The notes under the pieces: model-generated
Told to the model about the DNA's origin: nothing
Database searches by the model: none
What the model saw: the letters and a program-made list of their open reading frames with translations, nothing else
Program-made: the position numbers and the translations under genes
DNA from: an uncultured bacterium
GTDB taxonomy: Bacteria; Hydrothermota; Tepidihabitantia; Tepidihabitantales; Tepidihabitantaceae
DNA length: 44,326 nucleotides
NCBI GenBank assembly: GCA_964592755.1
Contig: CAZQFS010000004.1
Location: 1-44,326, forward strand
Direction of reading: 5' to 3'
Shown: piece by piece, positions 1-44,326 of the stretch
How positions within the stretch are numbered: position 1 is the first letter of the stretch
Layout: each line of letters opens with the position of its first letter

Positions 1-1
1 C

Positions 2-697
2 AAGCTGCCCGAGGCCTGGCATTACGTCACCGGCGCCGAGCAGTGGCTGGGCCGGGACATCGTGGTCTCGCTTGAGGGCTACTACAAAGATTACAACCAC
101 CTGCTCGAAACCAGGTACGGCCGGATGTTCACCCGCCCCGACTCACTGCTGGAGGCGGACGGATACTCCTACGGTGCGGACCTGATGCTGCGCAAAGCCG
201 AAGGCTGGTACAATGGCTGGCTGAGCTACTCCTACATGTGGACCCGGCGCACCATCGGTGACGAGGCGTACCACCCGCACTACGACCGGCGCCACAGCGT
301 CAATCTGGTGCTCAACGTCCCGCGCCTGTTCTGGGGTCTGGACTTCTCTGCCCGGTGGACCCTCGGCACCGGTCTGCCCTATGCCGGCATCGTCGGCTAC
401 TACTCCCGTTACAACTACCACCCGTACCTGAACAGAATACGATTGTGGCAGGGGTTCATCGAAGGGCCGCGCGACGCGTTCCGCTACCCGGTCTACCACC
501 GTGCCGACGTCGGTTTCTCCAAGAGCTGGCCGGTGCGCTGGGGCGAAATCTCGGCGTTTGTCGACGTCACCAACACCTACAACGCAAGAAACGTGCTGCT
601 CTACTACTGGGATGTGCCGGAGTCGGGGCCGCCGGTCCGGCAGAGCATCGGCATGCTGCCCATCCTGCCCACCCTGGGTGTGAAAGTGAGGTTCTGA
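2..697 (+). CDS. Outer-membrane beta-barrel / TonB-dependent-receptor-like protein, C-terminal fragment (5' end lies outside the window)
   Basis: Frame 2 is open from base 2 (KLPEAWHYVTGAEQW...), so the GTG at 62 in the ORF track is internal. The sequence is aromatic/Gly-rich and beta-strand-like (GWYNGWLSYSYMWTRR, NTYNARNVLLYYW). It ends in ...LGVKVRF, a terminal Phe typical of OMP barrels. A DUF4249-like lipoprotein gene follows 3 nt downstream. Confidence 0.6.
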   Translation, partial: KLPEAWHYVTGAEQWLGRDIVVSLEGYYKDYNHLLETRYGRMFTRPDSLLEADGYSYGADLMLRKAEGWYNGWLSYSYMWTRRTIGDEAYHPHYDRRHSVNLVLNVPRLFWGLDFSARWTLGTGLPYAGIVGYYSRYNYHPYLNRIRLWQGFIEGPRDAFRYPVYHRADVGFSKSWPVRWGEISAFVDVTNTYNARNVLLYYWDVPESGPPVRQSIGMLPILPTLGVKVRF

Positions 698-700
698 GCG

Positions 701-1495
701 ATGACCATGCCCCGCGCGCTCCTGCTGTCGGCGTTCGCTCTGCTCGCAGTATCATGCGAGGTGAGCCCTTCCGAACGATACAAACCGGTGCTGAACGTCC
801 ACTGCATGCTTGTTTGCGGCGACACCTACCCCGAGGTCTGGGTCAACCGAACCTATGCCATCGACGAGACCGAGTCCGAGCGCCTGGAGGATGTCGCCGT
901 ATGGCTATGGCGCGCCGGCGACACGTGGGACTTCCAGGCCGGGGAGTATCACAGTCAGTATCGGGGGAAGGACCGCGTTCGGGTCACACCCGGCGATACG
1001 TTCGGCCTCATGGTGACCCATCCCGAATTCGATACGGTGCGCGGCCGGACCGTGATGCCGGATACGTTTTCGATTCTCGCCCCGCGTTCCGGCGACACGG
1101 TCAGGCTCAACGACTCCATCGTACTCACCCGCAGCCGGTCGTGCCGCGGCTACTTCATGGCGGCGCGTTACTTCCTGGGCCGGGATACGATCTGGTTCTA
1201 CCGCGCCCTGCCCAACGAGAGTCTGCCCGCGCTCGGGTACGACAGCCTGCTGGTGCGGTTGCCGACTGCGCTCTTCACCGGCGAGCAAGAAGGGCCGTAC
1301 ACCTTCCGCGTCGCGGCCCTGGATTCAAGTTATTTCGATTGGGTGTCGAACGGCATCGCCAGCCCGAGTGAGCAGTACACTACGCTGTCGGCCGGCATCA
1401 CCGGCGGCGTGGGCGTGTTCGGTGCAGCCGCCATCTGCTCGGTCCGGTTCTACCTCAAGAAGGACTCGAGCAGTCTCGGCGCGCGGGCCCGCTAG
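701..1495 (+). CDS. Lipoprotein, DUF4249-like (usual partner of TonB-dependent receptors in FCB-group bacteria)
   Basis: ATG lies 3 nt after the upstream stop. Signal peptide plus lipobox (LLSAFALLAVSC). After the Cys the pattern C-E-x...P-V-L-N-V-H..., then VWVNRTY, resembles the DUF4249 N-terminus as I recall it. The family assignment is from memory, not a search. Confidence 0.55.
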   Translation: MTMPRALLLSAFALLAVSCEVSPSERYKPVLNVHCMLVCGDTYPEVWVNRTYAIDETESERLEDVAVWLWRAGDTWDFQAGEYHSQYRGKDRVRVTPGDTFGLMVTHPEFDTVRGRTVMPDTFSILAPRSGDTVRLNDSIVLTRSRSCRGYFMAARYFLGRDTIWFYRALPNESLPALGYDSLLVRLPTALFTGEQEGPYTFRVAALDSSYFDWVSNGIASPSEQYTTLSAGITGGVGVFGAAAICSVRFYLKKDSSSLGARAR

Positions 1496-1875
1496 GTCTG
1501 AGGCTCGGCCGGCGGCGTCAGCAGTTCCTTCAGCTTGGCCAGCAGCTCCTCGCGGTTGACCGGCTTGGAAAGGAACGTATCGGCGCCGGCGTCGAGCGCG
1601 GCCTTGACGTCTTTGTCCCGCACGCGGCCGGAGAGCACGATGATCGGAGCCTTGAAAGACTTGTCGCGCTTGAACATCGCACAGACCTGATAGCCGTCAA
1701 TGCCGGGCATGGTCAGGTCGCAGACCACGGCGTCCGGCGGGGTCTCGCGTGCCGTCCGAATGGCAGACATCCCGTCGCCCGCAGATACCACCTCATAGCC
1801 CGCCAGCGTGAGGATTTTCTCAATCAGCAGGCGCACCGGGGCCTCGTCTTCGACCACGAGAATACGCTGTTTCAT
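1492..1875 (-). CDS. Stand-alone response regulator receiver (CheY-like, no output domain)
   Basis: 127 aa. ILVVEDE acidic pocket, phospho-acceptor context VVCDLTMPGIDG, VLSG, and conserved Lys in FLSKP. Confidence 0.9.
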   Translation of the reverse strand: MKQRILVVEDEAPVRLLIEKILTLAGYEVVSAGDGMSAIRTARETPPDAVVCDLTMPGIDGYQVCAMFKRDKSFKAPIIVLSGRVRDKDVKAALDAGADTFLSKPVNREELLAKLKELLTPPAEPQT

Positions 1876-1937
1876 TGCCCCTCAGATTATGAACAAACCG
1901 CCGGTTGTCAAGAACTGCTCAGGGAGCCGGGCGGCGC

Positions 1938-3272
1938 TCACCGGCGGCCCGCGGTCGGGTCAAGGAGCATGAGCCGGTAGTCAAAGCTCGTCGCCGGATT
2001 GTGGTCGCTGCCGGCGACAAGCAGGCGGTCTCCTTCCCACGTGACCGCCACCGGCCGCGTCTCGCCCGAAACAGCGCTCGGCCCACGCCACGACCAGAGG
2101 GTGTCCCCATCATTGGAGTAGCCGAGCAGGAGCAGGTCAGGAAAGCTGCCTGCTCCGGCCGAACTTGCGCCGACCGCGACGTTGCCCGCCTCGTCGCTTG
2201 CCAGACACCACCCCCGGTCCGCAGAGTTGGCCGGGCCGTTGTAACGCCGCACCCAGAGCAGCCTGCCCGAGGAAAGATACTTCAGCGTCGCCACGTCAAA
2301 CGACGAACCGGTGCCGGTGGAGTGACCGGTCACGATGATGTTCCCTTCCCGGTCAAGGCAGGCGGCCTGGCAGATGTCCACGCTTCGGGCCGCGTCATAG
2401 CTCTGCTGCCACAACAGGCGGCCGGTCGTGTCGAAACAGGCGACAAGGTAGTCAAACGAGGTGTGGTCACCGGTGACCGAGCCGACCACGAAGCACCGTC
2501 CGGCTGAATCGAGCAGAACCTGACTCGCCAAATCGGTCGCCCGGCCGGCTCCGTCAATGGCGCGATGCCAGACCAGGGTGCCGTCGGGCCGGTACTTGAG
2601 CAGCACGATGTCCGGACCGGGCGGCGTGATAACGCCTCGACCGAGCAGGTAGATGCTGCCGCTGCGGGCGATGGCGAGCGACGCGGCATAGTCGTCGCCC
2701 TGGCCCGGGCCGTCCCAGAGCCTGGTCCACACGGTGTCGCCCTGCGGCGTATAGCGGACCAGCGCCATATCCCAGTCGCTGCGCGGCTGGAGCTCTGATG
2801 AACGGCGTCGGCTGGCACCGGCAACGACGATGGTGTTGTCCGGCAGCACACCGAGCGCGGCCGGCTTGTCGTCATAATGGAAGGCGAAGTCAGTGCGCCG
2901 AAGCCAGGCTGTGTCGCCGTTCGGCAGGTACTTGATTGTCTGGAAGTCCCAGCCCCGGCTGCGGTCGGCAATCGAACCGCCCGAAACGACCAGACAATCG
3001 CTCGCATCCAGAGTCAGACACCAGGCCCGGTCCTCGCAGTTCAGGGGCGAGCCGTACCGCCGGGACCAGAGCGTGTCGCCGTTGGGGCTGAACCTGACCG
3101 TGGCGAAGTCGAAGTCGCTTGAGTCGCCGAAACTGTACCCGGTCAGGAAGATGCTGCCGGTGCGGTCGCGCACCAGGCCGGTGCACCTGTCCTCGCCATG
3201 AGCCGGCCCGTCGTAGCCTGCGGTCCAGAGACCGACCACAAGCATGGCTGTCGGCAGAAGGATGCAGGTCAC
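1938..3272 (-). CDS. Secreted/anchored beta-propeller repeat protein (SBBP-type repeats)
   Basis: GTG start with a hydrophobic N-terminus (MTCILLPTAMLVVGLWTAG). About 7 repeats of roughly 55 aa share G(D/T)xxW.RRY/W...G (DTLWSRRYGSP, DTAWLRRTD, DTVWTRLWDGPG, GTLVWHRAIDG, GRLLWQQSYD, GRLLWVRRYNGP, DTLWSWRGP). Starts 10 nt after the histidine kinase stop. Confidence 0.75.
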   Translation of the reverse strand: MTCILLPTAMLVVGLWTAGYDGPAHGEDRCTGLVRDRTGSIFLTGYSFGDSSDFDFATVRFSPNGDTLWSRRYGSPLNCEDRAWCLTLDASDCLVVSGGSIADRSRGWDFQTIKYLPNGDTAWLRRTDFAFHYDDKPAALGVLPDNTIVVAGASRRRSSELQPRSDWDMALVRYTPQGDTVWTRLWDGPGQGDDYAASLAIARSGSIYLLGRGVITPPGPDIVLLKYRPDGTLVWHRAIDGAGRATDLASQVLLDSAGRCFVVGSVTGDHTSFDYLVACFDTTGRLLWQQSYDAARSVDICQAACLDREGNIIVTGHSTGTGSSFDVATLKYLSSGRLLWVRRYNGPANSADRGWCLASDEAGNVAVGASSAGAGSFPDLLLLGYSNDGDTLWSWRGPSAVSGETRPVAVTWEGDRLLVAGSDHNPATSFDYRLMLLDPTAGRR

Positions 3273-3281
3273 AGAACCGGC

Positions 3282-4613
3282 TCAGGCGGGCGCGTGGACC
3301 AAGGGCAGCTCCTGGCGCAGCGGGATGCGGAAGTCGAACTCGGCCCACTTGCCCGGCTCAGAGTCAGCGGTGATTTCCCCGCCGTGGCGGAGGACAATCT
3401 GACGCGAGATGTAAAGGCCCAGGCCCGACCCGGTGACCGACCTGGTCTCAGGATGCTTCAGGCGCTGGAACCGGGCAAAGAGCTTCTGTTTCTGCTCGGC
3501 GGTGAAGCCGACGCCCTCATTCCAGACCGAAAACCTGGCCCAGTAGGCCCGCTGGCGGCGGCCGTCATCCGTATAGTCAAAGAACGCCCGGCGCACCAGG
3601 CGCACGACGACCCGCCCCCCTTCGCGGCCATACTTGATGGCATTGCCGAGCAGGTTGCCGAGCACGACCCTGAGTAGCGCCGGGTCGCCTGGTGCGACCA
3701 GATACTCGGCATCGGTCTCAACCTTCATCTGGCGTGCGGCCGCGGCCGGTCGGTGCAGCTCGATGACCGGCTGGAGAACTTCCTCTACCAGGTCCACGGC
3801 CGGCGCGGGCCGGTAGTTCAGCTCGCCCGACTCAATCCGGGCCAGGTCCAGGTAGTCGCGGACCAGGTCAATCAGATAGTTGCTGTTGGCAATCATGCGC
3901 CTGACCCGCTCGGCCTGCTGCGCCGGCATGGTTCCCAGATAGCCCTCAAGCAGGGTCGTGCCCAGGGTGACGATAGATGAGAGCGGCGACTTCAGCTCGT
4001 GTGCCACAAAGTAGAGAATCTCGGCGTAGTTCCGCTTTGCCTGCTCCAGGTCATCAATGTACTTGACCTTCTCGACCGCCAGAGAAAGCGATTCGGCGAC
4101 CGCGGCAAAGGTGTCGATGTGCGCCCGCTGATAGGTTTCAGGCTGCCGCGAGCTGAAGAACAGGAAGCCAATCGGCCGGCTGCCGGCACGCAACGGGCAG
4201 GTAAGGTTCGACCGGACCCCGTCATCGAGGATGTCCCGCGTGGCTTTTGAGTCGGGGTGGGCCGCAAGATACCGCTCCAGGTCGTTGATGATGCGCGGCT
4301 CCCCGGTTCGGAGAATCGGCTCCAGCGACGAGCCTTTGAGCACGGCCCAGTAGCCCTTGTCCACGCGCTTCACCTCGACCTGGCTGCGCACCCAGCGCGA
4401 TACCACCATTCCGGTCTCTTCGTTGTAGAAAGCCACCGACAAACGGTCGAAGGGGATTATCTGGCGGACCGTGTCGTAGATGACGTCCAGCACTTCGAAC
4501 AGCGACTTGCCCGAAAGCCAGAGATGCTTCAGGTCGTCAAGCACCATCTGGACCGCGGCGCTGTGCAGCCGGTCGGTCAGTTCATCGGGATGCGCATCTG
4601 TCGGTTCGCTCAT
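3282..4613 (-). CDS. Cytoplasmic GAF-domain sensor histidine kinase
   Basis: 443 aa with no obvious TM segments. H-box FVAHELKSPLSSI, N-box LLGNAIKY, G-boxes VWNEGVGF and GSGLGLYISRQIV. The N-terminal ~170 aa are GAF-like. Confidence 0.9.
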   Translation of the reverse strand: MSEPTDAHPDELTDRLHSAAVQMVLDDLKHLWLSGKSLFEVLDVIYDTVRQIIPFDRLSVAFYNEETGMVVSRWVRSQVEVKRVDKGYWAVLKGSSLEPILRTGEPRIINDLERYLAAHPDSKATRDILDDGVRSNLTCPLRAGSRPIGFLFFSSRQPETYQRAHIDTFAAVAESLSLAVEKVKYIDDLEQAKRNYAEILYFVAHELKSPLSSIVTLGTTLLEGYLGTMPAQQAERVRRMIANSNYLIDLVRDYLDLARIESGELNYRPAPAVDLVEEVLQPVIELHRPAAAARQMKVETDAEYLVAPGDPALLRVVLGNLLGNAIKYGREGGRVVVRLVRRAFFDYTDDGRRQRAYWARFSVWNEGVGFTAEQKQKLFARFQRLKHPETRSVTGSGLGLYISRQIVLRHGGEITADSEPGKWAEFDFRIPLRQELPLVHAPA

Positions 4614-5116
4614 GGCAACAGGGTGACCTACAAGATAGCCACATCTTCAGGCTCAGTCAACCGCGTTAGCCTCGAAGCGGCCGACACCGTCAGAGTTCGG
4701 CACGCACCTCAAGCCGAGCTTCGCATCGCGGCACGGCGCATGCCCATCAACGTGGCCTGGTGTCCGGCCGGAAAACCGGTGCCGCAACCGCCTGTCCCTT
4801 TGCTTACGCCTGCGCCCATACCAAAGCCCACGCAACTCGCGGCTCAGGTGGCCGCGGCTCCGCACTGAGACCCGTGACGGAAAGCACCTGTGCAACTGGC
4901 CCGAGACCCGCCTGCCGACCTGCTGTCCGACCTGGTCTCGGGAGCGACTCCGGGAACCACTCCCCCCACCAACTCTGCCAGCAGCCTGCCGACGGGGTTT
5001 CCATCGACAAGTCTCGCACCTGCGAGAGATAGACTGACCGCGCCCCTCACCGCAGGCGGGCGGTTCAGTTTCCCGTCAGACCTTGCTTGCCGGATGTCCG
5101 CCGGTGGTCCAGGCGG

Positions 5117-6031
5117 TCAGAGAGTTCCCAGCAGGTTCTCGACCTTGCCTATCGCTGCGACCTCCTTGCCTCTGAGGTCGGCAAGGATGCGGGCCTTTTC
5201 GCCCGGCTCCATCTCCTTGTCCGCGACCTTGGCGAGCAGGTCGGCGATGTCCTTGTACGCCTTGCTCAATTCCAGCGCCGGCCCGGCAATTCTGAGCATC
5301 TTCTTTGCCACCTCGGCGAAGTAGTCGGCCGCCATGGCGCGACACTCAGACCAGACCGTCGCGTTCCACCAGTTGCCATGTGAGGAGCCGTGCCCGGCCC
5401 CGACCGCACGCGCCCAGTTGTCATAGGCCTTGAGCCCGATGCCGTACCGCTCGAAGCTGTGCTGCTCTGGATGCTTGAACAGGTCAATCGCATAGGCCAG
5501 GCTGTCCCGCACAGCAGTAGCGTCGTCCCTGGGCTCGAACTTCTTGAAGGTCCAGAAGGTCGCGTGGCACTCGTCCTTGAACTCCTGCCACGTACCGAAG
5601 GTCAGGGTCGCGGGCGGGAACCCGCCGCAGCAGTCGCCCCACGGCTGGGCGGTGAAGAACTGCTTGTCGTCATAGCCGTAGATGACCTGGTTCTCCATGT
5701 TGCCCAAGGCACAGGGCTGGCCTTTGTCCAGGTGCGCCCTGAGCTTCGCCTCGACTTCGGCCCGCGCCTCGGAACTCGAACTACCCTCGAAGAACCCGAG
5801 GTCAATCATGTCAAGGCCCAGGTTTCGCACGAGCTTGTAGAACGGCTCGTACTTCCAGCAATAGGGCCCGCTTGGACAGAGTTCGTCGTGGATGTTGATA
5901 AGGAACGCGTGGCCTGAACCGCCGAAGGTCCAGGCATCGCTCGTGTCCAGCTTGTAGAAATCCAGCACCGCCTTCACCACGCCCATCATGGTCGTGTTCA
6001 GGCCCGACTGCTTCAGGTTCTCAATCTTCAT
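5117..6031 (-). CDS. Hypothetical protein, 304 aa (no confident family; distant BtrH_N/DUF4872-like impression only)
   Basis: ATG preceded by AAGGAG (rc of 6036-6045). Clean, non-repetitive globular composition with no antisense competitor of known function. The C-terminal ~70 aa are predicted helical (AEVAKKMLRIAGPALELSKAYKDIADLLAKV). Confidence 0.7.
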   Translation of the reverse strand: MKIENLKQSGLNTTMMGVVKAVLDFYKLDTSDAWTFGGSGHAFLINIHDELCPSGPYCWKYEPFYKLVRNLGLDMIDLGFFEGSSSSEARAEVEAKLRAHLDKGQPCALGNMENQVIYGYDDKQFFTAQPWGDCCGGFPPATLTFGTWQEFKDECHATFWTFKKFEPRDDATAVRDSLAYAIDLFKHPEQHSFERYGIGLKAYDNWARAVGAGHGSSHGNWWNATVWSECRAMAADYFAEVAKKMLRIAGPALELSKAYKDIADLLAKVADKEMEPGEKARILADLRGKEVAAIGKVENLLGTL

Positions 6032-6252
6032 GGCATCTCCTTTGCGCGCAAGCGCCCCTCAGTTCTACCGCCAACCCACCGCCAAGTCAACATCTAACCC
6101 GCGGTGCCGTTCGCCCCACCGCCAGCCCGCTCCCGGCGAGCAGCAGGCAAGGGAGCAAGTCAGGCAGCAGTCAGCAGGCGGAGGTCAACCGGCGGAGCTG
6201 ACGTCGAGTGGAGGGGCGGCAAGGACAGGCATGGGCGCGGCCCGTCCGCAGG

Positions 6253-7542
6253 CTATTTCTTGTAGTGCTTGCCCAGTGCCTCGATTCGATCCGGTGACAG
6301 GAAGATGCAATCGAGAAGGTCCGCTCTTGCAGCCGCAACGTCCTCGGCGTGGTTCCTGCACTTCGGGGCGCCGCACAGCCCGCAGTTAAGCATGGGCAGG
6401 GTTCTCAGTAACTCCTCCGCCCGCTTCCTTCTCGCCACCCGCTCCCTGAGGTCGATGGCTTCTCCCTCGGTCTGGCGGGGCTTGAGCGAGCCCCTCAGGG
6501 AAAAATCCTCCAGGGCATAGCGCCGGTTCACTTCCTGCTCGAACTCGGGGCCCGGGCCGGGCATGCTGGCCATCAAGTGGAGGTTCTTGCTGCGCGCTGC
6601 ATACAGATTCTCGACCGTCAGGTTGCCCCCGATGCAGCCTCCCTGGCAGGCATTGCACTCCAAAAACTCGATGTTGCGGATTCGCCCCTTCTCGACATCG
6701 TTGAAGACCTTCATGATGTCCGAAAGACCGGTCAGGGGGAGGTAGTGTTCGCGCGCGAGCGCGGGTACTTCCTCTTCCGCAGCTCCCCAATGCAGCAACC
6801 CGACCGCGGTCACGAGGTCCTTCGGGGCCTCACCCGGTTTCGTGGCCCTGCGCATCTTCGTGAGCAGACCATTGTATATCTCTGATATGCCCACGGCGCC
6901 GTCGAGGTAGCTCTTCACTTCTTCCGCCGGCTGAAGAATGGAAATGGCCTTGGCCTGGCAGGGGGTAATGTAGATTGCCGCAATCTCGTCCGGGGCGAGA
7001 CCCAGTTCCCGGGAATACCGGCGCTTCAGCTCGCGGGCGGCGATTTCGCGTGGCGCCTCCAGGGGGATGACGTGATCAACCAGCGAGGGATACGCGACCT
7101 GGATCAGTCGGACGACCACCGGGCAGGAGCTCGATATCAACGGGAACGGTCCGGGCCATCTCTTGACGAAGTCCGTGATGGCCCGGTCAATGAGCGCGAC
7201 GTCGACGCCATACTCCCACACCGCGTCGAAGCCGATCTCCATGAGGGCTCTGCCGACATCGGCGGGAGTGTCTCCCATTCCGAATTGCATGAAGAGCGCC
7301 GGCGAGGCGACCGCCACCTTGAACTTGAACCGGTTCAGTTCGGCGAACTTGATGGTCGTCGCGGAAATGGCGCCCAGCTCACACACGCCGAGACAAGACC
7401 CGCAGTCGATGCACAACTCGGAGATTAGGCGCGCTTTGCCGTTCTTCACCCTGATGGCCTGGGTCGGGCAGGCGCGCATGCACGACATCCTGCCGTCGCA
7501 CTTGTCCGGGTCAATGCGAAAGCCGTGCCTCAGCTCAGCCAT
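6253..7542 (-). CDS. [FeFe]-hydrogenase-like protein, putative sensory type. N-terminal 2x[4Fe-4S] ferredoxin, H-cluster-like domain and a C-terminal CxxCxxxxC 'FeS' domain.
   Basis: H-cluster motif equivalents are present but altered: L1 PLISSSCP (canonical TSCCP; the first Cys is Ser), L2 ITPCQAK (canonical MPCxxKxxE; no Glu), L3 EFLECNACQGGCIGG. N-terminus has CDGRMSCMRACP and CIDCGSCLGVC. C-terminus has LPMLNCGLCGAPKC....C. Overlaps the upstream HATPase gene by 8 nt. Confidence 0.85.
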   Translation of the reverse strand: MAELRHGFRIDPDKCDGRMSCMRACPTQAIRVKNGKARLISELCIDCGSCLGVCELGAISATTIKFAELNRFKFKVAVASPALFMQFGMGDTPADVGRALMEIGFDAVWEYGVDVALIDRAITDFVKRWPGPFPLISSSCPVVVRLIQVAYPSLVDHVIPLEAPREIAARELKRRYSRELGLAPDEIAAIYITPCQAKAISILQPAEEVKSYLDGAVGISEIYNGLLTKMRRATKPGEAPKDLVTAVGLLHWGAAEEEVPALAREHYLPLTGLSDIMKVFNDVEKGRIRNIEFLECNACQGGCIGGNLTVENLYAARSKNLHLMASMPGPGPEFEQEVNRRYALEDFSLRGSLKPRQTEGEAIDLRERVARRKRAEELLRTLPMLNCGLCGAPKCRNHAEDVAAARADLLDCIFLSPDRIEALGKHYKK

Positions 7543-7972
7543 TGGCGTCCAGCCTTATTCTGGCGAAGACCCGCGTACCCTTGCCCACCTCGGATTCGAT
7601 GCGGAATTCGTCGGAGTTCTTCTTCATGTTCGGCAGGCCCATGCCGAATCCGAACCCCAGCTCGCGCATCTCGTCCGAGGCCGTGGAATAACCCTCCTGC
7701 AGCGCCTGGTTGATGTCGGGAATCCCCGGGCCTTCGTCGTCGATTTCCAGGCTGATATCCTCGTCGGTCAGCGTCAGCGTCAGCGTTCCCCGCTGGGCGT
7801 ACATGACGACGTTCATCTCTCCCTCGTACGCGACGATTACCGTGCGCCGGGTGTTCACGGCGTCAATGCACAGGTCGCGGAGCATGACTTTGATTTCACT
7901 CGAGACCTCGCCGGCCTTTTCGAAGTTCCTCCCTTGGATCCCGAAGCTCTCTCGAAGCAGTTCCGCGGGCAT
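7535..7972 (-). CDS. HATPase_c-only protein (RsbW/anti-sigma-factor-type Ser/Thr kinase-like)
   Basis: Start moved to the ATG at 7972 (MPAELLRESF...), 5 nt after the DRTGG stop. The ORF-track start at 8020 would overlap that gene. Bergerat-fold motifs EGEMNVV, DDGPGIPD and GFGFGMGLPN. Confidence 0.8.
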   Translation of the reverse strand: MPAELLRESFGIQGRNFEKAGEVSSEIKVMLRDLCIDAVNTRRTVIVAYEGEMNVVMYAQRGTLTLTLTDEDISLEIDDEGPGIPDINQALQEGYSTASDEMRELGFGFGMGLPNMKKNSDEFRIESEVGKGTRVFARIRLDANG

Positions 7973-7977
7973 CGGCG

Positions 7978-8322
7978 CTAGGACACTCCTTTGAGCCCCT
8001 TGCCGTAAAGCACGCCGCAAATGTCGAACATGCCCATCCCGGTCACGAGCACCGGAATGTGCTTCTCGCGGGCGAAATCGACGACTTTCTGGTCGGGCAG
8101 CTTGCCCCGGCAGTAGATGACGGCGCTGACCCCGGCGATGTCGGCCGTCCGTATCGACTGGATGTTGGTCAGCCCAGTAACCATCAGTTCCTTCGACCTG
8201 GCAAAGGCCAGTATCTCACTCATGCCGTCCGAGGCAACAACCTGGGTGACGTCGACCTGCAGGTCGTCCCCCTGGGTCAGGACTTCACACTGGAGCAGGT
8301 CCCGGATTTCGCCGAGCGTCAT
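7978..8322 (-). CDS. DRTGG-domain protein
   Basis: 114 aa. LMVTGLTN...AVIYCRGKLPDQKVVDFAREKHIPVLVT matches the DRTGG-domain pattern as I recall it. A paralogue lies at 15490-15816 in the same operon. Confidence 0.72.
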   Translation of the reverse strand: MTLGEIRDLLQCEVLTQGDDLQVDVTQVVASDGMSEILAFARSKELMVTGLTNIQSIRTADIAGVSAVIYCRGKLPDQKVVDFAREKHIPVLVTGMGMFDICGVLYGKGLKGVS

Positions 8323-8324
8323 GC

Positions 8325-9740
8325 TTACTCCCCATTCGTGAGGTGCTTGTGCATGGCGGCCGCGGCGACCCTGCCGTCGCCCATGGCGCTGATTACCGTC
8401 GCCGCTCCGCGAACGATGTCGCCGCCGGCCCAGATTCTCGGCCGGGATGACCTGGCCGTCTCCGGGTCGGTGACAATGCCGCCCTTCTTGTTGATCTCGA
8501 GCCCCGGCGTGGTCAGGGGGATGAGCGGATTGGGGCTGTTGCCAATGGCTATGACCACGGCATCAAAGGGAACGCGGAAGTTGGAGCCTTCGACCGGAAC
8601 CGGCTTGCGCCGGCCCGAGGCATCGGGTTCGCCGAGTTCCATCTTCTGGCACTCAACCTCCTTGACCCAGCCGTTCTCGTCGCCGACCAGGCGCAGCGGC
8701 AACGTCAGGAGGTCGAAGATGACGCCTTCCTCCTCGGCGTTCTCCGCCTCCTCTACCCGGGCGGGCAGCTCGGCCCGGCTGCGGCGGTAGACGAGGTGCA
8801 CTTCTGCCGCGCCCAGGCGAACGGCGGTGCGGGCCGAGTCCATGGCCACGTTGCCGCCACCAACCACGGCCACGCGGCATGGCCTCTTCACCGGCGTCTG
8901 GTATTCGGGGAAGCGGAACCCTTTCATCAGGTTCACGCGCGTGAGGTACTCGTTGGCCGAATAGACGCCGTTCAGGTTCTCGCCCGGTATTCCCATGAAC
9001 CAAGGCAGGCCGGCGCCGGAGCCAACGAAGAGCGCATCGAACTCCTCAAGCAGCTCGTCCACGGTCCTCGTCTTGCCCACAATGAAGTCAGTGATGATGC
9101 TCACGCCAAGACTCTTGACGTACTCCACCTCACGGCGGACGATCGCCTTGGGCAGCCGGAACTCCGGAATCCCGTACGCGAGCACGCCGCCGCATTCGTG
9201 CAGCGCCTCGAAGATGGTCACCTCGTGGCCGCGGATGACGAGGTCGTTGGCCACGGTGATTCCGGAGGGACCGGAACCGACAACGGCAACCTTCTTCCCG
9301 GTCCTGGGAGCCATGTCCGGGACCTCGGTCTTTCCTTCCGCGGCTTCCCAGTCCGCCAGGAATCGCTCGAGCCGGCCGATGGCGACCGACGCGCCCTTCT
9401 TGCCCAGGATGCACATCTTCTCGCACTGCTCTTCCTGGGGGCAGACCCGGCCGCAGATGGCCGGCAGGGCGTTCGTCTCCTTGATTTTCCTCACGCCCGC
9501 GCCGAACTCGCGCGCGACGATAAGCTTGATGAAGCCGGGGATGTCGATGCCGACCGGACAGCCCTGCCGGCACAAGGGCTTCTTGCACTGCAGGCAGCGG
9601 GAGGCCTCGGTCAGGGCCGTCTCGACCGGGTAGCCGAGCGCGACCTCGTCGAAGTTCCGAACCCGCTCCAAAGGGTCCTGCTTCGGCATGTGCTGCCGTT
9701 CGACCTTCGGCGTTGGCTTCTGCTGCCGCTCCTCAACCAT
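8325..9740 (-). CDS. NfnB / SudA / GltD-like NAD(P)H-dependent FAD oxidoreductase, large subunit
   Basis: 471 aa. N-terminal Cys clusters CLQCKKPLCRQGCP and CGRVCPQEEQCEKMC. Dinucleotide fold KKVAVVGSGPSGITVANDL, second fold VAVVGGGNVAMD, C-terminal GGDIVRGAATVI. Confidence 0.9.
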   Translation of the reverse strand: MVEERQQKPTPKVERQHMPKQDPLERVRNFDEVALGYPVETALTEASRCLQCKKPLCRQGCPVGIDIPGFIKLIVAREFGAGVRKIKETNALPAICGRVCPQEEQCEKMCILGKKGASVAIGRLERFLADWEAAEGKTEVPDMAPRTGKKVAVVGSGPSGITVANDLVIRGHEVTIFEALHECGGVLAYGIPEFRLPKAIVRREVEYVKSLGVSIITDFIVGKTRTVDELLEEFDALFVGSGAGLPWFMGIPGENLNGVYSANEYLTRVNLMKGFRFPEYQTPVKRPCRVAVVGGGNVAMDSARTAVRLGAAEVHLVYRRSRAELPARVEEAENAEEEGVIFDLLTLPLRLVGDENGWVKEVECQKMELGEPDASGRRKPVPVEGSNFRVPFDAVVIAIGNSPNPLIPLTTPGLEINKKGGIVTDPETARSSRPRIWAGGDIVRGAATVISAMGDGRVAAAAMHKHLTNGE

Positions 9741-9755
9741 TGCTCGTACTCCGCA

Positions 9756-10589
9756 TCAGAAGTGCGACTGGCAGCTCGACCGGCGCAGCGGGTCGACCTC
9801 CTCGGGATTGTAGCTCCTGCGCCGCGCGAGGAATTCCTGCCAGTCGATCTCGTGCCCGTCGAAATCCGGGCCGTCGACACAGGCGAACTTGGTCTTGCCT
9901 CCGACCGACAGGCGGCAGACGCCGCACATGCCCGTGCCGTCGATCATGATCGGGTTCATGTTGACAATCGTCTTCCAGCCCAGAGGCCTGGTGGCCATGG
10001 AGACGCGCATCATCTGGAACGTGCAGCCGTTGACGACGACAAGCTGGGGCGCGATTCCTGCCCGCTGCACCAGCTCGGGCAGCTTGTCGACGTGCCCTTT
10101 CTGGCCCTTGGTGCCGTCCCGCGTGATGACGAAGAGCTTGTCCGACACGCCGGCCAGCCGGTCTTCCCAGTACAGCAGGAAGGAACTACGCGCCTCCACC
10201 AGCGTGTAGACCTTGTTGCCTGCCTCCTTGAGCGCCCGGGCGATGGGGTAGATGGAGCCGATCCCATAGCATCCGCCGACGCAGAGGACCGTACCGACAT
10301 TCTCGATTACGGTCTCTTTGCCGAGCGGCCCCGCGAACGTCGGAATCTCGTCGCCGGGCTTGAGACGCGCGAGCCGGGCCGTGGACCCGCCGACCTGCAT
10401 GAAGATCATAGTCACCGTGCCGGCCTCGCGGTCCCAATCGGCGACGGAGAGCGGGACACGCTCGCCGTTCTGGTCGGCCCGCACGATGACGAAGTTACCC
10501 GGCTTCACGGACCGCGCCGCCGCCGGTGCGTGCACGGTGAACTCGTGGAGGTTCGGGACGATCATCCGTCGTTCAACGACTCGGTACAC
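9756..10589 (-). CDS. NfnA / SudB-like FAD/NAD(P)-binding 2Fe-2S subunit
   Basis: 277 aa. FNR-like fold (PGNFVIVR, RVPLSV, CVGGCYGIGSIYPIA). C-terminal cluster motif GTGMCGVCRL...FACVDGP. Confidence 0.9.
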   Translation of the reverse strand: MYRVVERRMIVPNLHEFTVHAPAAARSVKPGNFVIVRADQNGERVPLSVADWDREAGTVTMIFMQVGGSTARLARLKPGDEIPTFAGPLGKETVIENVGTVLCVGGCYGIGSIYPIARALKEAGNKVYTLVEARSSFLLYWEDRLAGVSDKLFVITRDGTKGQKGHVDKLPELVQRAGIAPQLVVVNGCTFQMMRVSMATRPLGWKTIVNMNPIMIDGTGMCGVCRLSVGGKTKFACVDGPDFDGHEIDWQEFLARRRSYNPEEVDPLRRSSCQSHF

Positions 10590-10598
10590 GTACTTCCT

Positions 10599-13124
10599 CT
10601 ATGTTCTCCCGACGGGTGACCGTGAGACGTCTGCCCACGTCGGGTTCTGTTCGAGCCGGTACAGCGGCCAAAGTGCGCGGCGGTGCGCGAGCCCGCCGAA
10701 TACGAACGGCCGCGTGTAGTACACGACGCCTTTCGGGCATTCGATGTTCGACTTGGCCGGACCCGAGGCAGTGACCGCTCCATTGTCCAGCGACACGACA
10801 ATCTCATCGCCGTCCGCCAAGCCGAGGGCAGCAATGTCCTCGGGATTCATCCGGAATCCCTCTTCCAGGGCCAGCTCGGCGAGTCCTCCTACCTTCGACG
10901 AGATGTCAATGCCGCGGTGGCGGTAGCCGGCTGGCTCAGCCACCAGCAGGAAGTCGCCCTTGCCCTGGGCCGTGGTTTTGGATTCTGGATTTGGGATTTG
11001 GGATCTTGCAGCATGCGGCCTCATCCGTCGCGGCATCCGGTCAGGCCGGACCGGGAAATCGCTCACCGCCCGGTGGATATCCTCGGCGACATCCTCTCGC
11101 GTTCGATAGTCCATTCCCGAATGCTGCAGAGCTTTGGCCAGGTCAGAGAAGATCCGCCAGTCAGGGCGCATGAACCCGGCCACAACCCCTTCCGTCGGGC
11201 TCTCGATTGGGACGATCTCCTGTACCCGGCCCTCCATGTTGACGAGAGTTCCGCCGGCCTCGGCAAAGGAGGCCGCCGGCAGGAAGGCGTCGACCCTGAA
11301 AGGAGGGAGGTAGGTATCCTGGACGACTAGGAAATCGCAGTCCGGCCGATCAAGGAAAGGAACGTCGCCGACAAGGTGCAGCACCTTCGGCCGCTTCGCA
11401 CTGCCCGCGATGCCCGCGAGGCCGAGGCCTGCTCCCTTCCGGGGCGCACCGCCCGGGCCCGCTTCCGGGAAGACCCCCATCTCCAGCGCCCCTCGAGTGT
11501 TGGCGCCGAAGTACAAGGGGACTAAATTCGTGTCCGAACGGGCGGAGAGAGTCGCCAGGCTGGCGGCGAGCTCGTCGGTACTGGCGCAGTGGAAGACCTG
11601 CGGCCCGACAATCACCGTCAGGGACTTGGACGAGGAGATGATATCGCGCACCCGGGTCAGGGCTTCCACATCCACCGAGGCATGCTTCGCCACCAGTGAC
11701 GTATCGGACGGGCGACCGGCGAGGCTGTCGGCGAGGAAGCCGAGCAGCAGCGCCTCCGTGCCCGGCACGGGACGAAGCCAGTCGTCGGTATAACGGGCCA
11801 GATTGCTGTCGCGGGCATCGATGGTCACCAACCTGGCTCCCCGGTCGAGCGCCTTGCGCACCTTCGTGCCCACCACCGAGAAGTTGAAGCGGCTATCGAG
11901 CCCGACAGCCAGAATCACGTCGGCCCGGGCGATTCCGTTGATCGAAATGGGCACCGAGAAGAGCTCTGACCACAAGCCCAGTCCTCCCGCAAGTTCCATC
12001 CGCGCGGTTGAGTCGATGCCGTCCGAGCCGAGGCATTCCCGGACGAACTTCTGCGCCGCGAAGAGGCTTTCGTTCGTGAGGTCCGGCGAGACGAGCATCA
12101 GGAACTCCTCGGGGCGAATCCCCTTCAGCTCGCCGGCCACTTTCTCCAGGACCTCCTCCCACGAGACCTGCCGGAAATAGTCGCCCTTCTGGAGCATCGG
12201 CCACTTCGCCCGTTCGAAGTGGTGAGTCACTTCCGGCAGACAGAATCTGCCCTTGACGCACAACTGCCCGTCGTTGACCTCCGGGTCCAAGTTAGCCCTG
12301 GCCTTGGACAATCGGCCGTCTTTGTGGTCCAGCTCGAGCTGGCAGCCGACCGGGCAGAACGGGCATGTCGATGTGCGCGAGCCGTCCGGCTTGCCGTCCC
12401 ACTTTGATGCCTTGTCGGCCAGGGCGCCGGTCGGACAGACATCCACGCAGGCGCCGCAGAACTCGCAACCGGCTCCGATGTGGCTGCGACCGAAGGCCGG
12501 GCTGACCTTGGCTCGCGGCCCGCGATAGCTGAAGGCCAGCACGCCGGTCCCCCGGACTTCCTGACACATCCGCACGCACCGGCCGCAGAGGATGCAGATG
12601 TTGTAGTCACGGTCGTAGAAGGGGTCGTCGTGCTCGGGTTCGTAGCCGTGGTAGTAAATCGGGTAGTCGATCTCGGTCAGGCCGATCTTCTCCACCAGGG
12701 TCTGCAGCTCGCACTGGCCGTCATTCGGGCAGAAACGGCAGCCGGTCGTCACGCCGGTCTTGCGAATCGTCCCCTGATAGTCCCGGCACTCGTCCTTCTC
12801 GCCACAGACGAGGCAGCTCGACGGATGCTCGCTCAAGATGAGCTTCAGGATCTCGGCCCGCAGTTCCCTGAGCGTCGCCGTGTCGGTCAGTACCTTCATC
12901 CCTTCCCGGGCGACCGTGCTGCATGAAAGGGGGTAGCCGCGCATCCCTTCAATCTCCACCATGCACAGCCGGCAGCCGCCGAAGGGAGAGAGGTCCTTGT
13001 GGGAACAAAGGGAAGGAATGTAGACCCCGGCGAGCTCGGCGGCGCGGTGGACGGTCACGCCCTCGGGGAAGGACACGTTCCGGTGGTTCACTTCCATTGT
13101 CAGCGTGCGTGGCTCTTGAACCAT
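10599..13124 (-). CDS. NuoG/HydA-N-terminus-like multi-FeS subunit with a cofactor-less (vestigial) molybdopterin-oxidoreductase domain
   Basis: 841 aa. 2Fe-2S site (C40, C51, C54, C68). HPSSCLVCGEKDEC plus a second CRFCPNDGQCELQ. CILCGRCVRMC, CEFCGACVDVCP, MopB cluster CPFCPVGC...LCVKGR. At the position of the formate-dehydrogenase ARV(U/C)H active site the protein reads ARMEL. Confidence 0.85.
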   Translation of the reverse strand: MVQEPRTLTMEVNHRNVSFPEGVTVHRAAELAGVYIPSLCSHKDLSPFGGCRLCMVEIEGMRGYPLSCSTVAREGMKVLTDTATLRELRAEILKLILSEHPSSCLVCGEKDECRDYQGTIRKTGVTTGCRFCPNDGQCELQTLVEKIGLTEIDYPIYYHGYEPEHDDPFYDRDYNICILCGRCVRMCQEVRGTGVLAFSYRGPRAKVSPAFGRSHIGAGCEFCGACVDVCPTGALADKASKWDGKPDGSRTSTCPFCPVGCQLELDHKDGRLSKARANLDPEVNDGQLCVKGRFCLPEVTHHFERAKWPMLQKGDYFRQVSWEEVLEKVAGELKGIRPEEFLMLVSPDLTNESLFAAQKFVRECLGSDGIDSTARMELAGGLGLWSELFSVPISINGIARADVILAVGLDSRFNFSVVGTKVRKALDRGARLVTIDARDSNLARYTDDWLRPVPGTEALLLGFLADSLAGRPSDTSLVAKHASVDVEALTRVRDIISSSKSLTVIVGPQVFHCASTDELAASLATLSARSDTNLVPLYFGANTRGALEMGVFPEAGPGGAPRKGAGLGLAGIAGSAKRPKVLHLVGDVPFLDRPDCDFLVVQDTYLPPFRVDAFLPAASFAEAGGTLVNMEGRVQEIVPIESPTEGVVAGFMRPDWRIFSDLAKALQHSGMDYRTREDVAEDIHRAVSDFPVRPDRMPRRMRPHAARSQIPNPESKTTAQGKGDFLLVAEPAGYRHRGIDISSKVGGLAELALEEGFRMNPEDIAALGLADGDEIVVSLDNGAVTASGPAKSNIECPKGVVYYTRPFVFGGLAHRRALWPLYRLEQNPTWADVSRSPVGRT
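10974..11008. repeat. Imperfect heptanucleotide tandem repeat x5 inside the NuoG-like CDS
   Basis: GGTTTTG GATTCTG GATTTGG GATTTGG GATCTTG on the plus strand. It encodes ...RSQIPNPESKT... on the minus strand. Locally AT-rich compared with its flanks. Confidence 0.7.
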
Positions 13125-13127
13125 GGC

Positions 13128-14999
13128 TTATGACTCGATGATAATGGCGTCTCCGGCGATGGCGTCGAAACGACAGACCTCATAGCAGGAGCGGCACTTG
13201 ATGCACTTGGATTGGTCGAGGTTGTGCGGCTCGGACCTAGGACCGGTGATGGCGCCGGTCGGGCACACCTTCACGCAGCGCTGGCAGCCTGTACATTTCG
13301 AGGGGACGACTCGATACACGACGAGGTTCTTGCAGGTCACGGCCGGACAGCGTTTGTCCTTGACATGAGAGATGAACTCGGGCCGGAAGTACTTGAGAGC
13401 GGAAAGCGCGGGGTTGGGGGCGGTGGTGCCCAAGCCGCAGAGCGACCCGTTCTTGACCGTCCGGCCGAGCTTCTCCAGCTTGTCCAGATCCGAGAAGTCG
13501 GCCTTGCCGTCGCATATCCGCTCGAGTATCTCCACCATGTGCCGCGTCCCGACGCGACAGGGAACGCACTTACCACACGACTCCCGTTGAGTGAAAGTCA
13601 GGAAGTACTTGGCCATGTCGACGATGCAGGTGCTGGAATCGACCACGATGAGGCCCCCGGAGCCCATGATCGCCCCGGCCTCGGCCAAGTGCTCATAGTC
13701 GATGGGCAGATCCAGGAACTCCTCCGAAAGGCACCCTCCGGAGGGCCCTCCGCTCTGGACCGCCTTGAACGGCTTCTGAGTTCCGCCGCCGATATCGTAG
13801 ATGACTTCCCGAAGGGTAGTGCCGAGCGGGACCTCGATCAACCCTGTCCGCCTGACTTTGCCGACAAGGGAGAAAGTCTTGGTCCCTCTGCTCGTTTCGG
13901 TCCCGTAACCGGCGTACCACTCCGCCCCGTTACGGAGGATGTTGGGCAGCGTGCCGAGCGTCTCGGTGTTGTTGATGATGGTGGGTCTGCCCCGGAGCCC
14001 GGAGACGGCGGGAAAGGGCGGACGCGAGCGGGGCATGCCGCGTTTCCCTTCAATCGAGGCGATGAGCGCGGTCTCCTCGCCGCACACGAATGCCCCGGCG
14101 CCTTCTTTGATCTTGATGTCGAAGCTGAAATTGGACCCAAGGATATTCTGACCGAGGAGGCCGACCTCGCGCATCTGGGCCATCGCCTTTCGGAGTCGCT
14201 TGATTGCCAGGGGATACTCCGCCCGAATGTAGACGTACCCGTGAGCGGCGCCGATGGCGTAGGCCGCGATGAGCATCCCTTCCAGGACGGCATGGGGGTC
14301 GCCCTCGATGAGGGAGCGATTCATGAATGCGCCCGGGTCACCTTCGTCGGCGTTGCAGATGAGACAGCGCTCGCCGTTCTGCTGGTCGCGGCAGGTGGCC
14401 CACTTCCGCCAGGTCGGGAAACCGGCCCCCCCGCGTCCGCGAATGCCGGCCCGTTTGACCGTATCCAGCACCTCCTGCCAGGTCATGGACAGGCACTTCT
14501 CGAACCCCCGGTAGCCGTCCCTCGCCAGGTAGTGGTCGAGGTCGTCCGGGTCAATGAGGCCGCAGTTCCGGAGCACAATCCTGACTTGCGGTTTCAGCAT
14601 CGGCAGGTCGAAGAAGCGGGGGACTCCATCAAGCTCGCCCTCCCCGAAGTGTCCGGCGAGGTGATACTTCGGTATCTCGCCCACCTCGAAGAACCCCTTG
14701 AGGATTGGCACCACGTCCTTCGCCGCGACGTTGGAGTAACTGATTCGCGGCCGGCCCGGCATCTGGACGTCCATCAGGGGCTCCAGATAGCAGGGGCCGA
14801 TGCACCCGACCGGGACAATCCTGGCGTCGAGCTGGTGCTGCTTCAGGTACTCCTCGACGGCGCTCTGCGTGTCCGCCGCGCCAGCGGCCAGCCCGCACGA
14901 CCCGGCGCCGATGTAGATGAACGGGACAGGGCTCTCGCGGAGAGCGTCCCACCTGGCCTGCGCCTGCCGGCGGCGCCCGTCAATCGCTGCGGTCTTCAT
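13128..14999 (-). CDS. NuoF/HydB-like NADH- and FMN-binding subunit with N-terminal thioredoxin-like domain and C-terminal 2x[4Fe-4S] ferredoxin
   Basis: 623 aa. GRGGAGFPTWRKW, EGDPGAF, N3 cluster ESCGKCVPCRVGT...C. C-terminal CTGCQRCVKVCP and CIKCRSCYEVC. Confidence 0.92.
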   Translation of the reverse strand: MKTAAIDGRRRQAQARWDALRESPVPFIYIGAGSCGLAAGAADTQSAVEEYLKQHQLDARIVPVGCIGPCYLEPLMDVQMPGRPRISYSNVAAKDVVPILKGFFEVGEIPKYHLAGHFGEGELDGVPRFFDLPMLKPQVRIVLRNCGLIDPDDLDHYLARDGYRGFEKCLSMTWQEVLDTVKRAGIRGRGGAGFPTWRKWATCRDQQNGERCLICNADEGDPGAFMNRSLIEGDPHAVLEGMLIAAYAIGAAHGYVYIRAEYPLAIKRLRKAMAQMREVGLLGQNILGSNFSFDIKIKEGAGAFVCGEETALIASIEGKRGMPRSRPPFPAVSGLRGRPTIINNTETLGTLPNILRNGAEWYAGYGTETSRGTKTFSLVGKVRRTGLIEVPLGTTLREVIYDIGGGTQKPFKAVQSGGPSGGCLSEEFLDLPIDYEHLAEAGAIMGSGGLIVVDSSTCIVDMAKYFLTFTQRESCGKCVPCRVGTRHMVEILERICDGKADFSDLDKLEKLGRTVKNGSLCGLGTTAPNPALSALKYFRPEFISHVKDKRCPAVTCKNLVVYRVVPSKCTGCQRCVKVCPTGAITGPRSEPHNLDQSKCIKCRSCYEVCRFDAIAGDAIIIES

Positions 15000-15441
15000 C
15001 GAGTAGCTGTTGGACCTTCAGGACCGACATCTGGCTGTGGAACTTGTCGTCGAAGGCGACCACGGGAGCCAGGGCACAGCAGCCCAGACAGGCAACACGT
15101 TCGAGGTCGTACTTCCCGTCGGCGGTCGTCTCGCCGGTCTTTATGTTCAGGCGCGCTTGAGTCATGGCGAGAATCTCCTCCCCGCCCTTCACGTGGCAGG
15201 CGGTGCCGAGACAGACCTTGACATGGTGTCGACCCGGAGGGTGGAACCGGAACTGGGCATAGAAGGTCGCGACCCCGAAGATCTCATTCTCGGATATCTT
15301 CATCCATCGGGAGATGCCACGAATGGCATCCGGACGCAGGTAGCCGTCCTGGGCCTGCAATCGCTGCAGAACGGGGATAAGATCCTCTCGCTCGCCCTTG
15401 AATTCCTGCCGAATCGCCGAAATGCCGTCGCCAGAAGTCAA
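14980..15441 (-). CDS. NuoE/HydC-like 2Fe-2S subunit
   Basis: 153 aa. VCLGTACHVKG ... CLGCCALAPVV (Cx4C...Cx3C). Overlaps the NuoF-like start by 20 nt. Confidence 0.9.
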   Translation of the reverse strand: MTSGDGISAIRQEFKGEREDLIPVLQRLQAQDGYLRPDAIRGISRWMKISENEIFGVATFYAQFRFHPPGRHHVKVCLGTACHVKGGEEILAMTQARLNIKTGETTADGKYDLERVACLGCCALAPVVAFDDKFHSQMSVLKVQQLLDEDRSD

Positions 15442-15489
15442 GTGGCTTCCCTTGTCGGGTCTCAGGACAAGAGATTACTGCGGGCTAGA

Positions 15490-15816
15490 TCATCCGATCT
15501 TGAGATCGCAGAGTCTCTTGGCCAGGCTCCAAGTGTCGCCGTCGTAGCCAAGCAGTCTTATTCCGGCTTTGCTGGCCAGTGCAACCACGTCGGCGGCGGG
15601 GACCCTGTTGCGGGAGAACACCACCGCCGCCACGTCGACGAGATTGGCGGCGGCGATCAGGTTCTTGTGGGTTTGCAGGGTTATCAGCAAATGCCCCTCT
15701 TTGATGCCGACGATGTCGCTCACCATGTCGGAGATGTAGACTCCCATGATCTCTTTGTCGGCGCCCTCGTTGAAGGTCCTGAGGCCCGTCTTATTGACCA
15801 GTTCGGATACTTTCAT
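15490..15816 (-). CDS. DRTGG-domain protein (second copy)
   Basis: I used the internal ATG at 15816 (MKVSELVNKTG...). The 119 upstream codons of the track ORF overlap the preceding gene and are Arg-rich junk. HLLITLQTHKNLIAAANLVDVAAVVFSRNRVPAADVVALASKAGIRLL parallels the protein at 7978-8322. Confidence 0.7.
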   Translation of the reverse strand: MKVSELVNKTGLRTFNEGADKEIMGVYISDMVSDIVGIKEGHLLITLQTHKNLIAAANLVDVAAVVFSRNRVPAADVVALASKAGIRLLGYDGDTWSLAKRLCDLKIG

Positions 15817-15842
15817 CGCGTCCCTTTCTTCTTTGACAGCTC

Positions 15843-16373
15843 TCAATACAGATCCGTCAAACCGAAGTCCGCCAGCACGATTCCCTGACACGTATCGACG
15901 GACTTGCGCAAGCGGCAGGGAACGACGACGATCTTCTTGGCCGGATCCTTTGTCCCGTGACTGAAATACTCGTTCAACGCGCGGAGGCTCTCGGCGGGAA
16001 TGCACCCATCGGGGGAATGAGAGGTGTTCGCGCACAGGGCCACATACGCCCAGGTCTTCTGACCCGGTCCGTTCGTTCCGGCGGCATAGACGCCGCAGTT
16101 CGGATCGCACTGCGTGCAGAGCATAAGAGCCATGACTTCCTTCAGGGGGATCTCGGCGGAGCACTTCTCGCATTTCAGGTCGAACTGCGAGGCCTGGTAG
16201 TGCGCCAGGTGGCTCCAGAAATGCTCTCCCTCGTGGTAGTCGTCAATCGGCGCGACCGCCTCCTGTGAAAAGAAGGAAATCCTGTTCCGGCAGTGAAAAC
16301 AGCCTTCGATGACCAGATATCCCGGGCGAATATTGGCCATGGCCCATTGGTGATGACAAGCGGCTTTGCTCAT
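15843..16373 (-). CDS. Cys/His-rich hypothetical protein (12 Cys; zinc-ribbon-like CxxC pairs), first gene of the redox operon
   Basis: 176 aa. CFHC...CEKC, CTQCDPNC and further single Cys, with many His. GGGAG lies 6 nt upstream of the ATG. A locally AT-rich stretch (about 16386-16425) upstream is promoter-like. Confidence 0.65.
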   Translation of the reverse strand: MSKAACHHQWAMANIRPGYLVIEGCFHCRNRISFFSQEAVAPIDDYHEGEHFWSHLAHYQASQFDLKCEKCSAEIPLKEVMALMLCTQCDPNCGVYAAGTNGPGQKTWAYVALCANTSHSPDGCIPAESLRALNEYFSHGTKDPAKKIVVVPCRLRKSVDTCQGIVLADFGLTDLY

Positions 16374-16611
16374 AGGTACTCCCGCGTCTGGTCTAAGAAA
16401 AGCACCATATCATAGGGATTCTAGTAGCCGCGGGATGGCGTGTCAAATGGACGGGCCGTGCGCCCCACCGGACAGGCCAAGTCGAGGGTCGTGTCCGGCA
16501 GCAACGCAATACGCCGGGAGTAGCGATGCAGGCGCACCCGGAACGCTCGGCAATCAGGGGTGCTCGCGACTCGTTGCTTGACGCGGCGGTGTGCTGCGGG
16601 CACAATTGGGC

Positions 16612-16977
16612 ATGAGTCCAGCCGATGTCGCGCTGAGGTTCGTTGACCGCATCAACGCTGGCGACCACGAAGGGCTTTCCCGGCTCATGACCGAGGACTT
16701 CCGGTTCACCGACTACGGCGGCGCTGAGTACCAAGGCCGCGACCTCATGCGCGGGGGTTTCCGTAGGTACTTTGAGATGTATCCCGGCTATCGTATAATC
16801 TTGGACCGGCTGCTTTCATCCGGCTCGACCAGTATCCTCATCATCGGCCGGGCCGAGCGCTCGCACCTGGGACCGGTGGTCGAGCAGAAGAAGACCCTGG
16901 CCTGGAAAGCCGACATCCGCGACGGGCTCGTCGCCGAATGGCGCATCTACGCAAGCCCTGAAGCAAAGGAGGTCTGA
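16612..16977 (+). CDS. SnoaL-like / NTF2-fold protein
   Basis: ATG at 16612 preferred over the GTG at 16591. MSPADVALRFVDRINAGDHEGLSRLMTEDFRF... and ...GLVAEWRIY are typical of the SnoaL_2/NTF2 fold. Its stop overlaps the next start (TGATG). Confidence 0.75.
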   Translation: MSPADVALRFVDRINAGDHEGLSRLMTEDFRFTDYGGAEYQGRDLMRGGFRRYFEMYPGYRIILDRLLSSGSTSILIIGRAERSHLGPVVEQKKTLAWKADIRDGLVAEWRIYASPEAKEV

Positions 16978-17285
16978 TGCCCGAAGAGAAAGACCGCATC
17001 CAACGCGCCCGCGAGCAAGTCGCGGCGCTGCGCTCGTTCTACACCCACTTCTTCACCTACATTGTCGTCAATGCAGGGCTGTTCCTCATCAACCTGTTCA
17101 CCCGCCGTGGTCACGGCAACTGGTGGTTCTACTGGCCGCTCCTGGGCTGGGGTATCGGTCTCGCCTCGCACGCGTTCAGCGTATTCGGTGCCTACGGCCT
17201 GTTCGGGCACGACTGGGAGGAGAAACAGGTGAAGAAGATTCTGCAGAAGGAAGACCAGAAACAAGGCGGAGAACCCAGGCTCTAG
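16977..17285 (+). CDS. 2TM-domain membrane protein
   Basis: 102 aa with two hydrophobic helices. The signature WWFYWPLLGWGIGLASHAF matches the 2TM (PF13239-like) family as I recall it. Confidence 0.8.
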   Translation: MPEEKDRIQRAREQVAALRSFYTHFFTYIVVNAGLFLINLFTRRGHGNWWFYWPLLGWGIGLASHAFSVFGAYGLFGHDWEEKQVKKILQKEDQKQGGEPRL

Positions 17286-17331
17286 CACGGTCAGGTGGCA
17301 ATCACTGATCGAGGCAGAGGGCATTTGTCGC

Positions 17332-17390
17332 TCTGAGCGCAGCGGAGAATCTCAGCGCCCTATCGGCAGAAACCCCTCGCTTCGCTCAGA
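17332..17390. repeat. Imperfect inverted repeat (15-nt arms, 29-nt spacer) in an intergenic gap
   Basis: TCTGAGCGCAGCGGA (17332-17346) versus the reverse complement of 17376-17390, TCTGAGCGAAGCGAG. 12/15 positions match. Confidence 0.4.
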
Positions 17391-17497
17391 TTCACATCGG
17401 CGACTGTACGGCGTCTCCTAGGATTGTGTTCGAACTGCCCGAGTGCAGCACCCTGGCCCGGCATTGACTTCACCGCTGTCGGACGCATACTGATGAC

Positions 17498-17740
17498 GTG
17501 GTGAAGAACGCCAAGCTGCCGGAGCAGTTCGAGCTCGAGCAACTACGCCTCACGCCCCCGGACTTCCAGGGAAACCTGCGCATGGTGGAGGCTCTCTACG
17601 AGGAAGCCGTGCACCTTGGCGTGCTGCCGCGGCCTGACCCGCTCAAAGGCATCGAGCGCGTGATGGAAATCGCCCGCGCACTCAACAGCGTAGGAGGAGT
17701 TGTCTCTTCGGCGGACCTCAAACATACGGAGCAAAGATGA
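17498..17740 (+). CDS. Hypothetical small protein (80 aa)
   Basis: GTG start. Its stop overlaps the DUF4389 start in an ATGA junction, which suggests translational coupling. No recognisable family. Confidence 0.4.
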   Translation: MVKNAKLPEQFELEQLRLTPPDFQGNLRMVEALYEEAVHLGVLPRPDPLKGIERVMEIARALNSVGGVVSSADLKHTEQR

Positions 17741-18372
17741 ACGACACCAACACACCCTATCCCGTGAACCTGACCGTTGACTACCCGGACCGGAACCTGA
17801 ACCGCCTGACCACCTTCTTCCGGCTCTTCACCGCCATTCCTATCGCCGTCGTGCTTGCCCTGCTGCTCTACTGGGGCGGGGACAACAGCCGGGACGCCGA
17901 GCAGTACCGCAACGCCGCGGCGGTCGGCTTCGTGTTCATTCCCATAGTGCTGATGCTGCTCTTCCGGCGCAAGTACCCGCGCTGGTGGTTCGACTGGAAT
18001 CTCAACCTGCACCGTTTCGCCGTGCGCGTATGCGCCTACCTCTCGCTGCTCAGGGACGAGTACCCGTCGACCGACGACGAACAGTCGGTCCACCTCTCGG
18101 TCGAATACCCCGACGCCCCGACCCAGCTCAACCGCTGGCTGCCACTGGTCAAATGGCTGCTGGCTGTCCCGCACCTTGTCGTGCTCGTGTTCCTCCAGGT
18201 CGCGGCCATCTTCTGCGTCATCATCGCCTGGTTCGCCATCCTCTTCACCGGCCGCTATCCCCGCTCGCTCTTCGACTTCGTCGTCGGTGTGATGCGCTGG
18301 ACCGCGCGGGTCTTCTGGTACGCCTGCCTGCTCGCGACCGACCGCTACCCGCCCTTCAGCCTGGGCGCGTAG
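17737..18372 (+). CDS. DUF4389-domain membrane protein
   Basis: YPVNLTVDYPDRNLNRLTTFFRLFTAIP... and WFAILFTGRYPRSLFDFVVGVMRWTARV...TDRYPPFSL are the hallmark segments of DUF4389 (from memory). Confidence 0.8.
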   Translation: MNDTNTPYPVNLTVDYPDRNLNRLTTFFRLFTAIPIAVVLALLLYWGGDNSRDAEQYRNAAAVGFVFIPIVLMLLFRRKYPRWWFDWNLNLHRFAVRVCAYLSLLRDEYPSTDDEQSVHLSVEYPDAPTQLNRWLPLVKWLLAVPHLVVLVFLQVAAIFCVIIAWFAILFTGRYPRSLFDFVVGVMRWTARVFWYACLLATDRYPPFSLGA

Positions 18373-18396
18373 CGCGGCCGACTTAACCGGAGGTCT

Positions 18397-19269
18397 ATGA
18401 TGTGTGAGTTCTGTACGAAGCACGGCGAGGGCCGGAAGTGGTACCTGGAGATGAAGAACTACTCGGCCGAACTGGCCAGCGCCCGGCTGTCCGGTCGAGA
18501 ACTGAAGCTGGCCGGCGTGAACACGCGGGCCGAGTGGCTGCAGCGCTTCGTGCGCAGCTTTGTCGTGCCGGCGGCCACGGGCACGCGCAGCCGCGAAGAC
18601 TGGGGCCCGCAGGAAACCGACGCCGACCCGGCCACCCTTGCCGACGACCAGGCCGTGCACTTCGGCCAGGTCCTGCCCATGAAGGACGTCGAGGCGGTGC
18701 TCGACCTGGGCACGTCGATAACGCGGATTCCCTGCGGGTGCCGGTTCCTGCTGACCGGCAAGACCAACGCCCGCTACTGCTTCGGCCTGGGAATGGACCA
18801 GTGGAATGTCATGGGCAGATTCCCGGACGCATCAGCCTCACTCGAAGTCCTGGACCGCGAAGAGGCCCGGCGCCTCATCCGTAAGTTCGACGAGGACGGC
18901 CTGGTCCACAGCATCTGGACCGGCATGACTCCCTACGTCGTCGGCCTGTGCAACTGCGACCGCGACTGCGGCGCGTACCGCGGGTACATCATGAACCGGG
19001 GCCGGCCGAACTTCTTCCGGGCCGAGTATGTCTGCGAGGTTGACCTCGACCTCTGCACCGGCTGCAAGTCGTGTATGAGCCAGTGCCAGTTCGGCGCTCA
19101 GTTCTACTCGCACCTCTCCTCCAGGGTGTACATCGACCCGACGCGTTGCTTCGGGTGCGGAGTCTGCATGGCCGCCTGCCCGGCCGGCGCCATCAAACTG
19201 CTGCCGAGGCAGGAACACCCCAAGGCCAGGGACCTCTGGCTCGATACGCCACCGCCGGCAGACGTCTGA
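18397..19269 (+). CDS. 4Fe-4S dicluster-domain protein of unknown function
   Basis: GGAGG lies upstream; the start is either ATG 18397 or ATG 18400. N-terminal MMCEFCTKHGEGRKWYLEMKNY. C-terminal CTGCKSCMSQC and CFGCGVCMAACP. Confidence 0.8.
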   Translation: MMCEFCTKHGEGRKWYLEMKNYSAELASARLSGRELKLAGVNTRAEWLQRFVRSFVVPAATGTRSREDWGPQETDADPATLADDQAVHFGQVLPMKDVEAVLDLGTSITRIPCGCRFLLTGKTNARYCFGLGMDQWNVMGRFPDASASLEVLDREEARRLIRKFDEDGLVHSIWTGMTPYVVGLCNCDRDCGAYRGYIMNRGRPNFFRAEYVCEVDLDLCTGCKSCMSQCQFGAQFYSHLSSRVYIDPTRCFGCGVCMAACPAGAIKLLPRQEHPKARDLWLDTPPPADV

Positions 19270-19306
19270 ACCTGACGTGCACTGTCGTGTCGGCGGTCGG
19301 CGGCCG

Positions 19307-19717
19307 ATGCTGCTGTACCTGCTCATCGGGGCAGGACTGACTGCGAGCCTGTTCGGGTTTGCCGTCGCCTTCTGGGCGGTCCTTCGCTTTCGCGCCGGAC
19401 CGGCAGCCTTCTTGTTCACCGCGGGAGGACTCTGCTCCACGCTCTACGGATTCGCCTGTGCCGGTCGGTCCGTCGCGCGCGGCCAGCCGGCCCGCGTCGG
19501 CCCTCGGGCCCTTGCTTTGGTTATGACCAGCATGGGACTGCTCGCCACCGGCTTCGCGTTCTACCGTGCTTTCCGGGGTCTGTCGTTCCTCGCCGTCACC
19601 TGGCGCATACTTCTGTCAACTCTGGCCGCGGCCGGGCTGGCCGGAGCCGGCTGCGGCTTTGTCTGTGCCTACCGCGCCATCCTCCGGCACGGTTCCGCGC
19701 GCCCGGTCCGCGGCTGA
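19307..19717 (+). CDS. Hypothetical integral membrane protein (about 4 TM helices)
   Basis: ATG at 19307 (MLLYLLIGAGL...) preferred over 19277. Four hydrophobic stretches separated by Arg-rich loops. No family recognised. GC-rich composition makes this call less secure. Confidence 0.5.
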   Translation: MLLYLLIGAGLTASLFGFAVAFWAVLRFRAGPAAFLFTAGGLCSTLYGFACAGRSVARGQPARVGPRALALVMTSMGLLATGFAFYRAFRGLSFLAVTWRILLSTLAAAGLAGAGCGFVCAYRAILRHGSARPVRG

Positions 19718-20106
19718 CAGCACGGTCCGTGGCTGGCCGGGCCGAGAGGTATGCCAGCGCCGTGCAGTCTCAAAGATGCTGTGTGTCCTGGTGCAGGTTT
19801 CCACCAGTCGTCTTGCTTCGGTCGGGTTCATAGAGCATGCTTCCTCGCAGGATATGTCCACTGCCGGCGGTCCTTTCTGGCTTGCTTGCAGAGCTCAGCC
19901 ACTGAGGATACACCGGCTCTCTTCAACCATCGGGTCAGCGGTTCGCCGGCCTGACCCTGGTAACGATGTCCTGGCCCACCGACCTAACGCGATTGACATC
20001 CGCCATGAGGTCTTCTATCATTAGACAAGATGGCTGGAGCCGGCTGCGTGACAACCGGTTTGGCCTTTGTTGTAATCATGCCCTACCCAAGCTCAGGAGG
20101 AATCTG

Positions 20107-22797
20107 ATGCCCTCAAGAATCGTAGCTGCCCTTGTTGTCGTTTCCGCCGTAGTCTCGGCCTGGCCGAATTACCACCGGCCCGCGGTGACCGCTCCAGACG
20201 GCGAGATGTGTGTCTCTGGCCAGGTGATTCTGCAACTGAACCAGTCCCAGCGCGGCAAGGTCAGCTTGTCGTCCGCGGACAGCATTGCGCTGTTCGGCAT
20301 TCCGGCTCTGGATATGCTGAGCCGGCATCTGCGGGTGGACGACATCACCCAGTTGTACCGTCATCCCCGCCCCAGCGCAAGCGCCAAGGCGCTCGGCTGC
20401 GACCTGCAGTACGTGGTTCAGTTCGACGAGCGGTTCGACGTCGGACAGGCCATCGAGCTGTACCAGTCCCTGCCCGAAGTCGAGCACGTCTGCCCGAACG
20501 CTCTGATGAAGATGGACGAAACCCCGAATGACCCGCTGTTCGTTTCGCAGTGGCACCTGACAAAGATTCAGGCCCCGGCCGGCTGGACCCTAGGCAAGGG
20601 TGACACCTCGGTCCCCAACATGGTCGTAGACGACGGCGGCGACTGGCTGCATCCCGACCTTGCCGACAACATGTGGATTAACCACCCCGAGGATATCAAC
20701 GGCAACGGTCGGTTCGACACGCTCTGGGACCCGGACGGCGACCTCGACGGCATTGACCAGGACGGCAACGGCTACACCGATGACGTCATCGGCTTCGACA
20801 TGGTCGATGGCGAGCCCAACCCGATGCCGATTGCGCCGGACAACCACGGCTCACACTGCTTCGGCAACGTCAACGCGGTAACCAATAACAGCGTCGGCGT
20901 GGCCGGCGTAACCTGGAACAACCGCTCGGTCAACGTCCGCTGCGGCGGCGGCGGCTACGTCAATCTCGGCGCGGCGATGGCTGCCATCTACTACGGAATC
21001 CCGCTGAATGTCTGGGCCTACTCGATGAGTTTTGGCGGCTCGACCCGCTACGAGCCGATGGCCACCGCCTGCCTCGAGGCCTGGAACTCGGGCGCCGTGC
21101 TCTTCGGCTCTGCCGGCAATGAGGGACTGGAGCGCATGCGCTACCCGGCCTGCTATGACGGCGTCGAATGCGTTGCCGCGTCCGGCCAGGGCGACACCAA
21201 GGCATCGTTCTCCAACTATGGCGAGTGGGTCGACCTGACCGCGCCCGGGGTCAACATCTACACGACCGTGACCCGGGCCACCGGCAACTACGGGGCGATG
21301 GACGGCACGTCAATGTCATGCCCGATGGCCGCGGGCGTGGCGACCTGGGTCAAGTGCTGGCTGCCGTCCGCCTCGAACCAGACCGTGCTCGACATCATGC
21401 ACGCGGCCTGCGACTCGATGCCCGACCAGCTCTATCGCGACGGCAAGCTCGGTGCCGGCCGCATCAACATGGCGCGGGCAATCATGCCCAGCTTTCTCTG
21501 CGACCTGCGCATTTCGAACGTGCGGTTCAGCGATGCCTCGGGCAACAACAACGGCCGGCCTGACCCGGGCGAGGTGGTCGGCGTCATCGTCACCTATGCC
21601 AACACCGCGGGCTGGCGTGACGCGACCGGCGTATCGGCCACCCTGGCCTGCGGCGTGTCCGGCGTCGAGGTAACCAAGAGCTCGGCCACGTTCCCCGACA
21701 TTCCGGCCGGTGCCAGCGGCAACTGCTCGGCCGACTCGTTTGTCGTCTCAATTGCCGAATGTGTGCCGCCCCAGAATCTCAGGCTGCTCTTCACGGCCCG
21801 TGCCAACCCGGCGCCGGCCTACCCGGACGAAGAGTATGTTGTCCAGGCCGGCGAGCCGCGCGTGCTGATTGTCGATGACGACGGCGGCTCAGACTTCGAG
21901 AAGTACTACAAGGCTGCCTGTGACTCCAATGGCGTGCTCTATCACACGTACACGGTGCAGACCTCGGGCTCGCCTTCGGCCGAAACCCTCGCGCACTACC
22001 CGGTAGTGTTCTGGTTCACCGGCAACGATAACTCGACCACGCTGACATCCACCGACATCGCCAATCTCACCACTTACCTGAACTCCGGCCGCAATCTGCT
22101 GCTGTCGGGCCAGAACATCGCCGAGGACATCAATGGCGAGACGTTTCTCTCCGAGTACCTCCATGCCGAGCTGCTCGAGGACTCAACCGGCAAGCCCTAT
22201 CTGGTCGGGCTTGAGGGCGACCCGATTGCCGAAGGCGACACGATGGTTCTCGCCGGTTCGGGCGGGGCCAACAACGGCCGGCACATGGACGGCATCCGGC
22301 CGGTCGGCGGCGCACGCGGCGGAGCCTTCTACAAAGACTACTCGGACACGACAACATACTCGCTGATTCACTACTCGGGTTCATACAAGCTCGTCTTCTT
22401 CGCGGTTCCGTTCGAGGCGATTGACCACTCGGCCAGTCGTTACCTGCAGAAGTGGACCCTGGTCAGCCGAATCCTCCGGTTCTTCGGTGAACGCGTGCCC
22501 GGGGTCGAGCAGCCCATTCCTCAGCCGCGTCTGAACCGGCCCTATGCCATGAACATCACCCCCAACCCGTTTGCCCGCACGGCCACGGTCCGGTTCGTGG
22601 CACCGGTTACCGGCACGGTGACGCTCAATGCCTACGCGCTGAGCGGCCAACTGGTCGGCAGCCAGTCACGGCCGGTTCAATTCGGTGAGGATACCGAGTT
22701 TCGCCTTGACGGCACGAACCTTGCCAACGGCGTCTACCTTGTACAACTGGTGACGACCGACGGCGTCTACGCCCAGAAGGCGGCCGTGCTGAGATAG
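20107..22797 (+). CDS. Secreted subtilisin-family (S8) serine protease with T9SS C-terminal sorting domain
   Basis: AGGAGG lies 6 nt upstream of the ATG at 20107, followed by a signal peptide (MPSRIVAALVVVSAVVSA). Catalytic triad contexts VVDDGGDWLHPDL, HGSHCFG and GTSMSCPMAAG. The C-terminus (GTVTLNAYALSGQLV...LANGVYLVQLVTTDGVYAQKAAVLR) matches the T9SS type A CTD. Confidence 0.9.
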   Translation: MPSRIVAALVVVSAVVSAWPNYHRPAVTAPDGEMCVSGQVILQLNQSQRGKVSLSSADSIALFGIPALDMLSRHLRVDDITQLYRHPRPSASAKALGCDLQYVVQFDERFDVGQAIELYQSLPEVEHVCPNALMKMDETPNDPLFVSQWHLTKIQAPAGWTLGKGDTSVPNMVVDDGGDWLHPDLADNMWINHPEDINGNGRFDTLWDPDGDLDGIDQDGNGYTDDVIGFDMVDGEPNPMPIAPDNHGSHCFGNVNAVTNNSVGVAGVTWNNRSVNVRCGGGGYVNLGAAMAAIYYGIPLNVWAYSMSFGGSTRYEPMATACLEAWNSGAVLFGSAGNEGLERMRYPACYDGVECVAASGQGDTKASFSNYGEWVDLTAPGVNIYTTVTRATGNYGAMDGTSMSCPMAAGVATWVKCWLPSASNQTVLDIMHAACDSMPDQLYRDGKLGAGRINMARAIMPSFLCDLRISNVRFSDASGNNNGRPDPGEVVGVIVTYANTAGWRDATGVSATLACGVSGVEVTKSSATFPDIPAGASGNCSADSFVVSIAECVPPQNLRLLFTARANPAPAYPDEEYVVQAGEPRVLIVDDDGGSDFEKYYKAACDSNGVLYHTYTVQTSGSPSAETLAHYPVVFWFTGNDNSTTLTSTDIANLTTYLNSGRNLLLSGQNIAEDINGETFLSEYLHAELLEDSTGKPYLVGLEGDPIAEGDTMVLAGSGGANNGRHMDGIRPVGGARGGAFYKDYSDTTTYSLIHYSGSYKLVFFAVPFEAIDHSASRYLQKWTLVSRILRFFGERVPGVEQPIPQPRLNRPYAMNITPNPFARTATVRFVAPVTGTVTLNAYALSGQLVGSQSRPVQFGEDTEFRLDGTNLANGVYLVQLVTTDGVYAQKAAVLR

Positions 22798-22817
22798 CCG
22801 GGACGGCCAGTGCATGA

Positions 22818-22847
22818 GGGCGGCCTCTGGCCGCCCCTGCTGTTTCG
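22818..22847 (+). terminator. Putative intrinsic terminator between the convergent protease and recO genes
   Basis: GGGCGGCC-UCU-GGCCGCCC forms a perfect 8-bp GC stem (22818-22836). It is followed by CUGCUGUUUCGG. The U-tract is short, so confidence is moderate. Confidence 0.45.
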
Positions 22848-22848
22848 G

Positions 22849-23667
22849 CTAGAGGCCGTCAGGCCAGCGGATGGAGTTGAGCATCAGGGGGTCGAAGTGA
22901 TGGGCGAGAAAGTCGAGGGCCAGGTCGAGATTGGCATGGCCCGAGTCGCCGACCAGCTTGTCCGCCGGTGTGTAGAGCAGGCGCTGGAGCTGGGCCAGCT
23001 CGCCGGGGGCAAGCAACTGGAAACTTGGCACGCGGTCCCGGACCTCGGTCATGCCCTGCTCCGAGGTCACACCGGCGCACGATTGGCAGATGACGCCACC
23101 GCGGGCCGGGTGGAACAGGACGCCCGACCGTGGCAACGGCCGCGCACCACAGTCTGAATCGCCAGGCGTCACGGTCATGTCTTTGTGGCACACAAGGCAG
23201 CGGTGCAGTTCGGGCCGGAATCCGAGAAAGCTCGCGGCTTTGAGCAGGAAGGACGAGACGAGCAGGGGAAAGCCGTCCCCGGTCTGTTCCAGCGCGGCAA
23301 AGTAGGCGAGGAGCAACTGGTAGAGCGGCGGGTGCGGGTCATGGAGCGCGGTTGCCCGGAGCACGAACTCGGTCATCTGCTCAGCCGCGAGGAAACGTCC
23401 CGGAATCCGGGAAAGGCCCGCGGTCGAGCGCACCAGTGCGGCATCGGTGAGCGTATATGTCGTCCGGCTTTCCCGCCAGTAGTAGATGACCCGGGCAACC
23501 GCGCACCGGTCAAGCGCGGCCCCGAACCTGCTTCGCGGTCGGCGGGCACCCTTGGCCAGGCAGACGACCCGTCCGTGGTCCGGGGTGAACAGAGTGACGA
23601 GCCGGGACGATTCGCGTACCGAGGTGGTGTGCAAACAGACCGCATCCGACGATACGATGCGTCGCAT
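22849..23667 (-). CDS. recO: DNA repair protein RecO
   Basis: N-terminal OB-fold region (AVCLHTTSVRESSRLVTLFTPDHGRVVCLAKGARR). Zn motif CLVCHK...CQSCAG. Lies at the end of the conserved phoH-ybeY-corC-...-recO block. Confidence 0.85.
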   Translation of the reverse strand: MRRIVSSDAVCLHTTSVRESSRLVTLFTPDHGRVVCLAKGARRPRSRFGAALDRCAVARVIYYWRESRTTYTLTDAALVRSTAGLSRIPGRFLAAEQMTEFVLRATALHDPHPPLYQLLLAYFAALEQTGDGFPLLVSSFLLKAASFLGFRPELHRCLVCHKDMTVTPGDSDCGARPLPRSGVLFHPARGGVICQSCAGVTSEQGMTEVRDRVPSFQLLAPGELAQLQRLLYTPADKLVGDSGHANLDLALDFLAHHFDPLMLNSIRWPDGL

Positions 23668-23711
23668 CAGGCCAGGCAGTCAAATCACCCGGTGTCGGGA
23701 ACAGAGGACGC

Positions 23712-24656
23712 TCAAGCCTCGCTCCTGATTTCGCCGACCAGTTCCTCGAGCAGGTCCTCAAGCGAGACGATGCCCGAGACCCTGCCGCCCGCGTCCTCGA
23801 CCACGGCGATGTGCTCGCCCCTGCGCTGCATCTGGCGCAGCACGTCCATGGCCCGGGTGGTCTCAGCCACGCGCAGGGCTTTCCGCACCCGGAAAGCCGG
23901 CGCGGCCAAAAGGTCTTTGGCGACGATGACTCCCGTGATGTTCGCCGGGTCGTCCTGGTAGACCGGAATCCGCGAGTAGCCGTACTGGGTGAAGATATCG
24001 AGAACCGCCTGGATGCCGGCATCAGCCGCAACCGCTTTCACCTCGCTGAGCGGGATGAGGACATCGGCCACGGTCGTACCCGAGAAATGGAACAGGCGCG
24101 TAACAAGCGGGCCGACCGCCGGGGTCCGGCCCGCACCGGTGTCGCGGTCCCGTCGGGCCATGGCCGCGATGAAGTCCTGTCGGGTCAGCGCGAACCGGCA
24201 TCCGGGCGCCGAGGAACGGAACAGCCGGGTAAGCCCGATGAGCAGCGTGACTGCCGGCCAGAAGAGCCACTGACAGAAGACGAGCGCGCCCGCGGCCCGG
24301 CGCAGCAGGACGCTGGGCCAGGCCTGTCCAATGGTCTTGGGCACGTATTCGCCGACAATCATCGTGACCACGACAACGATCGCCACCGCCAAAGAGGTCC
24401 AGGCCGGGCCGAGCGTCCGGGCAAAGAAGCCGGCCAGTATCACCGAGCTGAAGACGTTCACCAGGTTGTTGCCGACAAGGATTGAGACAATCGTCCGTTC
24501 TTGATGGTCGAGCAGGCCAAGCGCGGTGCGTGCTCCCGGCACCTTGTGGCCGGCCCAGTTTGTCAGCCTTATCCAGTTCGCGCGGTAGACCATCACCTCA
24601 CTGGCGGAGAAGCAGCCGGACGCGAGGAAAAGCAGTGCGCAGAGCAGCAGTTCCAT
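23712..24656 (-). CDS. CNNM/DUF21 + CBS-pair membrane protein (no CorC_HlyC C-terminal domain)
   Basis: 314 aa. DUF21 TM region (SASEVMVY..., ILVGNNLVNV). The CBS pair runs to the C-terminus (GIVSLEDLLEELVGEI). Its start abuts the stop of the upstream paralogue. Confidence 0.85.
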   Translation of the reverse strand: MELLLCALLFLASGCFSASEVMVYRANWIRLTNWAGHKVPGARTALGLLDHQERTIVSILVGNNLVNVFSSVILAGFFARTLGPAWTSLAVAIVVVVTMIVGEYVPKTIGQAWPSVLLRRAAGALVFCQWLFWPAVTLLIGLTRLFRSSAPGCRFALTRQDFIAAMARRDRDTGAGRTPAVGPLVTRLFHFSGTTVADVLIPLSEVKAVAADAGIQAVLDIFTQYGYSRIPVYQDDPANITGVIVAKDLLAAPAFRVRKALRVAETTRAMDVLRQMQRRGEHIAVVEDAGGRVSGIVSLEDLLEELVGEIRSEA

Positions 24657-25901
24657 CTACGTTCGGTCTCCACGACTGACGAGCACCTTCTCCAGTTTGT
24701 TGCCATCGGTCTCACTGACCGTTATCTCGATGTCTCTGACGCTCAACCGGTCACCGGTACGCGGCAGTCGACCGAGCCGGTCGTGGATGAAACCGGCCAG
24801 CCGGTCATGACCGGTCCCCCGGAACGCACCCGGAAACAGGCGGTTGAGCGTGGCCAGGTCAATCTCACCATCCACAAGGTAGGAGCGTTCGTCAACCTTG
24901 GTATAGGGCAGCTCCTCGGCAACGTCGAACTCGTCGGTAATCTCGCCGAACACTGCTTCGAGCAGGTCCTCCAGCGTCACCAGGCCTGCGGTCTGACCAA
25001 ACTCGTCCACGACCACGGCGACGTGAGTACCCTTGCGGCGCAACTCGTCAAGCAGCTCGGCCAGACGCTTCACCTCGGGCACGAAGAAGGGCGGCCGGGC
25101 CAGTGGCAGGGCCGGGGCGTCCGGATGGGGTGCGGCCAGCAGCTCTTTGATGTGGAGCGTGCCGACAATCGTGTCCTTGGACCCGTGAAAGACCGGCAGT
25201 CGGGAGAAACCGAGTTCGCGCGCGCGTTTGATGGCCTCACCTACGGTCACGGTATCGGGCACGGCCATGATGTCGATGCGCGGGGTCATCACCTCGGCCA
25301 CGGTCCGGCGCTCCAAGCCGATGAGATTGAGCAGGACGTCCACTTCCGGGCCGCGAACTACCCCGCGTTCCCGGCCGACCTCAACCATGGTCTGGAGTTC
25401 CTCGTCGGAGAGCGCTTCGGATTCGTGACCGCGCGGGGTGATGACCGCGCTGACTCGGGTCAGCAACGCGACGACCGGGGCGAGCGCTGCCCGGCAGCCG
25501 AGCACGAGCGGGGCGGCAAGCCGAACGTATCTGACCGGAGCGCGACCGGCCGCGACTTTGGGCATCACCTCTCCGAACACGATCACGACCACGGTCATGA
25601 CGAACCCGCCCCCGGCCAGGTAGGCGGCTTCACTTGCGCCGGCGCGCTGCGCCAGGCCGACGGCGACCAGCGTAAGCACGGCCGTGGCCGAGGTGTTGGC
25701 AATCAGGTTGCCGAGCAACAGGGTGCCGAGCAGTTGGTCGGGCCGGGCCAGCAGTTGCTCGACGCGGCGGCTGAGACCGGGCTGGCGGGCTTTCAGCTCC
25801 ACGCGCTGGCCGGGCGTGAGCGAGAAGAGCGCAGTCTCCGAGCCGGAGAAGAACGCTGACAGAAAGAGCAGAACGAGGACGGCAAGCAGGGAGAGAAGCA
25901 T
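24657..25901 (-). CDS. Hemolysin-family / CorC-like protein (DUF21 + CBS pair + CorC_HlyC domain)
   Basis: 414 aa. FFSGSETALFSL, LLLGNLIAN, FGEVMPK, CBS pair, GLVTLEDLLEAVFGEI. The C-terminal transporter-associated domain includes YLVDGEIDLATLNRLF. Confidence 0.88.
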   Translation of the reverse strand: MLLSLLAVLVLLFLSAFFSGSETALFSLTPGQRVELKARQPGLSRRVEQLLARPDQLLGTLLLGNLIANTSATAVLTLVAVGLAQRAGASEAAYLAGGGFVMTVVVIVFGEVMPKVAAGRAPVRYVRLAAPLVLGCRAALAPVVALLTRVSAVITPRGHESEALSDEELQTMVEVGRERGVVRGPEVDVLLNLIGLERRTVAEVMTPRIDIMAVPDTVTVGEAIKRARELGFSRLPVFHGSKDTIVGTLHIKELLAAPHPDAPALPLARPPFFVPEVKRLAELLDELRRKGTHVAVVVDEFGQTAGLVTLEDLLEAVFGEITDEFDVAEELPYTKVDERSYLVDGEIDLATLNRLFPGAFRGTGHDRLAGFIHDRLGRLPRTGDRLSVRDIEITVSETDGNKLEKVLVSRGDRT

Positions 25902-25955
25902 CAGCCTGCGCGGTGAGGTGCCACCGGCGGAGCGCAGAAGGTCAACGCCATGGCG

Positions 25956-26345
25956 TCAGAGGTAGCGGGACTCAAAGGGCTTCATCTGCCGGTGGGTGAG
26001 GCCGCAGAGGTGAAGCAGGCCGTGGAGTACCAGTCGCCGCAGTTCGGTGCGGTAGGCCACGCCGTACGCACGCGCCTGTCGCCGCGCCTGGTCGCGGGAA
26101 ACGTAGACCTCACCAAGCAGAGAAGGCTCGTGGGGACGCAAGGGGCCGAGGGTGAATGATAGAACATCGGTAGGGCGGTCGCGCCCCAGGTAGCGCCGAT
26201 TCAGGTCCTGGATGTAACGATTGGAGACAAAAACGACATTGATCCGGGTGCCGTCTCGTCCGAGGTCGCGCCCGACCCAACGTGCAAGCCTTCTGACTTC
26301 GGCCGTCAGCCCGCGGTCGGCCGTGCCCAGGACACTAGCCTTCAT
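25956..26345 (-). CDS. ybeY: rRNA maturation endoribonuclease YbeY
   Basis: 129 aa. TDVLSF and the metal site HGLLHLCGLTH (HGxLHLxGxxH). Confidence 0.9.
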   Translation of the reverse strand: MKASVLGTADRGLTAEVRRLARWVGRDLGRDGTRINVVFVSNRYIQDLNRRYLGRDRPTDVLSFTLGPLRPHEPSLLGEVYVSRDQARRQARAYGVAYRTELRRLVLHGLLHLCGLTHRQMKPFESRYL

Positions 26346-27339
26346 TCGCCGCGGGCTTTGCCTCGTAGGCCTTGATAATGCGCGAGACGAGCGGCGGCCG
26401 CACCACGTCGGCTTTGGTCATCTGGACGATGGCGATGCCAGGCACGCCGCGCAGTCGCTCCTCGGCCTCGACCAGCCCGGACACATGAGTCTGTGCCAGG
26501 TCAATCTGGGTGATGTCTCCGGTGACAATCGCCTTTGAGTTCCAGCCCAGCCGGGTAAGGAACATCCTCATCTGGGTGGGGATGGTGTTCTGCGCTTCGT
26601 CCAGGATGATATAGGCATCGGAAAGGGTACGGCCGCGCATGAACGCTAGGGGTGCAACCTCGATGACTTCTTCTTCAATCAGGCGCTTGGTTCGCTCCAT
26701 CGGCATCATGTCAAAAAGCGCATCGTAGAGCGGGCGCAGGTAGGGGTCCACCTTCTCCTTGAATGTGCCCGGCAGGTAGCCGAGTGATTCGCCCGCCTCG
26801 ACCGCGGGCCGGGTGAGGACGATGCGACTCGAGCGACCGGCGACGAGCGACTCGAGCGCTGCCGCCACCGCCAGGTAGGTCTTGCCCGTACCCGCCGGCC
26901 CGATACAGAGCACGATGTCGTTGCGGCGAATCGCCTCCAGGTAATCCTGCTGGTTTCTGGTCTTGGGCACGATGACCTTACGCGGCGTCCGCAACGTGCG
27001 CACCTCGCCGGGTACATGACCCGTTTCGGCTTCGCGAACCGAGGGCGCATTCACGGCCACGCGCCGGACCTGGCTTACCTCCGCGTCGACAAGTTCCGGG
27101 GTGATACTCTCGCCCTTCCGACACCGGTCAAGAAGTCGGGCCAATACCTCCTGAACCTCTGTTTCCTCGGCTTTGGGCCCGGACAGGATGAGCTGTCCGC
27201 CCCGGCAGACAAACCGGGTCCGATAATGCCGGCTCAGGGCGGTAAGATTGCCGTCGGCCGGGCCGAGCAGAAGAAGAGGGTCAACGTCCTCTATCGACAG
27301 CGTGCAGTCCGAACGCTCTTCCTTGGAGTTATTCCTCAA
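26335..27339 (-). CDS. phoH: PhoH-family ATPase
   Basis: Walker A CIGPAGTGKTYLAV, Walker B YIILDEAQN, GDITQIDL. Confidence 0.92.
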   Translation of the reverse strand: MRNNSKEERSDCTLSIEDVDPLLLLGPADGNLTALSRHYRTRFVCRGGQLILSGPKAEETEVQEVLARLLDRCRKGESITPELVDAEVSQVRRVAVNAPSVREAETGHVPGEVRTLRTPRKVIVPKTRNQQDYLEAIRRNDIVLCIGPAGTGKTYLAVAAALESLVAGRSSRIVLTRPAVEAGESLGYLPGTFKEKVDPYLRPLYDALFDMMPMERTKRLIEEEVIEVAPLAFMRGRTLSDAYIILDEAQNTIPTQMRMFLTRLGWNSKAIVTGDITQIDLAQTHVSGLVEAEERLRGVPGIAIVQMTKADVVRPPLVSRIIKAYEAKPAANEG

Positions 27340-27455
27340 TGGGGTCTGACGGCCGATAGCGCGGCCGGCCGGTCAAATGGGCCTGGTGTTTCCAACTGCA
27401 GGGCTATTCTAGCCCGCCGGCTCGGTCCGGTCAAGCAGACGCCCTGGCGGGCGGC

Positions 27456-29759
27456 TCACCTGTACCGTATGAGCGCTGGCTGTCCATTCGCAAACCGCAA
27501 GGTCAGACCGCCGTCGCTCCTCGTGTTGACGTATTCCACTGTCGGGCTGGTCAGACGTGCCTCGAGTCTCGCCGGCGTCGGATACCGGCCCATTGCCACC
27601 ACATAGCGCGGCTGCACCAGTTGATACAGTTCCGGCCGGTTGCCCTTTCGGCTGCCGTGGTGGGGAGACTTGAGCAGGTCGGCGGCAAGGAGCGGCGCAG
27701 GCAGCAATTCGAGCGACTCCATGTCGCCGGTGAGCAGCATGGTGAATCCAGCGTGTTCGACGCGCACGACCAGCGAGACGTCATTGGTCGAGCTGAGACC
27801 CTGCTCATACCGGCGGCAGGCGGCCGCATCAGGCCAGAGAAACTCGCATCCGAAGCCGCATCCGGTCAGTCGGCTGCCCTGCGTGACCGGCACGACCTGA
27901 GCGCCGCGCCGCCGCATGGTCCTGAGCAGCTCAGTGAATCCCGACTCGGCACGCACCACCGCCGGTATGATGACCCGCCCGACGCGACACCGGTCATCCA
28001 GGTCGAGCAGCCCGCCGTAGTGGTCGCGGTCCGGATGGGTGATAATGACCGCGTCGAGCCGGCTTATCCCGCGGCAGCGCAGATAGTCCCGCACAACCCC
28101 GACCCGGTCAATACCCGCATCAAGTAGCACCCGCCGCCCGAGCGTATCCTCCAACAGCACCGCGTCACCTCCTCGCGGGTCGAGAAAGACAACCTGGGTC
28201 ACCGGCCGGCGGACGACCGCGCACCAGACGAAGACATTCGCCCCGACGGCAAAGAGCATCAGGGCCAGAACTCGCAGGGACCGGTGCAGGGCGGCAAGAG
28301 ATACCGCGTAGGCCCAGAAGACCCCGAGCCACGGGAGTTGGCCCGGGCAGAACATCGCCCAGCGCAGTCCGCCCAGGAGCAGCGTCAGTCTGAGCAGAAA
28401 CCAGAGCACCGCCCAGAGCGCACCGGCAAAGACGGCAGCGGCCCAAGCATTTATCAGGTTGGCGAGCACCAGCGTAAGCCCGAGCGGCATGGCGAGTGCT
28501 ACTAGCGGCGCCACGACCAGACTGCTCAGGAACGCGAGCGGCTGGACTTGGAAGAAACGATGCAGCATCAGCGGTGCGGTCGCGATGGTTGCGGCCAACG
28601 AGATACCCAGCGCCATCAGGCCTGCTCGCAGTCGCCTGGGCCGGACGCGAGTCAAAGCCGGCTCGAGGCGCCCGGTGGCGAGGACGATTCCCAGTGTCGC
28701 GGCAAAAGACAGTTGCGCGCCGGTATTGAAGAGCGTGGCCGGGTCGACAACAAGCAGCGCCAGCCCGGCCGCGGAAAGGCTGGCCAGGGCCGTAACCCGA
28801 CGTTGAACTGGCACGGAAAAGAGCACGGCCAGGGCCATGATACCAGCCCGCGCGGGCGCGGCCGAAAACCCGGCCACCGAGACGTAGCCGAGCACGACCA
28901 CCGCGCCGATGCCGAACCGCCACCATCCCCGGATGCCGATGGCGCCAAGCAGGAGCCAGAGCGTGCCGACGACGATAGAGACGTTCATCCCCGACACAGC
29001 GAGGATGTGCACAATCCCCGAGTCGGCAAACGCCTGGTGTGCGTCGTCGGGCAGTCCTTGTCTGCCGCCGACCAGCAGCCCGGCAAGGAGCGCGGCCTCA
29101 GGCTCGGGGAGCAACTGCTCGACCGTCCGCAACACATGGCGCCGTACCGGCATTTCCACGCACCTTGTCCAGAGAGAACCCCGTCCTCGACCCACCACGG
29201 TGACCTCGGACGAGCCAGCAACCGCGGTCCCGACCACACCTTGTTCCCTCAGCGTCCGATTGGCGTCGGGAAGTCCTGGATTGCGCGGGAGGTCGAGCGG
29301 TCGAATCCGGGCCGCGACCGCAAGCTCATCTCCGTAGCCGGGCCGGACCATGCTGTCACGCAACCAGAGCACGACTCGTCCTTCCAAAGGCGAAGCCAGG
29401 GCAAGGGAGTACCGAAGCCCGGCTCCACGGCTCGGCTCCTCCACCACCGTGCCCCTGAACTGCCGTACCGCGAACGTCTCGGGCCTGATCGGGCTGGCAC
29501 GCCGCGACCCGGCGTACACAAAGGACGCCCCGACCAGTGCCGCGTATAGAGACAGACCGCGACTCCACCAGGCCAGCCCCAAGCCCAGGCCGACTGCGCC
29601 CAACGTCACCCATACCGGCGCCGAAACGACCCGAGCCAGACCGATGCCCAGCGCCACCGCAACCAGCGCCCGCACCGCTGCATGGCGCATGCCCAGCGAG
29701 TTCATTGCGAATTGAAGCCTGGTCATTCCCACCTGCGCGGCTTTACTTCGAGCAGGCAT
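27456..29759 (-). CDS. comEC: ComEC/Rec2 DNA-internalisation competence protein with C-terminal metallo-beta-lactamase domain
   Basis: 767 aa. Polytopic central competence domain (GIVHILAVSGMNV). C-terminal MBL motifs VIITHPDRDHYGG, GDME and SPHHGS. Confidence 0.88.
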   Translation of the reverse strand: MPARSKAAQVGMTRLQFAMNSLGMRHAAVRALVAVALGIGLARVVSAPVWVTLGAVGLGLGLAWWSRGLSLYAALVGASFVYAGSRRASPIRPETFAVRQFRGTVVEEPSRGAGLRYSLALASPLEGRVVLWLRDSMVRPGYGDELAVAARIRPLDLPRNPGLPDANRTLREQGVVGTAVAGSSEVTVVGRGRGSLWTRCVEMPVRRHVLRTVEQLLPEPEAALLAGLLVGGRQGLPDDAHQAFADSGIVHILAVSGMNVSIVVGTLWLLLGAIGIRGWWRFGIGAVVVLGYVSVAGFSAAPARAGIMALAVLFSVPVQRRVTALASLSAAGLALLVVDPATLFNTGAQLSFAATLGIVLATGRLEPALTRVRPRRLRAGLMALGISLAATIATAPLMLHRFFQVQPLAFLSSLVVAPLVALAMPLGLTLVLANLINAWAAAVFAGALWAVLWFLLRLTLLLGGLRWAMFCPGQLPWLGVFWAYAVSLAALHRSLRVLALMLFAVGANVFVWCAVVRRPVTQVVFLDPRGGDAVLLEDTLGRRVLLDAGIDRVGVVRDYLRCRGISRLDAVIITHPDRDHYGGLLDLDDRCRVGRVIIPAVVRAESGFTELLRTMRRRGAQVVPVTQGSRLTGCGFGCEFLWPDAAACRRYEQGLSSTNDVSLVVRVEHAGFTMLLTGDMESLELLPAPLLAADLLKSPHHGSRKGNRPELYQLVQPRYVVAMGRYPTPARLEARLTSPTVEYVNTRSDGGLTLRFANGQPALIRYR

Positions 29760-29851
29760 GAGCTAGACTATTGGCTGTGCTCGACCGCATCCTTGCCCTT
29801 GCCTGCCGCCCGCACCGGCTCCCCTCAAAGCTCGCCGACCGCGTCCCGGTA

Positions 29852-30661
29852 ATGAAGCTGCTCGACATGTTCTACGGCCTCTCACCCGGGGCCGGCCGCC
29901 TGCTCTGCTGGTTCTGGTACCAGCACATGAGCCGCCTCGACAAAGACGTGGACATGACCTTCATGAACTACGGTTACGCCGACCTCGACCCCGCCGCCGG
30001 CCTGCTCCCGCTTGACCCTGAGTTCGAGCCCGACCGTTACTGCATCCAGCTCTACCATCACGTCGCCTCGCAGGTGGAACTTGCCGGCCGCGATGTCCTT
30101 GAGGTCGGCTGTGGCCGGGGCGGCGGGGCCGCCTATGTCGCCCGAAGCCTTCGTCCCCGTTCGACCGTCGGCATGGACCTGGCCGGCAAAGCGGTTGACT
30201 TCTGCCGCCGTCACCACGTCGTGCCCAGGCTCAGCTTCGCTCAGGGTGCGGCCGAAGCCCTGCCGTTTCCCGACCAGTCCTTCGACGTCATCCTCAACGT
30301 CGAATCCTCGCACTGCTACTCCTCCATGGACCGGTTCCTGACCGAAGTCCGGCGGGTCCTGCGCCCCGCGGGCTTCCTCCTCCTCGCAGACCGTCGTGAG
30401 CGCAGCATGGTTCCGCTCCTGCGTGAACAGATGAACCGGTCTGGCCTTCAGGTTTTGTCCGAGGACCGGATCACGGCCAACATCGTCCGGGCCCTCGACC
30501 TTGACGACAGCCGCAAGCAGAGCCTGATTCACAGCAAAGTCCCCGTCGTCCTGCGCAAGGCATTCAAGCACTTCGCGGCCACCAGGAACACGTCCCTCTA
30601 CCGCGCGTTCTGCGCCGGTTCCTGGGAATACCTGAGCTTCGTACTCCGCAAACCCGCCTGA
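29852..30661 (+). CDS. Class I SAM-dependent methyltransferase (resembles the Rv2952-type O-methyltransferase family, from memory)
   Basis: ATG at 29852 preferred over the TTG at 29771. Motif I VLEVGCGRGGGAAYV, FDVILNVESSHCY, VLRPAGF. Confidence 0.8.
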   Translation: MKLLDMFYGLSPGAGRLLCWFWYQHMSRLDKDVDMTFMNYGYADLDPAAGLLPLDPEFEPDRYCIQLYHHVASQVELAGRDVLEVGCGRGGGAAYVARSLRPRSTVGMDLAGKAVDFCRRHHVVPRLSFAQGAAEALPFPDQSFDVILNVESSHCYSSMDRFLTEVRRVLRPAGFLLLADRRERSMVPLLREQMNRSGLQVLSEDRITANIVRALDLDDSRKQSLIHSKVPVVLRKAFKHFAATRNTSLYRAFCAGSWEYLSFVLRKPA

Positions 30662-30673
30662 CCTTCGGCCGGC

Positions 30674-32398
30674 TCAGGCCGCGGTCTGCGGTCTGGGCCT
30701 GAGCCAGACGACCAGGGTCTCCGCGACCATCCACACTTCAAGCGCCAGACATACAACGCTTACCCCGAACAGAAGCCAGTTGTGGCTCGCGGCAAACTGG
30801 AGCGCCTTCTGGACCAGGGCCCAACTGGTCATGACAAGCATGAAGAAGGCGGGCCCGAGCGCGAGCCAGTAGTACCTCGTCCTGGGCCTGAGCCAGGCAG
30901 AGATAACCAGCAGCGCCAGCCCGGCCAGCAACTGGTTGAGTGCCCCGAAAACGGGCCAGAGTTTCAGTGCACCCGCGCCATTCGCACCGGTGGCGAATGC
31001 GAGTGCGCCCGCGCTGACCACCGCCAGCGTGGTTGCGGACCATCGTCCGCCCAGTGCCGGGACCCGTGCCGCGGTCGCCAGTTCGCTGATAACGTAGCGT
31101 TGCAGGCGCGTGGCGGTGTCGAGCGTGGTACCGGCAAAACTCGCGACCAGTACACCCATGACCGCAATCGCGGCCCCGGTCGGTATCCCGAGGCTGACCA
31201 GCAGATTGGCCGCACCCGTAACAAAGGCAGCAAGATTGGCGTTCATCCCTTCTGCCGCACCCCAATTGGCATAGTGAGTCGTCCAGGCCTCGACCCCGGT
31301 AAGGACAGTTCCGTCGGCTGCGCGGTAGGCCATGCCGATTCCGGCGCAGCAGGCAATGATGACCAGCACCGCCAGCGCCGACTCCACCAGCATCGCGCCA
31401 TAGCCGACAAACAGGGCATCCGGCTCGCGGGCCACCTGCTTGGACGATGTCCCGGACGAGACCAGTGCGTGAAACCCGGAGATGGCACCACAGGCAATCG
31501 TGATGAACAGCACCGGCCAGAGCGAGGGAGCGCCCGGCACGTCGCTGCGGAAAGCGGGCGCGACCAGTGGCAGCCGACCACCCAGCCCGGCGACCAGGGT
31601 TCCAAGCATCATCAGGGCAAGAGCCACCAGAAGTTCCCAGGCGTTGATGTAGTCACGCGGCTGCAGCAGGGTCGTCACCGGCAGCACCGATGCGACAAAG
31701 GCATACACGAGCAGGATGACGGTCCATACCCCGGTCGCCGGTACGCCGAGAACCTGGGGCATCAGCAGCGGAAACCGCCAGCCGACGAGAATCGTCGCGT
31801 ACATCAGCAGCACCGCGGTCACGTCCAGCAGCAGCAGGCGGCCGCCCATGTGGCGTCGGTAGACCAGCCAGCCGAGCGTCATCGCAATCGGAATCTCTGT
31901 CCAGACCGGAATCACCGCGGCGGGGAACCGGTTGAAGATAATCGCGATAACCAGCCCGAAGATGGCAATCACTACCCAGAGAATCAGCAGTACAACAAGG
32001 AAGAAGATGAGCCGCACCCGCGGGCCGATCAGTTCGCGCGTGATGTCGGCAATGGAACGCCCCTGATTGCGAAGCGAGATGACCAGCGCCCCGAAATCGT
32101 GGACCCCGCCCATGACAATCGAGCCGACGAACACCCAGATGAATGCGGGGACCCATCCCCAGATGACGCCGATGGCCGGGCCGACTATCGGCCCGGTGCC
32201 GGCAATGGAGGTGAAGTGGTGACCGAACACGATGATGCGTCGCGTCGGGACATAGTCGTTGTCATCACGTTGGGCCACTGCGGGAACCGGCGCGTTCGCA
32301 TCGATGCGGAAGATTCTCCGGGCTAGGAACCGGCCATAAGTGTGGTAAGCCACCAGGTAGCCGACGAAGGCGCCTACCATCAGAAGAACAGTGCTCAT
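30674..32398 (-). CDS. cstA: Carbon starvation protein A family transporter
   Basis: I used the internal ATG at 32398 (MSTVLLMVGAFVGYLVAYHTYGRFLARRIF...), which is the canonical CstA N-terminus. The 83 upstream codons of the track ORF are Arg/Pro-rich. Polytopic; FGHHFTSIAGTGPIVGPA and ACGAISGFHALVSSGTSSKQ. Confidence 0.9.
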   Translation of the reverse strand: MSTVLLMVGAFVGYLVAYHTYGRFLARRIFRIDANAPVPAVAQRDDNDYVPTRRIIVFGHHFTSIAGTGPIVGPAIGVIWGWVPAFIWVFVGSIVMGGVHDFGALVISLRNQGRSIADITRELIGPRVRLIFFLVVLLILWVVIAIFGLVIAIIFNRFPAAVIPVWTEIPIAMTLGWLVYRRHMGGRLLLLDVTAVLLMYATILVGWRFPLLMPQVLGVPATGVWTVILLVYAFVASVLPVTTLLQPRDYINAWELLVALALMMLGTLVAGLGGRLPLVAPAFRSDVPGAPSLWPVLFITIACGAISGFHALVSSGTSSKQVAREPDALFVGYGAMLVESALAVLVIIACCAGIGMAYRAADGTVLTGVEAWTTHYANWGAAEGMNANLAAFVTGAANLLVSLGIPTGAAIAVMGVLVASFAGTTLDTATRLQRYVISELATAARVPALGGRWSATTLAVVSAGALAFATGANGAGALKLWPVFGALNQLLAGLALLVISAWLRPRTRYYWLALGPAFFMLVMTSWALVQKALQFAASHNWLLFGVSVVCLALEVWMVAETLVVWLRPRPQTAA

Positions 32399-32507
32399 TA
32401 TGGGACCGAAGTCTATTGCCGCCAGCCGGTCGGTCAAGCAGCGGATGCGGACCAGGCGCGCCGGGTAGGCGACATGCCCAGAAGCGTGGTCCGGGGCAGC
32501 GCGGGGA

Positions 32508-33767
32508 CTACAGGCCGCTGTCGGCCCGGTCCTGTCCTGAGAACCTGCTCTGGTAGCGCCGCCAGGCCAGCTCCCGGTTGCGTTCCATCTCAGCAACCGT
32601 GTCTTCTGACTCCTGGGTCTGACCGAGGAAAAGCTGGGCGTCGGCAAGCAGCGTGTATCCGGCCTGGTCGTTCGGGTTCAGTCTGGTAGCACGGCGCAGA
32701 ACGTCGACCGCTCGGCGGTAGTCCTCTTTGTCGAAGCAGAGCGAGCCGAGCAGCGAGAAGTACTGCCAGTCCTCGGGGCAGAGGCGGGTTGCCGTTTCCG
32801 CGGCGGCAATCGCGCTGTCAATCCTTCCTGCCGCGCGGTAAACGCGGCTCAGGCGGAACCAGGTGTAGGCATCGTCCGGGTAACGCCGGGCCAGTGCCTC
32901 GGTGGCGGCAACGGCCTCCGGCAGCATGTGGAACTGCTCATAGTAGCCGCTGGTCGCTTCCGGGTTGTCGGCGAACCGCTGCCTGATCACCTCATAGGTA
33001 TCAAGGGCATCGTCGGTTCGCCCCATGCGGTTGTAGCAGTCCAGCAGGTAGAAGTACGACGCGGGCTCATCGGGCTCCTCGGTCGTCGCCCGGCAGAACT
33101 CGGCCGCCGCCTCATTCCACATACCCTCCAGGTAGTAGTCACGACCCAGCCGATGGTGCGGGTTCTCCACGCTCGGGTCCGCCGACTTGGCCCGCTCGTA
33201 CTCGGCGAGTGCGTTCTGAAACTCGCCGCTCAGCGCGTAGGCAATGCCCAGCGACATCCGGGCACGGACGTTCTTGGGGTCGAGCTCGACCACGCGCTCG
33301 AATGCCGACACGTCCTTGTCCTCGTCATCGGTGTATTCGTGGAGGATTCCCAGCCCAATCAGGATGTCAACGTCGTCCGGCAGCAGGCTCAGCGCCTTGC
33401 CAAACAGGTCTTCCGCGCGGGAGAAGTTGGCCAGGAAGAAGTAGCGCGTCGCTTCGCAGGCAATCGCATATGGGTGATGAGGGTCCAGCTCCAGGGCGTG
33501 GCGACAGATGTCTTCCAGGGTTTCCTCCTCGGAGAGGAGGTTGGCACACATGGCGGCCAGATAGTGTACGTGCAGGTTGCTCGGTGCCATGCGCAATGCC
33601 TCGAGCAGATAGCCCAGCGCCTCTTGTTCGTCCTCGCGGTAGAACGCGCTGCGGCCCGCGCGAAAAAGCTGCCCGGCCGAAGGCGCCCCCTGCAGGTGTT
33701 CGGTTGTGCCGGCACGCTGGGGCCAGCGGTACGGCCGACGGGGCTCGAATCCGTTGCTCACATCCAT
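32508..33767 (-). CDS. Tetratricopeptide (TPR) repeat protein
   Basis: 419 aa with repeated 34-aa A/Y/L patterns (ALGYLLEALRMAPSN, AEDLFGKALSLLPDD, ALAEYERAKSADP, AIAAAETATRLCPED, AVDVLRRATRLNPND). Confidence 0.8.
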   Translation of the reverse strand: MDVSNGFEPRRPYRWPQRAGTTEHLQGAPSAGQLFRAGRSAFYREDEQEALGYLLEALRMAPSNLHVHYLAAMCANLLSEEETLEDICRHALELDPHHPYAIACEATRYFFLANFSRAEDLFGKALSLLPDDVDILIGLGILHEYTDDEDKDVSAFERVVELDPKNVRARMSLGIAYALSGEFQNALAEYERAKSADPSVENPHHRLGRDYYLEGMWNEAAAEFCRATTEEPDEPASYFYLLDCYNRMGRTDDALDTYEVIRQRFADNPEATSGYYEQFHMLPEAVAATEALARRYPDDAYTWFRLSRVYRAAGRIDSAIAAAETATRLCPEDWQYFSLLGSLCFDKEDYRRAVDVLRRATRLNPNDQAGYTLLADAQLFLGQTQESEDTVAEMERNRELAWRRYQSRFSGQDRADSGL

Positions 33768-33948
33768 ATTGTAGCGTCTTCCCCCGGTCTTGCAACACCA
33801 CGCACTTCCTCGGGAACCCGCCGTTGAGTCGCGAAAGGCACGCCGAGCTCCTGGCCCTCTGCGCGGACTTCGGTCTCGTGGCCGTCAATCCCGGGATTGG
33901 AGACTTCACTCGCCTTCATCCGTGCCCGCTGATTCCGACCTACGGCAG

Positions 33949-33977
33949 TTGACATCGGGCCGCGCCGGTTCTATATT
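33949..33977 (+). promoter_or_regulatory. Sigma70-type promoter (TTGACA-17 nt-TATATT), 10 nt upstream of the methyltransferase ATG
   Basis: TTGACA at 33949-33954, a 17-nt spacer, TATATT at 33972-33977. The ATG is at 33988 with no Shine-Dalgarno sequence in between. This implies a leaderless or near-leaderless mRNA. Confidence 0.5.
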
Positions 33978-33987
33978 GGCCGTGCCC

Positions 33988-34758
33988 ATGGTTCGAGACC
34001 CGTTCAGCCGGTTCGCGTCCTACTATGACCGGTTCATGGTCAAGTACGTTGACTACGCGGGCTGGATTGACTACCTTGAGAAACTGTTTCGCCGCTTTGG
34101 GGTCCGGCCGAAGACCATCCTCGACGTCGCCTGCGGCACCGGCATTCCCTCGATTCTGCTGGCGCGGCGCGGCTACGGGGTCACGGGTGTGGACCGGTCC
34201 CCGGAGATGCTCGAGGTGCTGGAGAAGAAACGCGGCAGCCTGCCGATTAGCACGGTGCGGGCCGACATAAGGGACTTCCGCGCCGGTCAAGGTTTCGACG
34301 CCGCCGTCAGCCTCTACGACAGCATCAACTACCTGCTTGTCGAGGAAGACATGGTGCGCTGCTTCCGGTGCGTGCGGCAGGCCCTGCGCGAGCACGGCCT
34401 GTTCGCTTTCGACATGAACACGGTCTACGGTCTGGCCGAGTTCTGGGGCAACCGAACCACGATGCGCGAGACCGGCGGGATTCAGTCGGTCTGGCGCAAT
34501 ACCTACGACCCGGAAACCAGAGTCTCCAGCCTGCATCTCACCTTCTGGGAATCCCCTGGCCCCAATCGAAGACGCGGCTCGGCATCGTCCCCCGAACCGA
34601 GAAAGTTCGAGGAGTTGCACCAGGAGCGGGCATATCATCGCGAAGAAATCGAGCGCAGCCTGCGTGCTGCCGGATTCAGGGAGGTCTACTTCTACCAGCA
34701 CGGCAGCTTCATCGAGCCGGGACCGTATACGACCAGGATGATGGTCGTGGCGCGGTAG
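33988..34758 (+). CDS. Class I SAM-dependent methyltransferase
   Basis: I used the internal ATG at 33988 (MVRDPFSRFASYYDRFM...). Motif I ILDVACGTGIPSILLA, post-I GVDRSPEML, FDAAVSLYDSINYL. Confidence 0.85.
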   Translation: MVRDPFSRFASYYDRFMVKYVDYAGWIDYLEKLFRRFGVRPKTILDVACGTGIPSILLARRGYGVTGVDRSPEMLEVLEKKRGSLPISTVRADIRDFRAGQGFDAAVSLYDSINYLLVEEDMVRCFRCVRQALREHGLFAFDMNTVYGLAEFWGNRTTMRETGGIQSVWRNTYDPETRVSSLHLTFWESPGPNRRRGSASSPEPRKFEELHQERAYHREEIERSLRAAGFREVYFYQHGSFIEPGPYTTRMMVVAR

Positions 34759-34767
34759 GATGGTTTG

Positions 34768-34862
34768 CCCACAAAGACGAGAATAGGAAACCTTGTCCCG
34801 AAGCGCGGTTTGGACTTCTGCTCTCTGACGTCTGAACTCTTCGCTTCTGGTGTCTTTGTGAC
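34768..34862. repeat. Degenerate cargo-less copy of the AAGACAC-type inverted-repeat element
   Basis: Left arm CCCACAAAGACGAG (34768-34781). The right-arm reverse complement (34843-34862) is GTCACAAAGACACCAGAAGC. Both share the CACAAAGAC(A/G) core with the arms at 36692 and 37913. Intergenic. Confidence 0.4.
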
Positions 34863-34921
34863 TTCATGGTCAGACCGCCGGTTCCGCCCTGTCCTTTGAC
34901 TTGGGGCGCGGAGCGGCTAGA

Positions 34922-36184
34922 ATGGCCCTGATGCAGTTCATCGCCGACCTGCACATCCACTCGCGGTTCTCGCGCGCCACCAGCCGAGACATGGACATCC
35001 CGGCGCTCTCGGTCGCGGCCAAGACCAAAGGCATCAAGCTGCTTGCCACCGGCGACTTCACCCACCCTGAGTACTTCGCGTCGCTGAAGGCGAATCTGAC
35101 ACCGACCGGCAACGGCCTGTTCGTGCACGACGACACCCGCTTCATACTCAACGTGGAGCTGAACAGCATCTACACCTCGGGCGGACGGTTGCGCCGTGTC
35201 CACAACATGGTCTTTGTTCCCAGTTTCGAGACAGCGGCCCGGCTGACCGCCTGGCTCGACCGCTACGGCAAGCTGGCTTCCGACGGTCGGCCGACGCTCA
35301 GCGTCTCCAGCCGCGATATCCTGGCCAAGGTGCTGGAGCTTGACGCACGTGCTTTCGTCGTGCCGGCGCACATCTGGACCCCGTGGTTTTCTTTGTACGG
35401 CTCGAACTCCGGGTTCGACACCATCGAGGAGTGCTTCGGCGATTTGTCGCAGGAGATTTTCGCGGTCGAGACCGGGCTGTCGAGCGACCCGCCGATGAAC
35501 TGGCGGCTGTCGGCCCTTGACCGTTGCACGCTCATCTCCAACTCGGACGCACACTCACCCAACCGGCTGGGCCGGGAGGCGAATGTCTTCGACTGCGAGC
35601 TGACCTACGACGGCATCCGTCTGGCCCTCAAGAACCAGGACCGGACTCAGTTCCTCTACACCATCGAGTTCTTCCCGGAAGAAGGCAAGTACCACTTTGA
35701 CGGACATCGGGCCTGCGGTGTCAGCCTGGCCCCGAGCCAGTCGCTCCTGAACAGCAACCTCTGCCCGGTCTGCGGCCGGCAACTGACCGTCGGCGTGCTC
35801 CACCGGGTCGAAGAGCTGGCCGACCGCAAGCCAGAGGAGGTACCGCAGGACCGCATTCCGTTCAAGCACCTGGTTCCGCTCGAAGAGATTATCGGTGAGG
35901 CGCTGGGTATGGGGCGCGATACTGCGGGCGTGCGCAAGGTATACGACAGTCTGGTCAGGGCATTGGGCAGCGAGTTCGAAGTCCTGCTCAACGCGCCGAC
36001 GAGCGAGATTGCCCTGCATGGCGGTGAGCGGGTGGCGCTCGGCGTCGAACGGATGCGGGCGGGCGAGGTGCAGGCAACTGCCGGCTATGACGGTGTGTTC
36101 GGCGTCGTGCGGGTGCTGCCCGACTCCGCGGCGCGGTCCGTAGCAAGAGAGGTCGAACCCGGACAGCAGATGGGGCTTTTCTGA
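34922..36184 (+). CDS. Endonuclease Q (EndoQ) family PHP-domain protein
   Basis: FIADLHIHSRFSRATS, ATGDFTHP, VHNMVFVP, PAHIWTPWFSLY, ISNSDAHSPNRLGREAN, GKYH, Zn finger CPVCGRQLTVGVLHRVEELAD. These run collinear with archaeal EndoQ as I recall it. The start is ATG 34922 or 34931. Confidence 0.85.
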   Translation: MALMQFIADLHIHSRFSRATSRDMDIPALSVAAKTKGIKLLATGDFTHPEYFASLKANLTPTGNGLFVHDDTRFILNVELNSIYTSGGRLRRVHNMVFVPSFETAARLTAWLDRYGKLASDGRPTLSVSSRDILAKVLELDARAFVVPAHIWTPWFSLYGSNSGFDTIEECFGDLSQEIFAVETGLSSDPPMNWRLSALDRCTLISNSDAHSPNRLGREANVFDCELTYDGIRLALKNQDRTQFLYTIEFFPEEGKYHFDGHRACGVSLAPSQSLLNSNLCPVCGRQLTVGVLHRVEELADRKPEEVPQDRIPFKHLVPLEEIIGEALGMGRDTAGVRKVYDSLVRALGSEFEVLLNAPTSEIALHGGERVALGVERMRAGEVQATAGYDGVFGVVRVLPDSAARSVAREVEPGQQMGLF

Positions 36185-36192
36185 AAAGCCAG

Positions 36193-36735
36193 ATGGCGGG
36201 GACAAAGCTGTTGTGGGCGCCGTGGCGGGCCGAGTACATCAACTCCGCGCCCTGCAAGAACTCAACCGGGAAGCGGCACTGCCTGTTCTGCCGGACACTG
36301 GCGGCTCGGGACGACGAGGCCCGGCTGGTGCTGCTTCGCTCCCGGCTGGGCATGGTGATGATGAATCGGTTCCCCTATAACAACGGCCATCTGATGGCCG
36401 CGCCGGTACGGCACGTGGCTCGGTTTGAGCGGTTGACCGCGGCCGAAGGCAGGGAGCTGTTCGGCCTGATTCAACGCTGCATCACCGTGCTGCGGCGCGA
36501 GCTCCACCCTTCGGGATTCAACGTCGGTCTGAATCTGGGACGGTCTGCCGGCGCGGGTGTGGCCGGACATCTGCACGTTCACATCGTTCCCCGCTGGTTC
36601 GGTGATGTCAACTTCATGCCCCTCCTGGGCGAAACCAAGGTAATCAGCGAGCACCTGCATGAGACATACCAGCGCCTGCGGCGCGGATTCTCACCACAAA
36701 GACACAAAGGCACTAAGAGGGCTCGGGAGCAATGA
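36193..36735 (+). CDS. HIT-family nucleotide hydrolase/transferase (Ap4A-phosphorylase-like branch)
   Basis: LWAPWRAEYI, NRFPYNNGHLM, histidine triad GHLHVHIVPRW. The last ~15 codons (..SPQRHKGTKRAREQ) are encoded by the left inverted repeat of the adjacent element. Confidence 0.85.
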   Translation: MAGTKLLWAPWRAEYINSAPCKNSTGKRHCLFCRTLAARDDEARLVLLRSRLGMVMMNRFPYNNGHLMAAPVRHVARFERLTAAEGRELFGLIQRCITVLRRELHPSGFNVGLNLGRSAGAGVAGHLHVHIVPRWFGDVNFMPLLGETKVISEHLHETYQRLRRGFSPQRHKGTKRAREQ

Positions 36736-37182
36736 AGACAGCGGAATCCCCTGGCCTGATATCGCGGCCAGGACCCATACCCGTCGAAACCGAACAGACG
36801 GCCAGTGAAGTTGTAGACGCTGCATTGAAAGTGCACAGGACTCTCGGCGCAGGGCTACTGGAGTCCGTGTACGAAACGTGCCTGGCCTACGAACTGCGCC
36901 GCCGAGGCGCACGGGTGGAAACGCAGGTAGCGCTGCCGGTCGTCTACGACGGCGTGAAGCTCGACGCTGGTCTGCGACTCGACATGCTGGTCAGGGACTG
37001 CGTCGTCGTGGAGGTGAAGTCGGTCGAAAACCTGAACCCGGTCTTTCAAGCGCAGCTTCTCACGTATCTCAGGCTGACCGGGCACCGTCTGGGCCTGCTG
37101 GTGAACTTCAATGTCCCGCTCATCAGGGACGGCATCAAACGTATCGTCCTCTGAACTTATGTGTCTTTGTGTCTTGGTGGTC
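36692..37182. mobile_element. Candidate inverted-repeat-bounded cassette carrying the GxxExxY gene
   Basis: Left arm 36692-36713 is CACCACAAAGACACAAAGGCAC. The reverse complement of 37161-37182 is GACCACCAAGACACAAAGACAC. 19/22 positions are identical. The arms enclose only the GxxExxY CDS. No target-site duplication is evident. Confidence 0.4.
36732..37154 (+). CDS. GxxExxY protein (PD-(D/E)XK nuclease-fold family)
   Basis: VVDAALKVHRTLGAGLLESVYETCLAYELRRRG...LDMLVRDCVVVEVKSVENLNPVFQAQLLTYLRLTGHRLGLLVNFNV..IRDGIKRIV is a near-consensus GxxExxY family sequence. The ATG overlaps the HIT stop (ATGA). Confidence 0.9.
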   Translation: MKTAESPGLISRPGPIPVETEQTASEVVDAALKVHRTLGAGLLESVYETCLAYELRRRGARVETQVALPVVYDGVKLDAGLRLDMLVRDCVVVEVKSVENLNPVFQAQLLTYLRLTGHRLGLLVNFNVPLIRDGIKRIVL

Positions 37183-37202
37183 AGGTTGACCGGAGTCTCT
37201 TT

Positions 37203-37889
37203 GTGATTAAGGCTGTTGTCTTCGACGTGGACAACACCCTCGTGGACTTCATGAAGATGAAGGACGCGGCGGTGGCGGCCGCGATTGACGCGATGATTGA
37301 CGCCGGACTCGACCTGACGCATGAGCAGGCGCACAAGAAAATCCACGAAATCTACCGCGAGCGGGGTATCGAGTTCCAGCAGGTGTTCGACGAGTTCCTC
37401 CAGAGCGTGCTCGGCTACATCGACTACCGGATTCTGGCCAACGGGATTCTCGCCTATCGACGGGGCCGGGAAGGTGTGCTCGTGGCATACCCTCATGTCC
37501 GCATGGCCCTGCTGCGGCTGGTGCGCATGGGCCTTGCGCTGGGCGTGGTGTCGGACGCGCCCAAGCTCCAGGCCTGGATGCGCCTCTGCTCGCTCGGGGT
37601 GGACGGCTTCTTTGACGTGGTCGTCACCTTTGACGACACGGGCAGGCGCAAGCCTGCTCCCGAACCATTCCAGAAGGCGCTTGAGCTGCTCAAGGTTCAG
37701 CCCCACGAGGCGGTGATGGTCGGCGACTGGGCCGAGCGTGACATAGTCGGCGCGAAGACAATCGGCATGCACACGGTCTTCGCCCGCTACGGTGACACCT
37801 TCGGCACTCAGCACGCCGGCGCCGACTTTGAGATTGACGACATCCTTGAGCTCATCCCGGTCATCGAGCGGCTGAACGGGACGGCCTGA
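37203..37889 (+). CDS. HAD-superfamily hydrolase (subfamily IA-like)
   Basis: GTG at 37203 preferred, because the track ORF start at 37161 lies inside the right inverted repeat. Motif I VVFDVDNTL, motif II GVVSDA, motif III K...MVGDWAERD. Confidence 0.85.
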   Translation: MIKAVVFDVDNTLVDFMKMKDAAVAAAIDAMIDAGLDLTHEQAHKKIHEIYRERGIEFQQVFDEFLQSVLGYIDYRILANGILAYRRGREGVLVAYPHVRMALLRLVRMGLALGVVSDAPKLQAWMRLCSLGVDGFFDVVVTFDDTGRRKPAPEPFQKALELLKVQPHEAVMVGDWAERDIVGAKTIGMHTVFARYGDTFGTQHAGADFEIDDILELIPVIERLNGTA

Positions 37890-37912
37890 GAACAGGCCGC
37901 GGACAGAATGCT

Positions 37913-37981
37913 CACGACAAAGACACCAAGGCACAGAGGGGTTCCGGTCCGGGACCTTCGTATCTTCGTGTCTTCGTGGTA
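37913..37981. repeat. Cargo-less hairpin copy (MITE-like) of the AAGACAC-type inverted-repeat element
   Basis: Left arm 37913-37934 is CACGACAAAGACACCAAGGCAC, 20/22 identical to the arm at 36692. The reverse complement of 37960-37981 is TACCACGAAGACACGAAGATAC. A 25-nt spacer separates the arms. Lies between the HAD gene and acpS. Confidence 0.5.
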
Positions 37982-37991
37982 GCCATCTCCG

Positions 37992-38363
37992 ATGGCGGTT
38001 TTCGGCGTCGGCATTGACCTGGTGAAAGTGGAGCGCATCCGACAGGCGCTCGAGCGGTTTCCTGCCCGTTTTCGCACCCGCGTCTTCACGGCCGGTGAAG
38101 TCTCCTTCTGCGAGGCCGTTGGGCACAAGTACCTGTCGTATGCCGGCCGGTTCGCTGCCAAGGAGGCGTTCGCCAAGGCGCTCGGTACCGGCCTGCGCGG
38201 CGCGATCGGCTGGAACGAAATCGAAGTCCGGGACAACGAGCGGACGCGGCCGACGATTGCGGTATCAGGCCGGGCCGCGCAGATTCTCGGAGAGAAGAAG
38301 ACCCACCTGAGCATCACCCATCTCGACGACTACGCCGCCGCGGTCGTGGTCATCGAGGAATAG
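37992..38363 (+). CDS. acpS: Holo-[acyl-carrier-protein] synthase
   Basis: 123 aa. GVGIDLVKVERI, RFAAKEAFAKALGTG, WNEIEV, LSITH. Confidence 0.9.
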   Translation: MAVFGVGIDLVKVERIRQALERFPARFRTRVFTAGEVSFCEAVGHKYLSYAGRFAAKEAFAKALGTGLRGAIGWNEIEVRDNERTRPTIAVSGRAAQILGEKKTHLSITHLDDYAAAVVVIEE

Positions 38364-38367
38364 CCGC

Positions 38368-38467
38368 CATTCCACGTCCCACATCTCTCGTCTTACTTCC
38401 CTTCTCCTCCATCTTACTTCTCTCATCTAACTTCTATCATCTCACCTCTCTGATCCTGCTTCTCTCC
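38368..38467. repeat. Polypyrimidine (CT-rich, nearly G-free) low-complexity tract with internal direct repeats
   Basis: I count only 4 G in these 100 plus-strand nt. TCTTACTTC occurs at 38391-38399 and 38412-38420. The tract lies between acpS and the topA promoter and contrasts sharply with the GC-rich surroundings. Confidence 0.7.
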
Positions 38468-38482
38468 GCGCAGCCCCGTTAT

Positions 38483-38510
38483 TTGACACCGCGACACAAG
38501 ACACTATTCT
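38483..38510 (+). promoter_or_regulatory. Sigma70-type promoter (TTGACA-16 nt-TATTCT), 9 nt upstream of the topA ATG
   Basis: TTGACA at 38483-38488 and TATTCT at 38505-38510. The ATG is at 38520 with no Shine-Dalgarno sequence in between. Confidence 0.4.
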
Positions 38511-38519
38511 ACTCACCGC

Positions 38520-40799
38520 ATGCCGACCAAGAAGAAACCGCCACTGACCACGCGCCGCGCTGAGCCCCAGGGCCGCGCCCGCGACCTGCTGATTGTCGAG
38601 TCGCCGACCAAGGCGCGGACCATCAGCCGGCTGCTCGACGGCCGGATGAAGGTGCTTTCGTCGCGCGGCCACATCGCCGACCTGCCCAAGTCGAGACTGG
38701 GCGTGGACATCGCGCACGGGTTTGAGCCCGAGTACATTCGCATCCGGGGCAAAGCCCAGATAATCAACGAGCTGAAAGCCGAGGCGCGCGCCGCCCGCAC
38801 CGTCTACCTCGGCTGCGACCCGGACCGCGAAGGCGAGGCCATCGCCTTCTCGGTCGCGTTCGAAATCCGCGACGGCAGCCCCATCAAGCGCGTGCTCCTG
38901 TTCGAAATCACGCCCAAAGGTATCAAGGAGGCGTTTGCCGAACCGGTGGAGCTCAACATGAACAAAGTCAACTCGCACCGGGCGCGCCGCGTGCTCGACC
39001 GTTTGGTCGGCTACCTGGTCTCGCCGCTGCTCTGGAAGATAGTCCGCGGCGGGCTCTCCGCCGGCCGGGTGCAGACCGTGGCCCTGCGCCTCATCGTCGA
39101 GCGCGAGCGCGAGATTCAGGCGTTCAAGCCCGAGGAGTACTGGCTGGTCAAGGCCGTGTTCGCCACGCGCGGCGGCCAGACATTCGAGGCCGTCCTCGCC
39201 AAGGTCAGGGGCGAGGACGCGAAGCTGCGCAGCAAGGCCGAGGTTGACAAGGTCGAAGCCGGCTGCCGGACCGCGGCTTTCCGCGTCGAACTGGTCAAGC
39301 AGCGTGAGCGCCGGCGCCGGCCCCTGCCGCCGTTCGTCACCGCGACGATGCAGCAGGACGCGGTGCAGCGCCTCGGGTTCTCGGCCCAGCGGGCGATGCG
39401 CGCCGCCCAGCAGTTGTTCGAAGGCATCGAACTGGGCAGAGAAACGGCCGGCCTCATCACCTACCCGCGCACCGATTCGTTCCGCGTCGCCGATGCCTTT
39501 GTCGCCGACACCCGGGACTTTGTCGCCCGCCACTACGGCCCTGAGTTCCTGCCCGAGAAGCCGCGGCACTACCCGGACCGCAAAGGCACCCAGGGCGCGC
39601 ACGAGGCAATCCGTCCGACGCGCATCGACCGCACGCCCGATTCGGTCAAGGCCTTTCTCACCCCGGACCAGTTCCGGCTCTACGACCTCATCTACCGCCG
39701 GTTCATGGCCAGTCAGATGGCCGACGCGGTGTACTCCCTGACCGAGGTTTCGGTCGCGGGCGGCGACTACCTGTTCAAGACCGACGCGGTGCGCTGCGCG
39801 TTTGCCGGGTTCGAGCGTGTGTACGGCGACCCGGACAAGGAGCACTCCCTGCCCGAACTCGCGCCCGGCGAGCCGCTGGCCATGAACCAGTTCAACCCGG
39901 AACAGAAGTTCACCCAGCCCCCGGCCCGATTCAGTGAGGCGACGCTCATCAAGCGCCTGGAAACCAACGGCATCGGCCGGCCCTCGACCTACGCCACCAT
40001 CGTCGGCACGCTCTTCGACCGCAAATACGCCGAGCGCAAGGAGGGCCGGCTGCACCCGACCGAGCTCGGCATGGTCGTCAACGACGTGCTCATTCCCCGC
40101 TTTGCCAACGTGTTTGAGGTCGGGTTCACCCGCGAGATGGAAAAGGAACTCGACCTTGTCGAAGAAGGCAGCGAACCCTGGCAGGAAGTCGTCGGCCGAT
40201 TCTACCGTCCGTTCAAGGAAGACCTGGACCGGGTCGCCGACGGTGCGGCCGGCATCCGCGAGGACATCCATCAGGAACTGAACGAAAAGTGCCCCGAGTG
40301 CGGTGCGAACCTCGTCGAGCGGTGGGGCCGGTTCGGCAAGTTCATCGCCTGCGGCAAGTACCCCGAGTGCAAGTACATCAAAAAGACCCCGCCGAAGCTC
40401 CTGGAAGAAAAGTGCCCGGACTGCGGCCGGCAACTGGCCGAACGCCGCGGCCGGTTCGGGCCCTTCAAAGCCTGCTCCGGCTACCCGGAGTGCAAATACA
40501 TCAAACGCGAGGAGACGAAAGACCTAAAAGCCGGTGACCCGTGCCCGCAGTGCGGCAAACCGCTCGCCGACAAGCAGGGCCGGATGGGCGCGTTTGTCGG
40601 CTGCTCCGGCTACCCGGAATGCCGGTTCCTCGTGCGCTCCCGGCGGCCCGAGCCCAAGCTCCTGGACGAAAAGTGCCCGCAGTGCGGCAAACCGATGGTC
40701 GAGCGTCAGGGTCGGTTCGGGCCCTTCAAAGCCTGCTCCGGCTACCCCGGCTGCAAGTACATCAAGAAAGAACCGCGCAAGCCGGCCTCAAAGTCATGA
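38520..40799 (+). CDS. topA: DNA topoisomerase I with five C-terminal zinc-ribbon modules
   Basis: TOPRIM LLIVESPTKARTI...DPDREGEAI. Active-site region GLITYPRTDS. C-terminal repeats of CPxCGxxL....GRFGxFxACxGYPxCKY. Confidence 0.95.
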   Translation: MPTKKKPPLTTRRAEPQGRARDLLIVESPTKARTISRLLDGRMKVLSSRGHIADLPKSRLGVDIAHGFEPEYIRIRGKAQIINELKAEARAARTVYLGCDPDREGEAIAFSVAFEIRDGSPIKRVLLFEITPKGIKEAFAEPVELNMNKVNSHRARRVLDRLVGYLVSPLLWKIVRGGLSAGRVQTVALRLIVEREREIQAFKPEEYWLVKAVFATRGGQTFEAVLAKVRGEDAKLRSKAEVDKVEAGCRTAAFRVELVKQRERRRRPLPPFVTATMQQDAVQRLGFSAQRAMRAAQQLFEGIELGRETAGLITYPRTDSFRVADAFVADTRDFVARHYGPEFLPEKPRHYPDRKGTQGAHEAIRPTRIDRTPDSVKAFLTPDQFRLYDLIYRRFMASQMADAVYSLTEVSVAGGDYLFKTDAVRCAFAGFERVYGDPDKEHSLPELAPGEPLAMNQFNPEQKFTQPPARFSEATLIKRLETNGIGRPSTYATIVGTLFDRKYAERKEGRLHPTELGMVVNDVLIPRFANVFEVGFTREMEKELDLVEEGSEPWQEVVGRFYRPFKEDLDRVADGAAGIREDIHQELNEKCPECGANLVERWGRFGKFIACGKYPECKYIKKTPPKLLEEKCPDCGRQLAERRGRFGPFKACSGYPECKYIKREETKDLKAGDPCPQCGKPLADKQGRMGAFVGCSGYPECRFLVRSRRPEPKLLDEKCPQCGKPMVERQGRFGPFKACSGYPGCKYIKKEPRKPASKS

Positions 40800-41221
40800 G
40801 ACACACCAGAACCGGGCGCGGCTATCTTCTCCGGCTGGAGCGCGGCGAAGACATCATCGCGACCCTACGTCAGTTCGTCCGTACGAAGAAGATACCCTCA
40901 GGGACCTTCACCGGGCTCGGCGCTGCCGACCGGATAACGCTCGGCATGTTCGACCCGGCCCGCCGCACCTACCGCAAACGCCTGTTTCGGGGCGACCACG
41001 AGCTCGCGGCCCTGGTCGGCAACATCGCCTGGGACCGCGCAGACCCGGTCTGCCACACTCATGCCGTCATCAGCAACCGCAACATGCAGGCCTTTGCCGG
41101 CCACCTCTTCGCGGCCCGGGTCACGGTCACCTGTGAGCTCACGCTCCTTCCCGGCACCGGTCGGGTCCGGCGCTGTCTCGACCCCGCGACCGGGCTCAAA
41201 CTCTTAGACCTCGCCCGCTAA
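40796..41221 (+). CDS. PPC (DUF296) domain DNA-binding protein
   Basis: I used the internal ATG at 40796, which overlaps the topA stop (ATGA). GYLLRLERGEDIIATLRQFVRTKKIPSGTFTGLGA....HTHAVIS...AGHL matches the PPC/DUF296 pattern. The upstream part of the track ORF is an out-of-frame read of topA. Confidence 0.8.
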   Translation: MRHTRTGRGYLLRLERGEDIIATLRQFVRTKKIPSGTFTGLGAADRITLGMFDPARRTYRKRLFRGDHELAALVGNIAWDRADPVCHTHAVISNRNMQAFAGHLFAARVTVTCELTLLPGTGRVRRCLDPATGLKLLDLAR

Positions 41222-41463
41222 CCCGGCTCACCTCGACCGCGCCACCCCAGTGTTCGCGCCGGCCGCCGGCTGGAATCCGTCAGGCGCCAGGCAGCAGGAA
41301 CCTGGCGGCATGGCCTACTGCCTGCCGCCGCCCACTTTCCTGAGAGCAACCGAACCATCCCTCGCCTGCCGGCAAAACGGCGCGGCGAAAGCCGGGGACA
41401 ACGCCATGAGCAATGCCGCAACGAGACGCGGCCCAAGAACCTGCTCGGCAAGACAGGCAAGGG

Positions 41464-41571
41464 CTCAAGTGACTTCTCAGCCAATGGCTCAGACAACTGC
41501 TCAAACCGTTGTTCGAAGCATCACTCAAGAAACCACTCGCGGTATTGCTCGACGCAACGCCCGAAGTTAGG
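41464..41571. repeat. Degenerate 12-nt periodic repeat (about 9 units, CTCARnnnnnnn) in a gene-free region
   Basis: The units begin at 41464, 41476, 41488, 41500, 41512, 41524, 41536, 41548 and 41560. In that order they read CTCAAG, CTCAGC, CTCAGA, CTCAAA, TTCGAA, CTCAAG, CTCGCG, CTCGAC and CCCGAA. Confidence 0.5.
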
Positions 41572-41996
41572 CCCGCGCCAAAGCCCGGCGCAAGACCCGG
41601 CTGACAACCCGACCAAAAACGTGCCCCAAAACCGTCCCGGGAACGGCCTCCCGGCAGTACCCCCCTCGGGTAACTGAAGAAGAAGCGGCAAGTCCGGCCG
41701 CCAGCACCGTATAACACAGTGAGCGGGCACTGCGTTGGGGACATAACCCGAGTCGTCCGACGATTCGGGATTGTGTCCCCTGTCTGGAGCCACCTGCGCC
41801 TGAAGGCGCAGCCAGCGAAGGAGTTGGACATGTCAGAAGTCAGAGACCACAATGCAGAGGTCAGACTGCCAGGACGACAATCCGCGGTCCGCAAGCGCCA
41901 ATCCGAGCCCAGATAATCACAGCATAGCAGTCAGGACCACACCAATCGCCGGGCGCTGAGCCGGTCTGCGCCGGCATCGGCAACTGCCGGCCCGGT

Positions 41997-42024
41997 TTGA
42001 CTTTGCCCGTATTGTTGATAGACT
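41997..42024 (+). promoter_or_regulatory. Putative acpP promoter (TTGACT-16 nt-TAGACT with an upstream TG)
   Basis: TTGACT at 41997-42002, TGaTAGACT at 42016-42024. An approximately 70-nt leader contains a CGGCCG-AAAACAU-CGGCCG hairpin and then UAAGGAGGAACUG before the ATG. Confidence 0.35.
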
Positions 42025-42101
42025 ACACCGTTCGTAGCAGCTCGCAGCAACGTTACTCCGGCCGAAAACATCGGCCGCGATAAGTCCCTAAGGAGGAACT
42101 G

Positions 42102-42344
42102 ATGGCCCTGAATGACGATGTCAAGAACATCATTGTTGAGCAGTTGCACGTGACCCCGGAGAAGGTCACCGACAGCGCCCACTTCGTTGACGACCTGGGT
42201 GCGGATTCGCTCGACATCGTCGAACTGGTGATGGCGTTCGAAGAGAAGTTCGGTATTGAGATACCGGACGAGGATTCGCAGCAGTTGACCACTGTCGGCA
42301 AGGCGGTGGACTACCTGCAGAGGCGGATGGCCGAGAAGAAATAG
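42102..42344 (+). CDS. acpP: Acyl carrier protein
   Basis: 80 aa. Phosphopantetheine site [18 protein letters not shown]. Strong AAGGAGG Shine-Dalgarno sequence. Confidence 0.95.
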
Positions 42345-42364
42345 CCTTCTCGGGCAGTTTCGCG

Positions 42365-43633
42365 ATGAGTTCAGAGGCAACCGGAGCCAGCGGTCGCCGG
42401 CGCGTGGTCGTGACCGGCCTGGGCGCGGTCACGCCCATCGGCAACGACACGGCCAGTTTCTGGCAGGGTCTGATGGAAGGCCGGAGCGGCATCGCCCGCA
42501 TCAGCGCCTTTGACCCGTCAGACCTGGAAGTCCAGATTGGCGCCGAGGTCAAGGGTTTCGACCCGACGCGGCGGCTCGACCCGAAACTGGCAAAGCGCAG
42601 CGACCGTTTCACCCAGTTTGCCCTCTACGCCGCCGATGAGGCGGTCAAGGATGCCCGGCTCGACTTCGCCGCCGAGGATGCCGACCGCGTCGGCTCGGTG
42701 GTCGGCTCAGGTATGGGCGGGGTCCAGACCTGGGAGACGCAGCATGCCGCGTTCATCGAGAAGGGACCGCGGCGCGTGTCACCGCTCCTGATTCCGATGA
42801 TGATTCCCGACATGGCCTGCGGCCAGATCGCCATCTGCTACGGCCTGCGCGGTCCGAACTACGACACGACTTCGGCCTGCGCCTCCGGGGCTCATGCCAC
42901 CGGCGTGGCGATGCGCCACATCGTGGCCGGCGACGCCGACGTGATGATTGCGGGCGGCTCCGAGGCCGCAATCACGAAGTTCACCGTGGCGGCATTTGCG
43001 AACATGGGTGCGCTGTCGAAGCGCAATGCCGAGCCCGACAAAGCGTCGCGTCCGTTCGACCGGAACCGGGACGGGTTCGTAATCGGCGAAGGCTGCGCCA
43101 TCTATGTCCTCGAGGAGCTCGGACATGCCCTGCGGCGCGGCGCGCCGATTTACTGCGAACTCGCCGGCTTCGGCGCGACCGCCGACGCCCATCACATCAC
43201 CGCGCCCGACCCGGCCGCGCGCGGTGCGACCGCCGCGATGCGCCGGGCCTTGGCCGAGGCCGGGCTCGGGCCCGCCGACGTTGACTACATCAACGCGCAC
43301 GGCACTTCCACCCCCTTGAATGACGCGACTGAAGTTCAGGCGGTCGTTGAGTTGTTCGGCGAGCGTGCCCGTCGGATTGCCATCAACTCCACCAAGTCGA
43401 TGATTGGCCACGGCCTGGGCGCGGCCGGCTCGATGGAGTTTGTCGTCACCGCGCTGGCGGTGAAGCACGGCCGGGTGCATGCCACGGTCAACCACGAGAC
43501 CCCGGACGACGGCGTGGACCTTGACTTCGTGAAGGGCTCGGCCCGTGACCTGCCGGTGCGCGTGGCTTTGTCAAACTCGTTCGGATTCGGCGGACACAAC
43601 GTCTGTCTCTGCCTCCGGGCATTCGAGGGCTAG
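42365..43633 (+). CDS. fabF: 3-oxoacyl-ACP synthase II
   Basis: RRVVVTGLGAVTPIGN, active-site Cys context TTSACASGAHA, HITAP, NAHGTSTPLND, GHGLGAAG, SNSFGFGGHN. Confidence 0.93.
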   Translation: MSSEATGASGRRRVVVTGLGAVTPIGNDTASFWQGLMEGRSGIARISAFDPSDLEVQIGAEVKGFDPTRRLDPKLAKRSDRFTQFALYAADEAVKDARLDFAAEDADRVGSVVGSGMGGVQTWETQHAAFIEKGPRRVSPLLIPMMIPDMACGQIAICYGLRGPNYDTTSACASGAHATGVAMRHIVAGDADVMIAGGSEAAITKFTVAAFANMGALSKRNAEPDKASRPFDRNRDGFVIGEGCAIYVLEELGHALRRGAPIYCELAGFGATADAHHITAPDPAARGATAAMRRALAEAGLGPADVDYINAHGTSTPLNDATEVQAVVELFGERARRIAINSTKSMIGHGLGAAGSMEFVVTALAVKHGRVHATVNHETPDDGVDLDFVKGSARDLPVRVALSNSFGFGGHNVCLCLRAFEG

Positions 43634-43636
43634 CCG

Positions 43637-44326
43637 GTGAACATCGTCGTCTGTGTCAAGCAGGTCCCTTCGACCGAGACAAGAATCCGGGTCAACACCC
43701 AGACCGGGTACGTTGACCTGTCGGACGCGGAATGGGTCGTCAACCCTTTCGACGAGTATGCACTCGAGACTGCGCTGCGGACCAAAGAGAAACTCGGCGC
43801 CGGCACGATAACCGCGCTCGGCCTCGGGCCGGACCGGGTCAAGGCCGCGCTGCGCACCTGCCTCGCGATGGGTCTCGACGCGGCGGTGCATCTCTGCGAC
43901 CCCGCATTCGACGGCTTGGACGCGCTCTCTGTCGGCCGGGTGCTGGCCGCGGCCCTGAAGAACATCCCCCACGACCTGGTGCTGTGCGGCAAGCAGGCAG
44001 TGGACGACGACCAGGCCGCGGTGCCGGCGGCCATTGCACATTTCCTTGGGCTGCCGCACGTTGCCGCGGTGACCGAGGTGGCTGTTTCGTCCGGCGCAGG
44101 AGAGCTCACTGCCCGGCGCGAAGTCGAAGGAGCGACCGAGGTCGTGGTCTCGTCGCTGCCCTGTCTGGTCACGGTCGGCAAGGCGGCTTACGAGCCCCGG
44201 TACCCGACCCTGAAACTGATGATGGCAGCCAAGCGGAAAGAGATACCGGTAATTGATGCGGCCGGGCTCGGGCTCGGGTCGGACCTGCTTACCCGCCGCG
44301 TTGAGCACCTGGATGACCGTCTGCCG
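43637..44326 (+). CDS. etfB: Electron transfer flavoprotein beta subunit (3' end outside the window)
   Basis: Absent from the ORF track because it has no stop in the window. From the GTG at 43637, 230 open codons read VNIVVCVKQVPSTETRIRVN...VVNPFDEYALETALR...LVLCGKQAVDDDQAAVPAAIAHFLGLPHV, a typical EtfB N-terminus. Confidence 0.85.
   Translation, partial: MNIVVCVKQVPSTETRIRVNTQTGYVDLSDAEWVVNPFDEYALETALRTKEKLGAGTITALGLGPDRVKAALRTCLAMGLDAAVHLCDPAFDGLDALSVGRVLAAALKNIPHDLVLCGKQAVDDDQAAVPAAIAHFLGLPHVAAVTEVAVSSGAGELTARREVEGATEVVVSSLPCLVTVGKAAYEPRYPTLKLMMAAKRKEIPVIDAAGLGLGSDLLTRRVEHLDDRLP

Follow-up and report, generated by a model that had tools for sequence, protein, structure and literature searches.

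Group D [FeFe]-hydrogenases have been described as 'functionally undefined' (Cell 2024, PMC11216029). One of them, the putative sensory TamHydS of Thermoanaerobacter mathranii (group D, M2e), is encoded upstream of HydABC with a flanking histidine-kinase-like ATPase. It turns H2 over slowly, its C-terminal cluster is unresponsive to H2, and the latest study closes on the need to identify its interaction partners (PMC13104023). Residue E252 is a Glu essential for this turnover. The group C (M2f) proteins TmHydS, Ruminococcus albus HydS (R. albus HydS) and T. saccharolyticum HfsB carry a PAS domain and have kinase or phosphatase partners. The regulatory [NiFe]-hydrogenase system HoxBC-HoxJ-HoxA of Cupriavidus necator follows the concept proposed here, in which a slow hydrogenase paralogue coupled to a kinase reports H2; its metal site and kinase type are unrelated to those of the locus described here, and it controls hydrogenase genes only.

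Among electron-bifurcating enzymes, StnABC (Sporomusa ovata) and NfnABC (Caldicellulosiruptor; archaeal Nfn-Bfu) are Bfu-family transhydrogenases. Sensors, kinases and DRTGG proteins all go unmentioned in Schut 2022, and our literature search returned nothing relevant on DRTGG with hydrogenase, or on sensory hydrogenase with Bfu or transhydrogenase enzymes.

Layout of the operon

The window is the whole stretch of DNA analysed, 44,326 nt of contig CAZQFS010000004.1, and the module under study lies at 6253-8322 on its minus strand. These three genes, hereafter the sensor trio, are the last of a 10-gene operon running from 16373 to 6253 on that strand (Table 1). Gene spacing within the trio is as the sequence-only reading gave it: the stop of DRTGG-2 at 7978 is followed by a 5-nt gap and the ATG of the HATPase gene at 7972, and the end of the latter at 7535 overlaps the HydS start by 8 nt. 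The HATPase and DRTGG identities were likewise borne out by Pfam. Since identical synteny is found in unrelated contigs, the 10-gene arrangement was judged not to be due to chance. Neither an H-cluster nor a [NiFe] subunit was found in the operon or the 44-kb window, and no hydEFG genes were found in the window.

Table 1. Features of the 10-gene operon and its upstream promoter-like sequence.
Feature	Coordinates	Strand	Evidence and remarks
Sigma-70-like promoter, TTGACA-17-TAGAAT	16418..16446	-	11/12, consensus match only; ~45 nt upstream of first operon gene
Cys-rich protein, 176 aa, first gene	15843..16373	-	no Pfam or NCBIfam match
DRTGG protein 1 (DRTGG-1), 108 aa, start MKVSELV	15490..15816	-	weak PF07085 match
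BfuC / NuoE-like [2Fe-2S] subunit	14980..15441	-	PF01257 2e-46; Cys77/82/118/122
BfuB / NuoF-like FMN subunit, bifurcating type	13128..14999	-	Pfam; N-terminal domain and C-terminal 2x[4Fe-4S]
BfuA / NuoG-like FeS subunit, 841 aa	10599..13124	-	Pfam; inactive formate-dehydrogenase-like domain, no H-cluster domain
NfnA (small subunit)-like FAD/[2Fe-2S] protein	9756..10589	-	NF004862 339 bits, above cutoff; 5jca_S 249 bits
NfnB (large subunit, GltD-type)-like NADPH/FAD/2x[4Fe-4S] protein	8325..9740	-	TIGR01316 574 bits, above cutoff; 4ylf_B 552 bits, full length
DRTGG protein 2 (DRTGG-2), 114 aa, opens sensor trio	7978..8322	-	PF07085 1.6e-7
SpoIIAB/RsbW-like HATPase, 145 aa	7535..7972	-	HATPase_c 2.9e-11; N, G1 and G2 boxes intact
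Group D (M2e) putative sensory [FeFe]-hydrogenase paralogue (HydS-like), 429 aa	6253..7542	-	motifs, Pfam, predicted fold

The HydS-like protein and its kinase and DRTGG neighbours

The HydS-like protein has an N-terminal 2x[4Fe-4S] domain (C15/21/25 with C44/47/50/54), a Fe_hyd_lg_C domain (Pfam, 1.2e-26) and a C-terminal tail in which C387/C390/C395/C412 form a Cx2Cx4Cx16C motif (PF04060 FeS, 9.9e-9), the Cys domain noted from sequence before. The four H-cluster cysteines also stand exactly where they had been placed, C140 in SSSCP, C195 in TPCQAK and C299/C303 in CQGGC, and they are invariant among 53 family members. The Pro after the H-cluster Cys and the GG of L3, like the four Cys, vary hardly or not at all among 53-80 diverse members, and at the CN-binding residue K198, 37 of 53 members keep Lys and 8 have Arg. 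An AF2 model predicted from a deeper alignment reached a pLDDT of 91.6; one built on just 33 sequences of 66-92% identity reached 49.8 and was discarded in its favour. Only [FeFe]-hydrogenases in the PDB matched the retained model (TMq 0.62-0.68, E about 1e-19), and its fold agrees with those of CpI, DdH and HydA.

The residues of the catalytic proton relay are replaced, as the sequence-only reading had held. S139 takes the position of the relay Cys of TSCCP (CpI C299) and S201 that of the Glu of MPCxxKxxE (E361 absent). Ser at the C299 position is clade-specific, the family having mostly Ala, and T193 is at the M353 position, where the family column holds Thr in 28 members and Ser in 18. The two proton-path glutamates of group D, E252 and E289 in TamHydS, are both matched, by E258 (the 'GGE' Glu) and E295 (the 'FxE..AC' Glu), given that the TamHydS motifs were deduced from primer sequences in PMC10407848 and that the loop alignment at 256-258 is less certain. 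The E252-equivalent Glu is not conserved in Nfn- and NiFe-linked sensors, many Nfn-linked ones having Q or V, while the eight cluster cysteines are all invariant.

Pfam matched no PAS domain in the HydS-like protein, whose 429 residues end 17 residues past the last Cys. Because it lacks a PAS domain, we assign it to group D (M2e) and not to group C. Thus the sensory type and group D stand from the earlier 'group C/D-type' assignment, and group C is dropped. In common with TamHydS are the 2x[4Fe-4S] and H-domains, the Cx2Cx4Cx16C tail, the missing PAS domain, the adjacent small HATPase gene, a residue other than Cys at the C299 position, a hydroxyl residue in place of M353 and both glutamates. 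However, the window protein has about 35% identity to Firmicutes family members, Ala gives way to Ser at its C299 position and 'GGE' to 'EEE', and it belongs to an operon without a hydrogenase, with BfuCBA bearing a dead FdhF-like domain, NfnAB and a Cys-rich protein. With group C HydS/HfsB it shares an H-cluster-type architecture lacking the group A proton relay, a C-terminal four-Cys motif and a location beside genes for signalling proteins and bifurcating enzymes; unlike them it has no PAS domain, and a SpoIIAB-like kinase and DRTGG proteins replace PP2C phosphatases and histidine kinases. Every group D/M2e hallmark that can be tested on a sequence (Land 2020, PMC8163306; Cabotaje 2023, PMC10407848) is present. 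A family HMM scored the protein at 525 bits, within the range of HydS homologues (450-600 bits), compared to 41-90 bits for neighbouring group A3 HydA and 136-190 bits for two other neighbouring H-domain proteins. Together, these sequence data support a putative sensor-type, and not a catalytic-type, [FeFe]-hydrogenase paralogue.

The ATP-binding boxes of the HATPase, EGEMN (N), DDEGPGIP (G1) and GFGFGMGLPN (G2), are conserved across 80 homologues. Among solved structures it is nearest to the anti-sigma F factor SpoIIAB, a Ser kinase of the same size (1til, 3.6e-8), and its best NCBIfam match is spIIAB (TIGR01925), with 52 bits where the cutoff is 135. As in SpoIIAB-SpoIIAA and RsbW-RsbV, a kinase of ~145 aa from the same fold family, with intact ATP boxes, adjoins a gene for a small partner. 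In contrast to these pairs, a DRTGG protein takes the place of the STAS partner, a linked sigma factor is missing, and the input is hydrogenase-like. No STAS protein or sigma factor was found beside the kinase in the operon or related loci, and no DNA-binding or sigma-factor gene within the conserved operon. DRTGG-1, whose orthologue is the 108-aa DRTGG gene in loci L001 and L002, lies next to Bfu genes in every context type. DRTGG-2 immediately precedes the kinase in 67 loci, and in 7 the two are fused. BLASTP detected no similarity between the two DRTGG proteins of the window.

The partner complex and its recurrence with the sensor trio

BfuB and BfuC of the window are closest to StnABC/NfnABC subunits (761, 726 and 722 bits). 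In full-length alignments against the PDB, BfuB scored best with NfnABC (9bov_B, 761 bits) and StnABC (8oh5_B, 726 bits), and it aligns end to end with BfuB of 9bov, 8oh5, 9n5u, 7t2r and 7q4v. It has the FMN/NADH site, the B1 cluster, the N-terminal cluster domain and the C-terminal 2x[4Fe-4S], and BfuC has the [2Fe-2S] site, according to Pfam and Cys motifs. Both subunits thus fit the Bfu (HydABC-type) electron-bifurcating family, and bifurcating activity is predicted.

The NuoEFG-like complex had been read as devoid of an H-cluster subunit, and Pfam agrees: Fe_hyd_lg_C is absent from the 841-aa NuoG-like BfuA, and no hydrogenase was found elsewhere in the 44-kb window. BfuA was also considered as a real formate dehydrogenase. 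This was rejected: the catalytic Cys-His of FdsA ('carvchsptg') aligns with 'tarm.elagg' and is missing, and the TIGR01591 score of 177 bits is far below the cutoff of 666. BfuA resembles its StnABC/NfnABC counterparts as a NuoG-like scaffold with an inactive FdhF-like domain, and NADP(H) is the implied third substrate in both cases. However, StnABC and NfnABC carry a GltD/NfnB-like domain inserted in BfuA and have no NfnA, whereas the window encodes NfnA and a separate, full-length NfnB. A fused Stn/NfnABC arrangement was therefore rejected, the NADPH domain not being inside BfuA, in which neither a Pyr_redox nor a Fer4_20 domain was found. The 471-aa NfnB-like protein scores 552 bits with canonical NfnB compared to 265-336 with the Stn/NfnABC domain. 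NfnA and NfnB make up a complete canonical NfnAB (NfnSL) pair, both subunits being highly similar to, and aligning over their full length with, the Thermotoga maritima (T. maritima, 4YLF) and P. furiosus (5JCA) enzymes; unlike those, the pair here always directly follows the BfuA gene, in a Bfu operon with a sensor module. By sequence, the partner complex joins a core of the Bfu type to canonical NfnAB with both of its subunits. Because BfuA is catalytically dead and the NfnAB pair is present, we read it as a putative NAD(H)/NADP(H)/ferredoxin enzyme and not as a hydrogenase.

Related loci were found with a 12-sequence HydS alignment and 82 of them were compared. The DRTGG2-kinase-HydS trio is nearly invariant over this set, with the kinase gene directly upstream of HydS in 73 of the 82. 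The most frequent single spacings of these two genes are overlaps of 8 nt (14 loci) and 4 nt (7 loci), and gaps of 0 to about 250 nt are found in the other loci. Proteins of the trio are also fused to each other: DRTGG2 to the kinase in 7 loci, the kinase to HydS in P0157, DRTGG to HydS in P0128 and P0218, and HydS to DRTGG in 5 proteins. The neighbours of the trio are FeFe-HydABC, NiFe-type Bfu hydrogenases or the Nfn-type complex of the window, and a neighbour-joining tree of HydS groups by partner type. FeFe-linked loci encode a HydA with TSCCP-type L2/L3 motifs, and NiFe-linked loci encode MvhD and a NiFe small/large set. For many of the trios in Firmicutes, no Bfu gene lies within 10 kb, so the link between trio and Bfu is frequent but not obligatory.

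The Nfn-type operon is present in about 20 loci from at least 6 phyla, its hosts including Planctomycetota, Aminicenantes, Thermoleophilia, Bacteroidales, Desulfuromonas and Fibrobacteraceae. It occurs in three gene orders, through which four blocks stay intact: Cys-rich protein and DRTGG-1; DRTGG-2, kinase and HydS; BfuC and BfuB; and BfuA, NfnA and NfnB. In L003 and L005 the trio is located between the NfnB and BfuC structural genes. The Cys-rich protein is restricted to Nfn-type operons, and its homologues head 16 Nfn-type loci. In one relative, a group 4 NiFe hydrogenase cluster directly follows the operon. A radical-SAM motif scan followed by NCBIfam identified no hydE, hydF or hydG in 83 locus flanks; the radical-SAM candidates were BioB, spore photoproduct lyase, lysine aminomutases, NirJ-like and HdrC-like proteins, none of them a maturase according to NCBIfam.

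Possible roles of the module

We tentatively propose that DRTGG-2, the SpoIIAB-like kinase and HydS, together with DRTGG-1, form an H2/redox-responsive unit which may well regulate a Bfu-type complex, in this case a non-hydrogenase one. Sensing that controls a non-hydrogenase bifurcating enzyme is also the best supported of the three alternatives offered by the sequence-only reading. The HydS-like protein would bind an assembled H-cluster and report H2 pressure and, through it, ferredoxin/proton redox poise. Its state would reach the small ATP-binding kinase through protein-protein contact, and the kinase could then act in a partner-switch manner on a DRTGG protein as its presumed partner or substrate. 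The output might be post-translational, tuning how active the BfuBC core is or how it is assembled. The argument for H2 control of an NADPH-linked enzyme would be a physiological one only.

HydS could instead be the H2-activating subunit itself, docked on the H-cluster-less BfuA as the SL subunits are in NiFe-HydABCSL. The complex would then be a split bifurcating hydrogenase, coupling H2, with NfnAB, to NADP(H), NAD(H) and ferredoxin. A catalytic site is missing from BfuA itself, and the complete, canonical NfnAB pair could be self-sufficient, which leaves HydS as the one further candidate for a redox-active module. The position of the trio amid structural genes in L003 and L005, the low but real H2 turnover of TamHydS (PMC8163306), and the two retained glutamates with Ser at the C299 position argue for this as well. 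We nevertheless hold it improbable. The HydS-kinase-DRTGG set also flanks Bfu cores that own an FeFe or NiFe catalytic module, where a catalytic HydS is therefore not needed; HydS is never apart from the kinase, and its fusions are to the kinase or DRTGG, not to Bfu subunits. Moreover, Q or V replaces the E252-equivalent Glu in many Nfn-linked sensors, BfuA, NfnA and NfnB are always contiguous, and the nearest relatives of BfuB are in Stn and NfnABC, both of them NADPH-type Bfu enzymes. An extended version, to which we give very little credence, is a supercomplex of HydS, BfuABC and NfnAB that would couple H2 directly to NADP(H), with the kinase and DRTGG proteins as a built-in phospho-switch; if true, it would wire a bifurcating Bfu core to a confurcating Nfn pair in a previously unrecognised manner.

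A regulatory sensor might also lack the diiron subcluster and, with [4Fe-4S] clusters only, respond not to H2 but to the redox state of ferredoxin/NAD(P)H or to a different ligand. This seems unlikely to us, even though hydEFG was found neither in the window nor in the locus flanks, the catalytically essential Glu is lost in many Nfn- and NiFe-linked members, the enzyme regulated here does not use H2, and a Hydrogenedentota survey lists group C1 'hydrogenases' in which H-cluster motifs are missing (PMC11406978). The near-invariance of the H-cluster Cys, the next Pro and the L3 GG, together with Lys or Arg at K198 in most members, stands against it. These residues are retained in the Nfn clade too, as selection on the [2Fe] site would lead one to expect, and the group 4 NiFe cluster behind the operon of one relative makes H2 part of that organism's metabolism. 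The two remaining alternatives of the earlier reading, a hydrogenase module of the complex and a sensor with a different ligand, are likewise weakened. Concerning the output, the kinase could be a true anti-sigma factor like SpoIIAB/RsbW, acting on operon transcription via a sigma factor encoded elsewhere. Its closest solved homologue and top NCBIfam match agree with this, as does the assumption, made in earlier genomic papers, that hydrogenase operons are regulated at transcription (PMC3561251). However, the spIIAB score is far under the family cutoff, no sigma factor, STAS or DNA-binding gene is conserved beside the module in any context type, and DRTGG domains are the fusion partners of kinase and HydS, so that we consider a sigma-directed output rather doubtful.

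The locus and its relatives give a group D sensor candidate partners, a SpoIIAB-like kinase and two DRTGG proteins, through near-invariant synteny and gene fusions. The loci also reveal a widespread NfnAB-BfuABC enzyme, so far uncharacterised. The module tracks the BfuBC core irrespective of the third substrate, be it FeFe, NiFe or NfnAB-linked without a hydrogenase, and this recurrence across phyla suggests that 'sensory hydrogenases' control bifurcating enzymes generally and not hydrogenases alone. If this is true, H2/redox sensing would feed into NADH/NADPH/ferredoxin balancing, beyond hydrogenase expression, and electron-bifurcating enzymes may be under kinase control.

Organization of the operon and its surroundings

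The operon consists of ten tightly packed minus-strand genes (intergenic spacing -20 to +48 nt) and ends with a trio formed by DRTGG-2, the HATPase kinase and HydS. A sequence-only reading had described a sensor-type H-domain trio on an operon devoid of a hydrogenase subunit, and domains, motifs and gene order confirm this observation. The 8-nt overlap that it reported between the kinase and HydS genes and the 5 nt between the DRTGG-2 stop codon and the kinase ATG are exact. Besides HydS, no hydrogenase or maturase gene was found across the 44-kb window, where the GC content is ~64% throughout.

Operon genes and predicted promoter in the window
Gene	Feature	Position	Strand	Remarks
	Predicted sigma-70-like promoter	16446-16418	-	strong TTGACA-17-TAGAAT match, just upstream of operon
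1	Cys-rich protein	15843-16373	-	176 aa; no family match
2	DRTGG-1	15490-15816	-	
3	BfuC	14980-15441	-	NuoE-like
4	BfuB	13128-14999	-	NuoF-like
5	BfuA	10599-13124	-	NuoG-like, 841 aa
6	NfnA-like	9756-10589	-	
7	NfnB-like	8325-9740	-	
8	DRTGG-2	7978-8322	-	
9	HATPase kinase	7535-7972	-	
10	HydS, [FeFe]-hydrogenase paralogue	6253-7542	-	429 aa

Directly downstream of HydS lies a 304-aa ORF (5117-6031, minus strand) that has no Pfam match and is absent there in relatives. Further on, a beta-propeller repeat protein is flanked by a sensor kinase with GAF-HisKA-HATPase architecture and a stand-alone receiver-domain protein (1492-1875 and 3282-4613, minus strand). This pair is not kept in the related loci L001 or L002 and nothing ties it to the operon. 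In L001 (11431-21290), a 77%-identical relative, the genes directly after HydS form a group 4 [NiFe]-hydrogenase cluster of Mrp/Mbh-like type with HycI, so that the metabolism of that lineage involves H2; the window has the unrelated ORF and the two-component system at this position instead. At 19966-22797 (plus strand), a subtilase is encoded whose sorting domain is of the Por_Secre_tail kind (type IX secretion), in keeping with an FCB-group organism such as Krumholzibacteriota.

The Cys-rich protein, without Pfam or NCBIfam match, recurs in other loci (L001, 1044-1586; L003, 130-651; L023, 8249-8764). It always heads operons of the window's Nfn type and is missing from FeFe- and NiFe-type loci. 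Its conserved motifs are H..W, G, E, F..E, Y..G.H.W, Q...F.L.C and YF. Since some of its cysteines are missing in L014 and L073, a metal cluster is not obligatory for this protein.

The partner enzyme

As the sequence-only reading had claimed, the NuoEFG-like complex has no H-cluster subunit: Pfam detects no H-domain in BfuA. By domain, BfuA carries [2Fe-2S], His-ligated [4Fe-4S] and 2x[4Fe-4S] clusters and a molybdopterin-oxidoreductase-like domain. The catalytic C-H of Rhodobacter FdsA (CARVCHSPTG) aligns opposite TARM-ELAGG in BfuA, which scores far under the cutoff of both the FDH and NuoG family models. The domain is thus predicted to be a catalytically inactive scaffold, like that also contained in StnC (PMC10482914). 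The missing Cys-His and the FDH score rule out a formate dehydrogenase.

Over its whole length BfuB can be aligned with BfuB subunits of the bifurcating type, and both its N-terminal cluster domain and its C-terminal 2x[4Fe-4S] domain are retained. Its best matches are NADPH-linked enzymes, namely Caldicellulosiruptor NfnABC (9bov_B, 761 bits), S. ovata StnB (726 bits) and archaeal Nfn-Bfu (722 bits). Whereas Stn and NfnABC have a GltD-type NADPH module fused into BfuA, the window encodes a separate NfnB-like protein, which scores higher against canonical NfnB (4ylf_B, 552 bits) than against the Stn domain (265 bits), together with a canonical NfnA. From homology and synteny we infer an uncharacterised NfnAB-BfuABC enzyme for NAD(H), NADP(H) and ferredoxin. 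This predicted five-subunit enzyme (8325-15441, minus strand) resembles a "split Stn" to which an NfnA has been added. It matches no Bfu type in the survey of Schut et al. 2022, where Nfn-Bfu is fused and where sensors and kinases go unmentioned.

HydS and its associated proteins

All motifs cited by the sequence-only reading, including cluster ligands C140, C195, C299 and C303, were found in HydS at the positions given. From the N terminus, the protein comprises 2x[4Fe-4S], the H-domain (Fe_hyd_lg_C, 1.2e-26) and the C-terminal Cys domain of that reading, identified as the PF04060 FeS tail with a spacing of exactly Cx2Cx4Cx16C. This spacing, the lack of PAS and of E361, a residue other than Cys at CpI 299 and a hydroxyl residue in place of M353 mark group D (M2e) enzymes (Land 2020, PMC8163306). 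HydS shows these marks, with T193 at the M353 position. Moreover, in alignments with 53-80 diverse relatives, E258 and E295 occupy the columns of E252 and E289, the group D-specific glutamates required for turnover in TamHydS, the group D protein of Thermoanaerobacter mathranii (Cabotaje 2023, PMC10407848). An AlphaFold2 model from a deep alignment is confident (pLDDT 91.6), and its only PDB matches are [FeFe]-hydrogenases (TMq 0.62-0.68, ~19% identity). We know of no solved structure for group C or group D.

HydS belongs to a large family, with 275 representatives (50% clustering, E < 1e-30) and close homologues in metagenome bins of Krumholzibacteriota (81%) and Aminicenantes (71%). Representatives of the family include one HATPase-HydS, two DRTGG-HydS and five HydS-DRTGG fusions, which support a joint action of these small proteins and HydS. 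The N, G1 and G2 boxes of the kinase are conserved across 80 homologues. Among solved structures, SpoIIAB comes closest to it (1til, 3.6e-8), yet its score falls well short of the spIIAB family cutoff and, unlike SpoIIAB, it has no linked STAS or sigma gene, either in the window operon or among the best 80 of 577 relatives plus two further loci. M2e genes are known upstream of trimeric bifurcating hydrogenases, often with a kinase between (PMC3561251, PMC8163306). Nothing was found in the searchable open literature on DRTGG proteins linked with hydrogenase sensors.

Partner classes and the role of the trio

When each GTDB species was scanned with one genome, 577 relatives were confirmed. The best 80 loci, two earlier loci and the window were annotated by phmmer/HMM searches with the window's own proteins. 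Among the best 80 plus two, the trio hardly varies: the kinase lies directly upstream of HydS in 73/82 loci, and 67 loci have DRTGG-2 upstream of the kinase. In seven loci DRTGG-2 and the kinase form a single ORF. The commonest kinase-HydS spacings are overlaps of 8 nt (14 loci) and 4 nt (7 loci), those of DRTGG-2 and kinase overlaps of 4 nt (17 loci) and 1 nt (13 loci); elsewhere gaps range from 0 to ~250 nt. L001 (4.28-Mb contig) and L002 (636-kb contig) carry ten genes identical in kind and order to the window's. An orphan HydS homologue (50% identity) occurs on a 1.4-Mb Actinomycetes contig (L011, 10001-11263); within 10 kb of it, neither a kinase nor a DRTGG or Bfu gene was detected, tblastn included. 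In two MFD long-read MAGs (L010, L008) the operon is split into many short ORFs, which look like assembly indels rather than pseudogenes.

Within the same best 80 of 577 plus two, the trio adjoins several enzyme classes. FeFe-HydABC accompanies it in 12-13 Firmicutes loci, where HydA bears MPCxxKKxE and CPGGCxxGGGQ. In ~8 NiFe-type loci, a 590-aa BfuA without H-cluster precedes MvhD and the NiFe small and large subunits; Pfam bears out this assignment for L019 and L013, and in such loci an FeFe-type sensor is paired with a NiFe enzyme. This arrangement, with the trio preceding the Bfu hydrogenase, is seen in L019 (9207-20465), L013, L018, L020-L022 and L034, from MAGs labelled Acidobacteriota, Ignavibacteria and some Clostridiales; in the L019 group, trio and hydrogenase are separated by a PHP-domain protein and another, larger HATPase. 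The Nfn type is found in ~20 loci, labelled Planctomycetota, Aminicenantes, Thermoleophilia, Bacteroidales, Desulfuromonas and Fibrobacteraceae. Another molybdopterin-type BfuA occurs in two loci, and many loci have no Bfu gene within the examined flank (~10 kb).

Nfn-type loci show three gene orders, in which the blocks Cys-rich/DRTGG-1, DRTGG-2/kinase/HydS, BfuC/BfuB and BfuA/NfnA/NfnB are shuffled but never broken. BfuA, NfnA and NfnB adjoin in every one of them. One operon (L025, 5671-19734) has two complete sensor sets, the second DRTGG-2/kinase/HydS/DRTGG-1 quartet being inserted between BfuC and BfuB. In L015 (minus-strand genes upstream of the trio), L040 and L042, BfuB-like proteins are fused to an NfnB/GltD-like domain, another NADPH-to-Bfu-core linkage. 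HydS proteins group by partner class in a neighbour-joining tree (no bootstrap), suggesting that the sensor tracks its partner complex.

A catalytic role for HydS in the window's complex could be envisaged, as BfuA is without any catalytic site and the canonical NfnAB could in principle act alone. Identical trios, however, adjoin complexes already equipped with an FeFe or NiFe site, and in Nfn- and NiFe-linked sensors the TamHydS turnover Glu is often Gln, Val or Ile. We therefore consider this role improbable. The simplest view is that the trio would do the same regulatory job here as beside those complexes, which supports the sequence-only proposal that it controls a non-hydrogenase bifurcating enzyme. 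All eight cluster cysteines are invariant across sensors and the CN-binding Lys is mostly kept; with the Glu replacements, this pattern fits regulation, argues against high-flux catalysis and is compatible with a putative H-cluster that binds H2 without turnover. Ala139 and GGE are invariant in FeFe-linked sensors. No hydEFG gene was detected in the window or in any of 83 locus flanks.

The protein family and the association of group D/M2e with a kinase were known; the widely conserved setting of this module is new. It adds a bifurcating enzyme that is not a hydrogenase to the candidate targets of hydrogen or redox sensing, and the locus makes the function and partners of group D hydrogenases directly testable.

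Follow-up and report, generated by a model that had tools for sequence, protein, structure and literature searches.

In the Stn/NfnABC enzymes (Nfn-Bfu, Type 1 Bfu), such as S. ovata StnABC and the NfnABC of C. saccharolyticus and T. sibiricus, a NuoE/NuoF-like core is combined with an A subunit that pairs a [2Fe-2S] cluster and several [4Fe-4S] clusters with a pterin-free FDH/NuoG-like domain, and the third substrate is reached through a GltD/NfnL-type NADPH module inserted in the A subunit. According to the Stn literature, Stn lacks an NfnA homologue and Nfn lacks a HydBC homologue. The characterised NfnAB (NfnSL) enzymes of T. maritima and P. furiosus (NfnI) are stand-alone heterodimers. 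In Type 2/3 Bfu enzymes (NiFe-HydABCSL, Wor-BfuABCSL), BfuA is the route by which extra subunits on BfuABC deliver the third substrate. According to the T. sibiricus Nfn-Bfu structure paper, NfnSL has no relationship to the known SL subunits, and the 2022 catalogue of Bfu enzymes lists no type with NfnSL. For Bam-Bfu, a second bifurcating module (HdrA) has been proposed beside Bfu, which makes it the nearest precedent for two centres in one complex. FdsABG of R. capsulatus and C. necator, which does not bifurcate, has a NuoE, NuoF and NuoG/FDH-like layout, and SfrAB joins a Mo-less NuoG/FDH-like SfrA to a GltD-type NADPH subunit, SfrB, in line with the comparison in Kremp et al.

The window analysed here, a 44,326-nt stretch of DNA from an uncultured bacterium, contains a ten-gene minus-strand operon, in which five core genes are preceded by a Cys-rich and a DRTGG-like ORF and followed by three genes, the last of which encodes an [FeFe]-hydrogenase-like protein:

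16418..16446, minus strand: sigma-70-like promoter candidate (TTGACA-17-TAGAAT), a consensus match only (11/12), 45 nt upstream of the operon's first ORF
15843..16373, minus strand: Cys-rich 176-aa protein without a Pfam family, heading the cluster
15490..15813, minus strand: DRTGG-like protein, 107 aa (DRTGG match at E = 3e-4, which misses the Pfam cut-off)
14980..15441, minus strand: BfuC/NuoE-like [2Fe-2S] subunit (C1 cluster), 153 aa (PF01257, 2e-46)
13128..14999, minus strand: BfuB/NuoF-like subunit, 623 aa (Pfam domains and PDB matches)
10599..13124, minus strand: BfuA-like/NuoG-like scaffold, 841 aa (Pfam/NCBIfam domains)
9756..10589, minus strand: NfnA/NfnS-like protein, 277 aa (NF004862, 339 bits)
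8325..9740, minus strand: NfnB/NfnL-like protein, 471 aa (TIGR01316, 574 bits, above cut-off)
7978..8322, minus strand: DRTGG-domain protein, presumed regulatory (PF07085, 2e-7)
7535..8020, minus strand: SpoIIAB-like HATPase of the anti-sigma/Ser-kinase type, presumed regulatory (PF02518, PF13581)
6253..7542, minus strand: [FeFe]-hydrogenase-like protein, 429 aa (Fe_hyd_lg_C 1e-26, PF04060)

The five minus-strand core genes claimed by the first-pass annotation are all present in the ORF list, with the junctions it gave (a 20-nt NuoE/NuoF overlap, then 3, 9 and 15 nt), and each motif it quoted (CLGTAC...CLGCC, GRGGAGFPTWRKW, ESCGKCVPCR, GMCGVC and GSGPSG) was found in the translations. Its range of 9756-15441, by contrast, spans only four of the genes and leaves NfnB outside, at 8325-9740. 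The Pfam and NCBIfam domain matches are far above chance (2Fe-2S_thioredx 2e-46, Complex1_51K 4e-47, Fer4_20 3e-42).

The NuoE/NuoF-like pair shares its domain and Cys pattern with the Stn/NfnABC core. All five Cys of the NuoE-like protein are kept in 47/47 orthologs, and the NuoF-like protein, whose Cys ligands are likewise kept, has the FMN/NAD(H) site, the B1 [4Fe-4S] site and a C-terminal 2x[4Fe-4S] domain (B3/B4), which FdsB lacks. Its top PDB match, aligned end to end, is the NfnB subunit of the C. saccharolyticus Nfn-Bfu (9bov_B, 761 bits), followed, also end to end, by StnB (8oh5_B, 726 bits), 9n5u_B (722 bits) and 7t2r_B (721 bits), although such scores barely distinguish Nfn-Bfu, at 761 bits, from NiFe-Bfu, at 721 bits. 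The Bfu-type core proposed for this subunit is thus borne out by a full Bfu cofactor set and by Nfn-Bfu/Stn B subunits as nearest structures.

The scaffold contains the clusters ascribed to it earlier as a HydA-N-terminus core, that is, a [2Fe-2S], a His-ligated [4Fe-4S] and a 2x[4Fe-4S] site, but it is more than that core, since a Molybdop_Fe4S4-type site (the fifth [4Fe-4S] site) and a C-terminal, formate-dehydrogenase-like molybdopterin-oxidoreductase domain of ~590 aa (PF00384, 93.8 bits) are also present. This domain, as well as an additional conserved Cys triplet (C113/C129/C132), had been overlooked. The FeS cysteines are all retained in 45/45 orthologs, whereas the Cys/Sec-His pair that ligates Mo in FdsA, which binds bis-MGD, is replaced by non-conserved residues in the same 45 proteins ('CARVCHSPTG' in FdsA against 'TARM-ELAGG' here); none of them has a Cys at the Mo-ligand position. 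The GxNPxxxxP pterin motif is degenerated in all 45 as well, and both losses extend to the fusion proteins described below. The claim that no formate dehydrogenase catalytic subunit is encoded therefore survives, in that an FDH-like domain is present but its ligand pair is lost. The scaffold is thus left with no catalytic cofactor site of its own, and the Bfu core alone would consequently be without a third substrate. An AF2 model of the scaffold (pLDDT 73.6) has FdsA-type FDH alpha subunits and NuoG as top fold matches. The P0001 gene caller places the scaffold start 9 codons downstream of the start used here.

The description of NfnA and NfnB as a textbook pair also holds. NfnA has the FAD/NAD(H) fold and an Asp/Cys3 [2Fe-2S] site (DGTGMCGVCR), and matches the small subunit of P. 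furiosus NfnI (5jca_S, 249 bits) and T. maritima NfnA (4ylf_A, 221 bits). NfnB, which in the alignment looks ~60% identical to its T. maritima counterpart (4ylf_B, 552 bits; 5jca_L, 518 bits), aligns at all cluster Cys and retains two [4Fe-4S] sites, FAD and NADP(H) sites, and Arg195, which corresponds to the bifurcation-linked Arg. Both proteins are full-length like the characterised NfnAB, and each cluster ligand and the Arg beside the b-FAD are conserved. What differs is the setting, in which the pair is always encoded beside, or fused to, a scaffold of the NuoG/FDH-like kind together with a Bfu BC core. Stn, in contrast, lacks NfnA and carries its NfnL-type module within the A subunit, while the window encodes a separate canonical NfnB; SfrAB has neither NfnA nor a NuoE/NuoF core; and in Type 2/3 Bfu enzymes, which also add subunits to BfuABC, the added subunits are not NfnSL as they are here.

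The five-gene set recurs in ~60 uncultured species. We surveyed 63 loci with a scaffold ortholog of at least 45% identity, all from metagenome-assembled genomes and covering at least eight bacterial phyla, the sources being Aminicenantes, WOR-3, Krumholzibacteria, Planctomycetota/Phycisphaerae/Brocadiia, Actinomycetota/Thermoleophilia, Anaerolineae, Acidobacteriota and Desulfocapsaceae. NfnA and NfnB directly follow the scaffold gene in 50/50 loci with enough downstream DNA (four of these, where the scaffold match was fragmented, were read by eye), mostly with gaps of 0-60 nt (scaffold-NfnA) and 10-40 nt (NfnA-NfnB). NuoE and NuoF are present in 51/51 informative loci but are sometimes relocated, in 11 cases to a position behind the [FeFe]-hydrogenase-like, probable sensor gene. 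The scaffold-NfnA-NfnB triad remains together where NuoE-NuoF move; in the three relocated loci that were tabulated, NuoE-NuoF have diverged (41-57% identity to the copies in the window) and the triad is 65-81% identical. The co-conservation of the NuoEFG-like and NfnAB-like genes, which the first-pass annotation had put forward for survey, is thus evident across phyla. One locus, L052, has a second, divergent NfnAB copy adjoining the cluster, which suggests that the cluster copy is specialised. No further catalytic gene was found to be conserved in the cluster across the surveyed loci.

Furthermore, hundreds of related proteins, found in Bacteria as well as Asgard archaea, unite scaffold and NfnA in a single polypeptide. 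Loki-, Promethe-, Hel- and Thorarchaeota have full-length scaffold::NfnA fusions of 1030-1100 aa, with the operon order NuoE - NuoF - scaffold::NfnA - NfnB. A short version of ~830 aa, which accounts for all of the best 120 clusters and comes from Hydrogenedentota, Planctomycetota and Dehalococcoidia, lies in the order NuoF::GltD - short scaffold::NfnA - NfnB. These are sister families, 29-43% identical in the scaffold part, and do not occur among the window's own orthologs. The predicted fold of one natural fusion (pLDDT 83.9, pTM 0.82) has a C-terminal module similar to P. furiosus NfnI-S (TM 0.88). All three architectures share a duplicated motif, H-x3-C-x2-C-x5-C-x15-C-x2-C-x5-C, found in 132 of the best 150 representatives. 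Additional Cys at the His-cluster motif are a feature in common with Stn/NfnABC. In the alignment to 9bov_A, the duplicated motif lies where the GltD/NfnL domain is inserted in Nfn-Bfu/Stn A subunits: the insert is 25 residues with three Cys in the window scaffold, and ~460 residues of GltD in Stn.

We infer from these genomes of uncultured organisms that the five genes probably encode one soluble Bfu (HydABC-type) complex for NAD(H), NADP(H) and ferredoxin, in which a separately encoded NfnAB would serve as third-substrate module in place of the hydrogenase, the formate dehydrogenase or the fused GltD of other Bfu enzymes. NADP(H) would react at the b-FAD of NfnB, and the two [4Fe-4S] clusters of NfnB would pass electrons to the Mo-less scaffold's chain of clusters rather than to free ferredoxin. 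This chain would lead to the NuoF/NuoE-like pair and its FMN/B1/C1 bifurcation site, where NAD(H) would react at the FMN and the C-terminal B3/B4 clusters would serve ferredoxin, and NfnA would be the [2Fe-2S]/FAD branch bearing a further NAD(P)H site. The net reaction would be a reversible electron exchange between NADH, NADPH and ferredoxin, i.e. that of a transhydrogenase. With two potential bifurcation centres, the stoichiometry may differ from that of Nfn or Stn. The first-pass annotation recognised no described complex of this kind, and this arrangement was likewise not found in the 2022 Bfu catalogue, nor in the papers on the structures of Stn and NfnABC; if true, it would be an enzyme not described before, in which two different bifurcating machines are coupled.

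Since an obvious docking extension is missing from both NfnA and NfnB, the pair could act on its own, and the operon could encode two enzymes for redox balancing, namely a stand-alone NfnAB and a separate NuoE/NuoF/scaffold enzyme that has its partner encoded elsewhere or is a plain NADH:ferredoxin oxidoreductase. Full-length NfnB and NfnA do lie near characterised NfnAB (552 and 249 bits), separate but functionally linked enzymes are frequently co-transcribed, and Schut et al. give the same caveat for CODH-Bfu clusters. We nevertheless consider two enzymes unlikely, because the adjacency is unbroken across phyla even where NuoE-NuoF are relocated or replaced, because relatives carry scaffold and NfnA on one chain, and because the scaffold lacks a catalytic cofactor site that could supply the Bfu core with a third substrate; the specialisation suggested by L052 points the same way.

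Alternatively, the complex may form but its NfnAB-like pair may take non-Nfn substrates, the third substrate not being NADP(H). By our own calculation, two bifurcation sites of this kind in strict series have odd energetics at E' of -280 (NAD), -380 (NADP) and -500 mV (ferredoxin): on such a reading, a very-low-potential acceptor is not evident and NADPH formation is poorly driven. There is a precedent in P. furiosus NfnII/Xfn, which matches as well (NfnB against 5vj7_A, 484 bits; NfnA against 5vj7_B, 181 bits), and GltD-type modules serve many acceptors (AegA, YgfK and others in NCBIfam). However, bona fide NfnAB from T. maritima and P. furiosus (NfnI) outscore Xfn, the NADPH-type GSGPSG/Rossmann motifs are intact, as are both [4Fe-4S] sites and the Arg, and the cluster is devoid of any additional conserved catalytic gene, all of which makes a substrate change improbable.

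The first-pass annotation had also stated that the enzyme has no hydrogenase catalytic subunit, overlooking the last gene of the operon; as a Fe_hyd_lg_C protein with all H-cluster cysteines, its product required that statement to be tested. This 429-aa protein has two N-terminal [4Fe-4S] sites, an H-domain and, at its C-terminus, a 4-Cys 'FeS' domain. All its 16 Cys are conserved in 39/39 orthologs, and its gene is present in 35/39 loci. Docked on the scaffold, as the separate HytA is in the C. autoethanogenum Fdh/FeFe-Bfu, it would make the complex an NAD(P)H/ferredoxin-dependent hydrogenase; among Type 2 Bfu enzymes, some have their H-cluster subunit encoded separately. We regard this as very improbable. 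Although P2 and P3 retain their cysteines, P1 reads SSSCP, so that the proton-relay Cys is replaced by Ser; the scores are low (66-72 bits only against catalytic hydrogenases in PDB; TIGR04105, 105 bits against a cut-off of 450); and no hydEFG genes were found within the window. The gene always accompanies the DRTGG and anti-sigma-type HATPase genes, with all three divergently transcribed in actinobacterial loci, and is missing from Desulfocapsaceae L061 and actinobacterial L037, L040 and L048, where the five core genes are kept, as well as from both Asgard operons examined. Bfu clusters are known to include putative sensory [FeFe]-hydrogenase genes, and the protein is probably an H2/redox sensor, not a catalytic hydrogenase.

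An NAD-dependent, FdsABG-like formate dehydrogenase, suggested by automatic annotation ('formate dehydrogenase alpha subunit' or 'molybdopterin-dependent oxidoreductase YjgC'), by the scaffold's top PDB hits in both sequence and fold, which are FdsA-type alpha subunits, and by its PF00384 and PF04879 domains, is hardly credible given the lost Mo ligands and pterin motif, a TIGR01591 (Fdh-alpha) score of 177 bits against a cut-off of 666, and the homologous domains of Stn and C. saccharolyticus NfnA, which are experimentally pterin-free and formate-inactive.

If the five core genes do form one Bfu complex with NfnAB, the DRTGG, HATPase and H-cluster proteins encoded downstream would be a regulatory trio rather than catalytic subunits. 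The DRTGG gene (7978-8322) begins 2 nt past NfnB and is syntenic at most loci, and the HATPase gene (7535-8020), whose TIGR01925 match is weak, overlaps both neighbours. At the operon's opposite end, the Cys-rich ORF (15843-16373) has no significant Pfam match but is present in most orthologous loci, with ten Cys kept in 36-37 of 37 orthologs. The DRTGG-like protein uses an internal start within a 227-aa ORF (15490-16173), and its C-terminal part is conserved at related loci.

Tightly packed minus-strand ORFs span positions 16373 to 6253 (ORF translation of the window), and five of them encode a NuoE/NuoF/NuoG-like trio followed by an NfnA/NfnB-like pair:

16446-16418, minus strand: sigma-70-like promoter TTGACA-17-TAGAAT, by sequence match
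15843-16373, minus strand: Cys-rich ORF of 176 aa, first after the promoter, with no Pfam or NCBIfam family
14980-15441, minus strand: NuoE-like protein, 153 aa
13128-14999, minus strand: NuoF-like protein, 623 aa
10599-13124, minus strand: NuoG-like scaffold, 841 aa
9756-10589, minus strand: NfnA-like protein, 277 aa
8325-9740, minus strand: NfnB-like protein, 471 aa

The first-pass annotation had described an operon of five genes, and its observation was confirmed in part. The five genes are real and their junctions (a 20-nt overlap, then 3, 9 and 15 nt) are exactly as claimed in our ORF calls; likewise, every motif it quoted is found in the translations. However, the range it gave, 9756-15441, leaves out NfnB at 8325-9740, and the transcription unit is larger, with ORFs at both ends. 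At its head, the Cys-rich ORF is followed by a small DRTGG-like ORF. On the 3' side of NfnB lie, in this order, genes for a DRTGG protein, a SpoIIAB-like HATPase and a 429-aa Fe_hyd_lg_C protein, with a gap of 2 nt between the NfnB and DRTGG genes and overlaps at the two following junctions. The genes on either side of the operon are unrelated housekeeping or regulatory genes. A terminator scan of the window returned matches no more frequent than in shuffled sequence and so carries no information on where the operon ends.

Domain assignments of the five proteins are unambiguous (Pfam, NCBIfam). According to Schut et al. (2022), BfuB, the NuoF-like subunit of the HydABC-type bifurcating (Bfu) family, has an FMN/NADH domain, an SLBB domain, the B1 cluster and C-terminal B3/B4 clusters, and non-bifurcating homologs lack B3/B4. 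The NuoF-like protein carries the sequence features of BfuB in that definition (PF01512, PF10531, PF10589), with two CxxCxxCxxxC motifs at residues 569-609 as the C-terminal 2x[4Fe-4S] site. It aligns end to end with the Nfn-Bfu/Stn B subunits 9bov_B, 8oh5_B and 9n5u_B (761, 726 and 722 bits), and NiFe-HydB scores barely lower (721 bits); PDB bit scores of 761 versus 721 weakly favour a placement near the Nfn-Bfu clade. The NuoE-like protein, whose gene overlaps that of BfuB, has the thioredoxin-like [2Fe-2S] C1 site expected of BfuC (PF01257, 2e-46), and the scaffold supplies the [2Fe-2S] and 4Fe-4S ferredoxin domains that define BfuA in the same cluster. NfnB aligns to T. maritima NfnB (4ylf_B) with 552 bits and has FAD and NADPH folds and both [4Fe-4S] motifs, with conserved cluster cysteines at residues 49-110; Arg195, within GIPEFRLPK, is by alignment the predicted counterpart of the arginine at the flavin N5. 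NfnA has an FNR-like FAD/NAD(H) fold (249 bits to P. furiosus NfnI-S, 5jca_S, over residues 1-262) and the Asp(Cys)3 [2Fe-2S] motif DGTGMCGVCR...C. Both NfnA and NfnB look fully competent and, judged from sequence, the five-gene set matches the sequence definitions of both the Bfu family and NfnAB.

The third protein had been taken for a HydA-N-terminus-type core. It is actually of the FdsA/NuoG type: it contains one [2Fe-2S] and one His-ligated [4Fe-4S] site, a pair of ferredoxin-type [4Fe-4S] sites and a Molybdop_Fe4S4 site (PF13510, PF10588, PF22117, PF04879), together with a full molybdopterin-oxidoreductase-like domain. Its top PDB sequence matches are alpha subunits of NAD-dependent formate dehydrogenases, after which rank three A subunits: 9bov_A (C. 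saccharolyticus NfnABC), 7t2r_A (NiFe-HydABCSL hydrogenase) and 8oh5_C (Stn). An AF2 model (pLDDT 73.6, near 90 in the FDH-like domain) gave fold matches in agreement with the sequence matches, and the FeS-binding loops, including an extra Cys insert, were modelled at low pLDDT.

A reading of the scaffold as a Mo/W-bis-PGD formate dehydrogenase was rejected, both the Mo ligand pair and the pterin motif being lost. Opposite CARVCHSPTG of R. capsulatus-type FdsA it reads TARM-ELAGG, so that the C-H of FdsA faces a gap and E-L. Among 45 orthologs, the positions of the Mo-ligand Cys and of the His hold M/L/A/D/R and E/S/A/Y/L, with Cys at neither, and the pterin-contacting GxNPxxxxP has degenerated to GLDSRFxFS. 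Family scores agree, at 177 bits for TIGR01591 (cut-off 666) and 26.0 for PF01568 (cut-off 26.8). The earlier claim that no FDH catalytic subunit is present thus holds, by way of the lost Mo ligand in a domain which that annotation had missed. Homologous domains in Stn and in C. saccharolyticus NfnA are pterin-free by experiment, and Stn does not oxidize formate.

The FeS sites of the same protein are strictly kept: all 19 Cys/His ligands of its five clusters are invariant in the 45 orthologs. Three more cysteines, C113, C129 and C132, are also invariant, within a 25-residue stretch of strong conservation that repeats the CxxCx5C pattern found in the His-cluster motif (window 12710-12826, residues 100-138, with invariant TIRKxGVTTGCRFCPND). 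This duplicated motif is common to 132 of the best 150 family representatives. In an alignment to 9bov_A, the insert occupies exactly the place at which Nfn-Bfu A subunits carry a ~450-residue NfnL/GltD insertion.

The closest analogues of the gene set are Stn/NfnABC, stand-alone NfnAB, the ABCSL-type Bfu enzymes and Bam-Bfu, which has two bifurcating modules. Geobacter SfrAB, with a Mo-less FDH-like and a GltD-like protein, is a further candidate analogue. The A subunit of Stn/Nfn-Bfu enzymes is about 960-1180 aa long with an inserted GltD/NfnL domain, whereas the window scaffold has 841 aa and neither Pyr_redox nor Fer4_20, and residues 123-567 of 9bov_A have no counterpart in it. Furthermore, Stn has no NfnA, whereas in the window an NfnA gene follows the scaffold gene after 9 nt. 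The window set thus departs from Stn in two defining features and from formate dehydrogenases in two.

The literature was covered by full-text searches and by targeted reading of the 2022 Bfu catalogue, structure papers on Stn and on the C. saccharolyticus and T. sibiricus enzymes, an Nfn distribution review, and genome papers on Hydrogenedentota, Asgard archaea, aquifers and Chloroflexi. The catalogue lists types for H2, formate, NADP (fused), F420, CO, pyruvate, aldehyde, aryl-CoA, quinone and H2O2 as well as 17 unassigned clades, and no type containing NfnSL (NfnAB). The Stn paper describes Stn as having no NfnA homologue and Nfn as having no HydBC homologue, and the T. sibiricus paper describes NfnSL as unrelated to the SL subunits that known Bfu enzymes carry, and Thermococcaceae as carrying either NfnABC or NfnSL. 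In this literature, NfnSL and Bfu-type NfnABC/Stn are treated as unrelated, alternative answers to one problem, of which organisms typically have one. No cluster of NuoEFG-like genes with NfnAB was described in this literature, from which most subscription journals were absent. Some such clusters may already stand in published Bfu trees, unassigned or labelled 'Fdh'. We infer that the window encodes a Bfu enzyme with NfnSL as extra subunits, previously undescribed in the literature searched; the type would be widespread among uncultured Bacteria and, as a fused version, among Asgard archaea.

The synteny survey proposed in the first-pass annotation bore out the co-conservation of the NuoEFG-like and NfnAB-like genes. 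With one genome per species and a scaffold ortholog at 45-87% identity, it yielded 63 loci, all from MAGs, of Aminicenantes, WOR-3, Krumholzibacteria, Planctomycetota/Phycisphaerae/Brocadiia, Actinomycetota/Thermoleophilia, Anaerolineae, Acidobacteriota and Desulfocapsaceae. No cultured host was found, all close homologs being MAG or metagenome sequences. The scaffold gene is followed by NfnA and NfnB in 50/50 loci with sufficient downstream sequence; 46 were scored by script, and the remaining four, from long-read MAGs, have fragmented scaffold matches, with NfnA beginning where the scaffold is expected to end. The gaps are mostly 0-60 nt between scaffold and NfnA and 10-40 nt between NfnA and NfnB. 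Each of the 51 informative loci also has NuoE and NuoF, although in 11 (L005, L007, L008, L017, L019, L021, L022, L025, L034, L056 and L059) they stand behind the hydrogenase-like gene rather than ahead of the scaffold. In the three of these tabulated (L007, L017, L021), the relocated NuoE-NuoF are 41-57% identical to those of the window, whereas scaffold, NfnA and NfnB are 65-81% identical. The triad is therefore the stable unit, with a Bfu BC pair always nearby, a pattern that fits module exchange of the BC core. The inventory of modules and its conservation are thereby shown, and the genomic context argues for an NfnAB that would be associated with the scaffold rather than a stand-alone heterodimer.

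An Acidobacteriota MAG (L052, 17159-19316) has a second NfnAB pair directly after the cluster, with 42% and 54% identity to that of the window. The presence of this divergent pair means that the cluster-associated copy may be specialised.

Gene fusions in relatives tie NfnA to the scaffold. Among the best 150 scaffold-family representatives (50% identity), four have a C-terminal NfnA fusion, three of them full-length at 1023-1080 aa, and a search with one full-length fusion returned dozens of proteins of 1030-1100 aa, the named ones from Loki-, Promethe-, Hel- and Thorarchaeota. Four aligned Asgard fusions lack the Mo ligand and have the duplicated Cys motif. Two operons have the order NuoE, NuoF with ferredoxin domain, scaffold::NfnA and NfnB, which is the module set of the window with one fusion:

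L080, 4670-13569: Lokiarchaeota MAG
L081, 4707-15585: JGI metagenome contig

One natural fusion was modelled at pLDDT 83.9 and pTM 0.82, and P. furiosus NfnI-S matches the fold of its C-terminal module with a TM of 0.88. The pTM is above expectation for independently placed modules, a soft argument that the two modules may be placed jointly. This fusion in relatives is the strongest evidence at hand for placing scaffold and NfnA in a single complex. An apparent fusion of 1118 aa in L005 was a gene-calling artefact, with a TAA stop between the two genes. A glutamate dehydrogenase gene lies shortly downstream in both L080 and L081, and L081 has an FdhD-like gene nearby as well; this hints at a link of the fused operons to amino-acid catabolism.

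Other relatives rearrange the modules further. Two full-length Hydrogenedentota loci (L064, L067) encode NuoE, a NuoF::GltD-like fusion (1036 and 1043 aa), a short scaffold::NfnA fusion (864 or 838 aa) and NfnB. The best 120 clusters matching the short fusion are all ~830 aa and align along nearly the whole query, with scaffold and NfnA domains; they come from Hydrogenedentota, Planctomycetota and Dehalococcoidia, and two were checked in gene context. At L064 (6855-14024), L067, L078 and L079, the GltD-like FAD module on NuoF replaces the B3/B4 ferredoxin domain. Such a set would hold up to four nicotinamide sites, with no obvious ferredoxin domain on BfuB. Phycisphaerae loci L033 (970-8950) and L054 are hybrids, with NuoF::GltD (1059 aa) and separate full-length scaffold (870 aa), NfnA and NfnB.

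Past the gene anatomy, what can be said of function is inference from genomes. The five proteins would form one complex, in which NADP(H) would react at NfnB and the clusters of NfnB would connect to the scaffold chain feeding the FMN/B1/C1 site; NAD(H) would react at the FMN and ferredoxin at B3/B4, and NfnA would add a further NAD(P)H site on a branch made up of [2Fe-2S] and FAD. In one version the system would be a split Stn, with NfnB mainly an NADPH entry module and an overall Nfn-type reaction. Alternatively, two bifurcation centres would operate in series, the b-FAD of NfnB and the Bfu FMN/B1/C1 flavobicluster being wired through the Mo-less scaffold into a geared transhydrogenase, as an ancient and widespread module; we consider this rather unlikely. 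If it were so, the stoichiometry would be unlike those of Nfn and Stn, e.g. 4 NADPH <-> 3 NADH + 2 low-potential electrons, and the redox module would be common to many uncultured bacterial phyla and Asgard archaea. With the E' values in Schut et al. (2022) (Table 1; NAD -280, NADP -380, Fd -500 mV), our own arithmetic puts the two electrons released from 4 NADPH -> 3 NADH at about -680 mV, well below ordinary ferredoxin, and the NADPH formed in the reverse reaction at only about -335 mV. Since neither direction is obviously physiological, we commit to no stoichiometry. The original interpretation, a candidate five-subunit bifurcating enzyme, is partly supported, namely in the co-conservation of its genes and the absence of a prior description.

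An enzyme that combines the two machineries would make a new Bfu type. Such an enzyme, if real, would naturally test whether the wiring of two bifurcation sites is feasible, and would give the 'vestigial' FDH-like branch of BfuA subunits a role. Anoxic soils, peat, lake sediments and aquifers harbour the family in abundance (Aminicenantes, Planctomycetota, peat Actinomycetota), and the fused version, being widespread in Asgard archaea, bears on redox balancing in poorly understood lineages of ecological and evolutionary importance. The scaffold is routinely misnamed in annotation: public names of its homologs (P0002-P0120, P0514) include 'formate dehydrogenase alpha subunit', 'YjgC' and 'molybdopterin-dependent oxidoreductase', and the Ca. 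Lokiarchaeum ossiferum homolog is even named 'periplasmic nitrate reductase'. Such annotations are likely to produce wrong formate or nitrate calls in metabolic reconstructions of MAGs. The Mo-ligand loss described here covers the window scaffold, its 45 orthologs and the four aligned Asgard fusions.

Catalytic group A [FeFe]-hydrogenases are marked by the H-cluster motifs P1 (TSCCP), P2 (MPCxxK) and P3 (ExMxCxxGCxxG), the proton-relay Cys included. The 429-aa H-cluster protein (6253-7542) retains all cluster-ligating cysteines, and its P1 motif is SSSCP, the proton-relay Cys being replaced by Ser. Its score against TIGR02512 is 94 bits (cut-off 406), far below the cut-offs of catalytic families, and the window contains no hydEFG genes. 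The H-cluster gene is always accompanied by genes for DRTGG and an anti-sigma-type HATPase, and the trio is divergently transcribed in actinobacterial loci. Four bacterial loci (L037, L040, L048, L061) lack the H-cluster gene but retain the core genes, and both Asgard operons examined lack it too. Putative sensory [FeFe]-hydrogenase genes are known alongside Bfu clusters. We read the protein as a probable regulator, its sequence fitting a sensor, and regard a catalytic function as very improbable. The trio of DRTGG protein, SpoIIAB-like HATPase and H-cluster protein (6253-8322, minus strand) accompanies a Bfu operon without a hydrogenase, and this suggests that a transhydrogenase-like enzyme is under the control of H2 or redox sensing.

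Ten cysteines of the 176-aa protein at the head of the operon are kept by 36-37 of 37 orthologs, and the protein may be an assembly factor or a small subunit that binds metal. Immediately past the operon, the minus strand carries a gene for a sensor kinase (GAF-HisKA-HATPase, 3282-4613) and an ORF of 304 aa that matches no family (5117-6031). About 2 kb upstream, a plus-strand gene (18397-19269) encodes a 290-aa protein with a Cys-rich N-terminus and a C-terminal 2x[4Fe-4S] ferredoxin domain, a possible redox partner.

Follow-up and report, generated by a model that had tools for sequence, protein, structure and literature searches.

The 495-bp interval at positions 36690-37184 of the window (the whole 44,326-nucleotide stretch of DNA that we analyzed, from an uncultured bacterium of the Hydrothermota) is, on balance, probably an inserted minigene cassette framed by inverted repeats. 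It would belong to a widespread class with an anatomy like that of rRNA intervening sequences (IVSs), and it would be rarely mobile, selfish, and cotranscribed with its host operon. As read from the sequences compared here, the class is defined by a GxxExxY gene of about 130 amino acids that lies between arms built of tandem 8- to 9-nt units with the formula C[AG]C-N-[AG][AC]G. The positions of the cassette and of the features around it are given in Table 1.

Table 1. The cassette, its neighboring genes, and further copies of the arm motif in the window
Feature	Position	Strand	Remarks
Whole cassette	36690-37184	+	495 bp: left arm, short leader, GxxExxY ORF, right arm
Left arm	36690-36713	+	CTCACCACAAAGACACAAAGGCAC; tandem octamers CACNAAGN; also encodes the last ~15 HIT codons
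Right arm	37161-37184	+	GTGTCTTTGTGTCTTGGTGGTCAG; complement array; begins 6 nt past the cargo stop codon
GxxExxY gene	36732-37154	+	140 aa, PD-(D/E)XK fold; ATG overlaps the HIT stop codon
HIT-family gene (ATP adenylyltransferase-like)	36193-36735	+	Native part to about codon 165; tail element-encoded
HAD hydrolase gene (TIGR02253)	37203-37889	+	Likely GTG start at 37203, 3' of the right arm
Gene-less hairpin, HAD-acpS spacer	37911-37982		Arms 37911-37934 and 37960-37982; GC-rich apex GGTTCCGGTCCGGGACC
Degenerate third copy	34768-34873		Decayed left arm 34768-34787, good right arm 34850-34873

A preliminary description of this region had reported 22-nt arms matching at 19 of 22 positions, with a left core of CACCACAAAGACACAAAGGCAC (36692-36713) that differs at 3 of 22 positions from the reverse complement of 37161-37182. 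The match was reproduced and could be extended to 24 nt (36690-36713 and 37161-37184; 88% complementary; spacing, 447 nt), with 21 Watson-Crick pairs, 1 G-U pair, and 2 mismatches, and no such match was expected by chance in 100 dinucleotide-preserving shuffles. TRF detected a period of 8 at 36695-36718 and 37160-37179, and a terminal stem of the cassette was predicted in both the MFE and the centroid RNA folds. The arms enclose exactly one gene, as had been claimed, and its single reading frame matched the GxxExxY family profiles. No promoter-like site was found within the cassette, there were no Rfam matches in 34600-38600 even at an E value of ≤1, and we found no RNA runs containing the locus. 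The assembler contigs of a single DNA run included the cassette and other arm-bearing contigs, and no excision joint was seen among them.

The arms run into the neighboring reading frames. The left arm had been described as lying in the 3' end of the HIT gene and supplying a nonconserved tail; in agreement with this, the HIT family match stopped at residue 162 of 180, and from about codon 166 the tail (SPQRHKGTKRAREQ) is encoded by the arm. The overlap of the HIT stop codon with the cargo start codon, noted before, takes the form ATGA (HIT TGA, cargo ATG). About one-third of the HIT orthologues terminate in translated arms. The right arm had been placed at the beginning of the HAD gene, and the start given by the open reading frame track (37161) does fall within it, but the true start is most likely the GTG at 37203, which aligned with the HAD starts of three insert-free relatives (L323, L347, and L348); the right arm is thus most likely intergenic. 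In 7 of 7 independent gene-called contexts, the cargo had the same orientation as the upstream gene.

The cargo protein scored 147.1 bits against TIGR04256 (cut-off, 35; E value, 2.6e-43) and 142 bits against PF13366 (PDDEXK_3; cut-off, 22; E value, 1.4e-41). Residues G41-L-L-E44-S-V-Y47, D84, E94, and K96 were invariant in 26 relatives, and the family alignment contained 34 invariant columns, the catalytic triad among them. The catalytic residues of the cargo are intact, and nuclease activity is predicted. An AlphaFold2 model (pLDDT, 90.8) found its best PDB fold matches in Cas4 SSO0001 and lambda-exonuclease-like enzymes, with a probability of 1.0 and a TM score of only about 0.45, and the family profile found nothing meaningful among PDB sequences. 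PADLOC gave only a marginal Cas4 match (E value, 0.0078) and PHROGs gave none, which argues against membership in a defense system. Our literature search found no biochemical report on nuclease activity of a GxxExxY protein. GxxExxY proteins form a very large family, and more than 7,900 relatives were found at an E value of ≤1e-20. Together with the four-helix-bundle/IVP proteins, GxxExxY proteins (TIGR04256/PF13366) are among the commonest small proteins of unknown function in Bacteroidota, Planctomycetota, Acidobacteriota, Chloroflexota, and candidate phyla.

The proposal that the cassette was inserted between HIT and HAD was borne out by the orthologous junctions. The three closest relatives that share this gene order (L347, L323, and L348; flank identity, 81 to 87%) have HIT joined directly to HAD, abutting or overlapping it, with neither arms nor gene, and in three more distant relatives (L324, L325, and L349) the same cassette occupies the same junction. 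The conserved site thus exists in filled and empty alleles, as expected of homing genes, and the alignments establish that the cassette is an insertion or a deletion relative to the orthologous junctions. The contents of the junction can turn over despite 93% identical flanks, with the cassette in L325 and a different hairpin in L326. Cargo identity to the three filled relatives was 71 to 72%, similar to that of the neighboring genes. The left arm was 96% identical to that of L324, versus about 75% for the flanking coding DNA, and across the orthologous cassettes the arms showed 74 to 96% DNA identity, compared with 65 to 82% for the ORF; in these alignments the arms are conserved at least as well as the gene that they enclose. 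An A-to-C change at position 4 in L325 was present in both arms.

The preliminary description had also suggested looking for arms of the same type at other GxxExxY genes, and such arms were found. C[AG]C-N-[AG][AC]G arrays with a period of 8 to 9 occurred within about 170 nt of 70 of the 74 distinct GxxExxY genes in the fetched loci, mostly as inverted arms around the gene; 8 of the 74 genes lay between two hairpins rather than within one. CACNAAG arms were present on both sides at 28 of 80 protein-selected metagenome loci, and an inverted repeat far above the level of shuffled sequences was detected at 42 of 76 testable genes. Three cultured isolates (Sphingomonas, Bacteroides, and Bernardetia) showed the arms-plus-gene design; the gene stands between fabD and fabG in Sphingomonas (fabD-[GxxExxY]-fabG) and beside radA in Bacteroides finegoldii (radA-[GxxExxY]). 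Desulfonema magnum (NZ_CP061800.1), Haliscomenobacter, and Bacteroides are examples of organisms whose complete genomes are rich in such elements. Such cassettes interrupt unrelated, highly conserved operons (fabD-fabG, radA, and ade), and IVP cassettes do so within cas operons. A single unit formula fits all GxxExxY arms, and at the sequence level the design recurs across phyla, with units of 400 to 450 nt inner length found from Ignavibacteria to WOR-3. GxxExxY proteins with a common arm type were more alike (permutation P < 0.0002), and IVP cassettes on the same contigs had different arms, built of heptamers, versus the octamers of the GxxExxY arms. Two matches were left out of the distribution evidence: that in Paenibacillus (L184) was a plain tandem array with no hairpin, and that in Methanocellaceae (L167) was a left arm for which the stretch examined contained no right-hand partner. 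A literature search with the arm sequences, GxxExxY, PF13366, and TIGR04256 found no description of the arms.

Two further copies of the arm motif in the window (37911-37982 and 34768-34873) had been overlooked in the preliminary description. The hairpin in the HAD-acpS spacer had a fold of -40.3 kcal/mol (z score, -2.57), and in relatives this spacer holds either an IVP cassette or nothing. The degenerate copy lies upstream of the promoter-like site of the operon, and the equivalent spacer of L325 contains an intact hairpin. More generally, the arms are not exclusive to GxxExxY genes, and gene-less hairpins with identical arms are far commoner. The inner part was shorter than 200 nt in 172 of 186 arm pairs, and at these arm-selected loci there were more than 10 gene-less hairpins for each filled one. 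An identical 23-mer of the arms occurred in more than 12 phyla, and arm pairs nested within other hairpins were also found. The gene-less hairpins of WOR-3 have a conserved apex of their own, and we therefore rejected the idea that gene-less hairpins are fresh deletion derivatives of the filled element. Gene-less hairpins were additionally present on contigs without a GxxExxY gene, phage-like ones included, and none of the 119 arm-bearing IMG/VR stretches encoded a GxxExxY protein. Thus, the nuclease may be irrelevant to the spread of the hairpins.

These hairpins lend weight to a different reading, according to which the arms are preexisting intergenic palindromic repeats of the host, similar to REPs or MITEs, that spread by their own means, while the GxxExxY gene lands or is retained in their center; the arms would then be a target and not the ends of an element. 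The abundance of short arm pairs, their nesting, their presence in phage-like contigs that lack the gene, the WOR-3 apex, which is not that of a simple deletion product, and the eight genes situated outside hairpins all fit this reading. It does not fit the nearest empty junctions, which have no hairpin at all, the agreement of arm type with cargo type on a single contig, or the correlation of arm type with protein similarity, and the unit of gene plus arms keeps its inner length from Ignavibacteria to WOR-3. We consider it doubtful that the arms are only a target, and an inserted cassette remains the reading that we prefer.

The evidence on movement of the cassette points to a slow process. 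No protein was found in identical form at two different loci (P0008 and P0046 each occurred in one context), so any mobility is probably slow, and recent transposition was dropped as an explanation for the same reason. The earlier suggestion that GxxExxY paralogues spread as units of this kind holds insofar as the arms recur at other copies, but no recent copying was seen, and the nuclease is at this stage a putative mover of the unit. The cargo is long-lived at one site and under purifying selection, as a purely selfish homing gene would not usually be. This behavior would also suit a cassette that is not mobile now, namely, a domesticated small nuclease of benefit to the host, with arms that serve RNA processing or translational control and a patchy distribution left by ancient acquisition and repeated loss. 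Consistent with domestication are the persistence at one junction with a cargo divergence equal to that of the housekeeping neighbors, the invariant columns with their catalytic triad, the single contexts of identical proteins, the lack of a target-site duplication, and the stronger conservation of the arms than of the ORF. However, the same kind of cassette interrupts several unrelated operons, the family has thousands of members, junction contents differ between genomes with nearly identical flanks, L342 carries a tandem 642-bp duplication, and no defense or other system context was found. Domestication is an improbable account, and we retain that of a rarely mobile cassette.

The preliminary description had pointed to target-site duplications as a further check: there was none at 36689/37185, and among 151 elements direct repeats of 3 to 5 nt were not enriched, nor was a duplication of 2 to 5 nt found, beyond the terminal consensus. 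That outer terminus is conserved (TTT[AC][AG]C|CAC...GTG|G[TC]NAAA). There was no transposase gene in the host operon, and none lay consistently near such elements; a single GxxExxY locus adjoined a DDE_Tnp_1 gene. A classical nonautonomous transposon, that is, a MITE with cargo moved in trans by a DDE transposase through its terminal inverted repeats, would account for the conserved terminus, for the one neighboring transposase gene, and for the several tandem motif copies per end, which are also seen at the ends of Tn7 or Mu and in foldback elements. The missing duplications and transposases tell against it, no multicopy identical elements were seen, and near-identical arms in so many phyla are hard to square with one transposase family, all of which makes it very improbable. 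Finally, the possibility that the inverted repeat arose by chance or through misassembly has only the modest arm length of 22 to 24 nt in its favor and is already refuted by the shuffles, by the 100% identity of the cassette sequence across three independent metagenome contigs, and by the same arms at homologous genes elsewhere.

The pattern of arm mismatches bears on what keeps the two arms complementary. There was no G-U strand asymmetry (41 versus 34; P = 0.49), and we thus dropped the idea that the arms are kept purely as a sense-strand RNA stem. In long-loop elements, complementarity at position 4 was 0.48, compared with 0.35 by chance. The variable unit positions of short hairpins were complementary at or below the level of chance, a finding at odds with simple selection for an RNA stem.

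Judged by this anatomy, the closest known relative of the cassette is the ORF-bearing 23S rRNA IVS, as found in Coxiella burnetii and Leptospira (PMC4990558). The IVS of Coxiella, which is excised by RNase III, is a 428-nt element with a 28-bp terminal stem, tandem heptamers (GACAGAT), and an ORF for a protein of about 14 kDa, and IVSs have been hypothesized to be selfish and mobile without a known mechanism (PMC4990558). The two are similar in size (428 nt in Coxiella versus 495 nt here), in terminal inverted repeats that form a stem of about 24 to 28 bp (predicted in our case), in tandem 7- to 8-nt arm units of variable copy number, and in the single ORF of about 130 amino acids in the loop, with ORF-less and ORF-bearing versions of each. 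They differ in cargo (PD-(D/E)XK, PF13366, here versus the S23p/IVP four-helix bundle, PF05635, in IVSs), in host transcript (an mRNA operon, between HIT and HAD, versus rRNA), and in arm unit (the octamer or nonamer C[AG]C-N-[AG][AC]G versus a heptamer). In relatives, PF05635 IVP cassettes with heptamer arms lie only one spacer away, between HAD and acpS. No rRNA signature adjoined the GxxExxY loci among those fetched, and what looked like a 16S match in L170 proved spurious. A single-sequence scan of viral contigs detected no IVP, and a profile scan detected one locus.

Several other systems share part of this design. Like REP/REPIN/BIME elements and MITEs (Correia/NEMIS and ERIC), the arms form short imperfect palindromes in many copies in intergenic spacers and gene 3' ends, and the gene-less hairpins in particular resemble this class, whose members are cotranscribed; some MITEs (Correia) are RNase III substrates. 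However, REPs are species specific, carry a conserved 5' GTAG, and are tied to RAYT (Y1) transposases, while the 23-mer described here crosses phylum boundaries, and the arms are nonpalindromic tandem arrays without GTAG. MITEs have target-site duplications and a parent insertion sequence, and we found no duplication; a further difference from both groups is that the arms are arrays of tandem units, a subset of which carries a gene. Free-standing homing endonuclease genes include PD-(D/E)XK types such as I-Ssp6803I and persist through gene conversion. The cassette resembles them in its small nuclease gene, its presence or absence at conserved intergenic sites, and its lack of target-site duplications. 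In contrast, homing genes have no inverted-repeat frame, usually decay after fixation, and target one sequence, whereas the frame here is a repeat array found at many sites around a cargo for which cleavage is only predicted.

Foldback transposons (FB of Drosophila and Tetris) likewise end in long inverted repeats composed of short tandem subrepeats, and most of their copies consist of two arms and a short loop, with a minority containing coding sequence. They are eukaryotic, much longer, flanked by target-site duplications, and thought to depend on a transposase, and no relationship is implied. Integron cassettes also consist of a single small promoter-less ORF with an imperfect palindromic site and are expressed from an upstream promoter. 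Their attC site is one-sided, with R''/R' cores (GTTRRRY), and they form arrays beside an integrase gene, whereas the elements described here have inverted arms on both sides, no GTTRRRY core, and housekeeping neighbors.

The following course of events would be in keeping with the arrangement in the window. We regard it as likely that the cassette, having no promoter of its own, would rely for its transcription on the operon promoter near 34896, and that the ATGA overlap would couple its translation to that of HIT. There is about an even chance that the arms, by analogy with the IVS, would close a 24- to 40-bp stem in the transcript that RNase III could cleave, so that the cargo RNA would be released and the HIT and HAD-acpS messages would be split. 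Possible, though less easily credited, is rare movement at the DNA level without a DDE transposase: the nuclease would break the DNA within or close to an arm array or hairpin, and repair would copy the filled element into the site in a homing-like conversion, with the arms serving as homology. Since the junction of the closest relatives is naive and has no hairpin, homing into a hairpin cannot be the sole way in.

The findings have practical consequences for annotation. The arms corrupt gene calls by creating false C-terminal tails on upstream genes (for example, ...SPQRHKDTKRK), false N termini on the cargo (MNHKDTK...), and false starts of downstream genes, and they are likely break points in metagenome assembly. 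The sequence frame also makes the arm array or the hairpin a candidate substrate of the nuclease, and it leads to a prediction for RNA processing, that of RNase III cleavage within operons such as fabD-fabG. Both could be pursued in culturable carriers, Bacteroides finegoldii and Sphingomonas parapaucimobilis.

A broader interpretation, which we put forward tentatively and hold to be rather unlikely, is that GxxExxY and S23p/IVP both serve as cargo in a single large class of foldback-like elements of prokaryotes, in which each cargo would recognize its own motif array and drive copying into other arrays. With similar reserve, we would have this class comprise genes that lie between inverted arrays of short tandem motifs, along with gene-less hairpins in far larger numbers; our literature search found no description of it. 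To our knowledge, the origin of rRNA IVSs has been an open question since about 1990. If the interpretation is true, it would explain that origin, the large paralogous families of both proteins, and the hairpin repeat that occurs across many bacterial phyla and in IMG/VR contigs.

The segment between the HIT and HAD genes is an inserted unit of two arms and one gene that recurs across phyla, and its arms are constrained. The two 22-nt inverted repeats reported in the preliminary description were recovered at their positions with 3 of 22 nucleotides mismatched, and no such inverted match appeared in 100 dinucleotide-preserving shuffles. Both extended arms are tandem arrays of the octamer CACNAAGN (TRF period 8), and the sole ORF between them is the GxxExxY gene (the cargo), in agreement with the claim that exactly one gene is enclosed. 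The remaining claims about the junction also held: the 3' end of HIT is read from the left arm from about codon 166, the HIT TGA overlaps the cargo ATG, and the right arm (from 37161) occupies the start of the ORF-track version of HAD. The HAD start that aligns with relatives is the GTG at 37203. The region was 100% identical across three independent metagenome contigs. The true start of the cargo is uncertain, because most homologues are 131 amino acids long and begin about 12 residues after the window ATG (36732), and the public gene call, from an internal GTG, has only 95 amino acids (L120, a metagenome contig, 10001-10288). Miscalled N-terminal extensions of cargo homologues (MNHKDTK..., ...HEDTRTPR...) were translated arms.

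Coordinates and contexts of arms, cassettes and hairpins in the window and in fetched loci (L numbers)
Feature	Position	Description
Extended arms	36690-36713 and 37161-37184	24 nt each, 88% complementary, 447 nt apart
GxxExxY gene, full-length	36732-37154	TIGR04256 147 bits (cut-off 35 bits); PF13366 E 1.4e-41
HIT ORF	36193-36735	family match stops at residue 162
Gene-less hairpin, 72 nt	37911-37982	HAD-acpS spacer; CACNAAG arms as in cassette; -40.3 kcal/mol, z = -2.6
Decayed hairpin copy	34768-34873	degenerate left arm, good right arm
Solo pyrimidine-rich array	~38380-38452	acpS-topA spacer; no partner arm
Closest relatives L347, L323, L348		flank protein identity to window 87, 87, 81%; junction empty
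Second clade L324, L325, L349		flank identity 72-76% (L324, L325); cassette at same junction
Second clade L326, L327		flank identity 75%; gene-less hairpin of different units, TCGAARN
IVP genes framed by inverted heptamer arrays	L324 2323-2775; L326 3820-4262; L349 4229-4624; L350 620-1090	
Sphingomonas parapaucimobilis, cultured		fabD-[cassette]-fabG-acpP
Bacteroides finegoldii, cultured		radA-[cassette]
Bernardetia, cultured		GxxExxY gene with same arm design

The best named matches of both HIT and the cargo came from candidate division WOR-3, and the gene order common to relatives was methyltransferase, MJ0043_C-like, HIT, HAD, acpS and topA. Orthologous junctions lacking the insert, a comparison proposed in the preliminary description, were found in the three closest relatives, where HIT overlaps or abuts HAD with neither arms nor gene. 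Within the second clade, L325 and L326 had flanks that were 93% identical and different junction contents; what occupies the junction has therefore changed, by gain, loss, or replacement, over times comparable to those of species divergence. The cargo of the window was 71 to 72% identical to those of L324 and L325, equal to the neighboring genes, and its nearest database relatives were all about 70 to 75% identical, several of them apparently adjoining a HIT orthologue. The cargo identities fit an old vertical inheritance of the cassette with losses, and an independent gain in the lineage of the window is a possible alternative. Among 120 HIT orthologues, roughly one in three has a C terminus made of translated arm sequence (SPQRHKDTKRK, TTKTQRH, and similar). 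The empty junction of L347 has a perfect 11-bp mini-hairpin (GGGGACACGAT/ATCGTGTCCCC; 2985-3015) inside the HIT tail, which may be the scar of a collapsed element.

A 23-nt arm pattern, for which about 2 chance matches were calculated in 596 Gb, occurred in at least 120 stretches of species-representative genomes, and the listed matches included, judged by record title, Chloroflexota, Planctomycetota, Acidobacteriota, Bacteroidota, Verrucomicrobiota, Desulfobacterota, Ignavibacteria, Cyanobacteriota, Nitrospirae, Actinomycetota, Armatimonadota, and Proteobacteria; a shorter pattern occurred in 119 IMG/VR stretches. Of the 186 inverted arm pairs in loci selected by arm, 172 were small hairpins, and four, two of them from Ignavibacteria, surrounded a GxxExxY ORF (one frameshifted; inner length, 402 to 454 nt). 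The preliminary description had also suggested looking for arms at other GxxExxY genes, and in 80 metagenome loci chosen by protein alone (50 to 72% identity), CACNAAG arms were present on both sides in 28 and on one side in 15, with a calculated chance of about 0.01 per side. Of 76 genes that could be tested, 42 had an inverted repeat at their flanks that greatly exceeded the shuffled controls. In the full set of fetched loci, which were mostly protein selected, an array of the general unit C[AG]C-N-[AG][AC]G (period 8-9) lay within about 170 nt of 70 of 74 distinct GxxExxY genes, and 8 of the 74 stood between two complete hairpins. In a Hydrogenedentes MAG (L342, 830-2370), a 642-bp tandem duplication carries two near-identical GxxExxY genes, each flanked by complete hairpins and lying outside them. 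Three phage-like IMG/VR contigs (L078, 2256-4336; L043, 243-1337; and L026) had hairpins of the cassette-arm type in successive spacers between putative phage structural genes, with no GxxExxY gene on these contigs.

The arms share the outer terminus consensus TTT[AC][AG]C|CAC...GTG|G[TC]NAAA. Arm type follows cargo type: cassettes in the same contigs that carry the four-helix-bundle protein IVP (PF05635) had arms of heptamers (L324, CAGAAGN; L326, GATGTNA; L350, a heptamer ending in TGA; the arms were checked in these three, and L349 is from gene calls only), and GxxExxY proteins with a common arm type were more alike (54.8% versus 51.6%; permutation p < 0.0002). In four orthologous cassettes, DNA identity was 74 to 96% in the arms, 65 to 82% in the ORF, and 65 to 84% in flanking coding DNA, and L325 carried a compensatory change, with C in both arms instead of the A of the other three. 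The arm mismatches had no G-U strand bias across all elements. In short-loop hairpins, the two variable unit positions paired at or below chance (position 8, 0.29 versus 0.42 expected), and in long-loop elements, position 4 paired above chance (0.48 versus 0.35). Because of these frequencies, we infer that one pressure maintains the motif, as well as the stem where a gene is present, and that a second acts against perfect short-spacer palindromes in DNA, where such palindromes are unstable. Some arm pairs were nested (L133, 6027-6666; L126, 4646-4965; L209, 3392-3727; L248, 60-622), with as many as three inverted repeats, differing in unit type, arranged concentrically about a single core.

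The gene-less hairpin in the HAD-acpS spacer has a GC-rich apex (GGTTCCGGTCCGGGACC), and an apex of the same type was seen in an L325 hairpin (about 1535-1605) that lies in another spacer; three WOR-3 relatives have an IVP gene in this HAD-acpS spacer. The decayed copy lies just upstream of the operon's promoter-like site (34896-34923), and in relatives its spacer has arms that are intact, solo, or absent. The solo array has a TRF period of 14 that we read as a pair of ~7-nt half-units (consensus CATCTTACTTCTCT), and it is similar to the L326 IVP cassette's right arm (4215-4262). At 41424, inside a repetitive minus-strand ORF (41280-41894), the window diverged abruptly from two otherwise identical metagenome contigs (L120, 14558-14768; L121, 9976-10186); the region from this point is strain variable or a misassembled repeat.

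Judged by its residues, the active site of the cargo is intact, and 34 columns were invariant in 26 relatives, including G41, E44, Y47, D84, E94, and K96. The AlphaFold2 model was confident (pLDDT 90.8) and best matched the solved structures of Cas4 SSO0001 and lambda-exonuclease-like enzymes and then, weakly, tRNA splicing endonucleases; TM-scores were about 0.45, and thus only a common core is shared. A family-profile search gave no solved structure matching the cargo by sequence.

No promoter-like site was detected within the cassette, such sites lying at 34896 and 38483, and the cargo had the orientation of the upstream gene in all seven independent gene-called contexts. The ATGA overlap suggests that cargo translation would be coupled to HIT, and the predicted transcript retains the terminal stem, which would be long enough for RNase III. 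For movement at the DNA level, we favor nuclease-initiated copying (homing-like conversion) over transposition, since movement leaves no duplication and prefers hairpin centers; judging from the naive state of this junction in the closest relatives, either a pre-existing hairpin is unnecessary or hairpin and gene would arrive in two steps. Identical cargo proteins on 24 contigs each always had one context and therefore gave no sign of recent copying. Overall, the inverted-repeat cassette proposed in the preliminary description is real, and its interpretation there is supported with amendments. No target-site duplication was found at the arm-framed elements examined.

The Coxiella 23S rRNA intervening sequence (IVS), a 428-nt "selfish element" of unknown origin, has a 28-bp terminal stem, tandem GACAGAT heptamers in variable number, and a ~14-kDa S23p ORF and is excised by RNase III (PMC4990558). 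The cassette shares this anatomy but differs in cargo and host transcript. IVP genes were also reported, without explanation, inside cas operons, e.g., between cmr3 and cmr2 (PMC3936711). Our literature search found no description of arms around GxxExxY genes. We would class the cassette as a variant within the IVS/palindromic-element kind; it may represent the small visible part of a large class of which we found no description.
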